The position numbers were made by a program, and so were the translations under genes. A DNA stretch of 64,000 nucleotides from Craspedostauros australis (Eukaryota): the NCBI GenBank assembly GCA_030167865.1, contig JALAGF010001746.1, positions 1 to 64,000 of the forward strand, read 5' to 3'. Shown here piece after piece: positions 1 through 64,000 of the stretch (position 1 is the first letter of the stretch; every line of letters begins with the position of its first letter). The notes beneath the pieces are model-generated. The model made no database searches. It saw only the letters and a list, made by a program, of their open reading frames with translations, and was not told the DNA's origin.

Positions 1-1760
1 GTTTTGTGTCATGTGTTTTGTGACGAGCAGAATGTGGAATCAGGTGCCACATGCTAACGTGTAATTAACGCGTACCAAACGACCGGCACCTTCGGAAGCA
101 GGTCCGTGACTTATCACCTCACGATAAATGCATGAGAACATTATCGAACCTTCGGCAGAAACTAACGAATTTGCTGCTGTTGGATCAACGCGACTGCGAT
201 GCACACATAGATCACTCCATAAAACTTAAAATGAAACCAAGTAGAATCTGAAAGGGTCCACCATATGTAAATAGACTACGAGGATTATGTATTTGTTATT
301 AGTTTAAAAATCCCAGAAAAACGACTAGACTCTTCATTTCAAACAGTTGGTCGACTCGCTCGAGGGGCTCGTATACATCCCACTCGTCATGTCCCACTCG
401 TCTCGTCAGAGGAAAAAGTACCACTTCACATTCCTACGAGCACGCTACCAGCTCTCAATCGGCACAAGTACCATACGCACTATGCAAGTATTGTCATCGA
501 CAGCGGTGTTGGTGTGTCTTGGTATGCTGGATAAAAATGCCTGTGCCCTATCTCCATCTTGAGAAAACAAAATAGACGTGGTCCTTTGGGATCAGTTTGC
601 TTTCATGCAATTTGAGTAGCGGAGGCCACATGATCCCTCTGCCCATGAGCGCCTTTCGTCTCCACCGAATCCCCTGTGCATCTGGGGCCTTCCACCATAA
701 TGTCTTTTCGGGTCTTCCGTGATTGTTGTGATGACATTATGACCCACTTGAGCGGCGGAACCGACAGTCAGTCCTGGAGGGGTCTCGCTTCCGCCCAAAG
801 GCACATGTTCGTCGCTGAGATGAGTCAGCTCCTTCGTCTATCATTGAGATCCAAGTACTAGTAGGCGAAGGGTTGATCGAAAATCAACGAGAGGATCACG
901 CGCCGATCGAGTTCGCCGCCAAATCATACCATTCAATCCCCATCTCGTCTGAGATCCGCGACGACTTTTCTCTCTCTTGTGAACGAATCTTTTGTGAACG
1001 AATCTTTTGTGGTGCTGACAAGTCGCAACTGGAGAAACCGCCGAACAATCGAGGAGTTTCGCATTCTACTCAGACCACCCAAGCCTCCATGCCACGCACG
1101 ACACATTGACTCCTTCGTCAGAACAGATGGTGGTGCGACACGGGGCCGACGTGTTTGCAGCCAAGAATGGTTCCAAATGGAAGCAGCGGTAAATCGTTTT
1201 GTTGTTTCTCGATGTCTCCTCCAACTTGCGTCACAACGTCCTAAAGAATGGAGGGGTGCAAGAAGTTTGTCTCAATGGCCAACAATTTGTATGTCCATGC
1301 ATCAGATGATCCAATCTCCCTCAAACAACCGTTGCAAACCGTTGCGAACCGCCAACACATCCAGATCTTGTTCGGGGATTCCTCCGCCAAGGAATTGTTG
1401 GTACGATCATGGGCGTGGCCAATCGCCCAGAACTGGCGTCCTCCACGTCCGGTTTCTATGGCTTCTGATTTGCTCTTCGCTTTTATGCCCCAGTGAATGT
1501 GACGAGAAGCAAATCCAACGCAGGGTGTTTTGGTGTCGCCAAGAAGCCCACCGAAACTGGAACCAAGCAATGTCGAGTTGATCAGGATGGTCTTGCTTCA
1601 TTCCCTCCATGCACTCATGCGGATGCTTGTGCTCCAACGAGCGCCGGGTAGGAGACCACGAAGTGGATCATCTGACAACGCCTACTCCGATGCGACCCCA
1701 GCAATTGCAGCATTCAACACGCTTGATTGGAGTGCGAGGTACGCTGTCGTTCAAAGCATG

Positions 1761-3212
1761 TCATCTACGTGCATGGAATGCCGTCACCACCTTTGCGATT
1801 TGATGTGGATACACCTCACCTGCCCAAATCTCTAGAAAATCAGAGGACGCCGATGATGGCGACACTGGCACAGGCACCGGTGGTGGCGATCGTTCTGATG
1901 GCAAGCGCTCATTACTGTCGCCGCCACCGTCGCTGTCGCTGTCGTGCCCGACGCTGCTGCGTGCGCGACCAATGGTTTCTGACGGCAACAGTAACAAATC
2001 ACGCAGTACGATGTCTCGGCAGCTCCTGCGTCCGAAGTTGAAACCATTCGTTGTCTTGTTGGCCTCATCGATGATCAAACATGCAGCACACATGAAATCC
2101 AAGTCAACGTCCATCAAGCCCCGGCCCCACACCATGTCCAGGCACAGGCATAGGAACCGACTCAATTCGGTTTCTCCCGTGCTGTCGGCATCGCGGAATA
2201 TCCGAAGAGCATGGCAGTATTGACTGGATTCGAATACGTTCGGAAGTTCGCGGCATGTGCAATACAACGCGTTTGCTTTCAGGAACCAAGCCTTGTCGCA
2301 GACTGTGTCGGCAGGATTGGATGCGGCTTCGAACACGGACGCATCACCCATTGCACCGTGATTGCGCACGCACTCGTGAGTGTTCTGGTTGGAGGAGTTG
2401 CCGATGCCATCCGCTGCATTGGTTTGGCAAGCCAATTCGAACTGCTCCAGCTGCTTCCAAAATCCTTCGTTTGGATTGATCTTTGGCCGCCGCCGCTTCA
2501 CAACCAGATACGCCTCATCCCGTGCGAGTGAATTGTATCGCATCAGATATGCGATTGCCACAGTCGCGGAACGTGAAACGCCCATTTCACAGTGCACCAA
2601 TACAGACCCGTGGGTTTTTGCAGGCGCATCCATGTTTGAAGGGCACTGGCTGCTGTTCACCGCAGACGTGGATTGCTTGGTCGACGGCTCCGCGAGAAGC
2701 GCGTGCATGAAGGTGGTCGCGCCTTCCAAATAGCTGAGGATATCAGCGGAGGATACATCGTTGACAGGAACGTGACAGATGGGAAAGTAGTTGCTAGAAT
2801 CGCCTTCATCTCTGTTCATGAGCGATGCTTGCGCTTGCGACTGTGACAGTGGTCGAGTTTGCAATTGTGATGGCACTGTTGTGCATCTCACGATCCCAAC
2901 AACGTTCGTCTCCTGCAGTGCCTCTCGAATCTTTGCATTTGAAAGATCTGCTGCATGCTTTGGACCCACAAAGATCTTGTGCCCAGTCACTGAGTCGCGA
3001 TGAACACAATGCGCAAGCTCCATCAACGTTGGTTGCACGTAGACAGGCATGCCGCTTGCTTCCGCTCGTGAAATGCGATCAGGTCGGAGTGCTGTTCCAG
3101 AGGTCGCCTCATCGGCATGGCTGCTGCCATCGACCTGTGGCCTTCCTGTGTACTCTATGCCCAGATGTGACAGCACGAACTTGTTTGTGCCCTTCGTCAA
3201 TCGCTTGGTCAT
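1761..3212 (-). CDS. Dual-specificity protein phosphatase (DSPc) with C-terminal extension
   Basis: Intact PTP loop VHCEMGVSRSAT followed by AYLMR...VKRRRPKINPNEGFWKQL, with an upstream acid loop VPVND. Likely start is ATG 3212 (MTKRL...); the ORF is open back to 3389. Single exon. Confidence 0.88.
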   Translation of the reverse strand: MTKRLTKGTNKFVLSHLGIEYTGRPQVDGSSHADEATSGTALRPDRISRAEASGMPVYVQPTLMELAHCVHRDSVTGHKIFVGPKHAADLSNAKIREALQETNVVGIVRCTTVPSQLQTRPLSQSQAQASLMNRDEGDSSNYFPICHVPVNDVSSADILSYLEGATTFMHALLAEPSTKQSTSAVNSSQCPSNMDAPAKTHGSVLVHCEMGVSRSATVAIAYLMRYNSLARDEAYLVVKRRRPKINPNEGFWKQLEQFELACQTNAADGIGNSSNQNTHECVRNHGAMGDASVFEAASNPADTVCDKAWFLKANALYCTCRELPNVFESSQYCHALRIFRDADSTGETELSRFLCLCLDMVWGRGLMDVDLDFMCAACLIIDEANKTTNGFNFGRRSCRDIVLRDLLLLPSETIGRARSSVGHDSDSDGGGDSNERLPSERSPPPVPVPVSPSSASSDFLEIWAGEVYPHQIAKVVTAFHARR

Positions 3213-4194
3213 GTCTATGTATGGAATGGAATGGAATAAATGGGGATGGGGATGGAGATGACTGTCGCAACGATAGTGTGATGCTTCAAGATGGAACCTT
3301 CGATTAGCAGCTGTGTACGATCTATGGTGCAGACTGGAACTGCTGTCGTTCTTGGTGGTGGTATTGGTGTGTGTGGCAACAGCGCACATGGTGTTTGGTT
3401 GTTTGCCTTCCAGTCGTGGAACGCATCATCAAAACGTGCACCGAATGGTCCATGTAGTCAAAGATACGGAATGGAAAGTTCTTCATCGTTCCTCGCCAGA
3501 CAACGAAGCAACATCCGCAAACAAACGTGACACAGAGGTAGGACCAACACAAGACAAAGAAGACGATGGGGGCGACCACTTTCTGGGGCATACGACTGCT
3601 ATGATGATGGTCTTGGAGCGTGGCTTCTCCGAGCACCATACGTGATGGAGTTGGACTGAAAGATGGAAACACGATGAAGGGCACGTTCCTGTTTCACGCT
3701 CAAGACCACGCTCACGATCACACACGGCAGACGGTGCTACAATAAGCAGCGAACACTCTGGTTCATGAGGGGTGGCTACGATCTAAGCATCTGATGATAT
3801 TGAGAGAAACCAACCGACGAATTCACGGATGAAACGTTGAGAACAAAACACCATTGCGGCTTGGCCCAGACTGCGACTACACCAACGGCTCCTCGGCCAG
3901 CGACACCTGCGGACATGACAGCGGAAGAGTTGATGGGAAACAGTGACGACAAGCCGCAGACGATGAAGAAACGTGGGAGGCTATCACCCCGGCGCTTTGT
4001 GAGATGGAGACGATTAGCGTGGAAGGGATTGAAAAGAAGAACAGGACCTCATCACAAATTCGTGTATTGGTGCGGTAGAGTGCCATGCTTCGAGTAGTAG
4101 CTCGTACTGCTGTTAGTATTGCACCGTATGGGTAGTTGGCCACTCTCTCTCTCCTTCTCAAGAGCGCAGTTGATTGTTACCCGTTCAAACACGT

Positions 4195-7100
4195 TCATCG
4201 CAGTTCATTCCGTATCTCCTTGACGATCGTCATGCTGAATGTGACCTCGTCAGCAGAATCGTGCAGCATCCCCAAGCAACCGATCCCGTCACGTTCGATG
4301 CGGGATGCGTCCAGCGTGCTGCCGAGCTTGTGGCGGAAGTCGTCAAAGGACGAAAGCGACTCTCCGGAGTTTGGATTGCCTCTGGCAGTTCGCAGGCGCA
4401 GAAGCGCCAGGATGAGGTACTCTTGTGTGCATCGCGCAAAGCTTGTTCCCAACGTCTTCATGTATTCGAATTCCGCACGCCGTAGGTCGGCGTCATCCTG
4501 TGATGTGAACGTTGTGGCGTGGCTCCCATCGAGCTCTGCCGATCGCCGTTGCGCATTGCGAGCAACCTCGGCACATTTGCACAGCCCTTGGCAGAGCGTG
4601 GTGAATCCGATGGTGTCGTAATTCCGTGTCCGCTTCAGGAGCGACAGTACCAAACGAAGGATCTCTATTGCAGCAATGGCCTGGTCAAACTTGGCCTGCG
4701 GCCAACGTTCTTGTGGGGACACCATGATGTCGCTGGGAACAGCAAATGTTGTTCCCATAGCTGTGGAATTCGGCATGCCGTTGCTGGCGTTGTTGATGTT
4801 GCTATCGTTGCTACTCGCCAGCTTCAAGGCAGTATCCACTCTATCCCACCATGTTGTCTTTGATTCGGCTGGCAACGGAACAACCGATGCAGCGAACGAT
4901 TTGTTGTTGCTGTTGCTATCGACGTCGCTGTTGTTCTGAAAGTTCATCGAAGATGAAGTCAGCAAATGCGGTGGCCATGGATTCTTCGTCAACTCTTCGA
5001 CCAAAATCATGACGACGTTGCTCATTAGCGCGCCGCCTACCAAGTGCTTGTCGAAGGCGTACGATGCTGATCCTGCAGCTTTGCCTTTGGTTGATCCGAT
5101 CGGGCGCATGATCGCGGCTGCTTGGAGCAGGCCTTCCACAAAGAGGCGGATGACAGCTGTATTCTGGGGGAATTGGAGGCAGAGGCGACGCAGCAAGGGC
5201 TCGTATGATGCGTATACCTGAAGGGCGCGCTCCGCAATCTCCTCATCTCCAGATGAAAGCATTGCCACGAGCAGCTTGAAATGGCCAAACAGGAAAGGTG
5301 GCGCTCCCAGTGAATCGGCTTGGAAGGTCGCATGCTGCTCACGCAGCGACTGCGTCACTTCTCGTTCTTCCGCGTGATACTTGTGCGACGCAGCGAGCAG
5401 CGCATCGAAAACACCAGATTGCAGCAAGATCTTGGATCCAAACTGACGCAGCGCAACTTTCTCCAACAGATGGCAGACGGACTCATCGAATTGGGGTAGG
5501 AGCTGGAGGATCGCGCGCATGCTGTTTCCAAGCAGTTTGTGGACGACGCAGGTGTCCCGCGTGCTGCCATCTGCCTCCGACAAAGCATCTAGTACAGACA
5601 TTAAGGCCGCACGCGCCAGCAACGGCGTTGCCGGGACCTTCTTGACATCCAGCGAGGCCATCTGGACAAGAGTTTGGCCAATGGGGATGACCTCCTCGAC
5701 GCTGCCAGAAAGGTCGGATCCGCTCCGCACAAGGCTTCGAATAACCTTTGTTAGAGCACCCGCCAGGACCGCAGTGCGTTCAAGTTTGCGCTGTTCTTCG
5801 CCCATCCAAGATGCTTCGATCGTACTCATGAGCATGCCGCTGAGGGCAAGGAGGATTGACTCCCATGCAGGGTCGCTGCTGTTGGCTTCGTTCGATGTGA
5901 TGCGATCGGTGAGCAGAAGCACGGTGGAGCTCAGCTGCAGCGTGGAGGGTGGGAACAAACTGGCATCCATCCCTTTGTGTCGGTAGGGCGAGCTTTCGTT
6001 GTTGAGGCGCTTCAGGATAGTGGCGAGAATGTTGGAATAGCCGCCGATGTCGAGAATCGTGGAGTCCTGCCCTGTGAGAATCATGCTTTCGCTCAGTCGC
6101 CGCGCTGCGACGATGGACGACCCGATGAGGCAATGGAATGCATTCACCAGGTGCCACGACGAGCAATGCCACTGGACGGATCGGTTCCATTCCTCGGTCC
6201 ATTCCTCCATCGACCTGCGGTTTGTTGGATCTCTCACGATTTGCTTCAGCTTGTCTATGGAGACGACCTCGTACCCAGACGTCACGTCGCTTGAACCTTG
6301 CAACGGCACGGTGCACTTTGCCAGGACGTCCGCAGGAGGCACTCGCAGGGTGGGATCAATGTGGGCTCGATCCAGTGCGACGGAATCCATCGCCATTTGC
6401 ACCAAAGCCTTGCCAGGATTGAACAGGATGTCAAACAGCTCGAAGCATTGCGATGGCTTCGGTGCGAAGCTTGCGGCGCTGATACTGCTTGGATCCATCG
6501 TGGCGCTGGAGTCGAAGCCACCCGAGAGCAATCGGATTTCTGATGCAGCCGATTTCAGGAACCACGCAATGGAATGGACGACGTCATCAGTCTTCGCTGA
6601 ATTGTTGGTGTCGGTGAGCAAGGCCAGGTACGACGGAGACCCAGGCGCGATGGGATCGAGGAACTGGAGCAAATTCTCACGGAACAAACCCTCATGGCGG
6701 AGTCGTTCCGCGGCGTACATCGCAACTCGCTGTGGTGCAGTCTGTGTTCCCTGGTTGTGGTCCATCAGCCGATGGAACAGCTCGAATATCATCGTCGCGA
6801 TGCTGGCCGACTCTGTGCTTTCCACGAAGTCTCTGCGTCTCACCAACGAAATGACAGCATCGAAGCAATCGTCTGCCACGTGACCCGTGGCCGGCGTCCA
6901 ATTCCCCTTTGCGCTGGATGACGGCAGCCCCAACAAGCACTGCGCCAACCCGTCTTCTTGAAATGCCACCTTGGACCGCGCATCTTCGAGGATGAGGGAT
7001 AGCAACAGCCCGACGGTTTCGCCGTCCGTCTTCGATTCAAGGCGCTTCGATGACACGAGGATTCGTTTGGCCACGGACTGCGCCAATGCGTGCTGCCCTT

Positions 7101-10100
7101 GCACAGTGCGACCGCAGAGTGCACCGACGGTGACGTGCGCTGGGCCAGATTTGTACAGGTAGTGGAAGACCCCGACTGCCAACGATGCCATGGCTTCGTC
7201 ATGTTGCTGTGTGGTCGCCGTGTACCCAATGAGGCCTGCCAGGACCGTTCGCAACCGCTCGGAACCAGCCATGGTGAGGATGAGCTCGGACAGACGCGAA
7301 AGCTGCACATCCTTCACCACGATGTTCGATGCACCTCTGTGCCGGCTGAATCGCAAGCTCGGCACGATCTTCAGCAGCTCGCGTGATGCGAGCACGGACT
7401 CGTAGAACGACGCCTCCCGGACCACGGCAGCGCAAAGGAGCCGGAGTGCCTGGATGATGCATTTCTCTCTCCAGTAGGTCCCGTTGGGAAACGTTGATGG
7501 TTCGATGACGCAACAAGTTGACACCGCCAATACCATCGGCTTCAGCAGGCTTTGCAACCCTCTCTTCGTTGGAGAGGAGCTCAGCCCCGCCTTCGCGCTG
7601 CGCATGGATGGCGGTGTTTCTCCAAAGAGGCTGTAGACGAGCGCGGCGGTGTCTGTGACGTCCCCGTGTGATGCAATGTCGGCGACGCCGCCATTCTCCA
7701 CCAACGTCGCAAGGATCGCCTGGAAGATGTTGCCGCGGCTGGTTGACAGGATGTCGGAAAGGATCGCAAATGCGCCAGTCTTGGTTCGTGGGAGATCGGG
7801 CAGCGCACCTGCCACATCCTTTGCCGGCGAGCCGTACGCGGCAGTTCTACGATCAGCGGGGTCGTTCACGCCGTCTCCGGATTGTCGATTGATGGAAATG
7901 TTCCGAAAGTCCTTTTCGTACTCCACCTCGTCGCTATGTGATTGTTCGCGTTGGGCAGACAGGAGGTCATTCGAAAGTCCCTTGGCGCCCAAGATGGTCT
8001 GCGCGGATTCCAAGTTGGACTCTGACGACTTGGAGAGCTTGGTTGGCACCGTGTATTGCGCCAGAGCAGCCTCCGCCAGCCGAAGCGCGACCGTGATCAA
8101 TCGGCTGCGGTCGCTCTCGAGCCGAAACGGAAGTGGTGTGGTGGAATGGCGCACGTTGATCTGCGTTTTTGGAAGCAGGAAGTCGACGACGAATTCGATG
8201 TACGGGGTGCAACCCGTTCGAAGCCGCCACTCATGGCCAAGATTCATGGGACATCCCCCTGCGGAAATCAGCGACGTGACCAGCTGGAGGAAGCCTTCCG
8301 TGGAGGGGTAGAAGCCGAGGCGTGATTCGATATGTTCCAACTCGTACACGATGCCATAGTTCTGGTCCGGCGGCAGCGTGGACGATTTGGAACCGCCTGC
8401 GGAGAGCGCGATGGACGATGGCGGGAAGGAGATTGTGGCGCGGGCCATTTGGTTGTTGGTTGCGGTCGGCGCCATGAGTTCTGGGTATTGCCCAAGCATC
8501 GAGATGGGAAGGATCTGGCTGTTCTCCAACAATTCCCATCCGTTCATGGCCATCTGCTGGATGTATCCCTTCTGCGTGGCATCGGCACCGTCCATGTCCA
8601 GGAGCTTCGCCGTTGCCGTCATCGCGGCGCCTCTCATGATGGGATCCAGCGGTGCGATTGCGAGCAGGAACAGGACGAGCAAGCATTCATCCCCTCCCGT
8701 CACTCTCCCGTTCGTGATGACTGGCAGCTTGAGGTTGAGGATGTGGCATCGTGCGGCTGGGGATCGTTCGGCGACGTTCATCAGCAACACGAGATGCGAT
8801 GCCAGGATCTCCAGGTTCTTTTTGCCCAGCTCCTTTGGTTTGGACGGTGATGTGGATGCAGAAGTGGAGGAGTCCGGACCGCCACGAGATGTCATTGACG
8901 ATCCGGATTGGAAGGAACCGTTCGGTTGCGCGTTGTAGTAGTACGCAGTGTCGGGTTTGGAGGATCCGGCGGTCGACCGGTTCGCGGATGTGAACTTCGT
9001 GGCCGCTGACACGTTCTCAAAGTTGTACGGACTGAGCTGCTGTGCGTACCATCGAATCGTTTCGAGAATGGACGTCCATGTGGGGTATGAGTGTGCTCCT
9101 GACGAGTCTTCGCTCGTTGCCGGTGGTCGGCTGAGCAACGCATGAACCGCGTCTGCACCTGTCTCTGCGAGAGATAGGCCCGCCAGGAAGGTGACATAGC
9201 TCGATGACAAGGACGAGTCGAAGTGCTGTTGTCGTTCTAATGCCTCGAGAGCTGGGCTGGATACGAGGTCATGATTGGGTCCCTCCTTGGACCAGAACGT
9301 GTATGCGAAGTTCGGGCCGATGAAGCAAAGGGTCGACGCCAAGGCGATCAAGTCGTCCATGCAATCCGGGCGTTCCATGAGGTCCACCGAATCGGGGATG
9401 TGAGGCTCGTCGTTGGGATTGACCGTCGCACCCGACCATGCGAGGAACTTTCGTTCCTTGTCGCGTTCCTGCCGGCTGATCTTGAGCTCCGTGTTCCTCT
9501 CCTGTTCCCATTCCGTCCGTGACTGCGGCAGCTGGCCTGCGGAAATCAAGATGTTGAGGTAGTGTGCGATGGTTTCTGACAGAACGGAGAGGGTGAATTC
9601 TGAGGTGTCGCAGAGGCTTTGGTCGAGGGATGTCATCGGCAGCCGTTGTAGGGCAGGTATCAATGTGAGTCTGCAAAAGGTGAATGCCTTGAGGATCGTC
9701 GGTGATTCCAAGCACTCTCGCGATGCCGACCGCAGATCCAGCGGCCCCGACGCAACACCGAGGGATGCATGGCGTGGACTTGCCAGGAGAGCCGGTGCAG
9801 ACCGCAGCAACAGTCCGTACGATGCCGACAAAATGCCCCAAACATCCTTGCGTCTCCATTGGTCGCATGCGTTGCCCACCAACTTTGAATGGAGCTGCGC
9901 CAGCTGCCCCGACGCGGCGTTGGGGTCGATTCCTGGTGGTAGAAGCGCGTTGCCCTGTTGGTTGTTGTGTTGAGAGTGTGGGTTGTGATAGGAGTGATTC
10001 GAGTTGCATGTGAGTTGATGCATCGCTTTTGCATACCGGCACAGTCATGAATGATGAAGGAGCAGCAGCGTGACGACAGAATATTGCAGGGGAGAGCATC

Positions 10101-11761
10101 GTTTTTCTTACCATGCCGAACTTGTTGGGTCCATGAATGTTGCGATCAAAGAGCACCTGGCGTGAATCCATGGCAGCGACGCAGGCCATGATTAAGGGAG
10201 CCACGCAGGTGAGCAGCTTCGTGTGGCCGGTGTCAGCGATGAGCGATATGAGCTCGCTTTGCCAGCCCAATTCCTCCTTTTCCTTTGGTGGTGGGGTGGT
10301 CATGGCGCCCCAGCCTGCAGGGGCCGCCTGCGCCGGATTTAGCTGTTCTTGGTATGGGTTGGGAACGTTGACCGTTGGGTCCAATTGGACGAGGCTGTCG
10401 CTGAGTTCCTTGACGAGATCCAGGAGCATTACAACCTCGTCCACTTGGAGCTGCGTGTGGTATGCCAGGTAGAAGAGGGCGTCGACCGCGAGCTGACGTT
10501 GCTGCTGGCAGAATATGAGATGGGCCAAGGCGAAGGGCGGCTTGGATGCCGCAACCACTCCAGCAGCGTTGGCATTTGCGGAGGTGCCCGATTGGTTTGA
10601 GAATGCACCTGATGGTTGGCCGAAGAAGCCCCCGCCGGCGTTCGAGTTTTGCGTGCCGTTGCCGAATGAGGCGCCCGGCATGTTTGGCTGGCCTTGGACC
10701 TGGCCTGAACCTTGGAATTGCAGCTGGTGTTGGCGTCTCTGCTTCTTGCTGTGCTCCGTGACCTGCTGCTGCAGCTGCGCGATGTGTTGGGAGTACTGCT
10801 TGATGAGGGCGACGAGGTTGGGAAGCAGGTTGTTTTGGAGCAGCTGATCCGTCGCCTGTATGACAAAGTCGCTCCCCTCCAGTCTCGACTGCACCAGAAG
10901 CAGGAGCGATTGCAGAAGCTGGCCACGTTCCAAGAAGTACAACGACCTGGGTCCCTGCAGGACGCTGTTTGGCTTGGAGACCTGATGCAACGCCAGCCGG
11001 AGCTGGTCGTTGAGCTGCGTCGTTGCCATCCGCTGCAAGGTTGGGTCAGTATCGTAGGACTTGAGCAGGGCGATCGCATGCAGCTCCGAGATTCTGAGCT
11101 CCGTCGAGAGTTGCAAGACGGCCTTCTTCCTGCCCTGGTTGAGCGGCGCATCCTTCTTGATCCCCGTGAAGAAGACGGTGATATTCGGCTGTTCCAGCTG
11201 CTGCCTGACGGCTGCGTTGGGTTGGACCCATTGAATGACCGCTGGCTTCGACAAGGATGATCCGAACGGCGCGTTTGGTTGTGGGCTGCCTGGATTGGTG
11301 CCCGCGGCCGCCGTTGGTTGGGGCGGCGACTGCTGCAGGAGATGGATGAGCTCCTGGCCAGCCAGCTGTGCCTGCGCAGACAGAACTCCGCCGCTGCCTG
11401 GAACGGTGCGTTTGGATTGAGCAAGCAAGGACTGCACCTTGGCCGACACGTGAAGGTAGCGAAACACATCACCAAAGTCCGGGATCTGCAGCAGATTCTG
11501 CGTGTTTGCCGCAGCTGTCGTTGCTGAAGTCAGCGCTGTGGGGGTCGCCAGTGGGGCTATCGTTGTCGGGAGAGCTGGTGCAGCTGCTGGGGCGGTCAGC
11601 GAGGTCGCTGGTGGTGCAGTTGCTGGAGCACCGAATGCTGGAGCTGCCGCAGCAGGCGCCCCACCGAAGGAGAATCCTCCCGTCGGCGCAGCAGCAGCAG
11701 CTGGCGTGGGTGCTGCTGCAGTGGCAGGTGCGGGCGTGCCGCCAAAGGTGAAACCTGACAT
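4195..11761 (-). CDS. NUP205: Nucleoporin Nup205/Nup192-like scaffold protein (about 2469 aa) with an N-terminal FG-containing low-complexity region
   Basis: Two exons, 11761-10112 and 9954-4195, joined by a phase-0 GTAAG..CAG intron (9955-10111) giving ...NKFGM|GNALLPP. Very large alpha-helical protein containing ELEHIESRLGFYPSTEGFLQL, which resembles the Nup205 E-L-x-x-I-E-S-x-x-x-x-Y-P-x-T-x-x-F motif, and YFLERGQLLQSL near the N-terminus. Starts MSGFTFGG. Confidence 0.75.
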
Positions 11762-12699
11762 CGTTGCGGTGCTGGAGGCTCGTGACGATGGTTCAATCCC
11801 AGCTTGGACCACCTTGGACCACCTTGGCTCAGCTTGGACTCTGCCGGAGCTTGAGACTGTCTCTTTGCAGTCAATCGCACCCTCCGATGCTGCGGTCGCC
11901 AGTCTTGCTGCCGATGATTGCCACTTGGATGGTCCACAATGGCTAGATTTCCACTTGCACGCACTACAAAGTTGCCTCTATGTATTGCTCTTGTACTTGG
12001 ACTTATGTGGTGGATGGTGAATGGTGTACTAAATGTGCACATACCGCATGAATACCGAACCATGCGAATACGCAACCAAGAAGAAGGAGGAGGAGAAGGA
12101 GGAGCCTCTGTTGGTGAAGCAAAGATGCAGCCAAGGATACTCGGTTGTGGGGATGTCACACGATTGTGGGTTGCAGAGTTGGCGGGTTTGGATGGTGTTT
12201 GGCGCCTCGGAGACACCTTTCAAAATTGTCGTGGCTGTGAACCGTTATTTTTTGACACGTTCACTTCACACCCGCTACGGACAGACAAAACGACAAGCGC
12301 CTGAATCAATTCACACCACGTGACTCAATCATTTCTGCAGAACACGACGGATGGTTGTGCAGACGAGATGCTCCGAAACGTTCGACGGATTGTTGTTCGT
12401 CAGCATCGCAATTTACAACTTCACGATTGGGACTTATCGCGCGTCCTCGTTCAGTGAACAGTGTCGTTTCTGCCTCGTTTTCGGAACGAGCGATTGGAGT
12501 TCTCGTCGTGACACGATCAAGACTCCGCAACGTTCTTCGATTTTATTGGGGAAGGTGTCCAAATGTACCAGAATTTTCGCATGCCGTGTCACAGTAGCAA
12601 CGCAGTCTCTGACGAAGAATCTCATTCATTTGGTTTCTTTGTCGTTTTCTGCGACTTTGTGCGGTGAAGCGTGCTATTATCACGTCGTGCGAGTGTGGA

Positions 12700-12745
12700 T
12701 GGTTGGTTGGTTGGTTGGTTGAGTGGTTGAGTGGTTGGTTGGTTG
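12700..12745. repeat. (GTTG)n-type imperfect microsatellite
   Basis: ggttggttggttggttggttgagtggttgagtggttggttggttg. Confidence 0.85.
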
Positions 12746-14972
12746 TGTGGTTTCGCTTCGTGTATCGGTGTGAATCAGTATGTGCGATTGAGTGTGCGAT
12801 TGAGGGAGATGAAACATCTGACAACGAAGTCATACCAGGCTACTCAATGCTGCGTTGCATTTGTGCCATTCAGTCACCTTCGTTTCTTGTTTCTTTCCTT
12901 GCCATCTCTCTGCCGTGGGTCTTTGTGTTTGTGTGTGAGTTTGTGTGTGAGTTGACTGCAGAACTTCAGCTGTGCATTTTCTTCCCTTGTTTCGTATCGC
13001 TTGGTTGTCGGTTGCCGAGTGTATCAGTGCTACCGCTGCTACTACTGTCAACCACGGGACCGATGTGCGCCCCATTGACGTTGTCAATGCAATGTGCATG
13101 CTGCATCCCAGTTCAAGTCATGATCGTGCGGCACAATTATCTCCTCTTCGAATGGGGTGCTTGTTCTGAATGTCCCCTCTCCATCGATCCATTGGTACGA
13201 GTTTAGGTAGAGTACTGCGACGACACATCCGCACGTGAGCAGCCCTCGCTTGCTCCCCACGTGCGTATCTGAATGCGAATGTCAACAGGCTGCGGGGGGT
13301 AGGTTGATTGGAGCAGATCGTCTGTATTCATAAAGTGCGTCGGGAAGGTGGAATAAACATGAATGCGTCGATGGCCGATCTGGGCCAGCCACGATACTCG
13401 TACAATGGGAGAATTGTGAGTGTGCGACAGAGCATACTCGCATATGCTCGCATGATACGTACGTCAGTGCGCATCTGTCCGTCCACGAGTACGTTGATGT
13501 GATACGACATGGATCGCCGGTCCGTTATGTTCGTTCTGTACCTGTCTATTCGACTCATATGTGCGTATAACATGGTGCATGCATACTCTGCGCCCATCGT
13601 GCTGTACTCTTACTCTGCTCATAGCTCGTAGAATATTATACTCTATTCGTGTTGTACTCATGCGCATACATTTGCGACAGTTCCTGTTGAGACGCAAGAA
13701 AGCAGACGAGGTCGAATTATACGTCTTGCTTTGCTTCATTATATCTTCGGTGAACGCCCGGAACATGAGATGTGCCAGACTCGCACGTCTCCACTTTCCA
13801 TGAAAGTGAACACCTATTCTTGTGCGTTCATTCGAAGAGTTGGTGTGTTTGCATCTCGAATTGCCAGCGGCGATACAGCTCGTATGAAGTCGACGTCTAT
13901 TCGAGTGCGGCTTCGCCCCTTCCGCCGTTTGCTGTCTGATTTCCGTTCGAGTCGATGGGGGTTCTGATTTCCGTAGCGATGCCTCGACGACGTCGATGGC
14001 GATCCAAAGCGTCTTCTTTCGCTTGGTCTCGACGAAATCGCTGCCTCCTTTTGCGCTGGTTTGCAAGTGCCTTTATACGCAGCTGCTCTCATCATCTGAC
14101 GCGAGGTGTTTCTTGTCCACAATACCGGTACGGCAGGGTCCATCCCCTTTCTGGCGTACAAAGTTCTTGCTTGGCTGCACACGAGCTACTTGTGCGCAAC
14201 TCAATTGCTGTGCTCCTCGTGCTCGTGCTCGTACTCGTTCGAGTATGTTCTATTATACTACGACTATGGCAGCTCGTACAATGCCAAACTGTGGAGCCAT
14301 GCAATCATGTAACCAGTGGAACACTTCCGTTCTGCACACTCAGAGTCGCAGAATGTCTGTTGGTTGGAATGTCCCACTCGTTCCAGCAACAATAGTCGTA
14401 CAAACAACCTGATACAAACACCTTGGTTGGCGAAAACCATGGGCGTGTGTGGAAAACTGAGCATTCGAACAGCCGTGTGCCTTCCCGCATGTCGCAGTCG
14501 GTGTTGCTGTTCTCATTTTTTCTGCATTTTGCGTCTTGTTATTAAGCCAGAATATGTCGCATACGACACTACAGACAACATTGCCGGAGTCCGAAACATG
14601 AACTCCCATCTCACGTTGGCAGACAGAGGTGATGAGCCGCGCGTTAAAAAGTCGCACTTCGCACCCACGGTCATCGACGTCCTATTTTTTGTTGCGTTTC
14701 TGCGGAGTATCTGTCCTTGCACCAAACTGCAATTGGAGCGAAGCGTCACCGTTCTCGAACCGGATAACATCACTGCGCGTGCAGCCAGTCTATTGCGCAG
14801 AGTGGAGGAACAGCGACAGGAGGGCAGATGGCGCGCGCTTGCTCTTGGGCAGTACGGGTATTGTGGGCTGTGCCTGCGTCGCCCACCAGGCATCTCACTC
14901 CCATCGTCAGAAATGGACAGAAATCCACAAACACAGCCACAGAGGACACAAACACTCCGTCAAGCTCGCACT

Positions 14973-15006
14973 ATCATCATTATCATCATCATCATCATCA
15001 TCATCA
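14973..15006. repeat. (ATC)n microsatellite
   Basis: Run of atc units with one interruption, in intergenic DNA. Confidence 0.9.
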
Positions 15007-16025
15007 ACACCAACACTATCACTAACAACACCACCAGCAACATCGCATGCATACAAATAGAGCACTCCACTATACTTGATTACTCCACTCTGTCGTGCGA
15101 ATACTCGCATTGAATTGCCGCAGAGCATAGCAGAGCAGATTACTCTGCGATTCAGGAACAGCACAACCACCATCTGCGGAGGCAACACTGCACCAACGAG
15201 TACCAGTCCAAACACAACCACAACCACAACCACGACAGAGAGGCATCTCACACGGCGCCGATCCAGGAAGGCCTCTGTATCAATCGTGCAAGAAACCACA
15301 CGAACAGACTCGTACTCGTACCGCCCACATCTGTCTCAGACAAAAACCAAAATCACGTCACCTGTGTGTGCGCGTTTCTGCCAGTCCTTGGACAACACGC
15401 ATACCAATACCTCACGCCCTTCGGCGACGCAGAACATCGAGACAGCAAAAGGCAATCAGACTCGTCAACGGAAGAACGCACAATACGGCCGCCGGACATC
15501 GACTGTCAACTCCACTCTCGTGTTCCCCACGACCATCTCGCTTCAAGGTCACCATCCGCATTGACTGCGACCACCGACAGCGTTGACATTTATTGCAACC
15601 CCAAGCAGCCCATCACAACCAAGGGGGGACAAGGCAATAAGAAGAGCATCATCGACTGATCATCTCAGGTCGAACCCGCACCCCAGCAGAATCGAAAACG
15701 AGTCCGAATTCTTCGCCAGACAGACAAGAAGGCGCAAGCTCGCTTCCTTGCTCCAGTCAACCAGCATAAAAGCAAGAAGCCGCACACCAGAAACCCACCC
15801 ACATACTCGTACAAGTGCCATACTCTGTCTGGCCTGGTCTCTCGGGTGCTGTCTGTCTGATCACTGCTCTCATACTGCACAACAGAAGCAACACCAACAT
15901 AATTCATCAAGAATCCGTCTTTGCAATCAACCGAGAAGCAACAACACAAACAGCAAGCAACAAACAGCAAACCGGACCAGACCAAGCCAAGCCAAACCAG
16001 CAGTTCGCACACTCGCACCAGGAAG

Positions 16026-18265
16026 ATGAGCGAAACGTACAAGCCAACACGGAAGACAAAAGACTTCCCACGAATGCCGGCCGAATGGGACATCCCTCGC
16101 GCAGAGCAAGGCAGCAAGGACGCGTACCGTTACCGCGATTTCGCAGCCATGCCAGAGGAGAAAGTGGAGATCTCGGAGGATGCGGACAGGGAGGCCGTCG
16201 AGCTCAGGGAGGCTCTGGTGGAGAGCGCCCTGTTGGCAGCCGAGCATCATCGGAAGGAATGCATCATGCCGGCGCAGCCCATGATGCGGGCCAGCCTCTC
16301 CGTGCGCGCGCAGAGGTTCCCGGTCAAGCTATATGCCATCCTGGCGCAGCCAGAGCTCAATGGCATCATCTCCTGGATGCCGCACGGTCGGTCATGGAAG
16401 GTACATAATCCAGGCGTCTTCGAATCCTTCGTCCTGCCAGTCTTCTTCGATTCAGACAACTATCACTCCTTCAACCGGGTCATCAACGCCTGGAGCTTTC
16501 GTCGGATTTCAAGCGGGCCTGACCGCGGTTGCTACTTCCACGAGGTGAGTTCGACCTGGCTTGAATTGAATTGAATTGGGTTGCATGGAATTGAATTGCG
16601 TTGCGTTGCGTTCACTTGCGTACAACTGTCGCGGCGGAGAGTGTACCCATTGTCTTCGAAGGTGTTTGTACCACCACGTGATGGGTAGCTTTGGAACGTG
16701 TCTTTCCACGCATGCTCGCACCGATCATATGCAAATGCAAATGCAAATCTCACACTTCGATGTTCACTTATACTCGTCATATGCGCAACGCTCTCATCTT
16801 ATCGTCTGCAATGCGCGATTTGCAAATTGCAACAACATGCGATGTCGATTACGGCTGCGCTCGACCATTCGATTTTGAAATGGCACAGTTGTTTCTGAGA
16901 GGGAAGCCGCATCTGCAAAAGTACATGCGACGCCTACCGAAGGCAACGCGAAAGCCTGTCATGAACAAAGAAGACGAGCCGGACTTCTTCGCGCTGGAAA
17001 AGTTCAGCCCGCTGCCCACATTGATAGAGGCTGACGAAGAGGATGCCAGAAAGAGGCAGGAACGACAAGAACGAAGACAGCTGGAAAGGGTGAAGAAGCT
17101 CAAGCAACAGCAAGAGGAAGAAGAAGCGTGTGTCAAAGCAATTGCCGCAGCGGCCGCTAGGAAGGAAGGCGGTGGTGATGATGATGCTGCCAGCAAGCCT
17201 GCATCAAACGACGGTCACTCTATTCAAGTCGAATCTCTCCGCTCGGGCGCCGACAAGAAGGACTTTCAGCTGTTATCAGAAGGCGAGATGGAGGCCAAGC
17301 GCAAGATCGTCGCGGTTCGCGCAAGTCAATGCACTTCCGCTCTGAGGCTCCAAGCTCCGCCCGTCGACGCAGGCCTTCAAGCTGAGCTGTATCAGAGGAA
17401 GCACGTGCTTGGTATCCCGTCCGCGGAGCAACCGCAGCCCCATCCTGCACTGTCCGATCCGTACAGCAAGTTAGCCGCCACATCGCACCATCACCTTCAA
17501 GCCGCAGCAGCTGCGCAGGCAGGAATGCCGCCCAATGTACGCGCGGGATTCCACTCCATCTCAGAAGCAGCAGGAGCAGCAGCCGGTTTGGCTGTCGGAC
17601 ACGGTCACGGGCTGCCGCATGGTGCTAATTCTGCTCTCGCGATGGGTGTCGGGATGGGTATGAATCCAGGAATGGCCATGGGAATGAACATGGGCATGGG
17701 TGTGAACATGGGTGTCGGTGTCGGTATGAATATGGGCATGGGAATGGGAATGGGATTCGGGGGTGCAGCCGCCGCCGCCGCTGCTGCTGCTTCGGGGGTG
17801 GCACCAGGAGCTGCTCTGGGTGGGGCTGCAGCAATGAACCCAGCGACCGCCGCGATGATGGATCCAAACGCACTGGCGAGGTATCAGTATCCGTTCGCTG
17901 CTGCTCCGCATCCGACGCTGGCGACAGGCGCCCAGCCTGTATTCCTTCCGCCTGGCATGGTCCCCATCGTGCTGCAATCAGCTCCTATGTACTACCCTCC
18001 TGCGGCTCACCCAGCGGCCGCCGCCCATCATCTGCTGCCGCAATACCATGGTGCAGCGGCGGCAGCAGCTGCTGCTGCGGGGACGCATCCAGCCATGCCC
18101 GTGGTAACGCCATCGTCGGCATCGACGGCGGCGGCAGCCGCTGCGGCAGCAGTAGCAGCTCAAGGCGCGGCCGCGAGAGGAGTCCCATACGCAATGCACC
18201 ACCCAGACCTTGCCAGGTATCCGCCGCAGTATTATCCTGCAATCCGAAGACCTGGAGTGCCATAG
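16026..18265 (+). CDS. Heat-shock-factor (HSF) DNA-binding-domain transcription factor (about 631 aa)
   Basis: Exons 16026-16544 and 16889-18265 with a phase-0 GTGAG..CAG intron (16545-16888). Splicing restores FPVKLYAIL...ISWMPHGRSWKVH...SFNRVINAWSF...CYFHE|LFLRGKPHL...MRR. The domain is followed by a charged coiled-coil-like segment and an Ala/Met/Gly/Pro-rich tail. Confidence 0.9.
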
Positions 18266-19762
18266 CTCGCAGGTACCATACGCGTACATGTGAGTGAAAA
18301 GAAAGGGGAGAATGGCCGAGTGCCATACATCTGGAGATGTACAATACGATCGCTTCATCATCCATGGACATCTGTTAGTGTGTATTATATTATGTTATTG
18401 TACACTCTATCTACAGTGCGCAAGTACGAGCTATACGAAAATTCTTAGGCTCTCCACGTATTAGTAGTAAAATATAATAACTCATGGATTACGTTATAAT
18501 ATTCTATAATCATGTCCAAGCATCCAGAGTACTCGAGAGTGCGCATGATGTCATACAATTGGGTGCGATCTGCAGACTCTGCGAGCATGGACTACTCATG
18601 CGCCCACACGTGAGTCGGTACATTTGCACAGCGAGCGCGAAGTGGAAGATGCATTCCAATCTTATTATCATATTATACTTGCGTGATGGCTCGGAATGAG
18701 TCGCATGTTGCAGCGTGATACGTATCAGTACCAGCCCGCAGCAGTTCTGCGGGTACCGGCAAGAATTACTCCATCCCTTTTGTGAGATTGACTGGATGAC
18801 GCATCGATCGTTCTGCCTGATACACCTTGTACGGAGAATGTGTGCTTGTACGAGTATTCCCAGTGAGGAGAAGTCGACGAGCTCGAGCAGGGTAAACCAT
18901 GTCGGAAGGAGCACGAAGATACGGGTAGATAGATCATGTAGAGTATAAGCGTGGCACTGCCTCCACAACGATTCTCGCAACAGACATATGAGCTGCCAGG
19001 TATAATAGCTCGCAGGCGAAGCGTTGTTCTTCGTTGGTTTCCATCTCTGTCTCTCTTGCGGAAGGTCTCCTTTCTCTCCTCTCGCTGTTGCCTTCATGCC
19101 TTTGGTTGGCAGTGTCGCTTGACTCAAGCTTTCCAGACGGCATCATGGTCGTGGGCTGGGCATGCTGCCCTGCGATTGCGTCAGAACACGGCTTGCAGTC
19201 GAAAGATCCGTGGTATGCTGTGGTTGTATCGGCTCGCCACGCAATAGGATGGGTTGTTCTCAATAGTAATGTGCAAGGAGCGCAACATGCGAGTGTGTAC
19301 GTAGAATACATGGATGGTTGATGAGAGTACGAACTAAAGAGAATCGCCGTGATGGGAGGGTTGGTTCGTCTCTTGTGGGGATTGCACAGAATGATGCCAA
19401 TCCACCCGCCCGGAATTGCACGGAACGGCGATTCGAGAATATGGTGGCTGATCTCATAACGAAGGACATGTTCGTGTTGGAACGGCGACATGATGTTCTA
19501 TAGCCACATTGGGAAGGGAACATGGCAAGCGTGATAGGCATCTTCGGCAGTGACGGTAACAACATTGATTTCGTGTTCCACAAAGTGTATGGTAAGTGCA
19601 CTCATACGACTAGGCACGCAGTGACGTGCCATCATCTGTCTGTGTCCTTGTGGAATGGAGCGGGATGAGCGCGACATCGACATTAAACACTTCGCGCTCA
19701 TTGGTGGAGGTGAGAGAATGGCAATGGCGGAGGAGGAGGGGGGTTGTCCGCGACGACTCTCG

Positions 19763-19797
19763 AAACAAACAAAACAAAACAAAACAAAACAAAACAA
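19763..19797. repeat. (CAAAA)n microsatellite
   Basis: aaacaaacaaaacaaaacaaaacaaaacaaaacaa. Confidence 0.9.
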
Positions 19798-22195
19798 TCA
19801 GACATCACCATTGCCCACATGACAGGGTCGCCTTCCTCTTGCTCTCTCGTTGGGCTCCATTTCTTGTTTGATTCGTTGTCTTGCCTCGTATCGCCAACCT
19901 CCTTGACACCTCGTGGCCCATGCTGTTGTTGCGAGTATAGTACTGTTGAGTGCGACCTATGATACCTACCCTCCGACGACGAGGCTAATGAAAGTTGGAG
20001 GCCGTCCTTTGTTCATTTCTCGAAAAAAGCATCAGCGAAGAGAAGTCGGACGAGACATCCGGTTTCGAATGCGCAGGAAGCCCCCGCGTCCTTCTCCCTT
20101 CGTTGTTCCTGACAACTCGAATGAGAAAGCTGTGTGTGAATTCTGTCTGTGATTGTTGTGGACACTGTTTCTGGTTGTGGTTGTGATTGTTGGGAATGGG
20201 AACGGGAGATGTTCTTGGCGAGCCCTTCTGCGACCGTGGTTGTGCTGGCGATTGAGAAGCACAATCGCGATTGCGGTTGCGCACTTGCGAGCGCGGTGTT
20301 CAAGATGCGATGTGCTGTTTGGCAGCGCTAAGTACTCTGCTTCTGGTTGCATTGCGATACAGTACTTGTAGGTACATACTCGCACAAACATGCTACCACG
20401 TGTTGCGTCGGTTTTGGCCACTGGTTTTGCACAATGGACTGGTTTTTGTCAGCGATTTTTATCACCCCTGCACGCAAGCGCGAGTCGTGAGCAGTTTGAC
20501 ACCAACCAAGCAGGATTGGGGAGAGCAGCTGGCGACCTTCCTGTTCGCAGTTTGGATGTCTTTGCGACTCCTGTTGCAGCACGTGGCCTGAGAGCCAGGC
20601 TATTTATTTGGACAGGCACTGTGTTCTCTGCTATCACTATCGACCCTGCGAGTTTGATGGCGGGACCCAGATCTCTTCGCATTCGAGCCACAACCAATGT
20701 CACTGATCAACGACAGTTGCCGATGCCGATGTCATTTCGCATTCAACAGGACTTGCGCACAGCTCGAGGTTAAAAAGCGAACTATCCGCGGCAACACCGC
20801 GTGCAGTGTGAACGAGATCAGACAGAGAAACAAGGAGACAAGGAGACAGCAAGATCTCTGCGGGGAAACGAGAGCGTCATCCCCAGCCAGGAACAGAGAA
20901 CACAGGGGGCGTTTTGGTGATGCTGTCTGCCCCTCCTGGTTGCATTGATGTTTCCGAGGATGTTAAACCTCCAATGCCCAAATGGTGATGAGATACACCC
21001 TAATCGAGAATGCGACTGTCGCTGTCCTGCTTTTGTGATACTCGCGGAGTTGTGTAAGTTGGTGTTGCGTCGTGGTGGAGTGGTTTCTCTGTCTGTGGCA
21101 AAGAGAAGGAGGCTCCCGCTCTGTGTGTGGCAATCTCTTCCTGATACCAAAGGCTCGTACGACTGCTCCATGGATCTGGAAGACGAGTGAAGCAGCAAGA
21201 GTCAAGCAGTTAGACATTTAACCATCATCCCGTTGCGAGTTTCTTGTCCCTTGACGAGATTCGGTTCTGTTTCTCTCAAACGGTTTTAGACGTCAGCGGG
21301 GGAGGCTGAATTCGCGGAAGTGCGACATGGACTTCAACAAGGCAGTTCGTGAAGAAGATGAAGCAAGACCATAATCGAAATGAACACTCCGTGTCACACC
21401 GCGGAATCCGCGTTCCGCTCCATGCGAGAGATTGCAGCAGAAGCACGAAGAAGCGCAGAACGAGAGGACACAAACAGAAACCTCACAACCAAGAACACGA
21501 CACGTTCCTTCGTTGTCTGCAGCGACAGTCTTGTGTCCATCGTCTCACAAACACTTTGCAGGTTTGAAACCGTTGGGTTGCCACAGAAGCACCACACAAT
21601 TGCACAATCACGTGTCCTTGCATCAAAACACAAAAAGAGAGAGCGAACGACAAGATCGCATCGAATCACATCAACTCCCACGCTCCACACTCTGCTCGTA
21701 TCCAAGCCACCACATCAAGCTGACAAAGAGACACACACCCCTGCTTGGATCATACACACGCACGCAACAAGCATTGAGGTGGACTGCAAATACGACACAG
21801 CCGCAATACGAGTACCAGATAAGGGTGCTCTCAATGCAAACAGAGCTAAGAATCAACAGCATCCATCACATCAAGGGTACATCAAAGAGGCACATCAAAG
21901 GCACATCAAAGAGGCGTCATTGAGCACATCGGAGGCATCAAGGTCACAACCAAACCCCACCACTCCCGCAGGCTGCCCACCAGTTCTCATACATCACAAA
22001 AAGCGACCACCGACTGTTCGGAAACCATCACAATACAGGGTGGCAGTCGACTAACCACCATTAACACGTTAACACATTAACACATTCACGCTATTCTAGA
22101 GCTCAAGGTGGCCAACTAACCATCCATCCACCCTTCGGCCCATCCATCAACAACAAGCAGCAACAACAAGCAGCAACAACAATAACAGCAGCAAG

Positions 22196-24463
22196 ATGAT
22201 CGTGATGAACACGAACTCTGCCGCTGCGGCACTCACGAATGCCTTCGATCCATCATCAGGCGGTGGCGGCCCAGGAGCCGGCGGGGGAGGAGGCAACAAC
22301 GGAGTCGGCCTCGGCAGTCCATCCCTCAACGCACTCGCTGCGGGCAATCACGCGCAGATGGGCAACGGCTCCGTCTCCGCCTTCCTGCGTGGCACCGGCA
22401 ACAACGGGAATGGAGGAGCTGGCCTAGGCGGCTCCACCGCAAACAACCCAGGCAACCCAAACTTCAACTTCGGAAACGGTCTGCTGCAGGGCGCCGGAGT
22501 TCCCAACCAAGCAGCGCAGCAGCTCATGACCGGATTGAACGGTCTGGGAAACGGAGCGGCATCATCGAACAACGGCTCCATGGTTGGCGCATCCGGCCCT
22601 GGTTCCATGAACGCCATGATGGGAGGCATGGGAGCAGCCGCGGCTGCTGCAGCTGCAGGAAACTTCGGCAGCCTCAACACCCTCAACGCCAACAACTCAA
22701 GCCTCATGGCAGGAACAGGAGGCGCCCCCATGTCGCCGGCCATCGGCATGAACGTCAACAACCTCGTCGACCTCAAACGACAGCTCCAGTTGCAGCAGCT
22801 GCAGCAGCAGGTCAACTCCACCATGCAGGGCGGCAATCCTTTCCAGCAGCTCAATGCAGGTGGTGCCAACAACACCAATGCCAACGGCAATGATGCCACA
22901 AACAACAGCAACAGCAGCGTCAACAGCGGAAGTCACAATGGCAACAATTCCAACAACGCCAACGGCAGCCCCAATGCCAACGCCAGCAGCGGCACCAACA
23001 ACAACAACAACATGAACAACTTGGGCAACGCCATGAACCACGCCATGAACAGTGCGATGAACAATGCCATGAATAATGCCATGAACAATGCCATGAATGC
23101 CAATGGCAACAACAACGCCCATGTCAATGTCAACAGCAACAACAGCGTTGCCAGCAACAGCACGAACAACAACGGAACAAACGGAGCCGGGGCAGGCTCA
23201 TCCTCGCTGCTGCAATCCTTCTTCGATCAGCAGAAGGGGCTTGGCGCAGCGTCTGGCATGAACAACCAATCGGCTGCCGCCGCCGCAGTCGCCATGAACA
23301 ACCCCTTCCTCGGCAACGCAGGTGCCAACGCCACGAGCGCCACCGATCTCCTGCAGCAAAGGCTGTTCATGAACAACATGATGAACATGCCCAACGGCAA
23401 CGCGTCCGCCAACAACCCGGTCAACAATTTCAACATGGGCGCCGGCGTCGGTGGTGCTGGAGCCCAAGGGATGGGCATGGGAATGAACATGAACATGAAT
23501 GCGGCAGGCAGTCCCATCAGCGGTTCCGCCATGAACATGGGCGGGATGGCGGGCATGGCCGGCATGGGGGGAACCATGAACATGGCCGGAATGGGGAGCA
23601 TGGCTGGGATGGCTGGAATGGGAGGCATGAATGGCATGGGCGCCATGGGTGGAATGAACATGAACATCAACCCGGCGGCCGCTGCTGCGGCGGCGGCCGT
23701 GGGTTTGGGCAATCCACACCATCCGCTCAACGCGGCGGCAGCAGCGGCCGAGCTCCCTCTTCCGTCGCCCCACTCTCTCTTCCACAGGGACGGGTCCCGA
23801 AGGATGCGCGGGGGTGTCATCGAACCCTTCCCGGAAAAGCTCCACCGACTGCTTCTAGAGGTCGAGGCAGCCGGGCGATCGGATGTCATATCCTTCGTCG
23901 CCAACGGCCGAGCATTCGCCATCCACAAGCCAGACAAGTTCTTCAAGGAGATCGTCCCGCTCTACTTCCGACAGTCCCGCCTCAGCAGCTTCAAGCGACA
24001 GCTCAACCTCTACGGCTTCGAGCTCATCAACACGGGCCCAGCCAGGGGTGGTTACTACCACGAGCTCTTCGTCAAGGACCGCGCCGAGCTGTGCCGACGA
24101 ATGCGCCGCGTCGCCGTCAAGGTCGTCCCCAAGCAGCAGCAGCGAAGGCAGCAGAAGCAGGAAACATCAGGAGCCTCCGGCGAGAGCCGCAGCCCGGACA
24201 ATGACAACAAAGGCGGCGAGACTTCGTCGCCGAATGGACGAAGGCAAAGCCAGGCATCCACGTCTACGTCGCAATCGCCAAAGAGCGGCGCAGATGGCGG
24301 TTCCAGAATAACCACAGCGGCAGACCAGCCAGGAGAAGAGGGAAACAGCAGCTCCGCCAAGGACAAGGACAAGCCCGCAACGTCACGAGGCAGCAACGAC
24401 GCTGACGGGGACAACAGCGACGGCCTTGGCGGCAGCAACAGTGATAGCGACACCGACGCGTAG
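22196..24463 (+). CDS. HSF-domain transcription factor with a long Asn/Gly/Met-rich N-terminus (755 aa)
   Basis: Canonical HSF DBD: FPEKLHRLL...ISFVANGRAFAIHKP...YFRQSRLSSFKRQLNLYGF...YYHELFVKDR...MRR. Single exon with GC3-biased codons. Confidence 0.93.
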   Translation: MIVMNTNSAAAALTNAFDPSSGGGGPGAGGGGGNNGVGLGSPSLNALAAGNHAQMGNGSVSAFLRGTGNNGNGGAGLGGSTANNPGNPNFNFGNGLLQGAGVPNQAAQQLMTGLNGLGNGAASSNNGSMVGASGPGSMNAMMGGMGAAAAAAAAGNFGSLNTLNANNSSLMAGTGGAPMSPAIGMNVNNLVDLKRQLQLQQLQQQVNSTMQGGNPFQQLNAGGANNTNANGNDATNNSNSSVNSGSHNGNNSNNANGSPNANASSGTNNNNNMNNLGNAMNHAMNSAMNNAMNNAMNNAMNANGNNNAHVNVNSNNSVASNSTNNNGTNGAGAGSSSLLQSFFDQQKGLGAASGMNNQSAAAAAVAMNNPFLGNAGANATSATDLLQQRLFMNNMMNMPNGNASANNPVNNFNMGAGVGGAGAQGMGMGMNMNMNAAGSPISGSAMNMGGMAGMAGMGGTMNMAGMGSMAGMAGMGGMNGMGAMGGMNMNINPAAAAAAAAVGLGNPHHPLNAAAAAAELPLPSPHSLFHRDGSRRMRGGVIEPFPEKLHRLLLEVEAAGRSDVISFVANGRAFAIHKPDKFFKEIVPLYFRQSRLSSFKRQLNLYGFELINTGPARGGYYHELFVKDRAELCRRMRRVAVKVVPKQQQRRQQKQETSGASGESRSPDNDNKGGETSSPNGRRQSQASTSTSQSPKSGADGGSRITTAADQPGEEGNSSSAKDKDKPATSRGSNDADGDNSDGLGGSNSDSDTDA

Positions 24464-25046
24464 GAGCGTTCGCTCTCTTCCCCTGACTTGCGTGATGTCG
24501 TCGCCATCTCTTCCATTTCGCCACTCTCCATGTCGATTTTCCCAGTTTTCTCTTTCCTTTGGGCTCGACGGTCTGGCGGATCATCCATCCGGACGGCTTT
24601 GACGCACAGAATCTTTTTGGTTTGTTCGGATACTCTGGAGAGAGAGTATTCTGCTACATGTGTTCCACCATGCTCTGCAAGAAGAGTGCTTTCCTGACGG
24701 TTACTCTACTCCACAATATCTATAATGCAGTTTATATCATACATACACATTCCATTGAATATTCTAGAATCATACCACATCATTCCTTGCAAACCTGAAG
24801 AAAAGAGAGGCAGCATTTACGATTCAGAGTTTCGGTGGTCGAGCACCATGGAACAGTGGTATTTGCAGAGCCACGGCGCTACTCGTTACATCACAGAATA
24901 CGATTTATCACTATCTATTGTGCAATTACTCCAATGTACTCGTACATGGTACAAGCACGTATGCCACGAGGTATGGTACTCCCATCAACCACCGCATTGC
25001 CATTCCCTGATTCTCCTCTGCACTCGTGCCAGGAACAACACACAGA

Positions 25047-26738
25047 TCACAATCCACCCCGACCACGACGACTGCGGATTTGCTCAATCTCCGTCATGAC
25101 TTCGGACGGCATGAAACACCACAGGGGGGAGTCGTCATCGACTTGGAGCGCCACATTGTGCTGTTCCGTGTGATGCAGCCAAGCGCACCACGCCGCCATG
25201 GCCTTGGCTTCCTTCTTGTTCTCAAAGTACGCCAGCTCCTGCGTGACCTCGCAGTTCGAAAAGTCCGTGCACAGGATGGAGGCGAAGGCAAGGTCATCGA
25301 GCGGACACAGGAAGACGGCGGAGAAGCCAGGGTCGTGCGCGGATCCGTGCGATTGCCACACGATGAAGTCGTCGCTGCGCAGCTCCAGTCGCGGGGTCAG
25401 GGTGTTGTAGAAGCGGTTGAGGAGGGAAGTCGGGTGGCCGGTGTGCAGTGTCTTGGGCACGTTTCTTCCTTGTCGAGGGACGGGGTCCAAGCTGCGGGAG
25501 ATTGTGAGGGACGACAGTGTGTCCTGCACGGTCTGATCCACAATGATGATCGGCAGTGCCGGGACCTGCACGGGGTTCGGAGGGACTTGGTTTGAAGGAA
25601 CCTGATTCGGATGAATCTGATTCTGGGCACGGTAGACCGGCAGTTGCTGCTCTTGCTCCGGTGGTCGTTGTTGTTGTGGGTGATGTGGCGGGTAATGTGG
25701 TGGGTGCTGTTGCTGGTACTGTTGGTGATTGGCATGCTGATGAATCGCCTGCTGCTGCTGGTGAGATTGATGTACCTGTTGGTATTCTTGGTGATGCACT
25801 TGTTGCGGGGGGTGTTGATGATTGGCATGTTGGTAGAGTTGTCGATCCTGCGCAAACAGCTGGAGATGCGGGGCTGGCGGTAATGGTGGCCGAAGATCGA
25901 AGACTTGGTTTTGGGCATACCCAGATCGATGCTGCGGATCGTCTCGACGCAGCTTGCCTGTGGAAGCAGGCGCAGGCAGATGGTTTTGCGCCGGCATGAA
26001 GGACCTGTCCATCTGACGACGAGACGTGCCGATATCTGCAGGCGCCGAGGATACAGACATCGTGGCAGTTCCTGGCGTGGTTTCCATCGTTGCCATCTCC
26101 TGTCGTCTCTGCCGCTTGGGTTGATGTGTTCTTCGATTGCGAAGGTATGGAGTCGTGCGCAGTGACGAAAGTGGATCGGAAGGAGGCGCGCTACCAGAGG
26201 CGTACGCCTGCGGCGATGAGGTTGCCATTTGCGGTTGTGGCATGTTGGAGGGAGACTGGACGTTCATGTCAGACTGCACAGCTGGGCTCGTAGTTGTTCG
26301 AGCAGGAGGTTGAGGTGAGGAGAACACCGGCGTAGTGGCTGCATGAGCTGGGGTGGCCACTCGCAGAAGGTCTTGCTGGCTCGGTTGCTGGTCAGGGACG
26401 ATTCTTTCTTGGTGGATCCTCGTCTCGGTGCCACGTCCATTGTCAGGAACGTTGGCACGTCCATTGTCAGGAACGTTGGCACGTCCATTGTCAGGACCAA
26501 AGCCACTGCCGAATCTGAGGCCATTGGTGATTCCGACCTCAAGGTAAGCGCGCAAGTCAGAGTCGAAGCGCAGCTCGTCATCTTCTGCATCATTGAATCT
26601 AGCATCCATGGAGTCCTCTGTATCGGCTAGCTGCGCCGCAAGTGTGTTGTCTTGACGCAGACTGTTGCGAATGCGAGGTTGCCGTGTTTCTTCCTCTTGC
26701 TCTTGCGCTGTTGCTTCTTGACGATGCGGACGACTCAT
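25047..26738 (-). CDS. Hypothetical protein with Q/H/P-rich disordered region and C-terminal dsRNA-binding-motif-like domain
   Basis: 563-aa ORF. The C-terminus HPTSLLNRFY...HGSAHDPGFSAVF...NKKEAKAMAAWCA resembles the dsRBM pattern (P-x-S-x-L / G-x-x-H-x-P-x-F / KK-x-A-x-x-x-AA). Confidence 0.65.
   Translation of the reverse strand: MSRPHRQEATAQEQEEETRQPRIRNSLRQDNTLAAQLADTEDSMDARFNDAEDDELRFDSDLRAYLEVGITNGLRFGSGFGPDNGRANVPDNGRANVPDNGRGTETRIHQERIVPDQQPSQQDLLRVATPAHAATTPVFSSPQPPARTTTSPAVQSDMNVQSPSNMPQPQMATSSPQAYASGSAPPSDPLSSLRTTPYLRNRRTHQPKRQRRQEMATMETTPGTATMSVSSAPADIGTSRRQMDRSFMPAQNHLPAPASTGKLRRDDPQHRSGYAQNQVFDLRPPLPPAPHLQLFAQDRQLYQHANHQHPPQQVHHQEYQQVHQSHQQQQAIHQHANHQQYQQQHPPHYPPHHPQQQRPPEQEQQLPVYRAQNQIHPNQVPSNQVPPNPVQVPALPIIIVDQTVQDTLSSLTISRSLDPVPRQGRNVPKTLHTGHPTSLLNRFYNTLTPRLELRSDDFIVWQSHGSAHDPGFSAVFLCPLDDLAFASILCTDFSNCEVTQELAYFENKKEAKAMAAWCAWLHHTEQHNVALQVDDDSPLWCFMPSEVMTEIEQIRSRRGRGGL
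26432..26495. repeat. 24-bp coding tandem repeat (about 2.7 copies, encodes PDNGRANV)
   Basis: cacgtccattgtcaggaacgttgg x2 followed by cacgtccattgtcagg. Confidence 0.9.
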
Positions 26739-27388
26739 GGCTGTCGATGAATCCGAGGCGCGCGATGAGCAAGAAGGGGTGAAGGGTGCAGTCGCTCGAT
26801 GTTTCGCAATGGAAGCACAAGCATGTGCTGATGCTGATGTTGATGCTGATGCTGTTCAGGTGCAGCAGTGCTGTTACTCTGCTGTGGTTGCACGATTATG
26901 TGATGCAATGCATTGTTATGATGATGCAATGTGGAGTTGTGAGCACTTGCTTTCATTCTTGGTGAAGATCAACCGCGAGTGCGGATTGTCCATGTAATTG
27001 CACAATGATCGTACATCTACTTATGCACCACGACAGCTGACAGCACGGCACAGCACGCCACGGCACAACCAAGGAGAGTACTATCCTCGTAAAGCGGCAG
27101 GGGGACTCAACTCACGAGTATTATTGGCACATCGAAGAGACCAATCGATTGATGAGTCAACTGTGAATGCAAAGCAAATGCAACAGAAATGGAAAGGAAA
27201 TGAAATTTATTTGATGGTTTGAGATTTTGATTGTATAAACATTATACCATGCACCGTTGCGCCACACAACTACCACAAGCACTCGTACTATATGAGGTAC
27301 GCCAATGTACCATACGAGCACGCCTGGTCCCACTCCATACAGCATTCGAGTAGAACTTACGAGTGTTCGAACGCCTGCAAAGGCAGGA

Positions 27389-28390
27389 TCACTGCTTTGG
27401 CGTGTCGGTCGTTGCGTCATGTTCTTGGTCGTCTGCCTCGGTGATGGGGTTGTACTGAAGATCCACAGTGCAATCGCCCGACTTGCAAATGCCGGTGGCC
27501 GCATCGATGTCCCCAAATCGTGCGCTGAAGCCATCCGGCAGCTTGCGGATGCGATTGTGACAGAGGGTCAGTTGCTTGAGGTTGGGCATTGGCGGCTTGT
27601 CGGCGCCGTCGCTTCCCACGCACAGAGCATCCGGCAGCGAGTCGATGATGTTCCCGTTGGCTACGATCTGCTGCAGAGACGGACATTGCACGATGGTGGA
27701 AGGCAGAGCAGTGAGACGATTGGACGAGAGGTGGAGCTGCTGCAGCGACTTCATGCCAGCGCTCGGCACGCCCTGCGGCAGCGCTTCGAACTGATTCTGC
27801 CGCAGCGACAGCACCCGCAGCGTGGCCATGTCCTGGAACTGCGTCGGCAGCGTCGTGAGCTCGTTGCTGTCCAACGCAAGGACCTCCAGATTCTCCAACT
27901 TGGCTATCCCCGAGGGCACATGCGTCAGCCGGTTGTTGGAGATGCGCAGCTCCGTCAGTCTCGTCAGCTCCAGGATGCAGCTCGGCATGGACCCCTCCAC
28001 CCGGCAATCGTCCAACCACAGGACCTGCAGCGACCCTCGCAGCTCCCCCATCTCGTCCGGCAGCGACGTCAAGGGATTCCTCCCCAAATCGAGGCTGCGC
28101 AACTGCGGCGCCTTCGCCAGCATGGCCACGCCCGTCAGATCCTTCAAGCCGCAGTCGTACAGGCTCAGCGACTGCAGCTGCCTCCATTTGCACACGTACT
28201 GCGGCCGGCACAGCAGATCCAACCGCCCTTGGAACTCATTCTGCCGTCTTGCCAGCTTTAGATCCACCAGCGGCTGCTGATCGGGTTGCTGCGCCAGTTT
28301 CGCGCGCTTCTTGCTTCCATCGTTGGCATCTTCGCCCGTGGCTTCCCGCATGATGCGCGGGACCTTGCGCAGGTCCTTCTTCACGAACAT
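27389..28390 (-). CDS. Leucine-rich-repeat protein
   Basis: About 9 LxxLxLxxNxLxxLP units (e.g. LRSLDLGRNPLTSLP, LEVLALDSNELTTLP, LQQLHLSSNRLTALP). ATG at 28390 (MFVKKDLRK). Confidence 0.9.
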   Translation of the reverse strand: MFVKKDLRKVPRIMREATGEDANDGSKKRAKLAQQPDQQPLVDLKLARRQNEFQGRLDLLCRPQYVCKWRQLQSLSLYDCGLKDLTGVAMLAKAPQLRSLDLGRNPLTSLPDEMGELRGSLQVLWLDDCRVEGSMPSCILELTRLTELRISNNRLTHVPSGIAKLENLEVLALDSNELTTLPTQFQDMATLRVLSLRQNQFEALPQGVPSAGMKSLQQLHLSSNRLTALPSTIVQCPSLQQIVANGNIIDSLPDALCVGSDGADKPPMPNLKQLTLCHNRIRKLPDGFSARFGDIDAATGICKSGDCTVDLQYNPITEADDQEHDATTDTPKQ

Positions 28391-28888
28391 CCTCGCGGTC
28401 AATCTTATTCACACTTGCCTTCTTGCTTGGTTGGTTGGTTCTTGTTGGTGGTGGTACTGGATGTGGTAGCGGTGGGGTTATCGTGGTTGATGTCTGTCTG
28501 AATGGATCAATGGTTCGCTGTTGTTTCTTGCTCTCTCTCTGTTTGTCTTTCGTGTGTTTTTCTTGTGCGTGTCGCAGCACTTGGTTGTTGTTGTTCTTCC
28601 TTTTTGTTGGTGAGAGGCAATGCCATTCAAATTTTGGCGCGAAAGCTCGTCATTATTCGTATGAGTCGTCTGGTATGAAGAATAGCTCGAAATGGAATGT
28701 CAAAGTTCTCGGATCTGGATGCCAAAAACGGTACTGGTATGGTAACGAATTGAACGCAATTTATCGTGTACATTTCCAGTTGTATTTGGCGGCGAAATCA
28801 GCTAGCTTGTCTTGGAATCGTGAATGGAAGATCCAAATCCACCAACCGCCATTCGTTGCCATCCATCGTCGTGGACAGCTTTTCATGA

Positions 28889-28926
28889 TGTGTTGACGTC
28901 TTCTGTGTTGACGTCTTCTGTGTTGA
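28889..28926. repeat. 15-bp tandem duplication carrying two TGACGT cores in the LRR/AKR divergent intergenic region
   Basis: tgtgttgacgtcttc x2 followed by tgtgttga. Confidence 0.8.
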
Positions 28927-28986
28927 TGAATGGCTGCTTCATTGGTGAAGGGATATCGCAATGAACTTGCTGCACATGTGTGGAAC

Positions 28987-30501
28987 ATGATCGTGGTTGC
29001 AAGACGAAGGTGCCCCCTCCTGCTTCCGATCCTCTTTGCTGCCGAGGTCGCAACATCGGCTCGTCTCGGCAGCGCTTTCGCTCCAGCTCTGCTTCCTTCC
29101 TCTCAGCAATTGGGTCAGGCGCGAATAGCAGCAGCTGGTCGGTTCGTTCATGGTGCATCGATGACAAAGCGCGGGCTCCGATCCTCCACTTCAAACGACG
29201 CCGACAACACGGGCGGCATGAACAAGATAGACAGCATGGATGATGCCAGAAAGGCGAAGAGGAAGTCGCAGACTGATGATGACAACGCGTCAGTGCCAGC
29301 GTCAATGTCAGCGTCAGGATCAGTGCTACCGTCTGAATCTGAATCTCCACAGAAGGAACGGGCAACGCCATTCCGTGCGACCGCCAGCACGGATGCAAGG
29401 TCACCGACGGACGGCGCTGATCTCGGAAACGGCAACATCCTGCCATGGCTGGGGTATGGGACCTACAAGCTGGGAAAGGAAAAGTCCAGGCACTGCACAC
29501 TGGAGGCTCTGCGCTGCGGGTACCGCGCCATCGACACGGCCTTCATCTATGGCGGCGAGACGACGGAGGTTCAGGTGGGTCTCGCCATCCAGGATGCCGT
29601 CAAGGAGGGCATCATCGCCAGCAGGGACGAGGTCTTCCTCACGTCCAAGCACTGGAGGAAGTATCACGGCTACGACAAGACCAAGGAATGCCTGAATCTC
29701 AGCCTCGAGCGTCTCGACACCGACCACATCGATCTCTGGCTCATCCACTGGCCCGGTCCGGCCTACTCCACGATAATGCGCAGGAAGGATGTCCTGCAGG
29801 AGAAGGGACCGTGGCATTACGCAACCACCGCAGAGCAAGATATGCCCAAGAAGCGCAGCGAAACGTGGCGCGCCATGGAAGACGCCGTCAAGGAGGGCAA
29901 GCTCCGAACCATCGGCGTTTCCAACTTCACGGTGGAGCACCTCAAGGAGCTCAAGAAGACCGCCACCATCTGGCCGCCAGCCGTCAACCAGATCGAGCTG
30001 CATCCGCTGTACCGACAGGACGATCTTCTGGCCTACTGCAAGAAGGAGGGCATCGTCGTGCAGGCCTACGCGTCATTGGGAGGACAGGACACCGGCAAGA
30101 ACTTTTGGAAGCTGGTCTACCCGCGTCTGTCGTCTGCCAGAACGGCGCACGTCACCACGAAGCTCTGCAACGCCCCGCCCGTGTTACATCTCGCAGAACA
30201 GGTGAAGCGAACGCCGGCTCAGGTACTGTTGCGATGGGCGCTGGAGAATTCCTGCGCCATCATTCCCAAGACGGTCACACCACAGCGCATGTTGGAGAAT
30301 GCGGCGTTGTTCGATTTTCGATTGTCGCAGGATTCCATGGATGCGCTGCAGAGGGATCTCGATGCCGCCATCGGCATGGCGGAAGCCAAGCAACGCAAGC
30401 AGCAAGCAGGCAAAGGAGACGCGGCAGCGAACAAGGCACCGGTCCTGTCGCGTCGGCTGTGCTGGCGCAAAGATCCCATGCGCATGTTGGATTTCAATTG
30501 A
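28987..30501 (+). CDS. Aldo/keto reductase (AKR) family oxidoreductase, probably plastid-targeted
   Basis: LGYGTY, catalytic tetrad D/Y (IDTAFIY), K (TSK), H (LIHWP), plus IGVSNF, NQIELHP, AQVLLRW and IIPKT. From ATG 28987 the N-terminus has a hydrophobic stretch then GSAFAP and a Ser/Arg-rich segment. An alternative in-frame ATG lies at 28930. Confidence 0.9.
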   Translation: MIVVARRRCPLLLPILFAAEVATSARLGSAFAPALLPSSQQLGQARIAAAGRFVHGASMTKRGLRSSTSNDADNTGGMNKIDSMDDARKAKRKSQTDDDNASVPASMSASGSVLPSESESPQKERATPFRATASTDARSPTDGADLGNGNILPWLGYGTYKLGKEKSRHCTLEALRCGYRAIDTAFIYGGETTEVQVGLAIQDAVKEGIIASRDEVFLTSKHWRKYHGYDKTKECLNLSLERLDTDHIDLWLIHWPGPAYSTIMRRKDVLQEKGPWHYATTAEQDMPKKRSETWRAMEDAVKEGKLRTIGVSNFTVEHLKELKKTATIWPPAVNQIELHPLYRQDDLLAYCKKEGIVVQAYASLGGQDTGKNFWKLVYPRLSSARTAHVTTKLCNAPPVLHLAEQVKRTPAQVLLRWALENSCAIIPKTVTPQRMLENAALFDFRLSQDSMDALQRDLDAAIGMAEAKQRKQQAGKGDAAANKAPVLSRRLCWRKDPMRMLDFN

Positions 30502-31902
30502 TGCGCGAGGTCAGCAAGTGGCAGGGGCGCTTCATGTGGAACAGGTCGGTGGGGGCATGGGGCTGTCGCCTGTGAACCTATTTTTGGTAGAGCAGCAAAC
30601 TTTGAGAGCGTCACTCCTCTGCGGCATGCTTCTCTGCACCTCTGTTATCAGTCGTACGTATGCATGCCGGCTCGATTGTTGAGTCACCATCGCACAATGT
30701 ACCATGCGTGTTCCGGCCTTCGCACGCTCCATTTTCGTCTGATGGCAGGAAAGGCAGAGAAGGATGATGGATGATACGAAGCTTGACGCAGAGCAGCAGG
30801 AGAAATGGTATTTGCATTCAAACTGCTCCGCATCATGCGAAAAGATAAAGCTATTGAAACTCTGCGCGCTTTACCGTAATACTCTCTACTGTACTGCCAC
30901 AACAGATCATGCAATCGACCACGCGCAAGATGACAATCTTACGAAATAGAGTACCTTGAATCACAGCGGGAGTGCGAGGGCATGTGATAATGTGATAGTT
31001 CCGTTTTCGACACGCGTCTGTTGCACATGGGCGTTATTCTCAACGGTCACGACTGGGCAGACAGAAAACCGCGGCGTGGCCATTTAGTGTTTGCGTCTGC
31101 ACACGTCACAGATCTTTGTAGCCGTTGGGCGCGCCTGCGCGGCGCACCTTGCGAGTGTCACCTATTTAGATCTGCACGCAACGCACCAATCTTCTTTCAT
31201 GGAACTCGAATCATACCGAGATCCAGAACGGAACACCGACTTGCTGCCAACACCAGTGAAGGTGGGCGCTGCACACAAGTGAAGTGAACATGGGAGCAAG
31301 GCAGAGAGCAGAACGGCACAGAGAGCGCAGAGCAGAGGAGATGGTGCCAAAGATAACAGGAAGGTGCGGGAAGATTTGTCAGTGCGCGGATCCACCTCAA
31401 GTGGACTTGGGTTGTGCTGCTGAGCAAAGCGCACTGCCTCTGGTACCATACTATCACAGAGTGCGAGCCATCCTGTGTTCATGAGAACCCAGTCAGACAG
31501 ACTCTCCACAAGGTGCTGTAAAGTGCTCCCTTGCTCTGCTCGGAAAGAATTGCGACTGCGAATCACTTCACGCTGCTCCACTTCACTCACAAACACAACG
31601 CAGCACAAACTTCTGAGAAAGAGGCAAAGAGAACGAAACGAGCAGCAAGCCACTTGCTCTTACCACAAACGTCAGAAGGTGACTGTGGAACATCATTGTC
31701 ACTTTCCATCAACTGGCCCATCAACTGGCCCATCAATAGTCCCTACGAGTAGCACAGAAAGAGGGAGAGAGAGAGAGACCAGCTTCTTTCAGCCCAACTG
31801 AGCTCCAATTCCGAGATATCGTGCATTAGAGTACTACGAGCAGTACATCACATCACATCATCATCATAACAATCCGACCCGAGTGAGCGGCCGTGGACAA
31901 AG

Positions 31903-34900
31903 ATGAAGCTCCCATCCACAGCGTTGCTCGCCAGCATCGCGCTCCTGGGCTGCTGCGGCGGATCCGCAAAGGCCAGCTACATCGCTGACGAGAACGATCT
32001 CCGTCTCAAGCAGGCGCAGGAGGTGATCGATTGGGTGCAGACCTTCGACATCGGCTTCTTCAGCTCCAAGCAGAAGATCATGTACGCACCCGAGACTGCC
32101 TTCCACTCCTCCGAAGAGATCGGCATCGGCGTCTTCGCCGCGGACGACATCAAGAAGGGCGAGGTCCTGGCCAGAATCCCATGGGAGGTCCTCATCACGC
32201 CCGATCCCAACGAGATCAACAAGACGAGAGAAGGAAGGAACACCAGGGGCGTCTTGTACTGCAGCACAATCCGCAAGCTCCTCGCGGAGATGCGTCTCGG
32301 CGACAACTCAGCGTACGCCCCATTCACCAGCTTCCTCCGAAGCGCGCCGCATCCGCCCATGCTGCCCAGCGAATTCAGTGACGCTGGAAAGGACCTCTTC
32401 CAAGCGGCCGTGGCTGGGCCCACCCACTTCACCTACATGCCACCGCAGGAACCGACGGCCTGGATCGACGACGATTGGGTCGAGGACTGCGGCGGCGGCA
32501 CCAGCGAGGAGGAGCTGCACGCCGTCGTCATGACCATGACACGCGCCGACGTTCACACCCTCGTTCCCATCTACGATTTCTACAACCACGCCTCCGAAGT
32601 CGACAACGTCGGTGGCAGGGTCTACCACAATGATTACTACGAGCTCAAGGCGGCCTACGACATCGAGAAGGGTCACCAGATCACGGTCGACTACTCCTCT
32701 TGTCCGAGCTGCGATCGAGACGAGCGTCACGGGGCACCAGGTACGTTCCCAGAGCGCTTCTCGAAAATGTCGTCAATTATGTGTTTGCCGTTGCCGTTGC
32801 CATCATCTCGTTGATTGCATGTATGGATAATTGCACTCTACGCGTACTCGACTCTACGCCTACTCCATTGGTTTTGGTCCCATACGCCATCATCAGCTAA
32901 CCGTTTCCCACCATGCGCTCATCTCCGCTCTAACTGCGCCCGCTCCGCCCGACAACAGAAATGTTGAGAGACTTCGGTTTCATCGAAGACTTCCCCCAAA
33001 CATGGCATATCTACTTTGATCACTTCGCGAATCAGCGCATGTCTTTCACCATGGAGATGACCTCCGTCCATCTCGTCACCTCAGAGGATCAGCTCGATGA
33101 GTCTATCGAGCGTAACCCCCTGGACAAGAAGCTGCTGGGTGTCGTCGAGTGGGACAGGGGTGAGGACAGCTACATGACCCACCACCTCACCTCGTGGTAC
33201 CTGCGCCGTTTGGGACGTCTCTACAGCGACGAGCTGCAGAAGGGCGCCGAGGATTGGGCCTTCGCCCGCAACCGCACCGACCTCGTGCCCCAGCACGAAT
33301 GGGACTCCGTCATGAAGTACGTCGAGACCTGCATCTTCGTCATGAGCCACGTCTTCTATGACGCCGAGTTCGAGTACCACGAGGACGCGGCGGATGAGGA
33401 TGAAGACCTCGATAACAAGCCCATCGCCCAGTACCCCTGCTCGCAGGAGGTCAACGCCACCTGCATGCGAAACGAGCTCTACCACGTCCTTTACGAAGAG
33501 CCGGACATGCCCTACGGCCGTGACTTCTCCTGCAACATCCAGCAACTCCTCGACTTCTCCAGGGGACACACCACCATGGACTTCATCCAGACCGAGTATC
33601 AGAAGATCTGGTATTTCAAGCGCTTCCCGGAGGGCAAGCCCCACGACGCCAAGCTCACACAGGAGGACATGGAGCAGGAGACCGACATCTGCATGAAGCT
33701 CGATGAGGAGGTCCAGATCTGCGACAGCTACCGCCCGCACTACCACGAGTACGCCGTCAACTACGGTGCCCGCTATCTCAAGAAGCTCAAGAGGGCCGCC
33801 TTCATCGGTGGCGGAGACTCCATGATCCTCCAGGAACTCCTCAAGTACCCCGATCTGGAGCTCGTCGTCGCGCTGGAGCTGGATCAGACCGTCGTGCGCA
33901 ATGCCTTCAAATGGTTCCACACGGATCCGCACTTCCACGACGATCGTGTGGAATGGTGGTTCGGTGATGCCACCAAGTCCCTCACCCTCTTGCCAAAGGA
34001 GTACATGAACTCCTTCGATTACGTGATGGTGGACGTCTCCGAAACGGGAGCGAGCCTCACCGTCACGCGTCACCTGGACATCTTCAACGCCATGTCCCTC
34101 CTCGTCAAGCCGGATGGTATCATGGTCAAGAACGAACCGTACTTCACGCAGATGGCCAAGTCTTTTGACTACGCTGTCGACGTGCTCTTCTACCACTGCC
34201 CCATGATCTGCGATCAGTCCATGATCATGGGCAGCAACCATATCGACTTCTTCCACCAGGACCTCACCGATCATGGTGTGGAGAATCTGCTGCTCCCCGA
34301 GATCGAGGACTACCCTCACGACTACTTCCTGTGGCGTGATTACAAGAACACCGATCCAAACGAGGATGGGTCTTGCGAGAAGCTTCGAGCTGGTATCGAG
34401 CATCAGAAAGAAGAAGACGATGAAGAGCGCTCGGGCAAGAGCGCAGGACTCGTCATGGTCGTCGAGGTGGAGCATGTCACCATCCCGATGAAGGACGTGG
34501 AGTCTGTCATCATGAGGACGCTGAAGGCGCTGGGATACACATCCATCATCTCCGAGGATAACACCGAGGATGGATTCGATGTGGTCGTCATGACAGCAGA
34601 GGCCTACGTCGTGGCCCGTCGATGGCCGAAGCACAACTACGTTGCGTTGGACATCCACAGCTGGGGTCGCTTCGAAAAGCTGGAGGACACTCGCGAGGCC
34701 TTGGTCAAGGCCTTGGGCAGTGGCAACGACGTGAAGAAGGGATCGGCATCATCGTTCCGCGTGGTGGCGTCCGGCATGTATGGCAACGACTCGTATGAGG
34801 AGGACAGCGAGCTGATCGGGCCCGATCTCACCAAGCACACTCGCAACTGCGACGGCCACGTGAATGAAAATGTGGAGGCTCTGAAGAAGGCAAGGGCGGC

Positions 34901-36119
34901 CGAATCGCCGGCCAGCACCGTCACTGACCAGCCTCCAATCGAGCTCGAGGACATCGTCGATGCCGAATTCGTCAAGACCACGTTGGATGCCATCGTCGAC
35001 AACCTGGCGAACGAGAGCTCCACCGTGCTCGTGTTCTGCGACACCGAGGACAAGCCATGCGAAGCCTCTGCTACCCTGCAGGAACACTCTCGCCTTGCCC
35101 ACGTGGTGACCTTGCACGCATGTGAGAACATCAAGGATATGGAGTTCGTTCGCTACGAGAAGCAAGAAACGGACAAAGCTGCCAGAATCAATGCCCTGCA
35201 CGAATGCCGCGCAGAGCTGGAGCAGCAGATCAAGAAGGTGGTGATTGAGACTCGCAGCATAATTGGCGGTGCAATCTTCGATGCCGACGCCCCGTACGGC
35301 ATGGCCCGAGCGTTCTCCAGCTTCTTCACCTTCCGACGCAACATCTTCCAGGACACCACCATCCAGTACTTCGCTTCGTTCCAACGCGACACATCGAAGG
35401 ATGCCTGGAGGAGAGAGGTCGTCCGTGAGATCCACCGCGTCCTGGAGATAGATCCGCTCATCGTGTCTGAGTTGATCGTGAAGCCAGTGGCGGCACAACG
35501 CCAGGACCCCGGCGCCGCCGTCCACGTTGTGAGCGTGGACGTGGAGGATACCTTCCCACGCATTCGCAGCATCGAAGATGCCATCGCTGACAAGTACAGC
35601 GACAGGCTCGCCGTCTTCCCCACCTACATCGAAGGCGGTGGATTGATGTACACTCACGATTTCAGTCCGATCGAATTCAAGCAGAGCGACTACGATCTGA
35701 GCGCCGAGATCGAACAGTACAAGAAGCAGGTCGCCTTCGGTCGCCAGACTGTCTTCCAGTTCACCCGAGACCAAAGTCGCCGCGGGGCCGACGGAGTGAG
35801 CCCCAACTTAGACTCCATCATGGCCGCCACTCTGGAGTCCACAAACGCCAAGATCGAATCAGCGAAGAGCTACGATAAGATTGGCAAGGGAATGGTCGAG
35901 GTCGTGCGCTTCAAGGAGGGCAACGCGGTGGCTGTTTTCGACGGTGAGAACCACATTACGATCAACCTGTTCCGCTTCGATCAGAGACGATCGCGCGCCG
36001 ATGAGTTCATGACCCGGTTCCTGGCCTCCATGGTGAACGGAGGATGGCGTAAAGAGCTCCGCGATGACATGCCACGCGGCATCAACAGGGTCATCAACTT
36101 CTCCTACGAGCACAAGTAG
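31903..36119 (+). CDS. Secreted fusion: signal peptide + SET (LSMT-like) N-methyltransferase + aminopropyltransferase + two degenerate AdoMetDC-like modules (paralog A, about 1332 aa)
   Basis: Exons 31903-32740 and 32959-36119 with a phase-1 GT..AG intron (32741-32958) giving HGAP|EMLRDFGF. SET motifs: GIGVFAADDIKKGE, PIYDFYNH, DIEKGHQITVDY. Aminopropyltransferase motifs: LDEEVQ, YHEY, FIGGGD, ELDQTVV, GDA, MVDVSE. AdoMetDC-like motif: EAYVVARRWPKHNYVALDIHSWG. Confidence 0.88.
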
Positions 36120-37153
36120 GATGTGACATTTGGAAGTGACAGTGACAGCAACAGCAACAGCAACAGTACACGAGAAATACAATAAAACAAAGATACAATA
36201 TGAAAACAAACTTCCATCGAGCCGAGTCGAGTAGAACAATACTCTCCTCCACACATGGGCACAGAGGGGCGCTTGCAGCAAGGCTGAGCAAGCAGGCAGC
36301 AGCATTGAAAGCAGCGCTATTCCGGTCTTTGCTGGTCCATTCTAATCTTTCGTCGGAGCGAAATGCAGAACGAAAAGTGAAGCGAAAGTGTGAGACAGTG
36401 GGGGCCGCGGTATATTCATAAATTAGCTTAATAATTCGTTGAGTATGTGGAATCGTTGATTGTGAAACACGAGCTGGACTGATCTATTGAAATGGCTTGC
36501 GAAAAGAGAACGTTGTTCCGAATGCAATATAACGCCTATTTAACGTTGTATCCGTTGAACGACTATGTAGTGTCAAAGAGACACGAAATCAGTCGTGATC
36601 ACGGAGCATTGCTCGCGGAATGGCGTGGTGTCACGTCACGTGGTGATTTGCCAATCCCGATGTCTTTGTTGGAGTGGTTGTCGGATCGTTTCCATGTGGC
36701 AAAGTGTGCCGACTTGGCATCTTTGGTGCGCCTTGTTGCTGGCTGTCGAAACGTGCCATGGCGCACATCATCCACACGAAAAGATATCTTCCGTTGTGCC
36801 TCCCGTACTTGGGAACACGGTAACATGAACCCGGGAGTGCGGCAGGAGATGGACAGACCGAGATCGTAGGTGGTAGTTCATGAGAACAACGCGCACTCAT
36901 CATCCATTTGGGCCATCGACAAACATCCGACAATCGAATGAGTGGCACGAAGGACTCCACTCGACCCCACAATACTCGTTTGGACACCGAAGTGCTCACA
37001 CTGCTCTGCGACTACTCTATTTGACGTCTGGCTTCTCCAGATCCTCATCTCTAATATAATACGTACACATTCAAGAGAGCGGCTTTCATCTGCACAGCAC
37101 TCTCACCATCACATCCGAAGCTGCATCGGTATCGGGTGATAGCGACAGGAACG

Positions 37154-40100
37154 ATGGAGGTTCCAACTTTGGGGTGTACGAGAAGATGGGTGCCAGGACC
37201 GGCGCTATGGCTGTCGCTGTCGCTTGCATGGCTGTGCGTGGCCCTCCATCCATCGGCCTGCATTGTGGCTGCAGCAGATGCCAGCTTTGCGAGCGGCGTA
37301 GACAAGACCATCGAAGACAACATCAACGCTCTGATCAGCTGGGTGGAGGATGATGGGTACGGTTACTTCAACCCGAGCCAGGAGATCCGTCCTGCGGGCA
37401 CCAACATGTACAACGACGAGAGCACGTTCGGGTTGGGCGTGTTCGCGAAAGAGGACATACACCCCGGAACGGTGCTTGCTCGCATCTCATTCGATAAAGC
37501 CATCCACGATCCCAAGGATGAGGCATTGGCGGATGACGACGAAGCGGAGTGGAAGAGAAAATCCAATCCCAACATCGAAGTTGACACTCTTCCGTGCAAT
37601 GGGATTAAACAGGTCATGGCGGAGATACGGCTGGGAGATGCCTCCAAATTCGCACCCTTCTTCAAGTATCTCAAATCCATTCCGGCCCCCTTCATCCCCA
37701 GTGCCTGGACACCCGAAGGCAGGGACTTCTTCCAGCGCATGACGACGGGAACGACCATCTTCACCATGCTGCCACCCTTCGAGCCGGTCCATTGGATCGA
37801 GAAGGACTGGCGTCAGAATTGCGACGGCGGCACATCCGATGAAGAGATCTGGTCTCTGCTGTCCTTCATCACGCGCTCCGATACAGACGTCCTCGTCCCC
37901 GTCTATGATCTCTACAATCACCATGACGGCAAGCAGCGTAATGCCAAGGTCAGTATCCTCAACGAAGAAGACGACGATATTGATTATCGCTACAACCCAA
38001 ACACCTCCGACAAGCGCAAGCCCGACGATTACGAAGTCTACGCGTCCAAATTCATCGCCAAGGGAGAACAGATCTTCGTGACCTACGTCGACTGTCCACA
38101 TTGCGAACGCGGCGACTACTACGGCACCCCTGGTGAGTAATATGATTTTGTGCTCTGCTCTGCTCTCTGATTTTGCTCTGCTCTCGCTTGGATTGGTTCA
38201 ATTGTTGGCGATCGCATCATCATCGCATGCATCAATGTACCCACCGCACGAGGTTCGTCCACATCCAAGTTGCTCTTCATGCTCTTCACAATGAATTCTA
38301 TCTCACACCTCTCTTTCTTCACCAACAACGACGACGACGACAACGATCCCTCGAACTGCAATTGGCCTTCTATACTTTATTTGCAATTCCTCATTTCATC
38401 AATCATTGCTGCAGAACTGTTGCGTGACTACGGATTCATCGAAGATTACCCGCAGCAGTGGGCGTTCTTCTACGATGACTTCCGCCGCATGCGGGCCATT
38501 TTGGACATCGACATTGATCCAACCTCCATCTCTGACTCGGACGATAAGTCCAAGGCACCTAAGTACACAGTCGATTGGAACGGTGATGATGTGCGAATAG
38601 GACGCGACTTCCTCAAGATCTACCTGCGTCGCCTGGGACGTCTACGCAGCGATGAAATTGCCCTTGGGCGTGAAGCATGGGCCGTGGCACGCAACACGAC
38701 AACCGTCATCCCGCAGAGGGAATGGGACGTTGTCAAGTCGTACGTCGATGCAGCAATCATTGTGCTGTCGAATGCATTCGACTCCCTCACCGACGACAAG
38801 AAGCTTCCCAAGGACAAGGATCTGTACTACTGCATGACCGAAGTCAACGACATGTGCATGGTGCATCAGCTCTACCACCCGCTCAACGCCGAGAATGATA
38901 TGCCCTACGGTCGTGACTTCTCCTGCGACATCGTATCCCTGCTCGATTTCTCAAAGGGCCACACGACCTTGGACACGATCCACACCGAGTATCAGACCAT
39001 CTGGTATTACAAACGCTTCCCGGAGGGCAAGGACGATGAAGCCGAGCTCACGCAGGAGGACATGGAGCAGGAGACCGACATCTGCATGAAGCTCGATGAG
39101 GAGGTCCAGATCTGCGACAGCTACCGTCCGCACTACCACGAGTACGCAATCAACTATGCTGCCAGGTATTTGAAGGAGGTTAAGCGCGTGGCCTTCATCG
39201 GCGGCGGTGACAACATGATCCTGCAGGAGTTCCTCAAGTACCCCGATCTGGAGCTGGTGGTCGCGCTGGAGCTCGATCAGATCGTCGTGCGCAATTCCTT
39301 CAAGTGGTTCCACACCGAACCCAGCTTCCACGACGACCGCGTGGAGTGGTGGTTCGGCGATGCCACCAAATCCTTGCTGCTCCTGCCCAAGGAGTACATG
39401 AATTCGTTCGATTTGGTGATGGTGGATGTCTCCGAGACAGGTGCCAGCCTCACGGTGACGCGTCACCTTGATATTTTGAATGCCATGGCGTTGCTGGTCA
39501 AGCCAGATGGCATCATGGTCAAGAACGAACCGTACTTCCGACAGCTCTCCCGAGCCTTTGACTATTCCGTGGACATCCACTTCTACGACTGCCCGATGAT
39601 CTGCGAGCAGTCCATGATCATGGGCAGCAACGAGATCGATTTCTACCACGTGGACGACATGGTGGATCATGGTGTCGAGAACCTGCTGCTTCCGGCTCTG
39701 AAGGATTATCCTCATCAGTACCCGCTGTGGAGAGATTACAAGATCAATGATGGAACGAAGGACAAATCCTGCAAGAAGCTCGAGAGGGCAATCGCCGCAC
39801 AGCAAAAGACGGATGGTGTTCGAAGCGGCAAGAGCGAGGGCGTTGTCATGATCGTTGACGTTGAGAACTGCTCGCTGCCGATGGAGAAGGTGGAGGACGC
39901 CATCGTCGAGACGTTGCAGTCGTTGCAGTCGTTGCAGTACACATCCATCGTGAGCGAACACAACGCGGAGACCAGCTTCGAGGTGGTGGTCTTGATGGCG
40001 GAGGGGTACGTGATCGCCCGTCGATGGGCGGAGGAGAAGTACGTGGCATTGGACATACACTTGTGGGGTCGATTCGAGCGCATGGATGCAACCCGTGCCG

Positions 40101-41458
40101 CTCTTGTCAAGGCGCTGGGCAGCGGCAACGACATCAAGGAGGGTTCCGTGTCATCCTTCCGCGTCGTGGCGTCCGGCATGTACGGCAACGATTCCTGGGA
40201 GGAGGACGACAAGCTGATCGGCCCTGATTTGACTACGCACACTCGCGACTGCGACAAGGATTCCACAAAGATGGCGCCATCTCCGACGGCTGCGGAGAGG
40301 AACTTGGACACGGTGGAAGGAATCTTCACAGAAGAGCTGGTCTCCACCGGTGTGAATTCGATCGTCGATGACATGTTCGTCGAGGGATCCATCGCTTTGG
40401 TCTTTTGCGGTCTTTCCGGTGAGCAGTGCCATGCCAAGAAGGCCCTCGAGGAGAACCCCAACGTCGGCCATGTCGTTCCTCTCTACATTTGTTCAGATAT
40501 CGCCGATGCCAAGTTTGGGGAACCCACCAACGGCAAGAAGTTGCACAAGTGCAGGCGGGAGGTGGAAAGCCAGATCAAGGAGATCGTCAGAGAGACCGGG
40601 ATCGCCATTGACGCCGCTTTCCTCGACGGAGACGCGCCGTATGCCATGGCCCGTATTTTCAGCAGCTTCTTCACGTTCCGACGAAGCATATTCCAGGACA
40701 CGGTCATTCACACCCTCGTGTCCATCATGCCCGATTCGCGAGCCGAGACCTGGAGGTTGAATGTCATCGTCGACACGCGCCGCAAGCTGGATATGGACCC
40801 CTTGACTCGTTCGGAGGTGATCGTCAAGCCCAAGGGTTCCACGCGCGATGCTTCCGGGGTCAAATTCAACATCCTCAACGTGGACATGGAGACCACGTTC
40901 CCGAAGGTCCGCAACGTCGAAAAGGCGCTACTTGCCAGGTACGGTGAGGATCTCGAGATTTTCCCAACCGTGCTGGAAGGTGGAGGCCTCATCTACCAGA
41001 ACGAGACGGAATTCCAGCCCATAGAATTCAAGCAGAGCGACTACGACCTCAGCGCCGGGATCAAGCAGTATGAGGAGCAGAAAGCGCTGGGACGTCAGAG
41101 CATCTACCAGCTCGGCCGCGATGATGGCCACCGCGACTCCAGCCCGAACATGGACACCATCCTCCTCGCCGTCCAGGAGTCCATGGGATACACCCTCGAG
41201 TCCTCCATGCTGCACAACGACCTCGGGGATGGCGCCGTGGCCATCGTGCGTTGGAAGGAGGCCCACGTGGTCGGTATCTGGGACGGCCGCGATCACATTA
41301 CCCTGAACCTCTTCCAGTTCGATCAGACGAGGTCCGTGTCCGACCTCTTCATGGGCAGATTCCTGGCGATGGCCGGCACGATATGGGGCAAGCAGCTGCG
41401 AGATGACTTCCCACGCGGTGTGAACAAGGTGATCAACTTTTCGACGGAGCACAAATGA
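37154..41458 (+). CDS. Secreted fusion: signal peptide + SET + aminopropyltransferase + two degenerate AdoMetDC-like modules (paralog B, about 1340 aa)
   Basis: Exons 37154-38132 and 38415-41458 with a phase-1 GTGAG..CAG intron (38133-38414) at the same position as in paralog A (YGTP|ELLRDYGF). Same motif order: GLGVFAKEDI, PVYDLYNH, FIGGGD, EGYVIARRWAEEKYVALDIHLWG, RDDFPRGVNKVINF. Confidence 0.88.
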
Positions 41459-42464
41459 TGACGATAATGAGCATGCAGGTACTCTGCTCTCCTCTCCTCG
41501 TAGAGTGTCATATTATAGGTCCTTTGGTGACATCCTTGGAAACAAAAACAAACACAAAGAAATAAAGACAAGGCATGGCCATAGTCGTTTTTGCAGTTGT
41601 AGCAGTTGTGCTGTGTTGCATGCTTTGCATGGATGGTGGGACGATGGGGGAAGGGATCGGTGTCTGTGCTTGTTTTGGTTGACACATCGCCGTTGATGAC
41701 AAGGAATCATACTGGAGTCGTGCCTAATATTGGACTTTGTAAGTACTTTTTCTTGCTCACCTGGACACCGATACTGTTGCGTGCATGGTTTCTTCCTTTG
41801 GGTTCAACCTTCGAGCATTTGGGTCCATAGGAACGTCTCGTTTTTATCGCAGTCTCCACACTTGAAGGGGGAGAAGAATGGTTGGTCTCTGGAGAAGAGC
41901 AGAGCAGATCAGAGTGAGTGAGTGTGCTACTCTTTCTCTCCTCTGAGAGGAAAGGAGTCTTCGTTGGTTCGTATCCAATTGAGCCAACGGACGCTCGTTC
42001 CTGGGAGAACTTCTGATCCATCGCTGGTTGACGTTGAGGATAAACACATCCATGAACATGAGCGCAACAAGATGCTGCCGACTTGCGGATGCTTTCGGCA
42101 CCTTGGTGTTGTGGGAGAAGAACATTTTTTCGTGATTGTGGGTAGGTGAGTGTGGATGTCTGGTGGAAGAAACTGGCATCTGGCCTCCGATTCTTCAAGG
42201 ACCCAAGATTCACACTCCCATTGGTAGCGGCAGAGTTCTCTCAATAGTACCTCAATTCCTTCAATGTGATTTCTTTTTTGTTTGGAAAGCATGCTGCTCC
42301 CACCAGAACAGAGTAAATGAAAGGGCGTTGCGTCAATGACCTCGTCAGAAGAATGTGAAGCAAGTCACAAGACCGAAACGGATTGCGCCAGGCAAAGCAT
42401 GTTGATGCACCTGTTGGAGGCGGGTGAGTGTGAGTGTGAGAAAGGGTGCGGATACGGTCCTTGC

Positions 42465-42515
<51 letters not shown>
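42465..42515. repeat. (TGT)17 microsatellite
   Basis: Perfect tgt run of 51 bp. Confidence 0.95.
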
Positions 42516-43339
42516 GATGCGAGTGTTGGGAGGGGAGATTGAAGCAGACAATCCCACGAAACCTCCATCCACCACGTCAACCAGCTCGTATCCATGGTAC
42601 TTCGACTCCTTCTGCCCCCTGGTTCGCACATACCCTCTTTGCAGCTCATACGTGGTGCACTTCGCCACGGATCACCAAGACGATCCAAGAAGGAACAGAA
42701 CTGGTAGAAGTTTGAAAAAGTGATGTTAGTGGGACGTGCGGCGATTGTGTTGGGATCGCTGTCTTCTCTCTGTCTCTGGCGCGACTCCGTTGGCGGAATC
42801 GCCATCGTTATCGTTGTTGGCTGTGTCGATGTTGATGTCGCCTCGTATGACGATACTTATGAGCGAAAATGAGTGCAAGTGAAGTTACCGCGTGTGTGGA
42901 TCTCGTCTCATTTTTCTCCCTAACGCACATGAGCGTTCGGCACTGCTGACATACGCAAGAATCGCGCTTCATTGAACGAACCGAAGCGACGAAAGATAGC
43001 AGCCAAAACAAACTGCGCAGCTGAGCAAAATCGAGCACAACGCAGTGTAACACAACGAAGATCGAAGCGATGCTGAGTGGAAAGGTCTCCATGTGATCAT
43101 AACTTGGACGAAGCACACTCATTTCGTTTCGCGTGAAAGGAAGTCAATTGATACGACCACAGTATCATCGTGATCCCCACCATCACAATATTCCATTATC
43201 ATTATCATCATCATCATTATACTCCATCATATCAGTACTCATTCTAGTAAGTGCGATCATCAGCGAAGCCAATCTATCGATCCAGAGTGCTCAATCAAAC
43301 CACTATACTCCACAGCGACCGTACTAGTATCATCCTACC

Positions 43340-45388
43340 ATGCCACCATGCGCCACAACAACGCCATTGGCCATCGCTGAGCCACGGGAGGAACAGAAGG
43401 TCCACCCATCCATCGAGAGCATCCCCAAGGCCATCCAATCCATCTCGAAGCGCCGCCAGGAACTGCATGATCTCTCCAATGCCGAGCTTTGCGTCATCCT
43501 CAAGGAGATCATCGCGCAGATGCAGGACTCCGAGTGGGAGAAGGCCGGTGATTGGTTGAATGAGGAAGCCCGTTTGCTCAACATTGTGAGCGATGGCCAT
43601 GATGACAAGGTCAACGATGACAAAGATCATGACCAGGCCAACGCGACAGATGCTGCAAAGAACCGATACCCGGCCACCACGCACCGCGTTCTCAGTCTCA
43701 CAAGGCAGCTGATGGCGCAGCACATCCTCACGTACTGTACCAACCTCATCAAGTCGCTGGAGTATCAGGACAGCCAGGCGGAGCAGCCGATTGCGGCAAA
43801 GTCGGTGCCCGTTCCGCCGCTGCTCAAATCCAAGAGATTCGTCGCCAACGATGGCAGCGCTCCTGATGATGTCAAGGATGACAGCGCGATGACCGTCTAC
43901 GGTCCAACCGCGTACGACGCAGCACCCGGGCATACCCTCGAGGTCTGGTGCAACGGTGATTCCGTCCAAAAGGCATCGTCTGCACCAGCAACTGGAGAAG
44001 CAGCTGCGAAGACAAGGAGCGAGGCTTCCGTCCAGGACGCCGTCTGCCTCGTACTTGGCGCCGGAAACCAGTCCTTCAATGGCCTCGTCAGCGTGCTGCA
44101 CTGCATCATGTCGCACCGCTACCCCGTCATCCTCAAGCACCATCCGCTGCGCGAGTACCTCCTGGACCCCGTGGCCGTCTTCTTCGAGCCGCTGATGCGA
44201 CGAGGTTACCTGCATCAGATCCCCGATCATGGCATCCACGTCACGCAGCAGTACCTCCTCGCCAACCCGTTGGTGCAGCGCGTCGATCTCATCGGTTCCT
44301 GGAACACGGCCAGGGCCATCGAGAAGACGTTGGCGACCCTGCGCCCGCACCTGTCCCAGCCCGACATCGCGTCGATGATGTGCACGGAGCTGGGCGGCGT
44401 CAACCCGTTCATCGTGACGCCGGCACAGTACACCGATGCGGAACTGCGCACGGCCGCCAAGCTCTTCGTCACATCGCGTCTGTGCAACCGCGGCGCCAAC
44501 TGCCTGTCCAACCAGGTGCTGCTTCTGCCCAAGGAGTGGCCGCAGAAGGAGGCCTTCCGCAAGGTTCTGGACCAGGAGCTGCATGCCGCGATCGTGGATC
44601 CGGCCTACTATCCCGGATGTGGCCAGCGGCAGAAGCAGCTCCTCGATGCCTACAACGAGCATGGCAAGGCCACCATCATCGAAGCCACCACGGTGGTCCC
44701 CGTTTCGTCGGATGCTTTCAACGGCAGCCACGAGCCGAACCTGGTCGTTCTGGAGTGCGGCACGCCAGGCGAGGAGGGGTACAACAACACCGCTCTGCTG
44801 CACGAAGCCTTCAGCTCCACCATGGCGATCGTCGAGCTGCCGGGCGGAACCAGCACGGATGAATACCTCGTGGACACCGTGGTTCCCTTCCTCAACGACA
44901 AATCCAACATCCTGGGAACGCTCGTGGCCGTCGTCGCCCATCCCAAGAGCGTGGACAAGATCCCGGACAAGTTCGTCGCCCAGCTCAAGTACACATCGCT
45001 CTGCGTCAACTCCAGCTCGATCTTCATGTACACGGCCAACGTCTGCTGCGGCGGCAAGTGGGGCGGCCACAGCAGCGACGAGAACAACCCTTACGGATCC
45101 AGCGGACGCGGCGGCGTCGGCGACATCTACGCCTTGCGCAACATCGAGCGCACCGTCCTGTACGGACCGTCCCTCACGGCGACGCCCCTCCTCGATCTCG
45201 CCAAACCCACGCCGCCCATCCTTCTCGATATCCTGCACGCCGTCAGCGTTTCCAAGACGGCGGGTGCGGCGACCATGAAGATCCTTCTCATCCTCATCGT
45301 GGCGCTCATCCATACCATCGTGCCCAATGTCCTTCTCGAAGCCGTCTTCGGGGCGAAGGCCTTGAAGCCGTACGGGGGACCATTTTGA
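43340..45388 (+). CDS. Aldehyde dehydrogenase-like protein (ALDH superfamily) with a hydrophobic C-terminal tail
   Basis: 682-aa single-exon ORF with LVLGAGN (catalytic Asn region), VILKHHP, ELGGVNP (general-base Glu), NRGANCLS (catalytic Cys) and EAFS. Hydrophobic KILLILIVALIHTIVPNVLL near the C-terminus. Confidence 0.85.
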   Translation: MPPCATTTPLAIAEPREEQKVHPSIESIPKAIQSISKRRQELHDLSNAELCVILKEIIAQMQDSEWEKAGDWLNEEARLLNIVSDGHDDKVNDDKDHDQANATDAAKNRYPATTHRVLSLTRQLMAQHILTYCTNLIKSLEYQDSQAEQPIAAKSVPVPPLLKSKRFVANDGSAPDDVKDDSAMTVYGPTAYDAAPGHTLEVWCNGDSVQKASSAPATGEAAAKTRSEASVQDAVCLVLGAGNQSFNGLVSVLHCIMSHRYPVILKHHPLREYLLDPVAVFFEPLMRRGYLHQIPDHGIHVTQQYLLANPLVQRVDLIGSWNTARAIEKTLATLRPHLSQPDIASMMCTELGGVNPFIVTPAQYTDAELRTAAKLFVTSRLCNRGANCLSNQVLLLPKEWPQKEAFRKVLDQELHAAIVDPAYYPGCGQRQKQLLDAYNEHGKATIIEATTVVPVSSDAFNGSHEPNLVVLECGTPGEEGYNNTALLHEAFSSTMAIVELPGGTSTDEYLVDTVVPFLNDKSNILGTLVAVVAHPKSVDKIPDKFVAQLKYTSLCVNSSSIFMYTANVCCGGKWGGHSSDENNPYGSSGRGGVGDIYALRNIERTVLYGPSLTATPLLDLAKPTPPILLDILHAVSVSKTAGAATMKILLILIVALIHTIVPNVLLEAVFGAKALKPYGGPF

Positions 45389-46029
45389 TTTGCAACGTGG
45401 TAGTCTCCGAAGTCCTTGCTGTTGTTCATACGATTATTACTCTCTCTAGATAGATAGAGAGAGAAAAGATGAGTACATTTTATTAGATCAACCAGTCTTT
45501 TGCATACCAATGGACACTGCAGTCCGCTCTTACGGCTTGACTGTGCACATCCTCTCAAGTGTGTGTTGTTGCTGTTTGCCTCATGACGGCAATGTTGTAT
45601 CAGAGGATGATGCAGATGCTATTGACAGATCTCTTTAAAGATTGTCAGAAAACTATGCAAACTCAGTGGTTACGAACACAAACACAAAGCATGAGCGAGT
45701 GTTGTCGCACTGCGAAGGAGGTGATCAAAGAATTGCAGAGTAGTTTACGATTATTAAACAGTTTTGGTTATCATTGAGGTAGTGTGTGTGTGTGTATTCA
45801 TGGACGACGTGCTCTGCTTCTGCTGGATCCCACACAGTCGCAACCGAAGCTGCGTCCATGGATCGTTTGCCCAAAATGGCAATCGATTAAGCCATGGACT
45901 GATGTTGCTGCCGCTGCTGCGGAGTGGTGCAAAAGACCCAGCGTATGCTAGTACCGCACGCCAAGGGAAGTCAATGCCTTGCGTTTGTCATGAGGCAATG
46001 TATGGTATGCTAGTATTCCATTGAAGAGT

Positions 46030-47139
46030 TTAGCTCATGATGCCATCAGAGGTGGTGGCGGCCTTCTTGTTGCGCCACCACTGTTGTGTTTGTGGAAGAG
46101 AGGAAGGAGTGTGAGTTGATCACAAAAGTGAGTTGAGGGGATGAATGAATGGAAGGAAAGCGGGTGTGAGTGGGTGAATGCATGAATGACATCGTCAGAA
46201 CATTTGTCCCAAGCCTGCTCAATCAGACAGGGCAATCTTTCGCATGCGTGTATCTGTACTTACCATGACGTATCCGACGGTGCCAACGATGATGAAGGCA
46301 AAGATGATCCATCCGAAGATGGCTCCGCTGGATCCACCGGTGCTGGCCTGTGGCAGAAGGGCAGTGATCTGCTCGCAGCCTCCGACGTTTGGTCCGTACT
46401 GGCTGACATACTCCATGTTCTCCTCGCACTTGTATCCGGCGGCCATGTAGGTCTCCTCGCACATCTCGCGCATCTCGAGCTCGTAGTTGTCGTTGTACAT
46501 GAGGCAGGTCTGGCACTGGTCGGTGACCATGCTCTCCTCGGAGAATGGAAGGGACCATCCGTTGGAGATCTCGGCGAAGGTGGTCTCGGACTTGACGGTG
46601 CAGATCTCGTTGGTGAAGAGGTCGGTGACGATGCTGATGCCGTCGTCTCCGCAGGTTGGCCCGACGTAGTACACGGCCTGGTTGCCGTTGTTGTTGTTGT
46701 TGTTGCCGTCGTCCTCCTGCTCGACCTCGTACTCGCGGCACTCGGTGTACTCGTCTGGGTTGACGGCGTCGTCCCAGTTCATGTTGTCGCGCTGGTCCTC
46801 GAAGAAGGCCTGGACGTAGGTGTTGAGGCCGACGACCATGTCTCCGTACCCCTCGCTGCAGCCCTCATCGCAGGAGTCGGCTGGGCAGATGCGGACGATG
46901 GCGGCGTTGTACTCGTACTCGCCGTCCTGCGGGTTCACGACGGTCTCTCCGGCCTTGCAGCCCACGAGCTTGAGGGAGTAGTTCACGAGGTAGCCGTAGT
47001 CGCCGTAGTCTGGCTCGTCCTGCTGGTTGTTCTGGTCGAGGCGACGGGCAGAGCTCATGATCTTGGCGGCGTTCTTACCCTTGATGGTCATGGCCGAAGC
47101 CACGGAAAGGAGGGAGGCGGTGAGGAGGGCGAACTTCAT
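46030..47139 (-). CDS. Silicanin-family (Sin1-like) type-I membrane protein (about 308 aa)
   Basis: Exons 47139-46264 and 46080-46030 with a phase-0 GTAAG..CAG intron (46081-46263). Signal peptide MKFALLTASLLSVASA, RXL site (RRL), YSLKLVGC, an acidic N/Q-rich luminal region with 12 Cys, a TM helix (AIFGWIIFAFIIVGTVGYVMWW) and a short tail RNKKAATTSDGIMS. Confidence 0.82.
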
Positions 47140-48960
47140 GATTTAGAATTGCTTTGTTTGTCTGCTGGCTGTGCTGAGGATCGCTTGCTGGATTTGTGAG
47201 AACGGAGAGGTTGCAGCAGAGCAATCTATCGTGAAGTAGGGCATCGGTAGCCACGATGCGCAGTGGAGTCGAGTAGAGCGCTGGTAGAATACCCGTGGAA
47301 CAGAATGGGGGAGCAGTATGTTTCGTGAAGAACTTGCGCATTTGATGGATCTTCTGCGTACTTTGGGATCAACGAAGTTCGCGGTCTCTAATTTTCGAAC
47401 CGTTGGCGTGGATCCGGAGCAGCCAAAACGATTCAGCGACCGCATTGGTCCGTTGAAATGGACGCAACCTGATTACTTAGACGTTCATTGTACTTCCTTG
47501 TCCGCGGAACGTCTCACACATTTCGTAATTAATTTTGTTGCGCACGATCGCCAACATAATTTGTATACAAGATTCAATACACATTTCCTTCTTAATTGCG
47601 TGTGGAAGACACAATACACACTCGCCAAGAAAGCCGACACGGTGCTCGCTGCGTTGAACGTGAGATGGCAATTGCGCGCCGGCAGGCATCGAATTTGCTG
47701 CCACTCCGAATCCGGAGCGTCACATTTTCGGTGTCACCCTTTCTCGTTCTGTTTGATCGCTATCGTGAAATTTGGCTGTGATTCAGAATCATGCTACATT
47801 TCCAAGCTAGACCGTGACATTGCCCGATATTTGAGGCAGTGCGGCATTCAGCCTCCTCGTGCTGCTGTTACGAATACAATAACGCATGGTGAAATTGGAC
47901 AGCGTCTCGGCTTGGGCTGCTCTCCACTACTACTGCCCGTTCCGAATGCACACTCATCCTCTGTTTTACAAGTCTCAACAGCTAAAATCGTTCGTTCAGT
48001 CATCTTCCTCTCTCAACTTCTCCACAACTCCCAGGGTTTGCAGAACGGAGGCTTCTGCGTTGCGATGCTCAGATTGAAATCCTTTCGAATGAAACTCGCA
48101 GCTGCGGCGTGTGTGTGGATGGATGGAAGAGGCAAGGCTATGCACACAGCTCTGCATCATCAAGGCTGGGTCTCTCATCATGACATGTCCGGACAAATGG
48201 AAATCGATGGAAGCTCTCGCGTGTCGGCGGCATGCTGTCTCCCTCTCTTGCTCAGTTGATGCGGGCGAAGATATAGCAAGTCGGACTAGCGTGGACTCGC
48301 GTGATACGGGGCACTTCGAATATGAACAGGAGTGCATTGATCTTCATAGCACGGCAATACATTACATGAAGTATGGCAACTGCAGATTGCAGGTATGATG
48401 GAGTATTGTACGACTATGTATAATGTATTGTGCAGTCTAATTTCTATGATGCCCATGGTCATGCTCAAGAGAGCTTTTGTGGGCGCATCCCTTTTGTCTT
48501 GGGATCAGCAGGCATCAGGAGCGAGCAGCGCATGCGGGATCTGACTGTCACCCCAATCCGGAATTGCCAAAGATCTGCGGGTTCCCAGGACGATGCTGCG
48601 AGACTTCTTCCGCTCTTCGCAAGCACCGAACATGTAGCGTTTTCCCACGTTCGTCCGATCGTCATCCCGGAGGAGACAAACACTACGGGTAGAGCATTAG
48701 TTGGCACAGTAGGTAATGTACCCCCACGAGGAATCCAGTGCTGGATGCACTCATGTCGCATGAGCAATCAGTGCGTATCCATTGGGTTGCGAATGCTGCC
48801 AGTGGAGCATTGGAATGTTTGAATAGTGCGATTGGCAGAGAGAGTTTGAGTATTGCAAAGCGGTAGAGTAGTGGCAAGAGAAGCATTGGATGTGAGTGCT
48901 TTGGATACGTGCACATGAGTCGGGCTCATCCACAGCAATAACACGTGCCAACATGTTCAC

Positions 48961-49446
48961 TCACAATTGCTTGTCGTAGATGCGCTTGGGTATGATCTTG
49001 ATTTTGGCGTGCTCCGCCCTGCGCTTCGGGGAATCCTTTGGTTCGTGCTGTTGCATTGCAGGCTGGAGATGTTGTCGTGGGTGGAGCGAATCGGGTCGAG
49101 TGTTGTGGCCATGCAGACGCGAGGGTGCTTGTTGCGTGGCCTTCGTGACCAACGCCTGCGCACGCTTCCGCTTCCATTGGTCGGAAGCCTCGCACAACTG
49201 CGCATCCATGTGGAGGTCCCCGTTGTGCATCATGTTCTTTATGGTCTTGAGGAAGACGATGTCGTGGAAATCGTGCATGAACTGCGCCTCGACGTGCCTC
49301 CGGATGGCGTCCACAGACGAACGCGACTGCCAGTCGTTCAACTCTTCAATCGCCTTCAGTATTGCTCTTTGATACAGCATGGTGGTGTGCGATGTCGGGG
49401 ATGCCACGTGAGGCTTCGTGGGAGTGTGGACGACGGTGGTACTCAT
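48961..49446 (-). CDS. Small protein with a linker-histone H1/H5 (H15) winged-helix-like domain
   Basis: YQRAILKAIEELNDWQSRSSVDAIRRHVEA...FLKTIKNMMHNGDL matches the H15 pattern (Y..I..AI..L....SS..AI..... L...V..G.L). Start taken at ATG 49446; the ORF is open to 49635. Confidence 0.62.
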   Translation of the reverse strand: MSTTVVHTPTKPHVASPTSHTTMLYQRAILKAIEELNDWQSRSSVDAIRRHVEAQFMHDFHDIVFLKTIKNMMHNGDLHMDAQLCEASDQWKRKRAQALVTKATQQAPSRLHGHNTRPDSLHPRQHLQPAMQQHEPKDSPKRRAEHAKIKIIPKRIYDKQL

Positions 49447-51273
49447 TTGCGCAGGTGCAAGAGTTGTGGCTGTGGTGTTTGTGGGTGATGGCGATGGTGC
49501 TGGTAGCCAAATGAGTGAGACGTGGTGTATCGGGAGTCGGGAGTCGAGTGTTACGTGTTGCGTGGAAGATGATGAGATGCCAAAGGTGCGCGGAGGGTGG
49601 CAGTCGTGGCGGATTGAACGGAGATTAGAATGCATCTGAGCGAGGTGAGAATGGCAGGCAACTCGTGGAGGTGTGACGCTTTAAGAGTCGTTGAAGGCAA
49701 CACGCCATTTCTTGTATCATCCGTACGAGGAGAGAAGAACAACCAGACCAGATCGATGTCTCCCGTTGTTGCTGACAGCTCCGATATCATTCCAAATGAC
49801 AGCAACGATGAACGAAGATACCTTCTTCTCGACAGCTTCCTCGAATTCGTTCACATCTACCCTGATGGAGAGCGACGGGAGCATCAACGCCGCAACCTCA
49901 GTGCAATGCACACTCAGAAAGCCAATAACTCTATGCAGTGAACTCACGCAGTTGTAGGGGCACGCCTGCATTGTGGTGACGATGATGAGGGATGGCTCCT
50001 TGCGCCACGCTCGCATCTGCGATGGTGGGAACTGAGGCGCTCATGATATCAAAAGATCTGCGGATGGTGGAGGATCTGCGTACGAGTGTGATGCGCGTTG
50101 GCGTAGAACGTGCGCACTATTGAATGGAAGGATGATAGTATGGTGGCGGTGATGGCGATGACGAGGCTGATGATGAAGATGGTGACAGTAAACCAGTTGC
50201 CTGCGCTTTGTAGTTCTCCAAGCAGTCTTGTTCGTTGGCGTGTTGGGACTGTTCAGCTTTCGGGAGGCTCTGCCTCTTTGCTGTTCCGAAAGGAACGCAG
50301 CGATGCTGTTCCGCGGGAATTGGTCCTCCCTCCCTTGTTCGTTGTCCCGCGATTGCTCCCATCGTCACTTCTCCCTTGTTGTTACTGTTGTCGCTGTTGC
50401 TGCGTTCTTGACGGCAATCAACGACGTTGATCGATGACGAAGGCACACATCAAGCGCACAAGCAACCAGCAACGACACCTTGGAGTAGAATGCGAACCGT
50501 CCTGTGAATGCTTCCGGACAGCTCACCACGAAGAGAAAGGAGGAGACCTCGCACATCGCATCTGTGTGAGATTCTCCCGTTCCTTCTCGTTGTCACTGAT
50601 GCGGATAGTGGTGTCGAACGGCCTATTCGTGTGTTTGTGTCGCATCTCCACGATGGTTCGTGGTTTTTGTTGTTGGGTTCGGTTGTCAACGATTTGTGAT
50701 CGTGGACGTTCTGAATCGTTGATTGGCATTCTACCGGGACTGAAATGATCTTCCGCAAACAGAACATAAGTTGCGGGGAATATTGTAAATAAAAATAAAA
50801 TCATGTGTCGGTGTGTACTACATAATATGGATAATTCACCGCGTATTCCATGTTTCACAAACAACATCAACGATCGTGTTGATCAACCATCGATTTCAAT
50901 CCCGTTTTGTAGTGAATCAGACAGATCAGTAGACTCCAGTTGCAAGCATAGAAGTGCGAAACATCTTTGGAAATGAGTGAGTGCGCAGAACAGGCCACAC
51001 CCTGACACCAGCTTGCCACACTCTCCCCCATGACATCATACTCTAGAGAGAGAGAGAGTTGCATCAGCAAATCAGATCTTCCCATTAATTTAGAGTCAGT
51101 AGAGTATTGTTGTACTCCATTGCATTTCAGCGTTGACATGAGACAGAGTATCCATTCTCGTACATGAACATACACTTGCATAAGTACATGCGCATGAGGG
51201 CATGGCATGACGTAGCATCGATTGTTTGGTTGTTTCATGCTTGTCTCTCCGCTGCACGATGTGCTGTCTCTCT

Positions 51274-54200
51274 TTAGATCGGCGACCCATCTCTCCATGT
51301 CCCTTCACGGCGCAATGTCCCATCCGCCAAGAATTCTCGTCCAGTTCCATGCCGCTTGCCCAGGCTCCATTCTCCGACATAACGCCCCCCGTCCGGCCAC
51401 ACCAGCTGTCCCGCGCCATGGATGCGGTCCTTGACGAATTCGCCTTTGTAGATGGACCCGTCGCTGAATTGATACGTGCCCCGACCGTGGCGTTTTCCGT
51501 TGTACCACTGTCCCTGGTACTTGCTGCCATCCTGGTACTGCATGGTGCCCTCGACGCGCTGGCCTTGAACGTAACGCCCCGTGAACACCCGTGTCCCGTC
51601 AGCGTACTCGTAGCGGCCCAATCCATGCTTGATGTGATCCAGGAACGTTCCCTCGTACAGATCGCCGTTGCTCTTGCAATGCCGTCCTTGGCCGTTCCAC
51701 GCACCGTCCCACCATTCACCTTCGTACCAGCCCGCGCCGGAGTACTCGATGCGTCCGTTGCCGGTTGGCTTGCCGGTCTTGACATCGAGCGTGCCGTTGT
51801 AGGTGCCCAGGTTGCCTGCTGGGTCCAGAACATTCAGCTTGGTGACCTGGATCAGCTGCTCCTCCTCTTCGTCTTCGCCATCCTCGTCGCTGTTTTGGCT
51901 GTCACCGTCTTGCGCCGCATTCTTGAGGAACGCCTGGTAATTGTCGCCGCGCTTGTTCTTTTGCTTGCGCCGCTTGGACGATCCCCGGGCATCCTCATCC
52001 TGCGGATTGGCATCGAAGGCACGTTGGGATGGCGGGTTCAGCAACTTGGAGGAACCCTGCGTGAAACTGAGGTTGATGCCTGGTTCGGTAACGGCGTTCA
52101 TGTTGGACAGCGCGTCAGACGTGTTCATGTATCCCGTGGGTACGTACGGGGTGCTGGAAGAGGTGTTCATCAAACCTTGCTGTTGTTGTTGTTGTTGCTG
52201 TTGCTGCTGCTGTTGTTTGGCGCCGCCGGTGCTGGTCGGCGGAATACGTGAATTGTTGTGCGTGGGCTGTATGGTGTGCGTGGTGTTGTAGGTATTGTAG
52301 GAGGAATTGAAGGATCGGTTGGAATTCTGCCATGGATTGGAGTAGCTGTTGTTGTTCGTTGCGCCGCCAGCTCGTCCCTGATTGGTCGTTGCTGCTTGCA
52401 ACGTGATGCTGTTGTTGGCGTTGGAGTTCATGGTGGGTGTCGGCGATGGTGGCGTCTTCAAGTTTCCGTTTGCATCATCGTAAGCGTTGTCATGTGCTTT
52501 CGCCTTGCTCTGATCGTCCATGAAGGAAGATAACGATTTCACGTTCTTGCCGGATGCTCGGCTGCGTTGCCTGTGCTGCCGTCCCTTCGCCGACGTTGCC
52601 ATATCCTGCTCGGACAGCTGGATGGAGTCCAGATGCAACGCCACCTTTTCTTCCAGGATGTACTGCAGCTCCGCCAGCTTGCTCGGTTTCATGGCGCTGT
52701 AGTAGTCATGGTACTTGAGCTGCTGGAGGCAGTACTGCCACGCCGTTTCGGAATGCTCCACGAAGGTGGTGCACTGCTCTTTGGGATAGGTGTGAAGGAC
52801 GTGGAGGAGGAACTTGCCCTCCAGGATGGGATCGTCCATGCCGCTGCCGGTGCTGGCGTTTGAATTGCGTCGCTGCGATGTTGGCATGGAGGAGAGGGAG
52901 GATCTGCGATTTGCGTAACGAGACGTGGACTTCTTGTCCTTCGCTTTGCTGGTGGGGACGGACGGTGCCGTCTTGGCGGACATTGCGCTTTGCACCGAAG
53001 AACGCCGGCGTGGACGCGACGAGGTATTCCTCCTCGATGACTGACCAGCCGCGTTGGGATCCGCAGCACCATCGACCGAACTGGCCGCCGACGATGTGGT
53101 GGCTGTGGAGGTGGCGGAGATGGACCTGCCTGGCGTTTTACGGTGCGTTCGGTAGGAGGATGGCGACTTGGAGGTGCTGCGGTTCGATTGTTGCGATAAC
53201 TGGGAGAGTTGCGAATTGGCCGAGATGTTTCTGCGCATTTTTCGGTAGGAGTTGTCATCGTCGCTGGAGCGGGACGCCGTCTTTTGCGCAGACCTGCTGA
53301 CGCGAACGCGCCTCGATTTGGAAGACACGGATGCTGGCGACGCGGCTGCGCCGTCGGGAGGTGGGGAGACGGAGGTATTGCGTCTGCTTCTGCTGCTTCT
53401 GGAAGAATCGGTGGCCGATATCTGCCTGCGGCTCTTTGGCTTGGACGATGGCATCCGCCTGACGGAGCGTTGCCTGCGCAGCGACGATGATGACGAGGTG
53501 GAACCTGCCTCGGATTCATTGGATTGCCGACGTCGGCTCGTTCCCGGTCTTTTTGGGTTGCCGCCTTCGTTGCCGCGCCTTGGTGAATGCAGCGGAATTT
53601 CATGGTCCTCGGAGTCATCCGGTGGTGGCGGTGGAGGCGGCACAATTGGTTGCTTGGATTGCGTCCGCCGAGGAGAAGTGGTCGGTGGTGGGTTGTTGAC
53701 GTTGTTGACGTTGATTGCGCTGTTGGCATTGCTGCCATGGTTAACATTGGTCAACGAAGGCGGGCGTACCGCAGCTGGGTTGAATTGTGGAATTTCATCA
53801 TTCTGCGGGTTGTACGGTTGTGATTGCGCCTGCGATGGATGCCCACCATTCCGAGATGGCGAAATACCAAAGTTCTGACCATCTCCTATGTCATCCCAAA
53901 TGTTGCGCTGGTGGGCGGAGGAGGAGTTGGTGCAGTCATGACCGGAATTGGTGAGGTCTCCATCGCCATATCCCGATCCGCTCGTGTTCATGTCGGCATC
54001 GTAGTTGGAATTGGTGTTGGTGAAGCTGCCCTGGCTGCTCTCGTCCAGCGAATGATCGGAGACCATCATCTCATCGTAACCAGCGGGAGCCTGTTTGTCT
54101 TTCTGCTTCGCGGCCTTGGTGGCTTTGGCACCCTTGGTGCTCTTGAATGGATTGCGGATGCGCCGCCTCATGGAGTGGCTGGGCGAGGCCTGGGCAGGCG

Positions 54201-54645
54201 TCGGAGATGATGCAGCATCGTCCACCTTGCCAGCGTCCATGAGCTTGCGGGAGCTGACCCCCACGCCCAGCCTGGCCAGCGAGGCAGACAGCATGTCCTT
54301 GCGTCCCTGACTCTGCTTCTTCTCCTTCTTTATCTCGCGTTGGACGGAGGGGCGGTACTTGCCGAAACCTAACGTTCCCGATCTCATAGGTGATGCGCTC
54401 CTCTTGGATCTGGATGGCGAGTTGTTGGTTTCGGAGGGAGATGAGAAGTGGAGCTTGTGTTGCTGCTGTTGCTGCTGCGGTTGCTGAGGACTGCGGCCAC
54501 GGGCATCATTGCCATCATTGTGAAAGTCCTGATCGCCGATGCTGTCGCTGTCATCATCATCATCATGCAAAATGTGAGACTTGCTCTTGAATCTCGCCAG
54601 AGATGACAGGAGGCCGATGCTCTTGCGTCGAGGTTGCTGTGTCAT
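51274..54645 (-). CDS. MORN-repeat protein 1 (long Ser/Arg/Gln-rich disordered N-terminus, C-terminal MORN array)
   Basis: Repeats of YxGxW/F..G..HGxG (YEGEWWDGAWNGQG, YQGQWYNGKRHGRG, YKGEFVKDRIHGAG, YVGEWSLGKRHGTG). First ATG at 54645. No intron needed. Confidence 0.9.
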   Translation of the reverse strand: MTQQPRRKSIGLLSSLARFKSKSHILHDDDDDSDSIGDQDFHNDGNDARGRSPQQPQQQQQQHKLHFSSPSETNNSPSRSKRSASPMRSGTLGFGKYRPSVQREIKKEKKQSQGRKDMLSASLARLGVGVSSRKLMDAGKVDDAASSPTPAQASPSHSMRRRIRNPFKSTKGAKATKAAKQKDKQAPAGYDEMMVSDHSLDESSQGSFTNTNSNYDADMNTSGSGYGDGDLTNSGHDCTNSSSAHQRNIWDDIGDGQNFGISPSRNGGHPSQAQSQPYNPQNDEIPQFNPAAVRPPSLTNVNHGSNANSAINVNNVNNPPPTTSPRRTQSKQPIVPPPPPPPDDSEDHEIPLHSPRRGNEGGNPKRPGTSRRRQSNESEAGSTSSSSSLRRQRSVRRMPSSKPKSRRQISATDSSRSSRSRRNTSVSPPPDGAAASPASVSSKSRRVRVSRSAQKTASRSSDDDNSYRKMRRNISANSQLSQLSQQSNRSTSKSPSSYRTHRKTPGRSISATSTATTSSAASSVDGAADPNAAGQSSRRNTSSRPRRRSSVQSAMSAKTAPSVPTSKAKDKKSTSRYANRRSSLSSMPTSQRRNSNASTGSGMDDPILEGKFLLHVLHTYPKEQCTTFVEHSETAWQYCLQQLKYHDYYSAMKPSKLAELQYILEEKVALHLDSIQLSEQDMATSAKGRQHRQRSRASGKNVKSLSSFMDDQSKAKAHDNAYDDANGNLKTPPSPTPTMNSNANNSITLQAATTNQGRAGGATNNNSYSNPWQNSNRSFNSSYNTYNTTHTIQPTHNNSRIPPTSTGGAKQQQQQQQQQQQQQGLMNTSSSTPYVPTGYMNTSDALSNMNAVTEPGINLSFTQGSSKLLNPPSQRAFDANPQDEDARGSSKRRKQKNKRGDNYQAFLKNAAQDGDSQNSDEDGEDEEEEQLIQVTKLNVLDPAGNLGTYNGTLDVKTGKPTGNGRIEYSGAGWYEGEWWDGAWNGQGRHCKSNGDLYEGTFLDHIKHGLGRYEYADGTRVFTGRYVQGQRVEGTMQYQDGSKYQGQWYNGKRHGRGTYQFSDGSIYKGEFVKDRIHGAGQLVWPDGGRYVGEWSLGKRHGTGREFLADGTLRREGTWRDGSPI

Positions 54646-55713
54646 GGTCTCTGTATCCACTCTGTATCAACTCTGTAGCCACTCTCTGTTTACTCCACTC
54701 CTGCAGAGTATTATATGACAGAGTCTGACAGAGGAGAGTGGCTGAGTGCTCTGACAACACTCCGATCTGTTGCTGTAGTCTCTAGACAGCGGTAGTATAG
54801 CCTGTCCGAAATCACCCCTCCTGGATGGGAAGATGTCGGGTCTCAACTATGCCTCTGAAGGTGTATGTATGTCCAAGCAGACTACCTTGCCTTCAATGCT
54901 GCTCTCTCGACAACACCGATGGCACTCAGAGCTCTCCGATGTCCGCACTCCTCTCCACCAAGATCGCACGAATGCAAATACAAACACAATTCCAACTGCA
55001 AACGCGCCTTCCCTCCGCTGTCTTTGTGTTGCTTGGCCTTGTGACGATGCGATGGTTGTGGCTGTTCTGGTACGGATGCTTCGCCTGTGCGGTTGGCGTT
55101 GCTGGAGACTGGTGGGGGTGTTGGTTCTGCCTGCCTCTCGGTTGCCTGCCTGGTCGTCGCGAATGGCGGAGGTGAATGAAGAAAGAAGAGGATGAGGGTG
55201 GCGAAGGGATGAATCCTCTGTTTCCACCAAGAATGATCAACAAGGAGGATGCCACCACAGCAACGACAATCAAATGCGGTGCAAAGGTACGCTGCCACGT
55301 CGGAGTACGCTCACGAGTAGTAGTGTCTCGCGAATAGTGTGACGAGGTCTTTGCAAGCCTGAAGGACTGATTGTTCGGAAACGAAAATGACGGAAAGAAC
55401 AAATTGTATCATGCGGAATGTCCGGATGACACCCGAGTGATTCCGCTGCAGGGTGGAAGGGCAGACAGGAATTGTGTTGGGTACTTTGCTCGCAACCACG
55501 AACAGGCCGTTCTGTGTCCACCAAATGCGTTGCATCGCAAGAAAAGCAGAGCGCAATGCTCTGTCAATAGACAAGGATGTTGCTCCTCAGAGTAGAGCAT
55601 TGCAGTACTCTATTCTATTATACTCCACTAGCACATCACACTACGAGTAGGCTCACGCCATGCCACGCCATGATATGTAATGTCATGTTGCGTTGTGCTG
55701 CGTTCTGTTGTCG

Positions 55714-57030
55714 CTACCAACCATACTTGCGCTTGGCGGACGCCCTGTTGATCTTGCTGGTGTCCTTCTTTGGATTCTGCAATCGCGTGGTCTCCAAGGC
55801 GACGGCGTTCGCCATGAGATGAGTGAGCTGGTTGGTGTTGGAGTGCTTGCCTTCCTGCTGGTCGCGGTACATGCTGACGTCGACGTTCTGGATGCCGTGG
55901 GCGTTGTACTGCTGCTGTTGTTCGTCCTCGGTGGGAAGGTGGTAGTGGGAGGAGTCGTGGCCCTGCAGGTTGATGTCGGATTGGATGCCGGAGACGTTGC
56001 CCTGTCGCAGCATGGCCTCCATCTGTCGTTTGCGGGCCTTTTTCGAATTCATCTTTCTGCCTTGCGCGGCTTGTGCGTGGCTGTGTTGGTGGGATGGGCG
56101 GATCGATGGTGCAGGCGGCGGGGGTGCGGGCATTGACCTTGGTGTTGGGACCGAGGATCTCGATCGTGGCGCGGCCTTGACGGAGATGCTCCTCGATGAT
56201 TTGCTGGCTCCGCTCTTGACGGAGGAGGGTCTTGGAGCCGGTGCTCGTGCTCCCGCGCTGGACTTGCTGAACATCGGCGTGACCTTGTCCTTGGCTCCAT
56301 CATCACTGTCGCTGCTGCTATCGCTATCACTATCACTATCACTATCACTGCTGCTATCGCTGTCACCGTCCGAACCATCGTCGCTGCCCACCGTCGAAAC
56401 CTTGACGCCTGATGCTTTTGCCTTTGCTGTTGACTTGGTGCTGGACGATCCACCATGAATGTCCACCACAGCAGACTTGGCGGATCGTACGATGGTCTCA
56501 GTGGTGGACGTGACGAAGGCTGCACCCAGAACCGTGGGCGCATTGTTGGCCGCCGATTTGTCATCCTTCTTTCCATCCGATTTGGCCGCGGAAGAGAGCT
56601 CCTGGAGGAAGGAGTTCAAGCCCGCATCTTGATCATGCATGTCGCCTGACTTGCCTTTGTTGTTGCTCTTGTTGTTACTCTTTGTCTGCTTGCCTTTGTT
56701 GTTACTCTTGGTGTTACTCTTGTTGGTATTGGCTTTGTTGTTGCCAGATACAGGCGCTGACTTGACACCATCCTCGCTGTCACTGTCGCTGTCCGTGTCA
56801 TAGGCCCCTCCTCTGGCCTGGCTCCTGGTGAGGCGTTCCATGATGTGCTTGGGCAGCACGGAAGTCAAGGAGAGGATCTTCTTCCCCTTCTTGGAGACCT
56901 TGGCAGAGTTGCCCTTGGCTGGACTCTTCGTCGCCTGCTTTGCCTTTGCATTGGTGCTCGTGGCAACTGCTGGACCGCCATCCTGGCTGCTGTCATCACC
57001 CGATGAGTTGTAACCTCCAATCAAGTCCAT
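55714..57030 (-). CDS. PRCC-like (proline-rich mitotic checkpoint / splicing-associated) protein
   Basis: The N-terminus MDLIGGYNSSGDDS and C-terminus NQLTHLMANAVALE...RASAKRKYGW resemble the conserved PRCC termini (MSLVAYASSDES; HQITYL..A...E...KYGF). Contains SD repeats and a Pro-rich segment. Confidence 0.65.
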   Translation of the reverse strand: MDLIGGYNSSGDDSSQDGGPAVATSTNAKAKQATKSPAKGNSAKVSKKGKKILSLTSVLPKHIMERLTRSQARGGAYDTDSDSDSEDGVKSAPVSGNNKANTNKSNTKSNNKGKQTKSNNKSNNKGKSGDMHDQDAGLNSFLQELSSAAKSDGKKDDKSAANNAPTVLGAAFVTSTTETIVRSAKSAVVDIHGGSSSTKSTAKAKASGVKVSTVGSDDGSDGDSDSSSDSDSDSDSDSSSDSDDGAKDKVTPMFSKSSAGARAPAPRPSSVKSGASKSSRSISVKAAPRSRSSVPTPRSMPAPPPPAPSIRPSHQHSHAQAAQGRKMNSKKARKRQMEAMLRQGNVSGIQSDINLQGHDSSHYHLPTEDEQQQQYNAHGIQNVDVSMYRDQQEGKHSNTNQLTHLMANAVALETTRLQNPKKDTSKINRASAKRKYGW

Positions 57031-57759
57031 CTTTGCTGCTTCGACTCCTTCTGCTTCTGACACTTGGTATATAGTATTGGTATTCAGTATGCTGGATGTT
57101 GCAGAATAGAATATATTACAGAATACTATGTGCACTACTCTATGCAGGAGCGTGGGTATGATGTCGGATGCTCTGTTGGTGGTACGATCTGCAGTTGTGA
57201 GTACGGGTGGTGGAAGTGAAGATACTCACATGTGCGCGTGTTCGATGACAAGAACGAAGGAGAGGTTGGTTGGTGTTGCTATGACGGAAAGAAGCACAGG
57301 AACCTACCCATGAAACGTGAAACCGCACGACTGGATAGAATGTCACGGTTGGATAGAAGTCGCAGTAGATGTCGCATGAGACATTATTTCAAAAATTGTC
57401 CACACACAGTCATCGACCAAGAAATGCGCGCAAAATGAATGTGAGTGACCGAGTCCTGGTGGAGTCGGTACGTGGACTCGTGTATTAGCGTTTGTGCGAG
57501 AGCAAGAAGCCCAGCACGGACAAAAACTGGAAACGGAACAGAGTGCGCGCGCAAACCAAGAAGAGGCAAGAGAAGCAAGAAGCAAGAAGAAAAACCAAGA
57601 AAGCGGAAGTGGAGCAAGAAAACACAAATTGCACCGTGGTTGCATTCTTGCTGTTATCACCATTGTTATCACCATTGTTATCATTAGCATTCTATTATAA
57701 TATATTCTATTGTAACAATAGAGAGGAGAGAAGAAGCAGTCCATAGGTGAAGAAGCAAG

Positions 57760-60739
57760 ATGTCGCTGGACAAGCTGAACTACCTGAACGACGGCCTGAA
57801 CAGCGGGATGGGAAGCAACATCCTGCTGAACGAGGACATCGCGAACAACGAGCACCAAGATGACGACGGCTACACCGTGGGAGACGGCAGCATCCGCACG
57901 ATCGCCATCATGAGCTCGGACGGCAGCTGCACCAAGCACCCCCACGTGATGCTGCGCCAGGAGAAGAACGGCGACGTCTACCAGCGGGAGTCCTGTCCGG
58001 AGTGCGACGCCGAGTACCGCAAGAACCAGCTCATCCTCAAGAAGCGCAAGGCGGAGCTCGATCGCCAGCTGCAGCAGCTGGATCAGCAGCAGAAGCAGCA
58101 GGCGCTCAAGGACGCCGCCGTGTCCTCTCAGATGCCTGCTCCTCCGCAGGAGGTTGCTCCCATGCACTCTGCCCTCACAACCACCAACGGCATGACCAAC
58201 GGCATGACCAACGGCAGCAACGGCATGCCCAAACCGGCAGACACCATCGTGGCCGCGCACAGCAACTCCTCAGCCGCGGACGCCTCCTCCATCGGAGGCC
58301 ACTCGCAGGAGGGCGCGGGCAGCATCAGCAACAGCGTGCAGCCATCGCATGCCGGCTCCCAGGTCATGCCGGGCGCCATGGTCCCGGGCACGCACCCGCA
58401 CCAGCAGCAGAACCCCTACTACAACCCAGCCACCGGCCTGCCCATGACGCAGCACTCCCACTCGCACCCTCCGCCGTCGCCCTACGCCCCCTCTCCCTAC
58501 GGTGCCCCCCCTGCCTCCCACTCGGCCGCCTACCCGGGATACCCGCCCAACGCCCCGCCCGCTCCCGGTGCGCCCCCCACCAGCGCCTCGCCCGCGCCGC
58601 CGGGGTCGGCCTCCTCCAGGTCCGCCAACAGCTCCGCCACCAATCCCAACGGAGCGCCGGTTCCGCCGCACCATCCCAGCCACGCCCACAATCCCTACGG
58701 AGCCTACCCTCAGCCGCATCAGCCGCACCACCCGCATCACCACCCAGGCCACATGCAACCGCACACGGCCTACGGTGCCCCCGGCCCCTACCCGCCCCAC
58801 CACGCGCCTCCCGGCGGACCGGATCCCATGCTCTTCCAGCGCATGCAGGCCATGCAGGACACCATGCTCAAGTCCACGCAGGAGGACCTGGCCAAGCTGC
58901 GCGTCAAGGTGGAGTCGCAGGCCCTCACCATCCAGGAGAAGGCCATCGAGAACGCCCTGCTGCAGTCCAAGATCGAGCAGGCAAAGTCGCAGGCGGACCA
59001 GCAGATGCAGCTGGCGTCCTTGCAGGCCGAGAAGAAGGCGCAGGATCAGTACGGAGCCCTGCAGCATCAGCTCGCCCAGGCGCAGCAGGATGCCACCAAC
59101 TTACGTCTGCAGATGGAGCAGGCGCAGAGGGAGCTGCAGGCTGCCAACCACAAGCTACAGCGGGCAGAAACGCAGATCCAGACCCACAAGGATGAGATTC
59201 TCGCCCTCCAGCTATCCGCGGCCACCACCCTCTCCAATGACAACAACAACAACAACAATTACAACAAGGAAAGCAACAGCGACGACAAGGAAAAGGCACC
59301 CTTCGAATTCAAGCTCGAGGGCAAGCTCAAGAAGAACAAGGACCTGCCATCACCCGATGACGATGATGATGACGATGACGATGAAGATGAAGGCAACATG
59401 GCGAGGGAGACCATGGACCAGTTCAATTCCAAGCCTGCCAGGACCTTCGAAAAGAAAAAGCCGGATGGATTGCCACGCCAGGACACACCGGCCATGCTTG
59501 CCGACGCACCGCAGTCACAGCTCCGCAACCAGGATTACCACAACAACAATGGCGGTGCCAAGATCAACAACAACAAAAATAGCGATATGGAAGGCGGAGT
59601 CCCCTCCATGCTCTCGCTTGAGAATGACGTCCCACCCACCGTGCCATTGGCAGAGAACATCACCATGGGCACCATGGGAACCCTCGATCCAAAGGGCGGT
59701 GCTGCGCTCGATCGAAGTGCGGCCATGCGTGGCGCAGCAGATGATGGCGGCGACGGCAACAACGATGATCCCAACAACAAGCTGGTCTCCGACACCTTCA
59801 CACCCAAGATCCGGGACAATGACGATGCCGACGAGCACATGGACCCACGACCAGCCCCCAACGCAACCAGCGCCCCCAACGACAACAACAACAACAACAA
59901 CAACAACAACGTCATGAGCACCATGATGATGGAGGATGATAACCGCAGTCTGGGACAGACAGTCGCCTCCTCCACCTACGGAGAGGATCGTCAGAAGGTC
60001 GTCAACCAACCTCTCCTCGACCCATACGGCGACAAGGGAGTCTACACAGGAGTCGTCCTGCGTACCACCGGCATGCCCCATGGTTTGGGACGCATGATCT
60101 ACGAAGAAGATGGTCGTGTCTATGAAGGAGATTGGTACGTTCGTTATCATTCTCTGTGGTTCTATATTTGTATGGTATGCGCGCATGTGCGTTTCACTCA
60201 CACGCTGTATTTGTCTTCTTCTATTGTTGCTGTCTTTCCGTGGCGATGCATCAATCACAATCAATTCATCAAAAATCAATTGGTGCGAATTCAACAGGCG
60301 TCACGGTCGCTGGCATGGATATGGCCGAGCCAGCTTCTCCAACGGCGACAGCTACGAGGGAGAATACAAGTTCGATCAAAGACACGGTCGTGGTGTCTAC
60401 CGCTGGCATGATGGCCGCGTGTACGACGGAATGTTCAGCGAGGACAAGAGGCACGGCAAGGGCAAGTTCACATGGCCGGACGGCGCCATCTACGACGGAG
60501 AATTCGTCAACGGCCAGCGCGAAGGCCATGGTTCCTACACATTCTCCGATGGTGGCCAGTACGTCGGTTCCTGGAAGGACGGACGCTACGACGGATTCGG
60601 GACCTGCACGTGGGAGGATGGCCGTCGCTACAAGGGCGAATGGAGAAATGGAATGGCGCACGGACGTGGCATGGAAACATACCCCAACGGCAAGATCCGC
60701 CACGAGGGACAGTGGATCGATGATGAGCCCATTCGTTAA
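57760..60739 (+). CDS. MORN-repeat protein 2 (N-terminal Cys/His motif, Pro/His-rich region, coiled coil, C-terminal MORN array; about 938 aa)
   Basis: Exons 57760-60134 and 60298-60739 with a phase-2 GTACGT..CAG intron (60135-60297) restoring YEGDW|RHGRWHGYG, followed by further MORN units. Confidence 0.9.
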
Positions 60740-61060
60740 CGAGCGCGCAACGCAATGCAATGTACGCACAGGATGCCGCACATATCTTTATCTACAGTAG
60801 TATCCATTGGTCAACACATGCTTCACTTTCGGGCGAGGATTGCAGTTCGAGGGCGCTCGTTGTCTCGAACCCAGTTCCATCTCTGTGAGGACATGCCATG
60901 CACCACACTCGTTCTGACAAACGCTACACAGCGACGTACCAAGTTGACAAAAAACATTTGTTTTATCACTATTTGAACATCTTCTTATGAGTTGGGTTGT
61001 TGCTGTTGGGTTTCAAGAACAATTGGGAATCCATTTCGAGTGCTGCGTGGATGCGACTGT

Positions 61061-64000
61061 CTAAATCGCGATGCCCTCCTTCCAGTATCCTGATCGGATG
61101 CCACCTTGAGCGTCTGTCTCCTGTCCACGACCGTGTGCCACCCCGTCCTTGAAGTCACCCTTGTAGCTGCTGCCATCGGTGAACAGGAGCAGGCCCTTGC
61201 CATGGTAACGGCCGGACTTCCATTGGCCTTCGTAGAAGCCGCCCTCGAATTCGTACCGTCCGAGGCCTTCAAACACACCGTTCACGAATTCTCCATCGTA
61301 CGTGTTGCCGTTGGCGAACAGGAACTTGCCGTTGCCTTGGCGTTTGTCCTCGAAGAAATCACCTTCGTACACGTTGCCATTCTTCCATGTGTAGGTTCCG
61401 CTGCCGTGGCGGGCATCGTACACGAACGTGCCTTCGTAACAGTCGCCGTTTGGATTCATCCAGCGACCGAATCCGTGCCTGAATACGAGTATTGAGAGAA
61501 CCGGATGGGTGCGGAGTGTATTTTGGGTTGCAGGCAGTGATGATGGCCAAATGCAAGGGTGAGCAAGTTGATCATTGCGAGATTGATTGGCATCGTGCAT
61601 GCAACGCTGATTCCAGTCGAAGTAGTGGGGCATTCGATTGGTCAACGACTGCTTTGCACTGCGCAGAAGACAGAGCAGACGACATCCATGTGGGTTTATG
61701 CGCTGCCTCCACATTCCTGTCACCAATCAGCCCAAACACATCAATGAATCAGTCCAAATACGTCACGCAGCACCAGCACACAAACACGAAATTGCCACGT
61801 ACCATCTTCCATCCTTCCAGTCACCTTCGTACTGACGGTCATTCTCGTACTGCATCTTGCCGTAGCCATGCGGGAGGTTTTCATCGACAGACACAGTGCC
61901 GGTGTACTCGCCGCCATCTCCGTACTTGTCGTGGACGATCTGGCTCTTGACGGTGTAGGTGCGCTTGTGCTTCTTCTCGCGACTGGTGGTGCGTCGCGGG
62001 GGGTTGGGATGCGCCCTGGTGGATCGCTGGGGCTGCGGTGGCTGACGGTGGGAAAATGTCACGCCGCCATTGTTCTGGACTTTGGACTTCATCATGCCAT
62101 TGGCGTGGTCGGAGCGGTGGCCGGAAGTGCTGAGAATGGATTTGAAGGACGTGCCGTTGGGTGAGAATTTTCCGCCGGAGTTGCGTGGCTGCTTGCGCCT
62201 CTGCTGTTGCTGCGGTGAGGTGGTGTACGATTTCTGGTGCTGCGCAAACAGGCTCTTCGAGCTCCTGTTGTTGTAGTTCTGGTTGAAATTCTGCGTGTGG
62301 CCGAGACTGCGGTTGAAGCTGTCGATATGCTCCTGGTACTGTTGGTCATCGACGACCGGGGTTCCGCTGCCGTAGTAGGGGTCGTTGTCCTGCGGAATCA
62401 TTTGACCATTTTGCTGGTAACCAGCCGAAGCGTGAAGATGTTGCTGATGATGGAGGTGATCGCCATCGTTGTCGCCATTCTCCATCTCATCCCCGTCCTC
62501 ATCTTCGTCATCATCGGAAATAAAGTCCTCCTCGAGCGGCAGTCGCTTGGTGAAGGCGGCCTCCCTCAAACCCTTGTGCGGGCCGCCGTCATTTTCGTCA
62601 TCCATCATCTTGCCGCCCTTGTCAAGGAGGTAGGAACCGGTGGTCAATGCGCTGACAGGTGAAATGTTGCCACCGCGGTTGACCTCGAGGTACTGCTGCC
62701 CGGACAGCACTCCACCGAGCTCTGCCTCGCTCATGTCCCAATCCTCCTCGTCTTCGGGTTCCTCCATGATGGTCTTGCCAACGGCCGGATTTTGCTGAAT
62801 CTCCTTCATGGCCTCCTTGAGCAAGGGATCGTTCTGAATCGGCTGCTCGTCGGTGTGGAAGTAATTCATTTCGTTGCTGCCGTTGAACTGGATCTCCTGC
62901 GAGTGTTGTTGTTGCGCCTGCAGCACCGGGAATTCCGGCGTGAATGAGATTTCGGAGTTGCTGCTGCCGTTATGCGCCGAATTGTTGATGTTGCCGCTTC
63001 CGGTGCTGTGCTTGCTGTTGTTCTTGCCGCTGCTGTTGTTGCTTCCCGTGCTGCCGCGTCTGTTGGCGATGGATTTCATCTTGTTGAAGACCTGCTTGAT
63101 ACCGCGTCGTGGCTCCGATGCGTAGGGTGACATTGCCGACATGATGGTGGGTCCGTTCTTCTTCGAGGATGATTTCTGCTTGTCGGAGTCCGATTTTTGA
63201 GGAATGGAGATGGAGATCGATCTGCGCTGCGGTCGTTCGGATGGTTCGAAGGTGGTGGCCATCTGGTTGTACTGCGTTGCGCTCTGTAGCTTCTTCCGCC
63301 ATCCTCCCTTGTTGCTGGCCTCCGGCTTGGGCGACGCCTCTCCGTCCGTGACGGATCTCTTGGATCGGCTGGATCTCTTGGACGATGTGGAGTTGGCGGA
63401 GAAGAATGACTTGGCCGATGCCGGCTTGCTGTACATGCCCTCGTCGTCATCGTCAATGTCATTTTCTTCGCTCTTGGAGGCCTGTCGCTGCAGGTACTTT
63501 TTGTTGGCACTTTTGTTGGATGCGAGTTTGCGCTGTCCGTTGACGTCGGGCGTGGCGCTGTAGGTGGACGTGGACGTCATGAGCGTTCCGTTGCTCTTGC
63601 TCATGGCGTTGAGGCACTCCGATGCTGACGCGGCCGCCGATGTGGATGACGACGTCGGTGGCGGAGGCGGTGGTCGATTGGCCGAGGTGACGGAATTCAT
63701 GGACGCACCGTTCTGCTGCTGCTGCTGCTGCAGGTTGTGATCCTGCTTTTGGTACAGCGCCAAATCCTCTGGCGTGAGACTGGCGAGACGTTCCTGCGAT
63801 GCGCTGTTTTTGCCAAGGCGTTGCAATTCGCTGGACGAAGTGCCCTCCGACGATTCGTGATGGCTGGTGCTTTCGTGCTCCTGGCGGTGCAATTGTTCCA
63901 ATTCGTCATCGTCGTGCTCGGCAGGTTCAATGATGTGATTGGCGTAATTCGGAACGACGTCGTCGTCGTCGATGTCGGCATCCTCATCATCCTCATTGTC
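61061..64000 (-). CDS. MORN-repeat protein 3 (5'-truncated at the window edge)
   Basis: Exons >64000-61803 and 61478-61061 with a phase-2 GTACGT..CAG intron (61479-61802) restoring GDWKDGRW|HGFGRW. The frame is open to position 64000 (DNEDDEDADIDDDDVVP...). Confidence 0.88.

Follow-up and report, generated by a model that had tools for sequence, protein, structure and literature searches.

Multi-domain fusion enzymes reported from diatoms combine SET, aminopropyltransferase and catalytically dead AdoMetDC domains in a single protein. The silicanin literature gives 15 members of the SiMat7-like family in Thalassiosira pseudonana and 10 in Phaeodactylum tricornutum (PMC5501833), 4-13 silicanin homologues per diatom genome (PMC10328945) and, for the recombinant luminal domain of Silicanin-1 (Sin1), binding of long-chain polyamines and enhanced silica formation (PMC5525289). 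In P. tricornutum, about 25% of the Si-responsive genes lie in physical clusters of 2-4, according to Sapriel et al. 2009 (PMC2758714); lineage-specific co-regulated neighbourhoods therefore exist in pennate diatoms.

The first-pass annotation of the window (the whole stretch of 64,000 nucleotides analysed here) had described four consecutive recognisable genes at 31903..47139 as a possible co-regulated biosilicification module. All four were found, from the ATG of fusion gene A (31903) to that of the convergent membrane-protein gene (47139), and their coordinates and families were borne out by Pfam and by homologues. Transcript-like contigs of one run represent all four genes (presence only), and the region consists of four real, separately transcribed diatom genes (Table 1). 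Three of them belong to families tied to silica cell-wall formation, and the annotation had rightly connected the gene identities with ideas in the literature about long-chain polyamines and about silicanins. In the rest of the window, Pfam indicated ordinary genes (phosphatase, Nup192, HSF, LRR, aldo-keto reductase, and MORN); the flanking genes include the aldo-keto reductase and a linker-histone-like gene. In the interval that separates gene B from the ALDH-like gene, the ORF list held no convincing ORF and Pfam gave no match. Calls of signal peptides and of the tail anchor rest on visual inspection.

Table 1 Features of the four-gene region (positions in the window).
Feature	Position	Strand	Content	Evidence
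Fusion gene A, exon 1	31903..32740	+	Signal-peptide-like N-terminus and SET	Translation, Pfam, donor g/gtacgt at 32740/32741
SET in gene A exon 1	about 32122-32694	+		Pfam E 3.3e-10
Fusion gene A, intron	32741..32958	+	Phase 1, GT..AG	Sequence reading; outside transcript contigs
Fusion gene A, exon 2 and stop codon	32959..36119	+		Pfam, NCBIfam, PDB, AlphaFold model, transcript-like contig 35296-36398
Aminopropyltransferase, gene A exon 2	about 33738-34133	+		
AdoMetDC-like domain 1 (dead), gene A exon 2	about 34494-34724	+		
Rossmann/spermidine-synthase-like domain 2 (predicted), gene A exon 2	about 34950-35633	+		
AdoMetDC-like domain 2 (predicted), gene A exon 2	about 35727-36095	+		
Fusion gene B, exon 1	37154..38132	+	Signal-peptide-like N-terminus and SET	Translation, Pfam SET 5.8e-8, donor g/gtgagt
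Fusion gene B, intron	38133..38414	+	Phase 1, GT..AG, at the position of the gene A intron	Sequence reading
Fusion gene B, exon 2	38415..41458	+	Aminopropyltransferase, dead AdoMetDC-like domain (EG, not ES), predicted C-terminal module like that of gene A	Translation, Pfam, NCBIfam, transcript-like contig 41155-41578
Gene B/ALDH-like interval	41702..42454	no strand	Ends at trinucleotide repeat 42455-42523, which the contigs skip	Under transcript-like contigs
ALDH-superfamily gene	43340..45388	+	Single exon, 682 aa	Pfam Aldedh, homologues, contig 44917-45486
SiMat7-like/silicanin-family gene, exon 1	46264..47139	-	Residues 1-292: signal peptide, ARRL, 12-Cys luminal domain, N6 run, TM helix	
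SiMat7-like gene, intron	46081..46263	-	GT..AG on the minus strand	Spliced out in transcript contig
SiMat7-like gene, exon 2	46030..46080	-	16 cytosolic residues (WWRNKK...) and stop codon	

Both fusion genes carried a Pfam SET match in the first exon, and Spermine_synth (1.1e-14 and 2.8e-13) and AdoMet_dc (2.1e-6 and 2.3e-5) in the second, with a single intron at the identical position. The joined reading of gene A (...GAP-E-MLRDFGF) agreed with the family consensus YGTxEIFRDYGF. Gene A matched an NCBIfam aminopropyltransferase model at 6.1e-19, under the cutoff of the model, and spermidine synthases in the PDB at 2.6e-9, with GGGDS, ELD, GDA, and VDVSE aligned. At the ES motif, the self-cleaving Ser was replaced by Ala in gene A, as seen in alignment with the Aquifex and Thermotoga proenzymes, and by Gly in the translation of gene B, EG being the consensus of the fusion family at the processing site. 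With no pyruvoyl-forming serine, this AdoMetDC-like domain has a dead active site, which confirms the earlier term "pseudo" AdoMetDC.

An AlphaFold model from gene A exon 2 (pLDDT 81) was compared with known structures using VIA-align. Model residues 313-435 resembled AdoMetDC (Z 12.3, rmsd 2.9, 110 residues aligned) and the N-domain of human spermine synthase (Z 12.1, rmsd 2.5, 103 residues aligned), and residues 54-281 resembled class-I methyltransferases and spermidine synthases (Z 8-9). The model points to an unannotated second module, Rossmann plus AdoMetDC-like, at the C-terminus of the fusion proteins. We propose that the signal peptide would direct the fusion enzymes into the ER/secretory route, where the aminopropyltransferase, with its dcAdoMet and amine motifs kept, may add aminopropyl units to polyamine chains or protein lysines and the SET domain may N-methylate such chains or lysines. 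The two AdoMetDC-like domains, in which no pyruvoyl group could form, would have a structural or dimerisation role, like their counterpart in human spermine synthase.

The fusion family comprised 257 homologues; those among the matches listed were from diatoms only and had the same precomputed Pfam architecture. Among the 120 listed, several distinct homologues occurred per species, with at least four named entries for Nitzschia inconspicua, at least three for Cylindrotheca closterium, and at least four for a single Bacillariaceae MAG. Judged from their sequences, A and B are members of a diatom family of secretory SET/aminopropyltransferase/dead AdoMetDC-like enzymes. They were 51% identical to each other over the full length and appeared as sisters (support 100) in a tree of 122 sequences, on a long branch of their own with at most about 36% identity to any homologue among the matches listed. 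The pair was therefore counted as one duplication event, which the tree, the identities, and the matching phase and position of the introns indicate to be a lineage-specific tandem duplication.

The product of the minus-strand gene (47139-46030) is a type-I membrane protein of 308 aa, in which a signal peptide and RRL are accompanied by a TM helix and 12 invariant Cys; its 92 homologues were all diatom-type. A transcript contig joined 46080 to 46264, skipping 183 bases with the ends CT..AC. This intron moves the end of the coding sequence from the in-frame stop at 46219 to 46030. The transcript-derived protein (P0008) matched at 100%, and exon 2 agreed with the family consensus WWRKKK...DG. 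Eleven Cys columns were common to the protein and its 18-Cys NQ-rich relatives, BLASTP against one protein (P0097) gave 1e-34, and a conserved family segment before the TM helix, GG-K-x-F-G-W, resembled the published GGQKFAL. Eighteen Cys, a long NQ domain, and GGQKFAL itself were absent, and assignment as a silicanin in the strict sense was rejected. The earlier label "silicanin-type" thus holds for the broad SiMat7-like/silicanin family and not for the strict sense; the gene is best classified as a 12-Cys member of that family, not Sin1-type. Its probable destination is the silica deposition vesicle, where the Cys-rich domain would face the lumen.

The ALDH-like gene had been proposed to handle aminoaldehydes from polyamine turnover, which would tie it functionally to the fusion enzymes. 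It lies 1.9 kb downstream of gene B, and its product, a divergent ALDH-superfamily protein with catalytic Cys and Glu retained, keeps the invariant E350 (ELGG), N387-C388, and GAGN in alignment with homologues. However, the Pfam Aldedh match on the ORF 43328-45388 (1.5e-8, 34.1 bits against a cutoff of 23) was partial, covering profile positions 194-295 of 461; a search of NCBIfam for an aminoaldehyde dehydrogenase family matched none, the best ALDH models reaching 14-20 bits against cutoffs of 500-750; and a PDB sequence search at 1e-3 gave no match to a solved ALDH. The 107 homologues, which comprise diatom proteins (30-38% identity) together with bacterial ones some 570 aa long, form an uncharacterised branch of about 570-650 aa. 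By eye, the protein has a hydrophobic C-terminal tail and no signal peptide, and therefore would be kept apart from the secretory fusion enzymes by compartment; it is predicted to be a cytosolic or tail-anchored member of the diatom/bacterial branch. No ALDH-like gene stood beside the membrane-protein orthologues on the sampled contigs, either. A role in aminoaldehyde detoxification is accordingly improbable, and we saw no reason to connect this protein with the other three genes.

Linkage was examined around orthologues of the membrane-protein gene. Among 60 loci fetched, 11 were longer than 2.5 kb (environmental diatom contigs with downstream flanks of 1.2-10 kb), representing about 8 independent contexts since L012/L015 and L020/L021/L056 repeat each other. 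In tblastn with A, B, and the ALDH-like protein, none of the 11 carried a fusion or ALDH gene beside the orthologue. When the whole window was compared with the sampled loci by tblastx, only the membrane-protein gene and one HSF fragment matched, and the environmental contigs had no neighbours in common with the window; with this, the few contexts and the short flanks, the power of the synteny comparison is limited. The longer loci contain 67 ORFs of 170 aa or more; the 27 that overlap the silicanin-like gene were set aside, and the other 40 were scanned with Pfam. SET, Spermine_synth, AdoMet_dc, and Aldedh did not occur among these 40; instead, PfkB/Ham1, PhyH, thioredoxin, sulfotransferase, DUF6824, inositol phosphatase, HSF, STIMATE, HIT, and TauD were found, and the neighbours varied between lineages.

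We consider, with a probability of roughly 65%, that the juxtaposition reflects a single tandem duplication combined with an adjacency that is due to chance or, at most, specific to the lineage, and not a conserved biosilicification module. An ancestral module of fusion enzyme, ALDH, and silicanin-type gene selected across diatoms would account for the adjacency in this window, but the empty score on the longer loci, the lineage-to-lineage change of neighbours, the long lineage-specific branch of A and B, and the low identity of the ALDH-like gene to its diatom homologues make it extremely improbable; it is largely refuted by the loci sampled, for which the lack of conserved linkage holds. In simulation, members of the fusion and SiMat7-like families fell within two genes of each other by chance in 0.8-3.8% per genome; for any Si-responsive neighbour, the chance of adjacency is 13-36%. 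A chance of 1-4% makes the adjacency somewhat unexpected for a single genome, yet such an event is expected somewhere in a large scan.

That low figure also favours a lineage-specific co-regulated neighbourhood, in which the SiMat7-like gene and the two fusion genes, and possibly also the ALDH-like gene, would share a chromatin domain and be expressed jointly during valve or girdle-band synthesis. The presence of all four genes in one run, which neither ranks nor correlates them, and the small P. tricornutum clusters are in line with this, and the binding of long-chain polyamines by the luminal domain of Sin1 gives the pairing a biochemical rationale: if real, it would couple lumenal polyamine chemistry to a polyamine-binding membrane protein. 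On the other hand, the four genes had no upstream 8-10-mers in common in excess of random 600-bp controls (low power), three genes lie on the plus strand and one is convergent with no divergent pair, and the linkage is absent in the other lineages sampled. We therefore regard such a neighbourhood as unlikely, although far less so than an ancestral module. The co-regulated module originally proposed gained no support from the linkage, duplication, ALDH, or promoter results, and duplication plus chance adjacency remains our preferred reading.

The Si-responsive clusters of P. tricornutum (PMC2758714) resemble the group here in being small sets of 2-4 neighbours, some of them tandem duplicates, with ties to silicon metabolism, whereas those clusters were defined by co-expression and this group by gene order. 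The earlier remark that no physical cluster of these families had been described needs qualifying: Si-responsive clusters as such were reported, although the accessible part of Sapriel et al. gives no example with this combination. The ALDH-like protein has GAGN, the ELGG Glu, and the N-C pair in common with the "aldehyde dehydrogenase family protein" of Actinomycetota and other bacteria (~570 aa) and with its diatom homologues (600-650 aa), but differs in an acidic insertion near the N-terminus and is distant even from the diatom members. Sin1/SiMat7 of T. pseudonana and the SiMat7-like family (PMC5525289 and PMC5501833) share with the window protein a signal peptide, RXL (here ARRL), a Cys-rich luminal domain, and one TM helix at the C-terminal end with a short basic tail. 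Sin1 has 426 aa, 18 conserved Cys, a 341-aa NQ-rich domain, and GGQKFAL, whereas the window protein has 308 aa, 12 Cys with the 6-Cys insert missing, 12% N+Q with one N6 run, and no GGQKFAL; it represents a different subfamily and is not a Sin1 orthologue.

The diatom fusions reported by Michael 2011 (FEBS Lett 585:2627) match A and B in domain set and order, the dead AdoMetDC-like domain, and the secretory N-terminus, to which the fold model of A would add a further module with a Rossmann and an AdoMetDC-like part. Human spermine synthase (PDB 3c6k) likewise combines an aminopropyltransferase with a non-catalytic AdoMetDC-like domain. In A and B, however, the AdoMetDC-like domains would follow the transferase domains, twice, and a SET domain and a secretory signal are added.

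The four consecutive genes, namely the tandem fusion genes A and B (SET/aminopropyltransferase/AdoMetDC-like), an ALDH-like gene and a gene for a SiMat7-like/silicanin-family membrane protein, belong as new members to known diatom families, and their interpretation as a biosilicification gene cluster was not supported by the linkage data. Their positions agreed with the first-pass annotation, since 31903 is the ATG of gene A and 47139 on the reverse strand is that of the last gene. Three of the four identities proposed there were recovered by Pfam, as SET, Spermine_synth and AdoMet_dc in A and B and a partial Aldedh in the ALDH-like gene (ORF 43328-45388); no Pfam family was matched by the fourth ORF. 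For this membrane-protein gene the locus and the start codon held, and the gene model was corrected by adding an intron that had gone unseen, based on the joint in a contig of X1, a run of transcript-like contigs matched to the window. The spliced C-terminus, ...GYVM joined to WWRNKKAATTSDGIMS, is in keeping with the family consensus, and the spliced protein was 100% identical (292 + 16 residues) to P0008, a transcriptome-derived homologue of 308 aa. In both A and B, exon 1 stops one base into a codon. These two introns were crossed by no X1 contig, and the joined junction of gene A, ...GAP-E-MLRDFGF, agrees with the family consensus YGTxEIFRDYGF.

X1 was labelled RNA by guess and was read as cDNA because of the spliced joint, in which one contig is without the GT..AG intron; being a single run, it can neither rank nor correlate genes. 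Its contigs had no mismatches to the window, and the gaps over the greater part of both fusion genes and the ALDH-like gene carry no information. Before positions 37203 and 45069, up to 255 letters of the contigs were placed nowhere in 30000-49000. An extra intron was considered at both points and rejected at 37203: the loose letters finish in a local GCTGTCGCTGT repeat, and an assembly jump is therefore likelier. The loose contig end at 45069 falls inside the ALDH-like ORF. Between B and the ALDH-like gene, X1 contigs also spanned a stretch in which no ORF is convincing and which stops at a long trinucleotide repeat; it may represent a non-coding RNA, a small gene missing from the annotation or a long 3' UTR. 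A second spliced joint was observed in a well-covered transcript contig, in a gene that includes a weak linker-histone match.

Coordinates of the gene models, transcript cover and neighbouring features in the window
Feature	Coordinates	Strand	Details
Gene A	31903-32740 + 32959-36119	+	1332 aa; one intron, donor GTACGT, exon 2 after ...CAG
Gene A, C-terminal region without Pfam match	34791-36116	+	
Gene B	37154-38132 + 38415-41458	+	1340 aa; one intron, donor GTGAGT, exon 2 after ...CAG
Gene B, C-terminal region without Pfam match	40172-41455	+	
ALDH-like gene	43340-45388	+	single exon
Membrane-protein gene	47139-46030	-	
Membrane-protein gene, intron	46264 joined to 46080	-	183 bases, GT..AG; X1 contig
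X1 cover, gene A 3' end	35296-36398		
X1 cover, gene B 3' end	41155-41578		
X1 cover, ALDH-like gene 3' end	44917-45486		
X1 cover, most of membrane-protein gene including intron	45764-47013		
X1 stretch between B and ALDH-like gene	41702-42454		
Trinucleotide repeat	about 42455-42523		
Second spliced joint	48796-48964	-	169 bases, GT..AG
Weak linker-histone match	48964-49680		
Aldo/keto reductase gene	28930-30498	+	Pfam 2.9e-50
HSF-type DNA-binding gene	15903-16571	+	
HSF-type DNA-binding gene	22100-24460	+	
MORN-repeat gene	51277-54666	-	
MORN-repeat gene	60098-60736	+	
MORN-repeat gene	61064-61726	-	

The eukaryotic window has a G+C content of 50-63%, and its other genes are ordinary: a dual-specificity phosphatase, Nup192, two HSFs, an LRR protein, an aldo-keto reductase, a linker-histone-like gene and MORN proteins, the three MORN-repeat genes lying within 11 kb. 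The aldo/keto reductase gene is directly upstream of gene A. Carbonyl-handling enzymes (this reductase and the ALDH-like protein) thus stand on both sides of the fusion pair, which is probably a coincidence. An HSF gene was also found at 218-778 (-) on L021, an environmental diatom locus, 9.5 kb from the membrane-protein orthologue. HSFs are greatly expanded in diatoms, and their recurrence in the window and on L021 is therefore probably due to chance.

The membrane protein had been described as silicanin-type. Its 92 homologues were all diatom-type, with 64% identity to a Stauroneis transcriptome sequence and 43-48% to Bacillariaceae MAGs, and its protein-atlas neighbours were all Bacillariophyta. 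One of the 92 came from a Tiarina transcriptome, matches to which are named as well in the accessible text of PMC5525289 and PMC10328945. The SiMat7-like family is defined, in the portion of PMC5501833 available, as diatom-restricted proteins with an ER signal peptide, an RXL motif, at least eight conserved Cys and a C-terminal transmembrane helix, forming four subfamilies and numbering 15 in T. pseudonana and 10 in P. tricornutum. Silicanins are defined more strictly in the accessible part of PMC5525289, by type-1 topology, RXL, an NQ-rich domain of 341 aa that holds 18 conserved Cys, an invariant GGQKFAL and a BLAST E < 1e-50 to T. pseudonana Sin1.

By eye, the window protein has a signal peptide, ARRL at residues 31-34, one transmembrane helix and a short cytosolic tail, as expected of a type-1 protein with RXL. 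It has 12 Cys instead of 18, and these are invariant in 38 family members; 11 Cys columns are common to distant relatives with 18 Cys and NQ-rich inserts, and the 6-Cys insert of the homologues P0097 and P0099 is missing. An NQ-rich domain is likewise lacking, the 308 aa having 12% N+Q with one N6 run and one QNNQQ. GGQKFAL was absent from the protein and from 92/92 retrieved homologues. The family segment ahead of the transmembrane helix, GG-K-[VI]-F-G-W, resembles this heptapeptide and reads GGSSGAIFGW in the window protein. BLASTP gave 1e-34 over the full length against P0097, and 4e-11 and 7e-11 for two segments against P0099, which fits Sin1 as published in its length, its number of Cys, its RRL and its NQ content and is without the heptapeptide. 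Because the SiMat7-like definition fits and the strict one does not, the term silicanin-type is fair in the broad sense only, and by its sequence features the protein would clearly be placed outside Sin1 proper. On two environmental diatom loci, SiMat7-like genes occur as tandem pairs (L019, 4841-5755 and 6922-7830; L053, 5026-5976 and 6739-7741), the paralogue having 30-33% identity to the window protein and lying 1-2 kb upstream of the orthologue. The window contains a single SiMat7-like copy only.

The ALDH-like protein belongs to the ALDH superfamily by PF00171 (34.1 bits against a cutoff of 23, E 1.5e-8), with the match confined to profile positions 194-295. The Glu of ELGG (E350), the N-C catalytic pair (C388) and the GAGN motif were invariant in 22 sequences. 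Among its 107 homologues, those from diatoms (Odontella, Skeletonema, Cylindrotheca and Stephanodiscus were named) have 560-680 aa and 30-38% identity, and bacterial "aldehyde dehydrogenase family proteins" have about 570 aa and 25-33% identity. No solved structure was matched at E 1e-3, and the best NCBIfam ALDH subfamilies reached 14-20 bits against cutoffs of 500-750. Aminoaldehyde dehydrogenases of the ALDH9/ALDH10/PatD type would be recognised by full-length similarity to characterised aminoaldehyde or betaine-aldehyde dehydrogenases. The suggestion that this protein handles aminoaldehydes is a guess without support, and the sequence does not reveal the substrate. By eye, the N-terminus lacks a signal peptide and the C-terminal end is hydrophobic; the protein would therefore face the cytosol and would not share the lumen, the expected site of A, B and the Cys-rich domain. 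Near the N-terminus it carries an acidic insertion of about 45 residues. The protein shares only 30-38% identity with each of the other diatom homologues, in contrast to the 64% relative of the neighbouring membrane protein, and may be a fast-evolving paralogue.

The search for the fusion family gave 257 matches at E <= 1e-5, many with PF00856, PF01564 and PF02675 together, and full-length diatom homologues of the same architecture were found in Nitzschia, Cylindrotheca, Pseudo-nitzschia and Bacillariaceae. As had been assumed, genomes carry several members: among the 120 of 257 matches listed, there were at least four in Nitzschia inconspicua, at least three in Cylindrotheca closterium and at least four in one Bacillariaceae MAG. 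The fusion proteins P0215, P0253, P0274, P0299, P0216, P0254 and P0306 of N. inconspicua and C. closterium are encoded on contigs of 0.2-5 Mb. Full-length identity between A and B was 51% (SET exon 35%, remainder 56%). In a FastTree analysis of 122 sequences they were sisters with support of 100 on a long branch, the path being 0.87 between them and about 2.3 to their closest neighbour in the tree, with a FastTree warning that long branches meet near A/B. The pair is thus best read as one old lineage-specific tandem duplication, and should accordingly be counted once in any clustering argument.

The first-pass annotation had proposed that the four neighbours form a co-regulated module, for which linkage was examined across diatoms. 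JGI metagenome contigs scanned with the alignment of membrane-protein orthologues yielded 60 loci, mostly transcript-sized, and 11 of them exceeded 2.5 kb. These correspond to about 8 independent contexts, with common neighbours on L012 and L015 and likewise on L020, L021 and L056. By tblastn, A, B and the ALDH-like protein were found on 0/11, and tblastx of the whole window detected the gene for the membrane protein plus a single HSF fragment, nothing else. According to Pfam, the flanking ORFs (40 of 67; the 27 overlapping the gene itself were omitted) encode ordinary neighbours that differ between lineages. The ALDH-like stop (45388) and the spliced membrane-protein stop (46030) are only about 0.64 kb apart, so an ALDH-like neighbour would be visible on most loci, the downstream flanks of which are 1.2-10 kb. 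The test is weakened in that no other neighbour is conserved and that it covers the membrane-protein side only. A crude comparison of the longest contigs, by size and by eye and with 120 of the 257 fusion matches, gave no contig common to the fusion, ALDH-like and membrane-protein families. A biosilicification module conserved among diatoms is therefore very improbable, as not one of the longer loci has a fusion or ALDH neighbour.

A neighbourhood specific to this lineage and co-regulated within it is less improbable, and still doubtful. Adjacency within two genes was simulated for 10-15 family members and 4-8 fusion loci among 12,000-20,000 genes (gene numbers assumed, family sizes taken from the homologue search and from published counts): chance adjacency of the family pair was 0.8-3.8% per genome, and that with any of about 170 Si-responsive genes was 13-36%. 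The former value, a few per cent, carries some weight in favour of such a neighbourhood. The 8-10-mers common to the four upstream regions did not exceed random controls, in a comparison of low power. According to the accessible part of PMC5525289, the luminal domain of Sin1 binds long-chain polyamines and raises silica formation more than twofold, and about a quarter of the Si-responsive genes of P. tricornutum are in 2-4-gene clusters, some of them tandem duplicates, according to that of PMC2758714; both points also argue for it. It is because of this polyamine binding, these small clusters and the low chance value that a lineage-specific neighbourhood was kept under consideration.

In its most specific form, to which we give a probability of roughly 0.15, the reading is that of a young co-regulated neighbourhood in this pennate lineage, in which a tandem secretory pair elongating and methylating polyamines would be joined to a 12-Cys silicanin-family membrane protein, the enzymes building or attaching methylated polyamine chains in the compartment where the luminal domain binds them. 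If true, template chemistry would for the first time be physically linked to the membrane of the silica deposition vesicle (SDV); no gene cluster of the fusion-enzyme plus silicanin type was found in the literature searched. Co-regulation would provide a compact handle on polyamine modification and SDV membrane proteins, two parts of silica formation in diatoms that are poorly connected, and would point to the silicanin subfamily with 12 Cys as the partner for the fusion enzymes. The present value is descriptive, and consists of the corrected gene models, evidence for the non-catalytic nature of both AdoMetDC-like domains, the duplicated module and the non-Sin1 placement.

Diatom fusion enzymes of SET, aminopropyltransferase and dead AdoMetDC domains were reportedly described by Michael in 2011. 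In A and B, respectively, the first exons matched PF00856 with 40.8 and 33.5 bits (cutoff 22.4; E 3.3e-10 and 5.8e-8), and NH and a terminal Tyr, which we take to be SET motifs, were spotted by eye; the SET exon matched no PDB sequence. The N-termini are hydrophobic with small residues ahead of a likely cleavage site, so that a signal peptide is predicted by eye. The second exons matched PF01564 with 54.9 and 50.3 bits (cutoff 22.9; E 1.1e-14 and 2.8e-13) and PF02675 with 28.5 and 25.1 bits (cutoff 25; E 2.1e-6 and 2.3e-5), and their first 247 residues gave nothing credible in Pfam at E 10. The transferase domain matched solved spermidine synthases with a best E of 2.6e-9 and NCBIfam aminopropyltransferase models at 6e-19, under the equivalog cutoffs. 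GGGD(S), E-L-D, G-D-A and V-D-V-S-E are kept in an alignment to the P. falciparum spermidine synthase. Aligned to the AdoMetDC proenzymes of Aquifex and Thermotoga, A has Ala and B has Gly in place of the self-cleaving Ser of ES, and two neighbouring His and a Cys are likewise substituted; EG is the consensus at this site across 37 fusion-family members. The label "pseudo" for this domain was thus justified in both proteins, as these replacements leave the first AdoMetDC-like domain unable to form the pyruvoyl cofactor.

The last ~440 residues had no Pfam match even at E 10. An AlphaFold model of the last 442 residues, built with 37 sequences, had a mean pLDDT of 81.4 and two domains. Model residues 54-281 form a class-I methyltransferase fold, for which spermidine synthases, RlmJ and CbiT tied at Z 8-9, and this tie shows a common fold only. 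Five Cys (C20, C83, C90, C111 and C139) are invariant in the first 140 residues of this C-terminal region. The second AdoMetDC-like domain also has EG at the corresponding site, by eye. From the model, A and B look like a signal peptide and a SET domain followed by two rounds of a transferase fold and an AdoMetDC-like fold, which points to a duplication of the transferase/decarboxylase-like module within the protein. Model residues 313-435 superposed on bacterial AdoMetDC with Z 12.3 and an rmsd of 2.9 A over 110 residues. They similarly superposed, with Z 12.1 and an rmsd of 2.5 A over 103 residues, on the N-terminal domain of human spermine synthase, which is non-catalytic.
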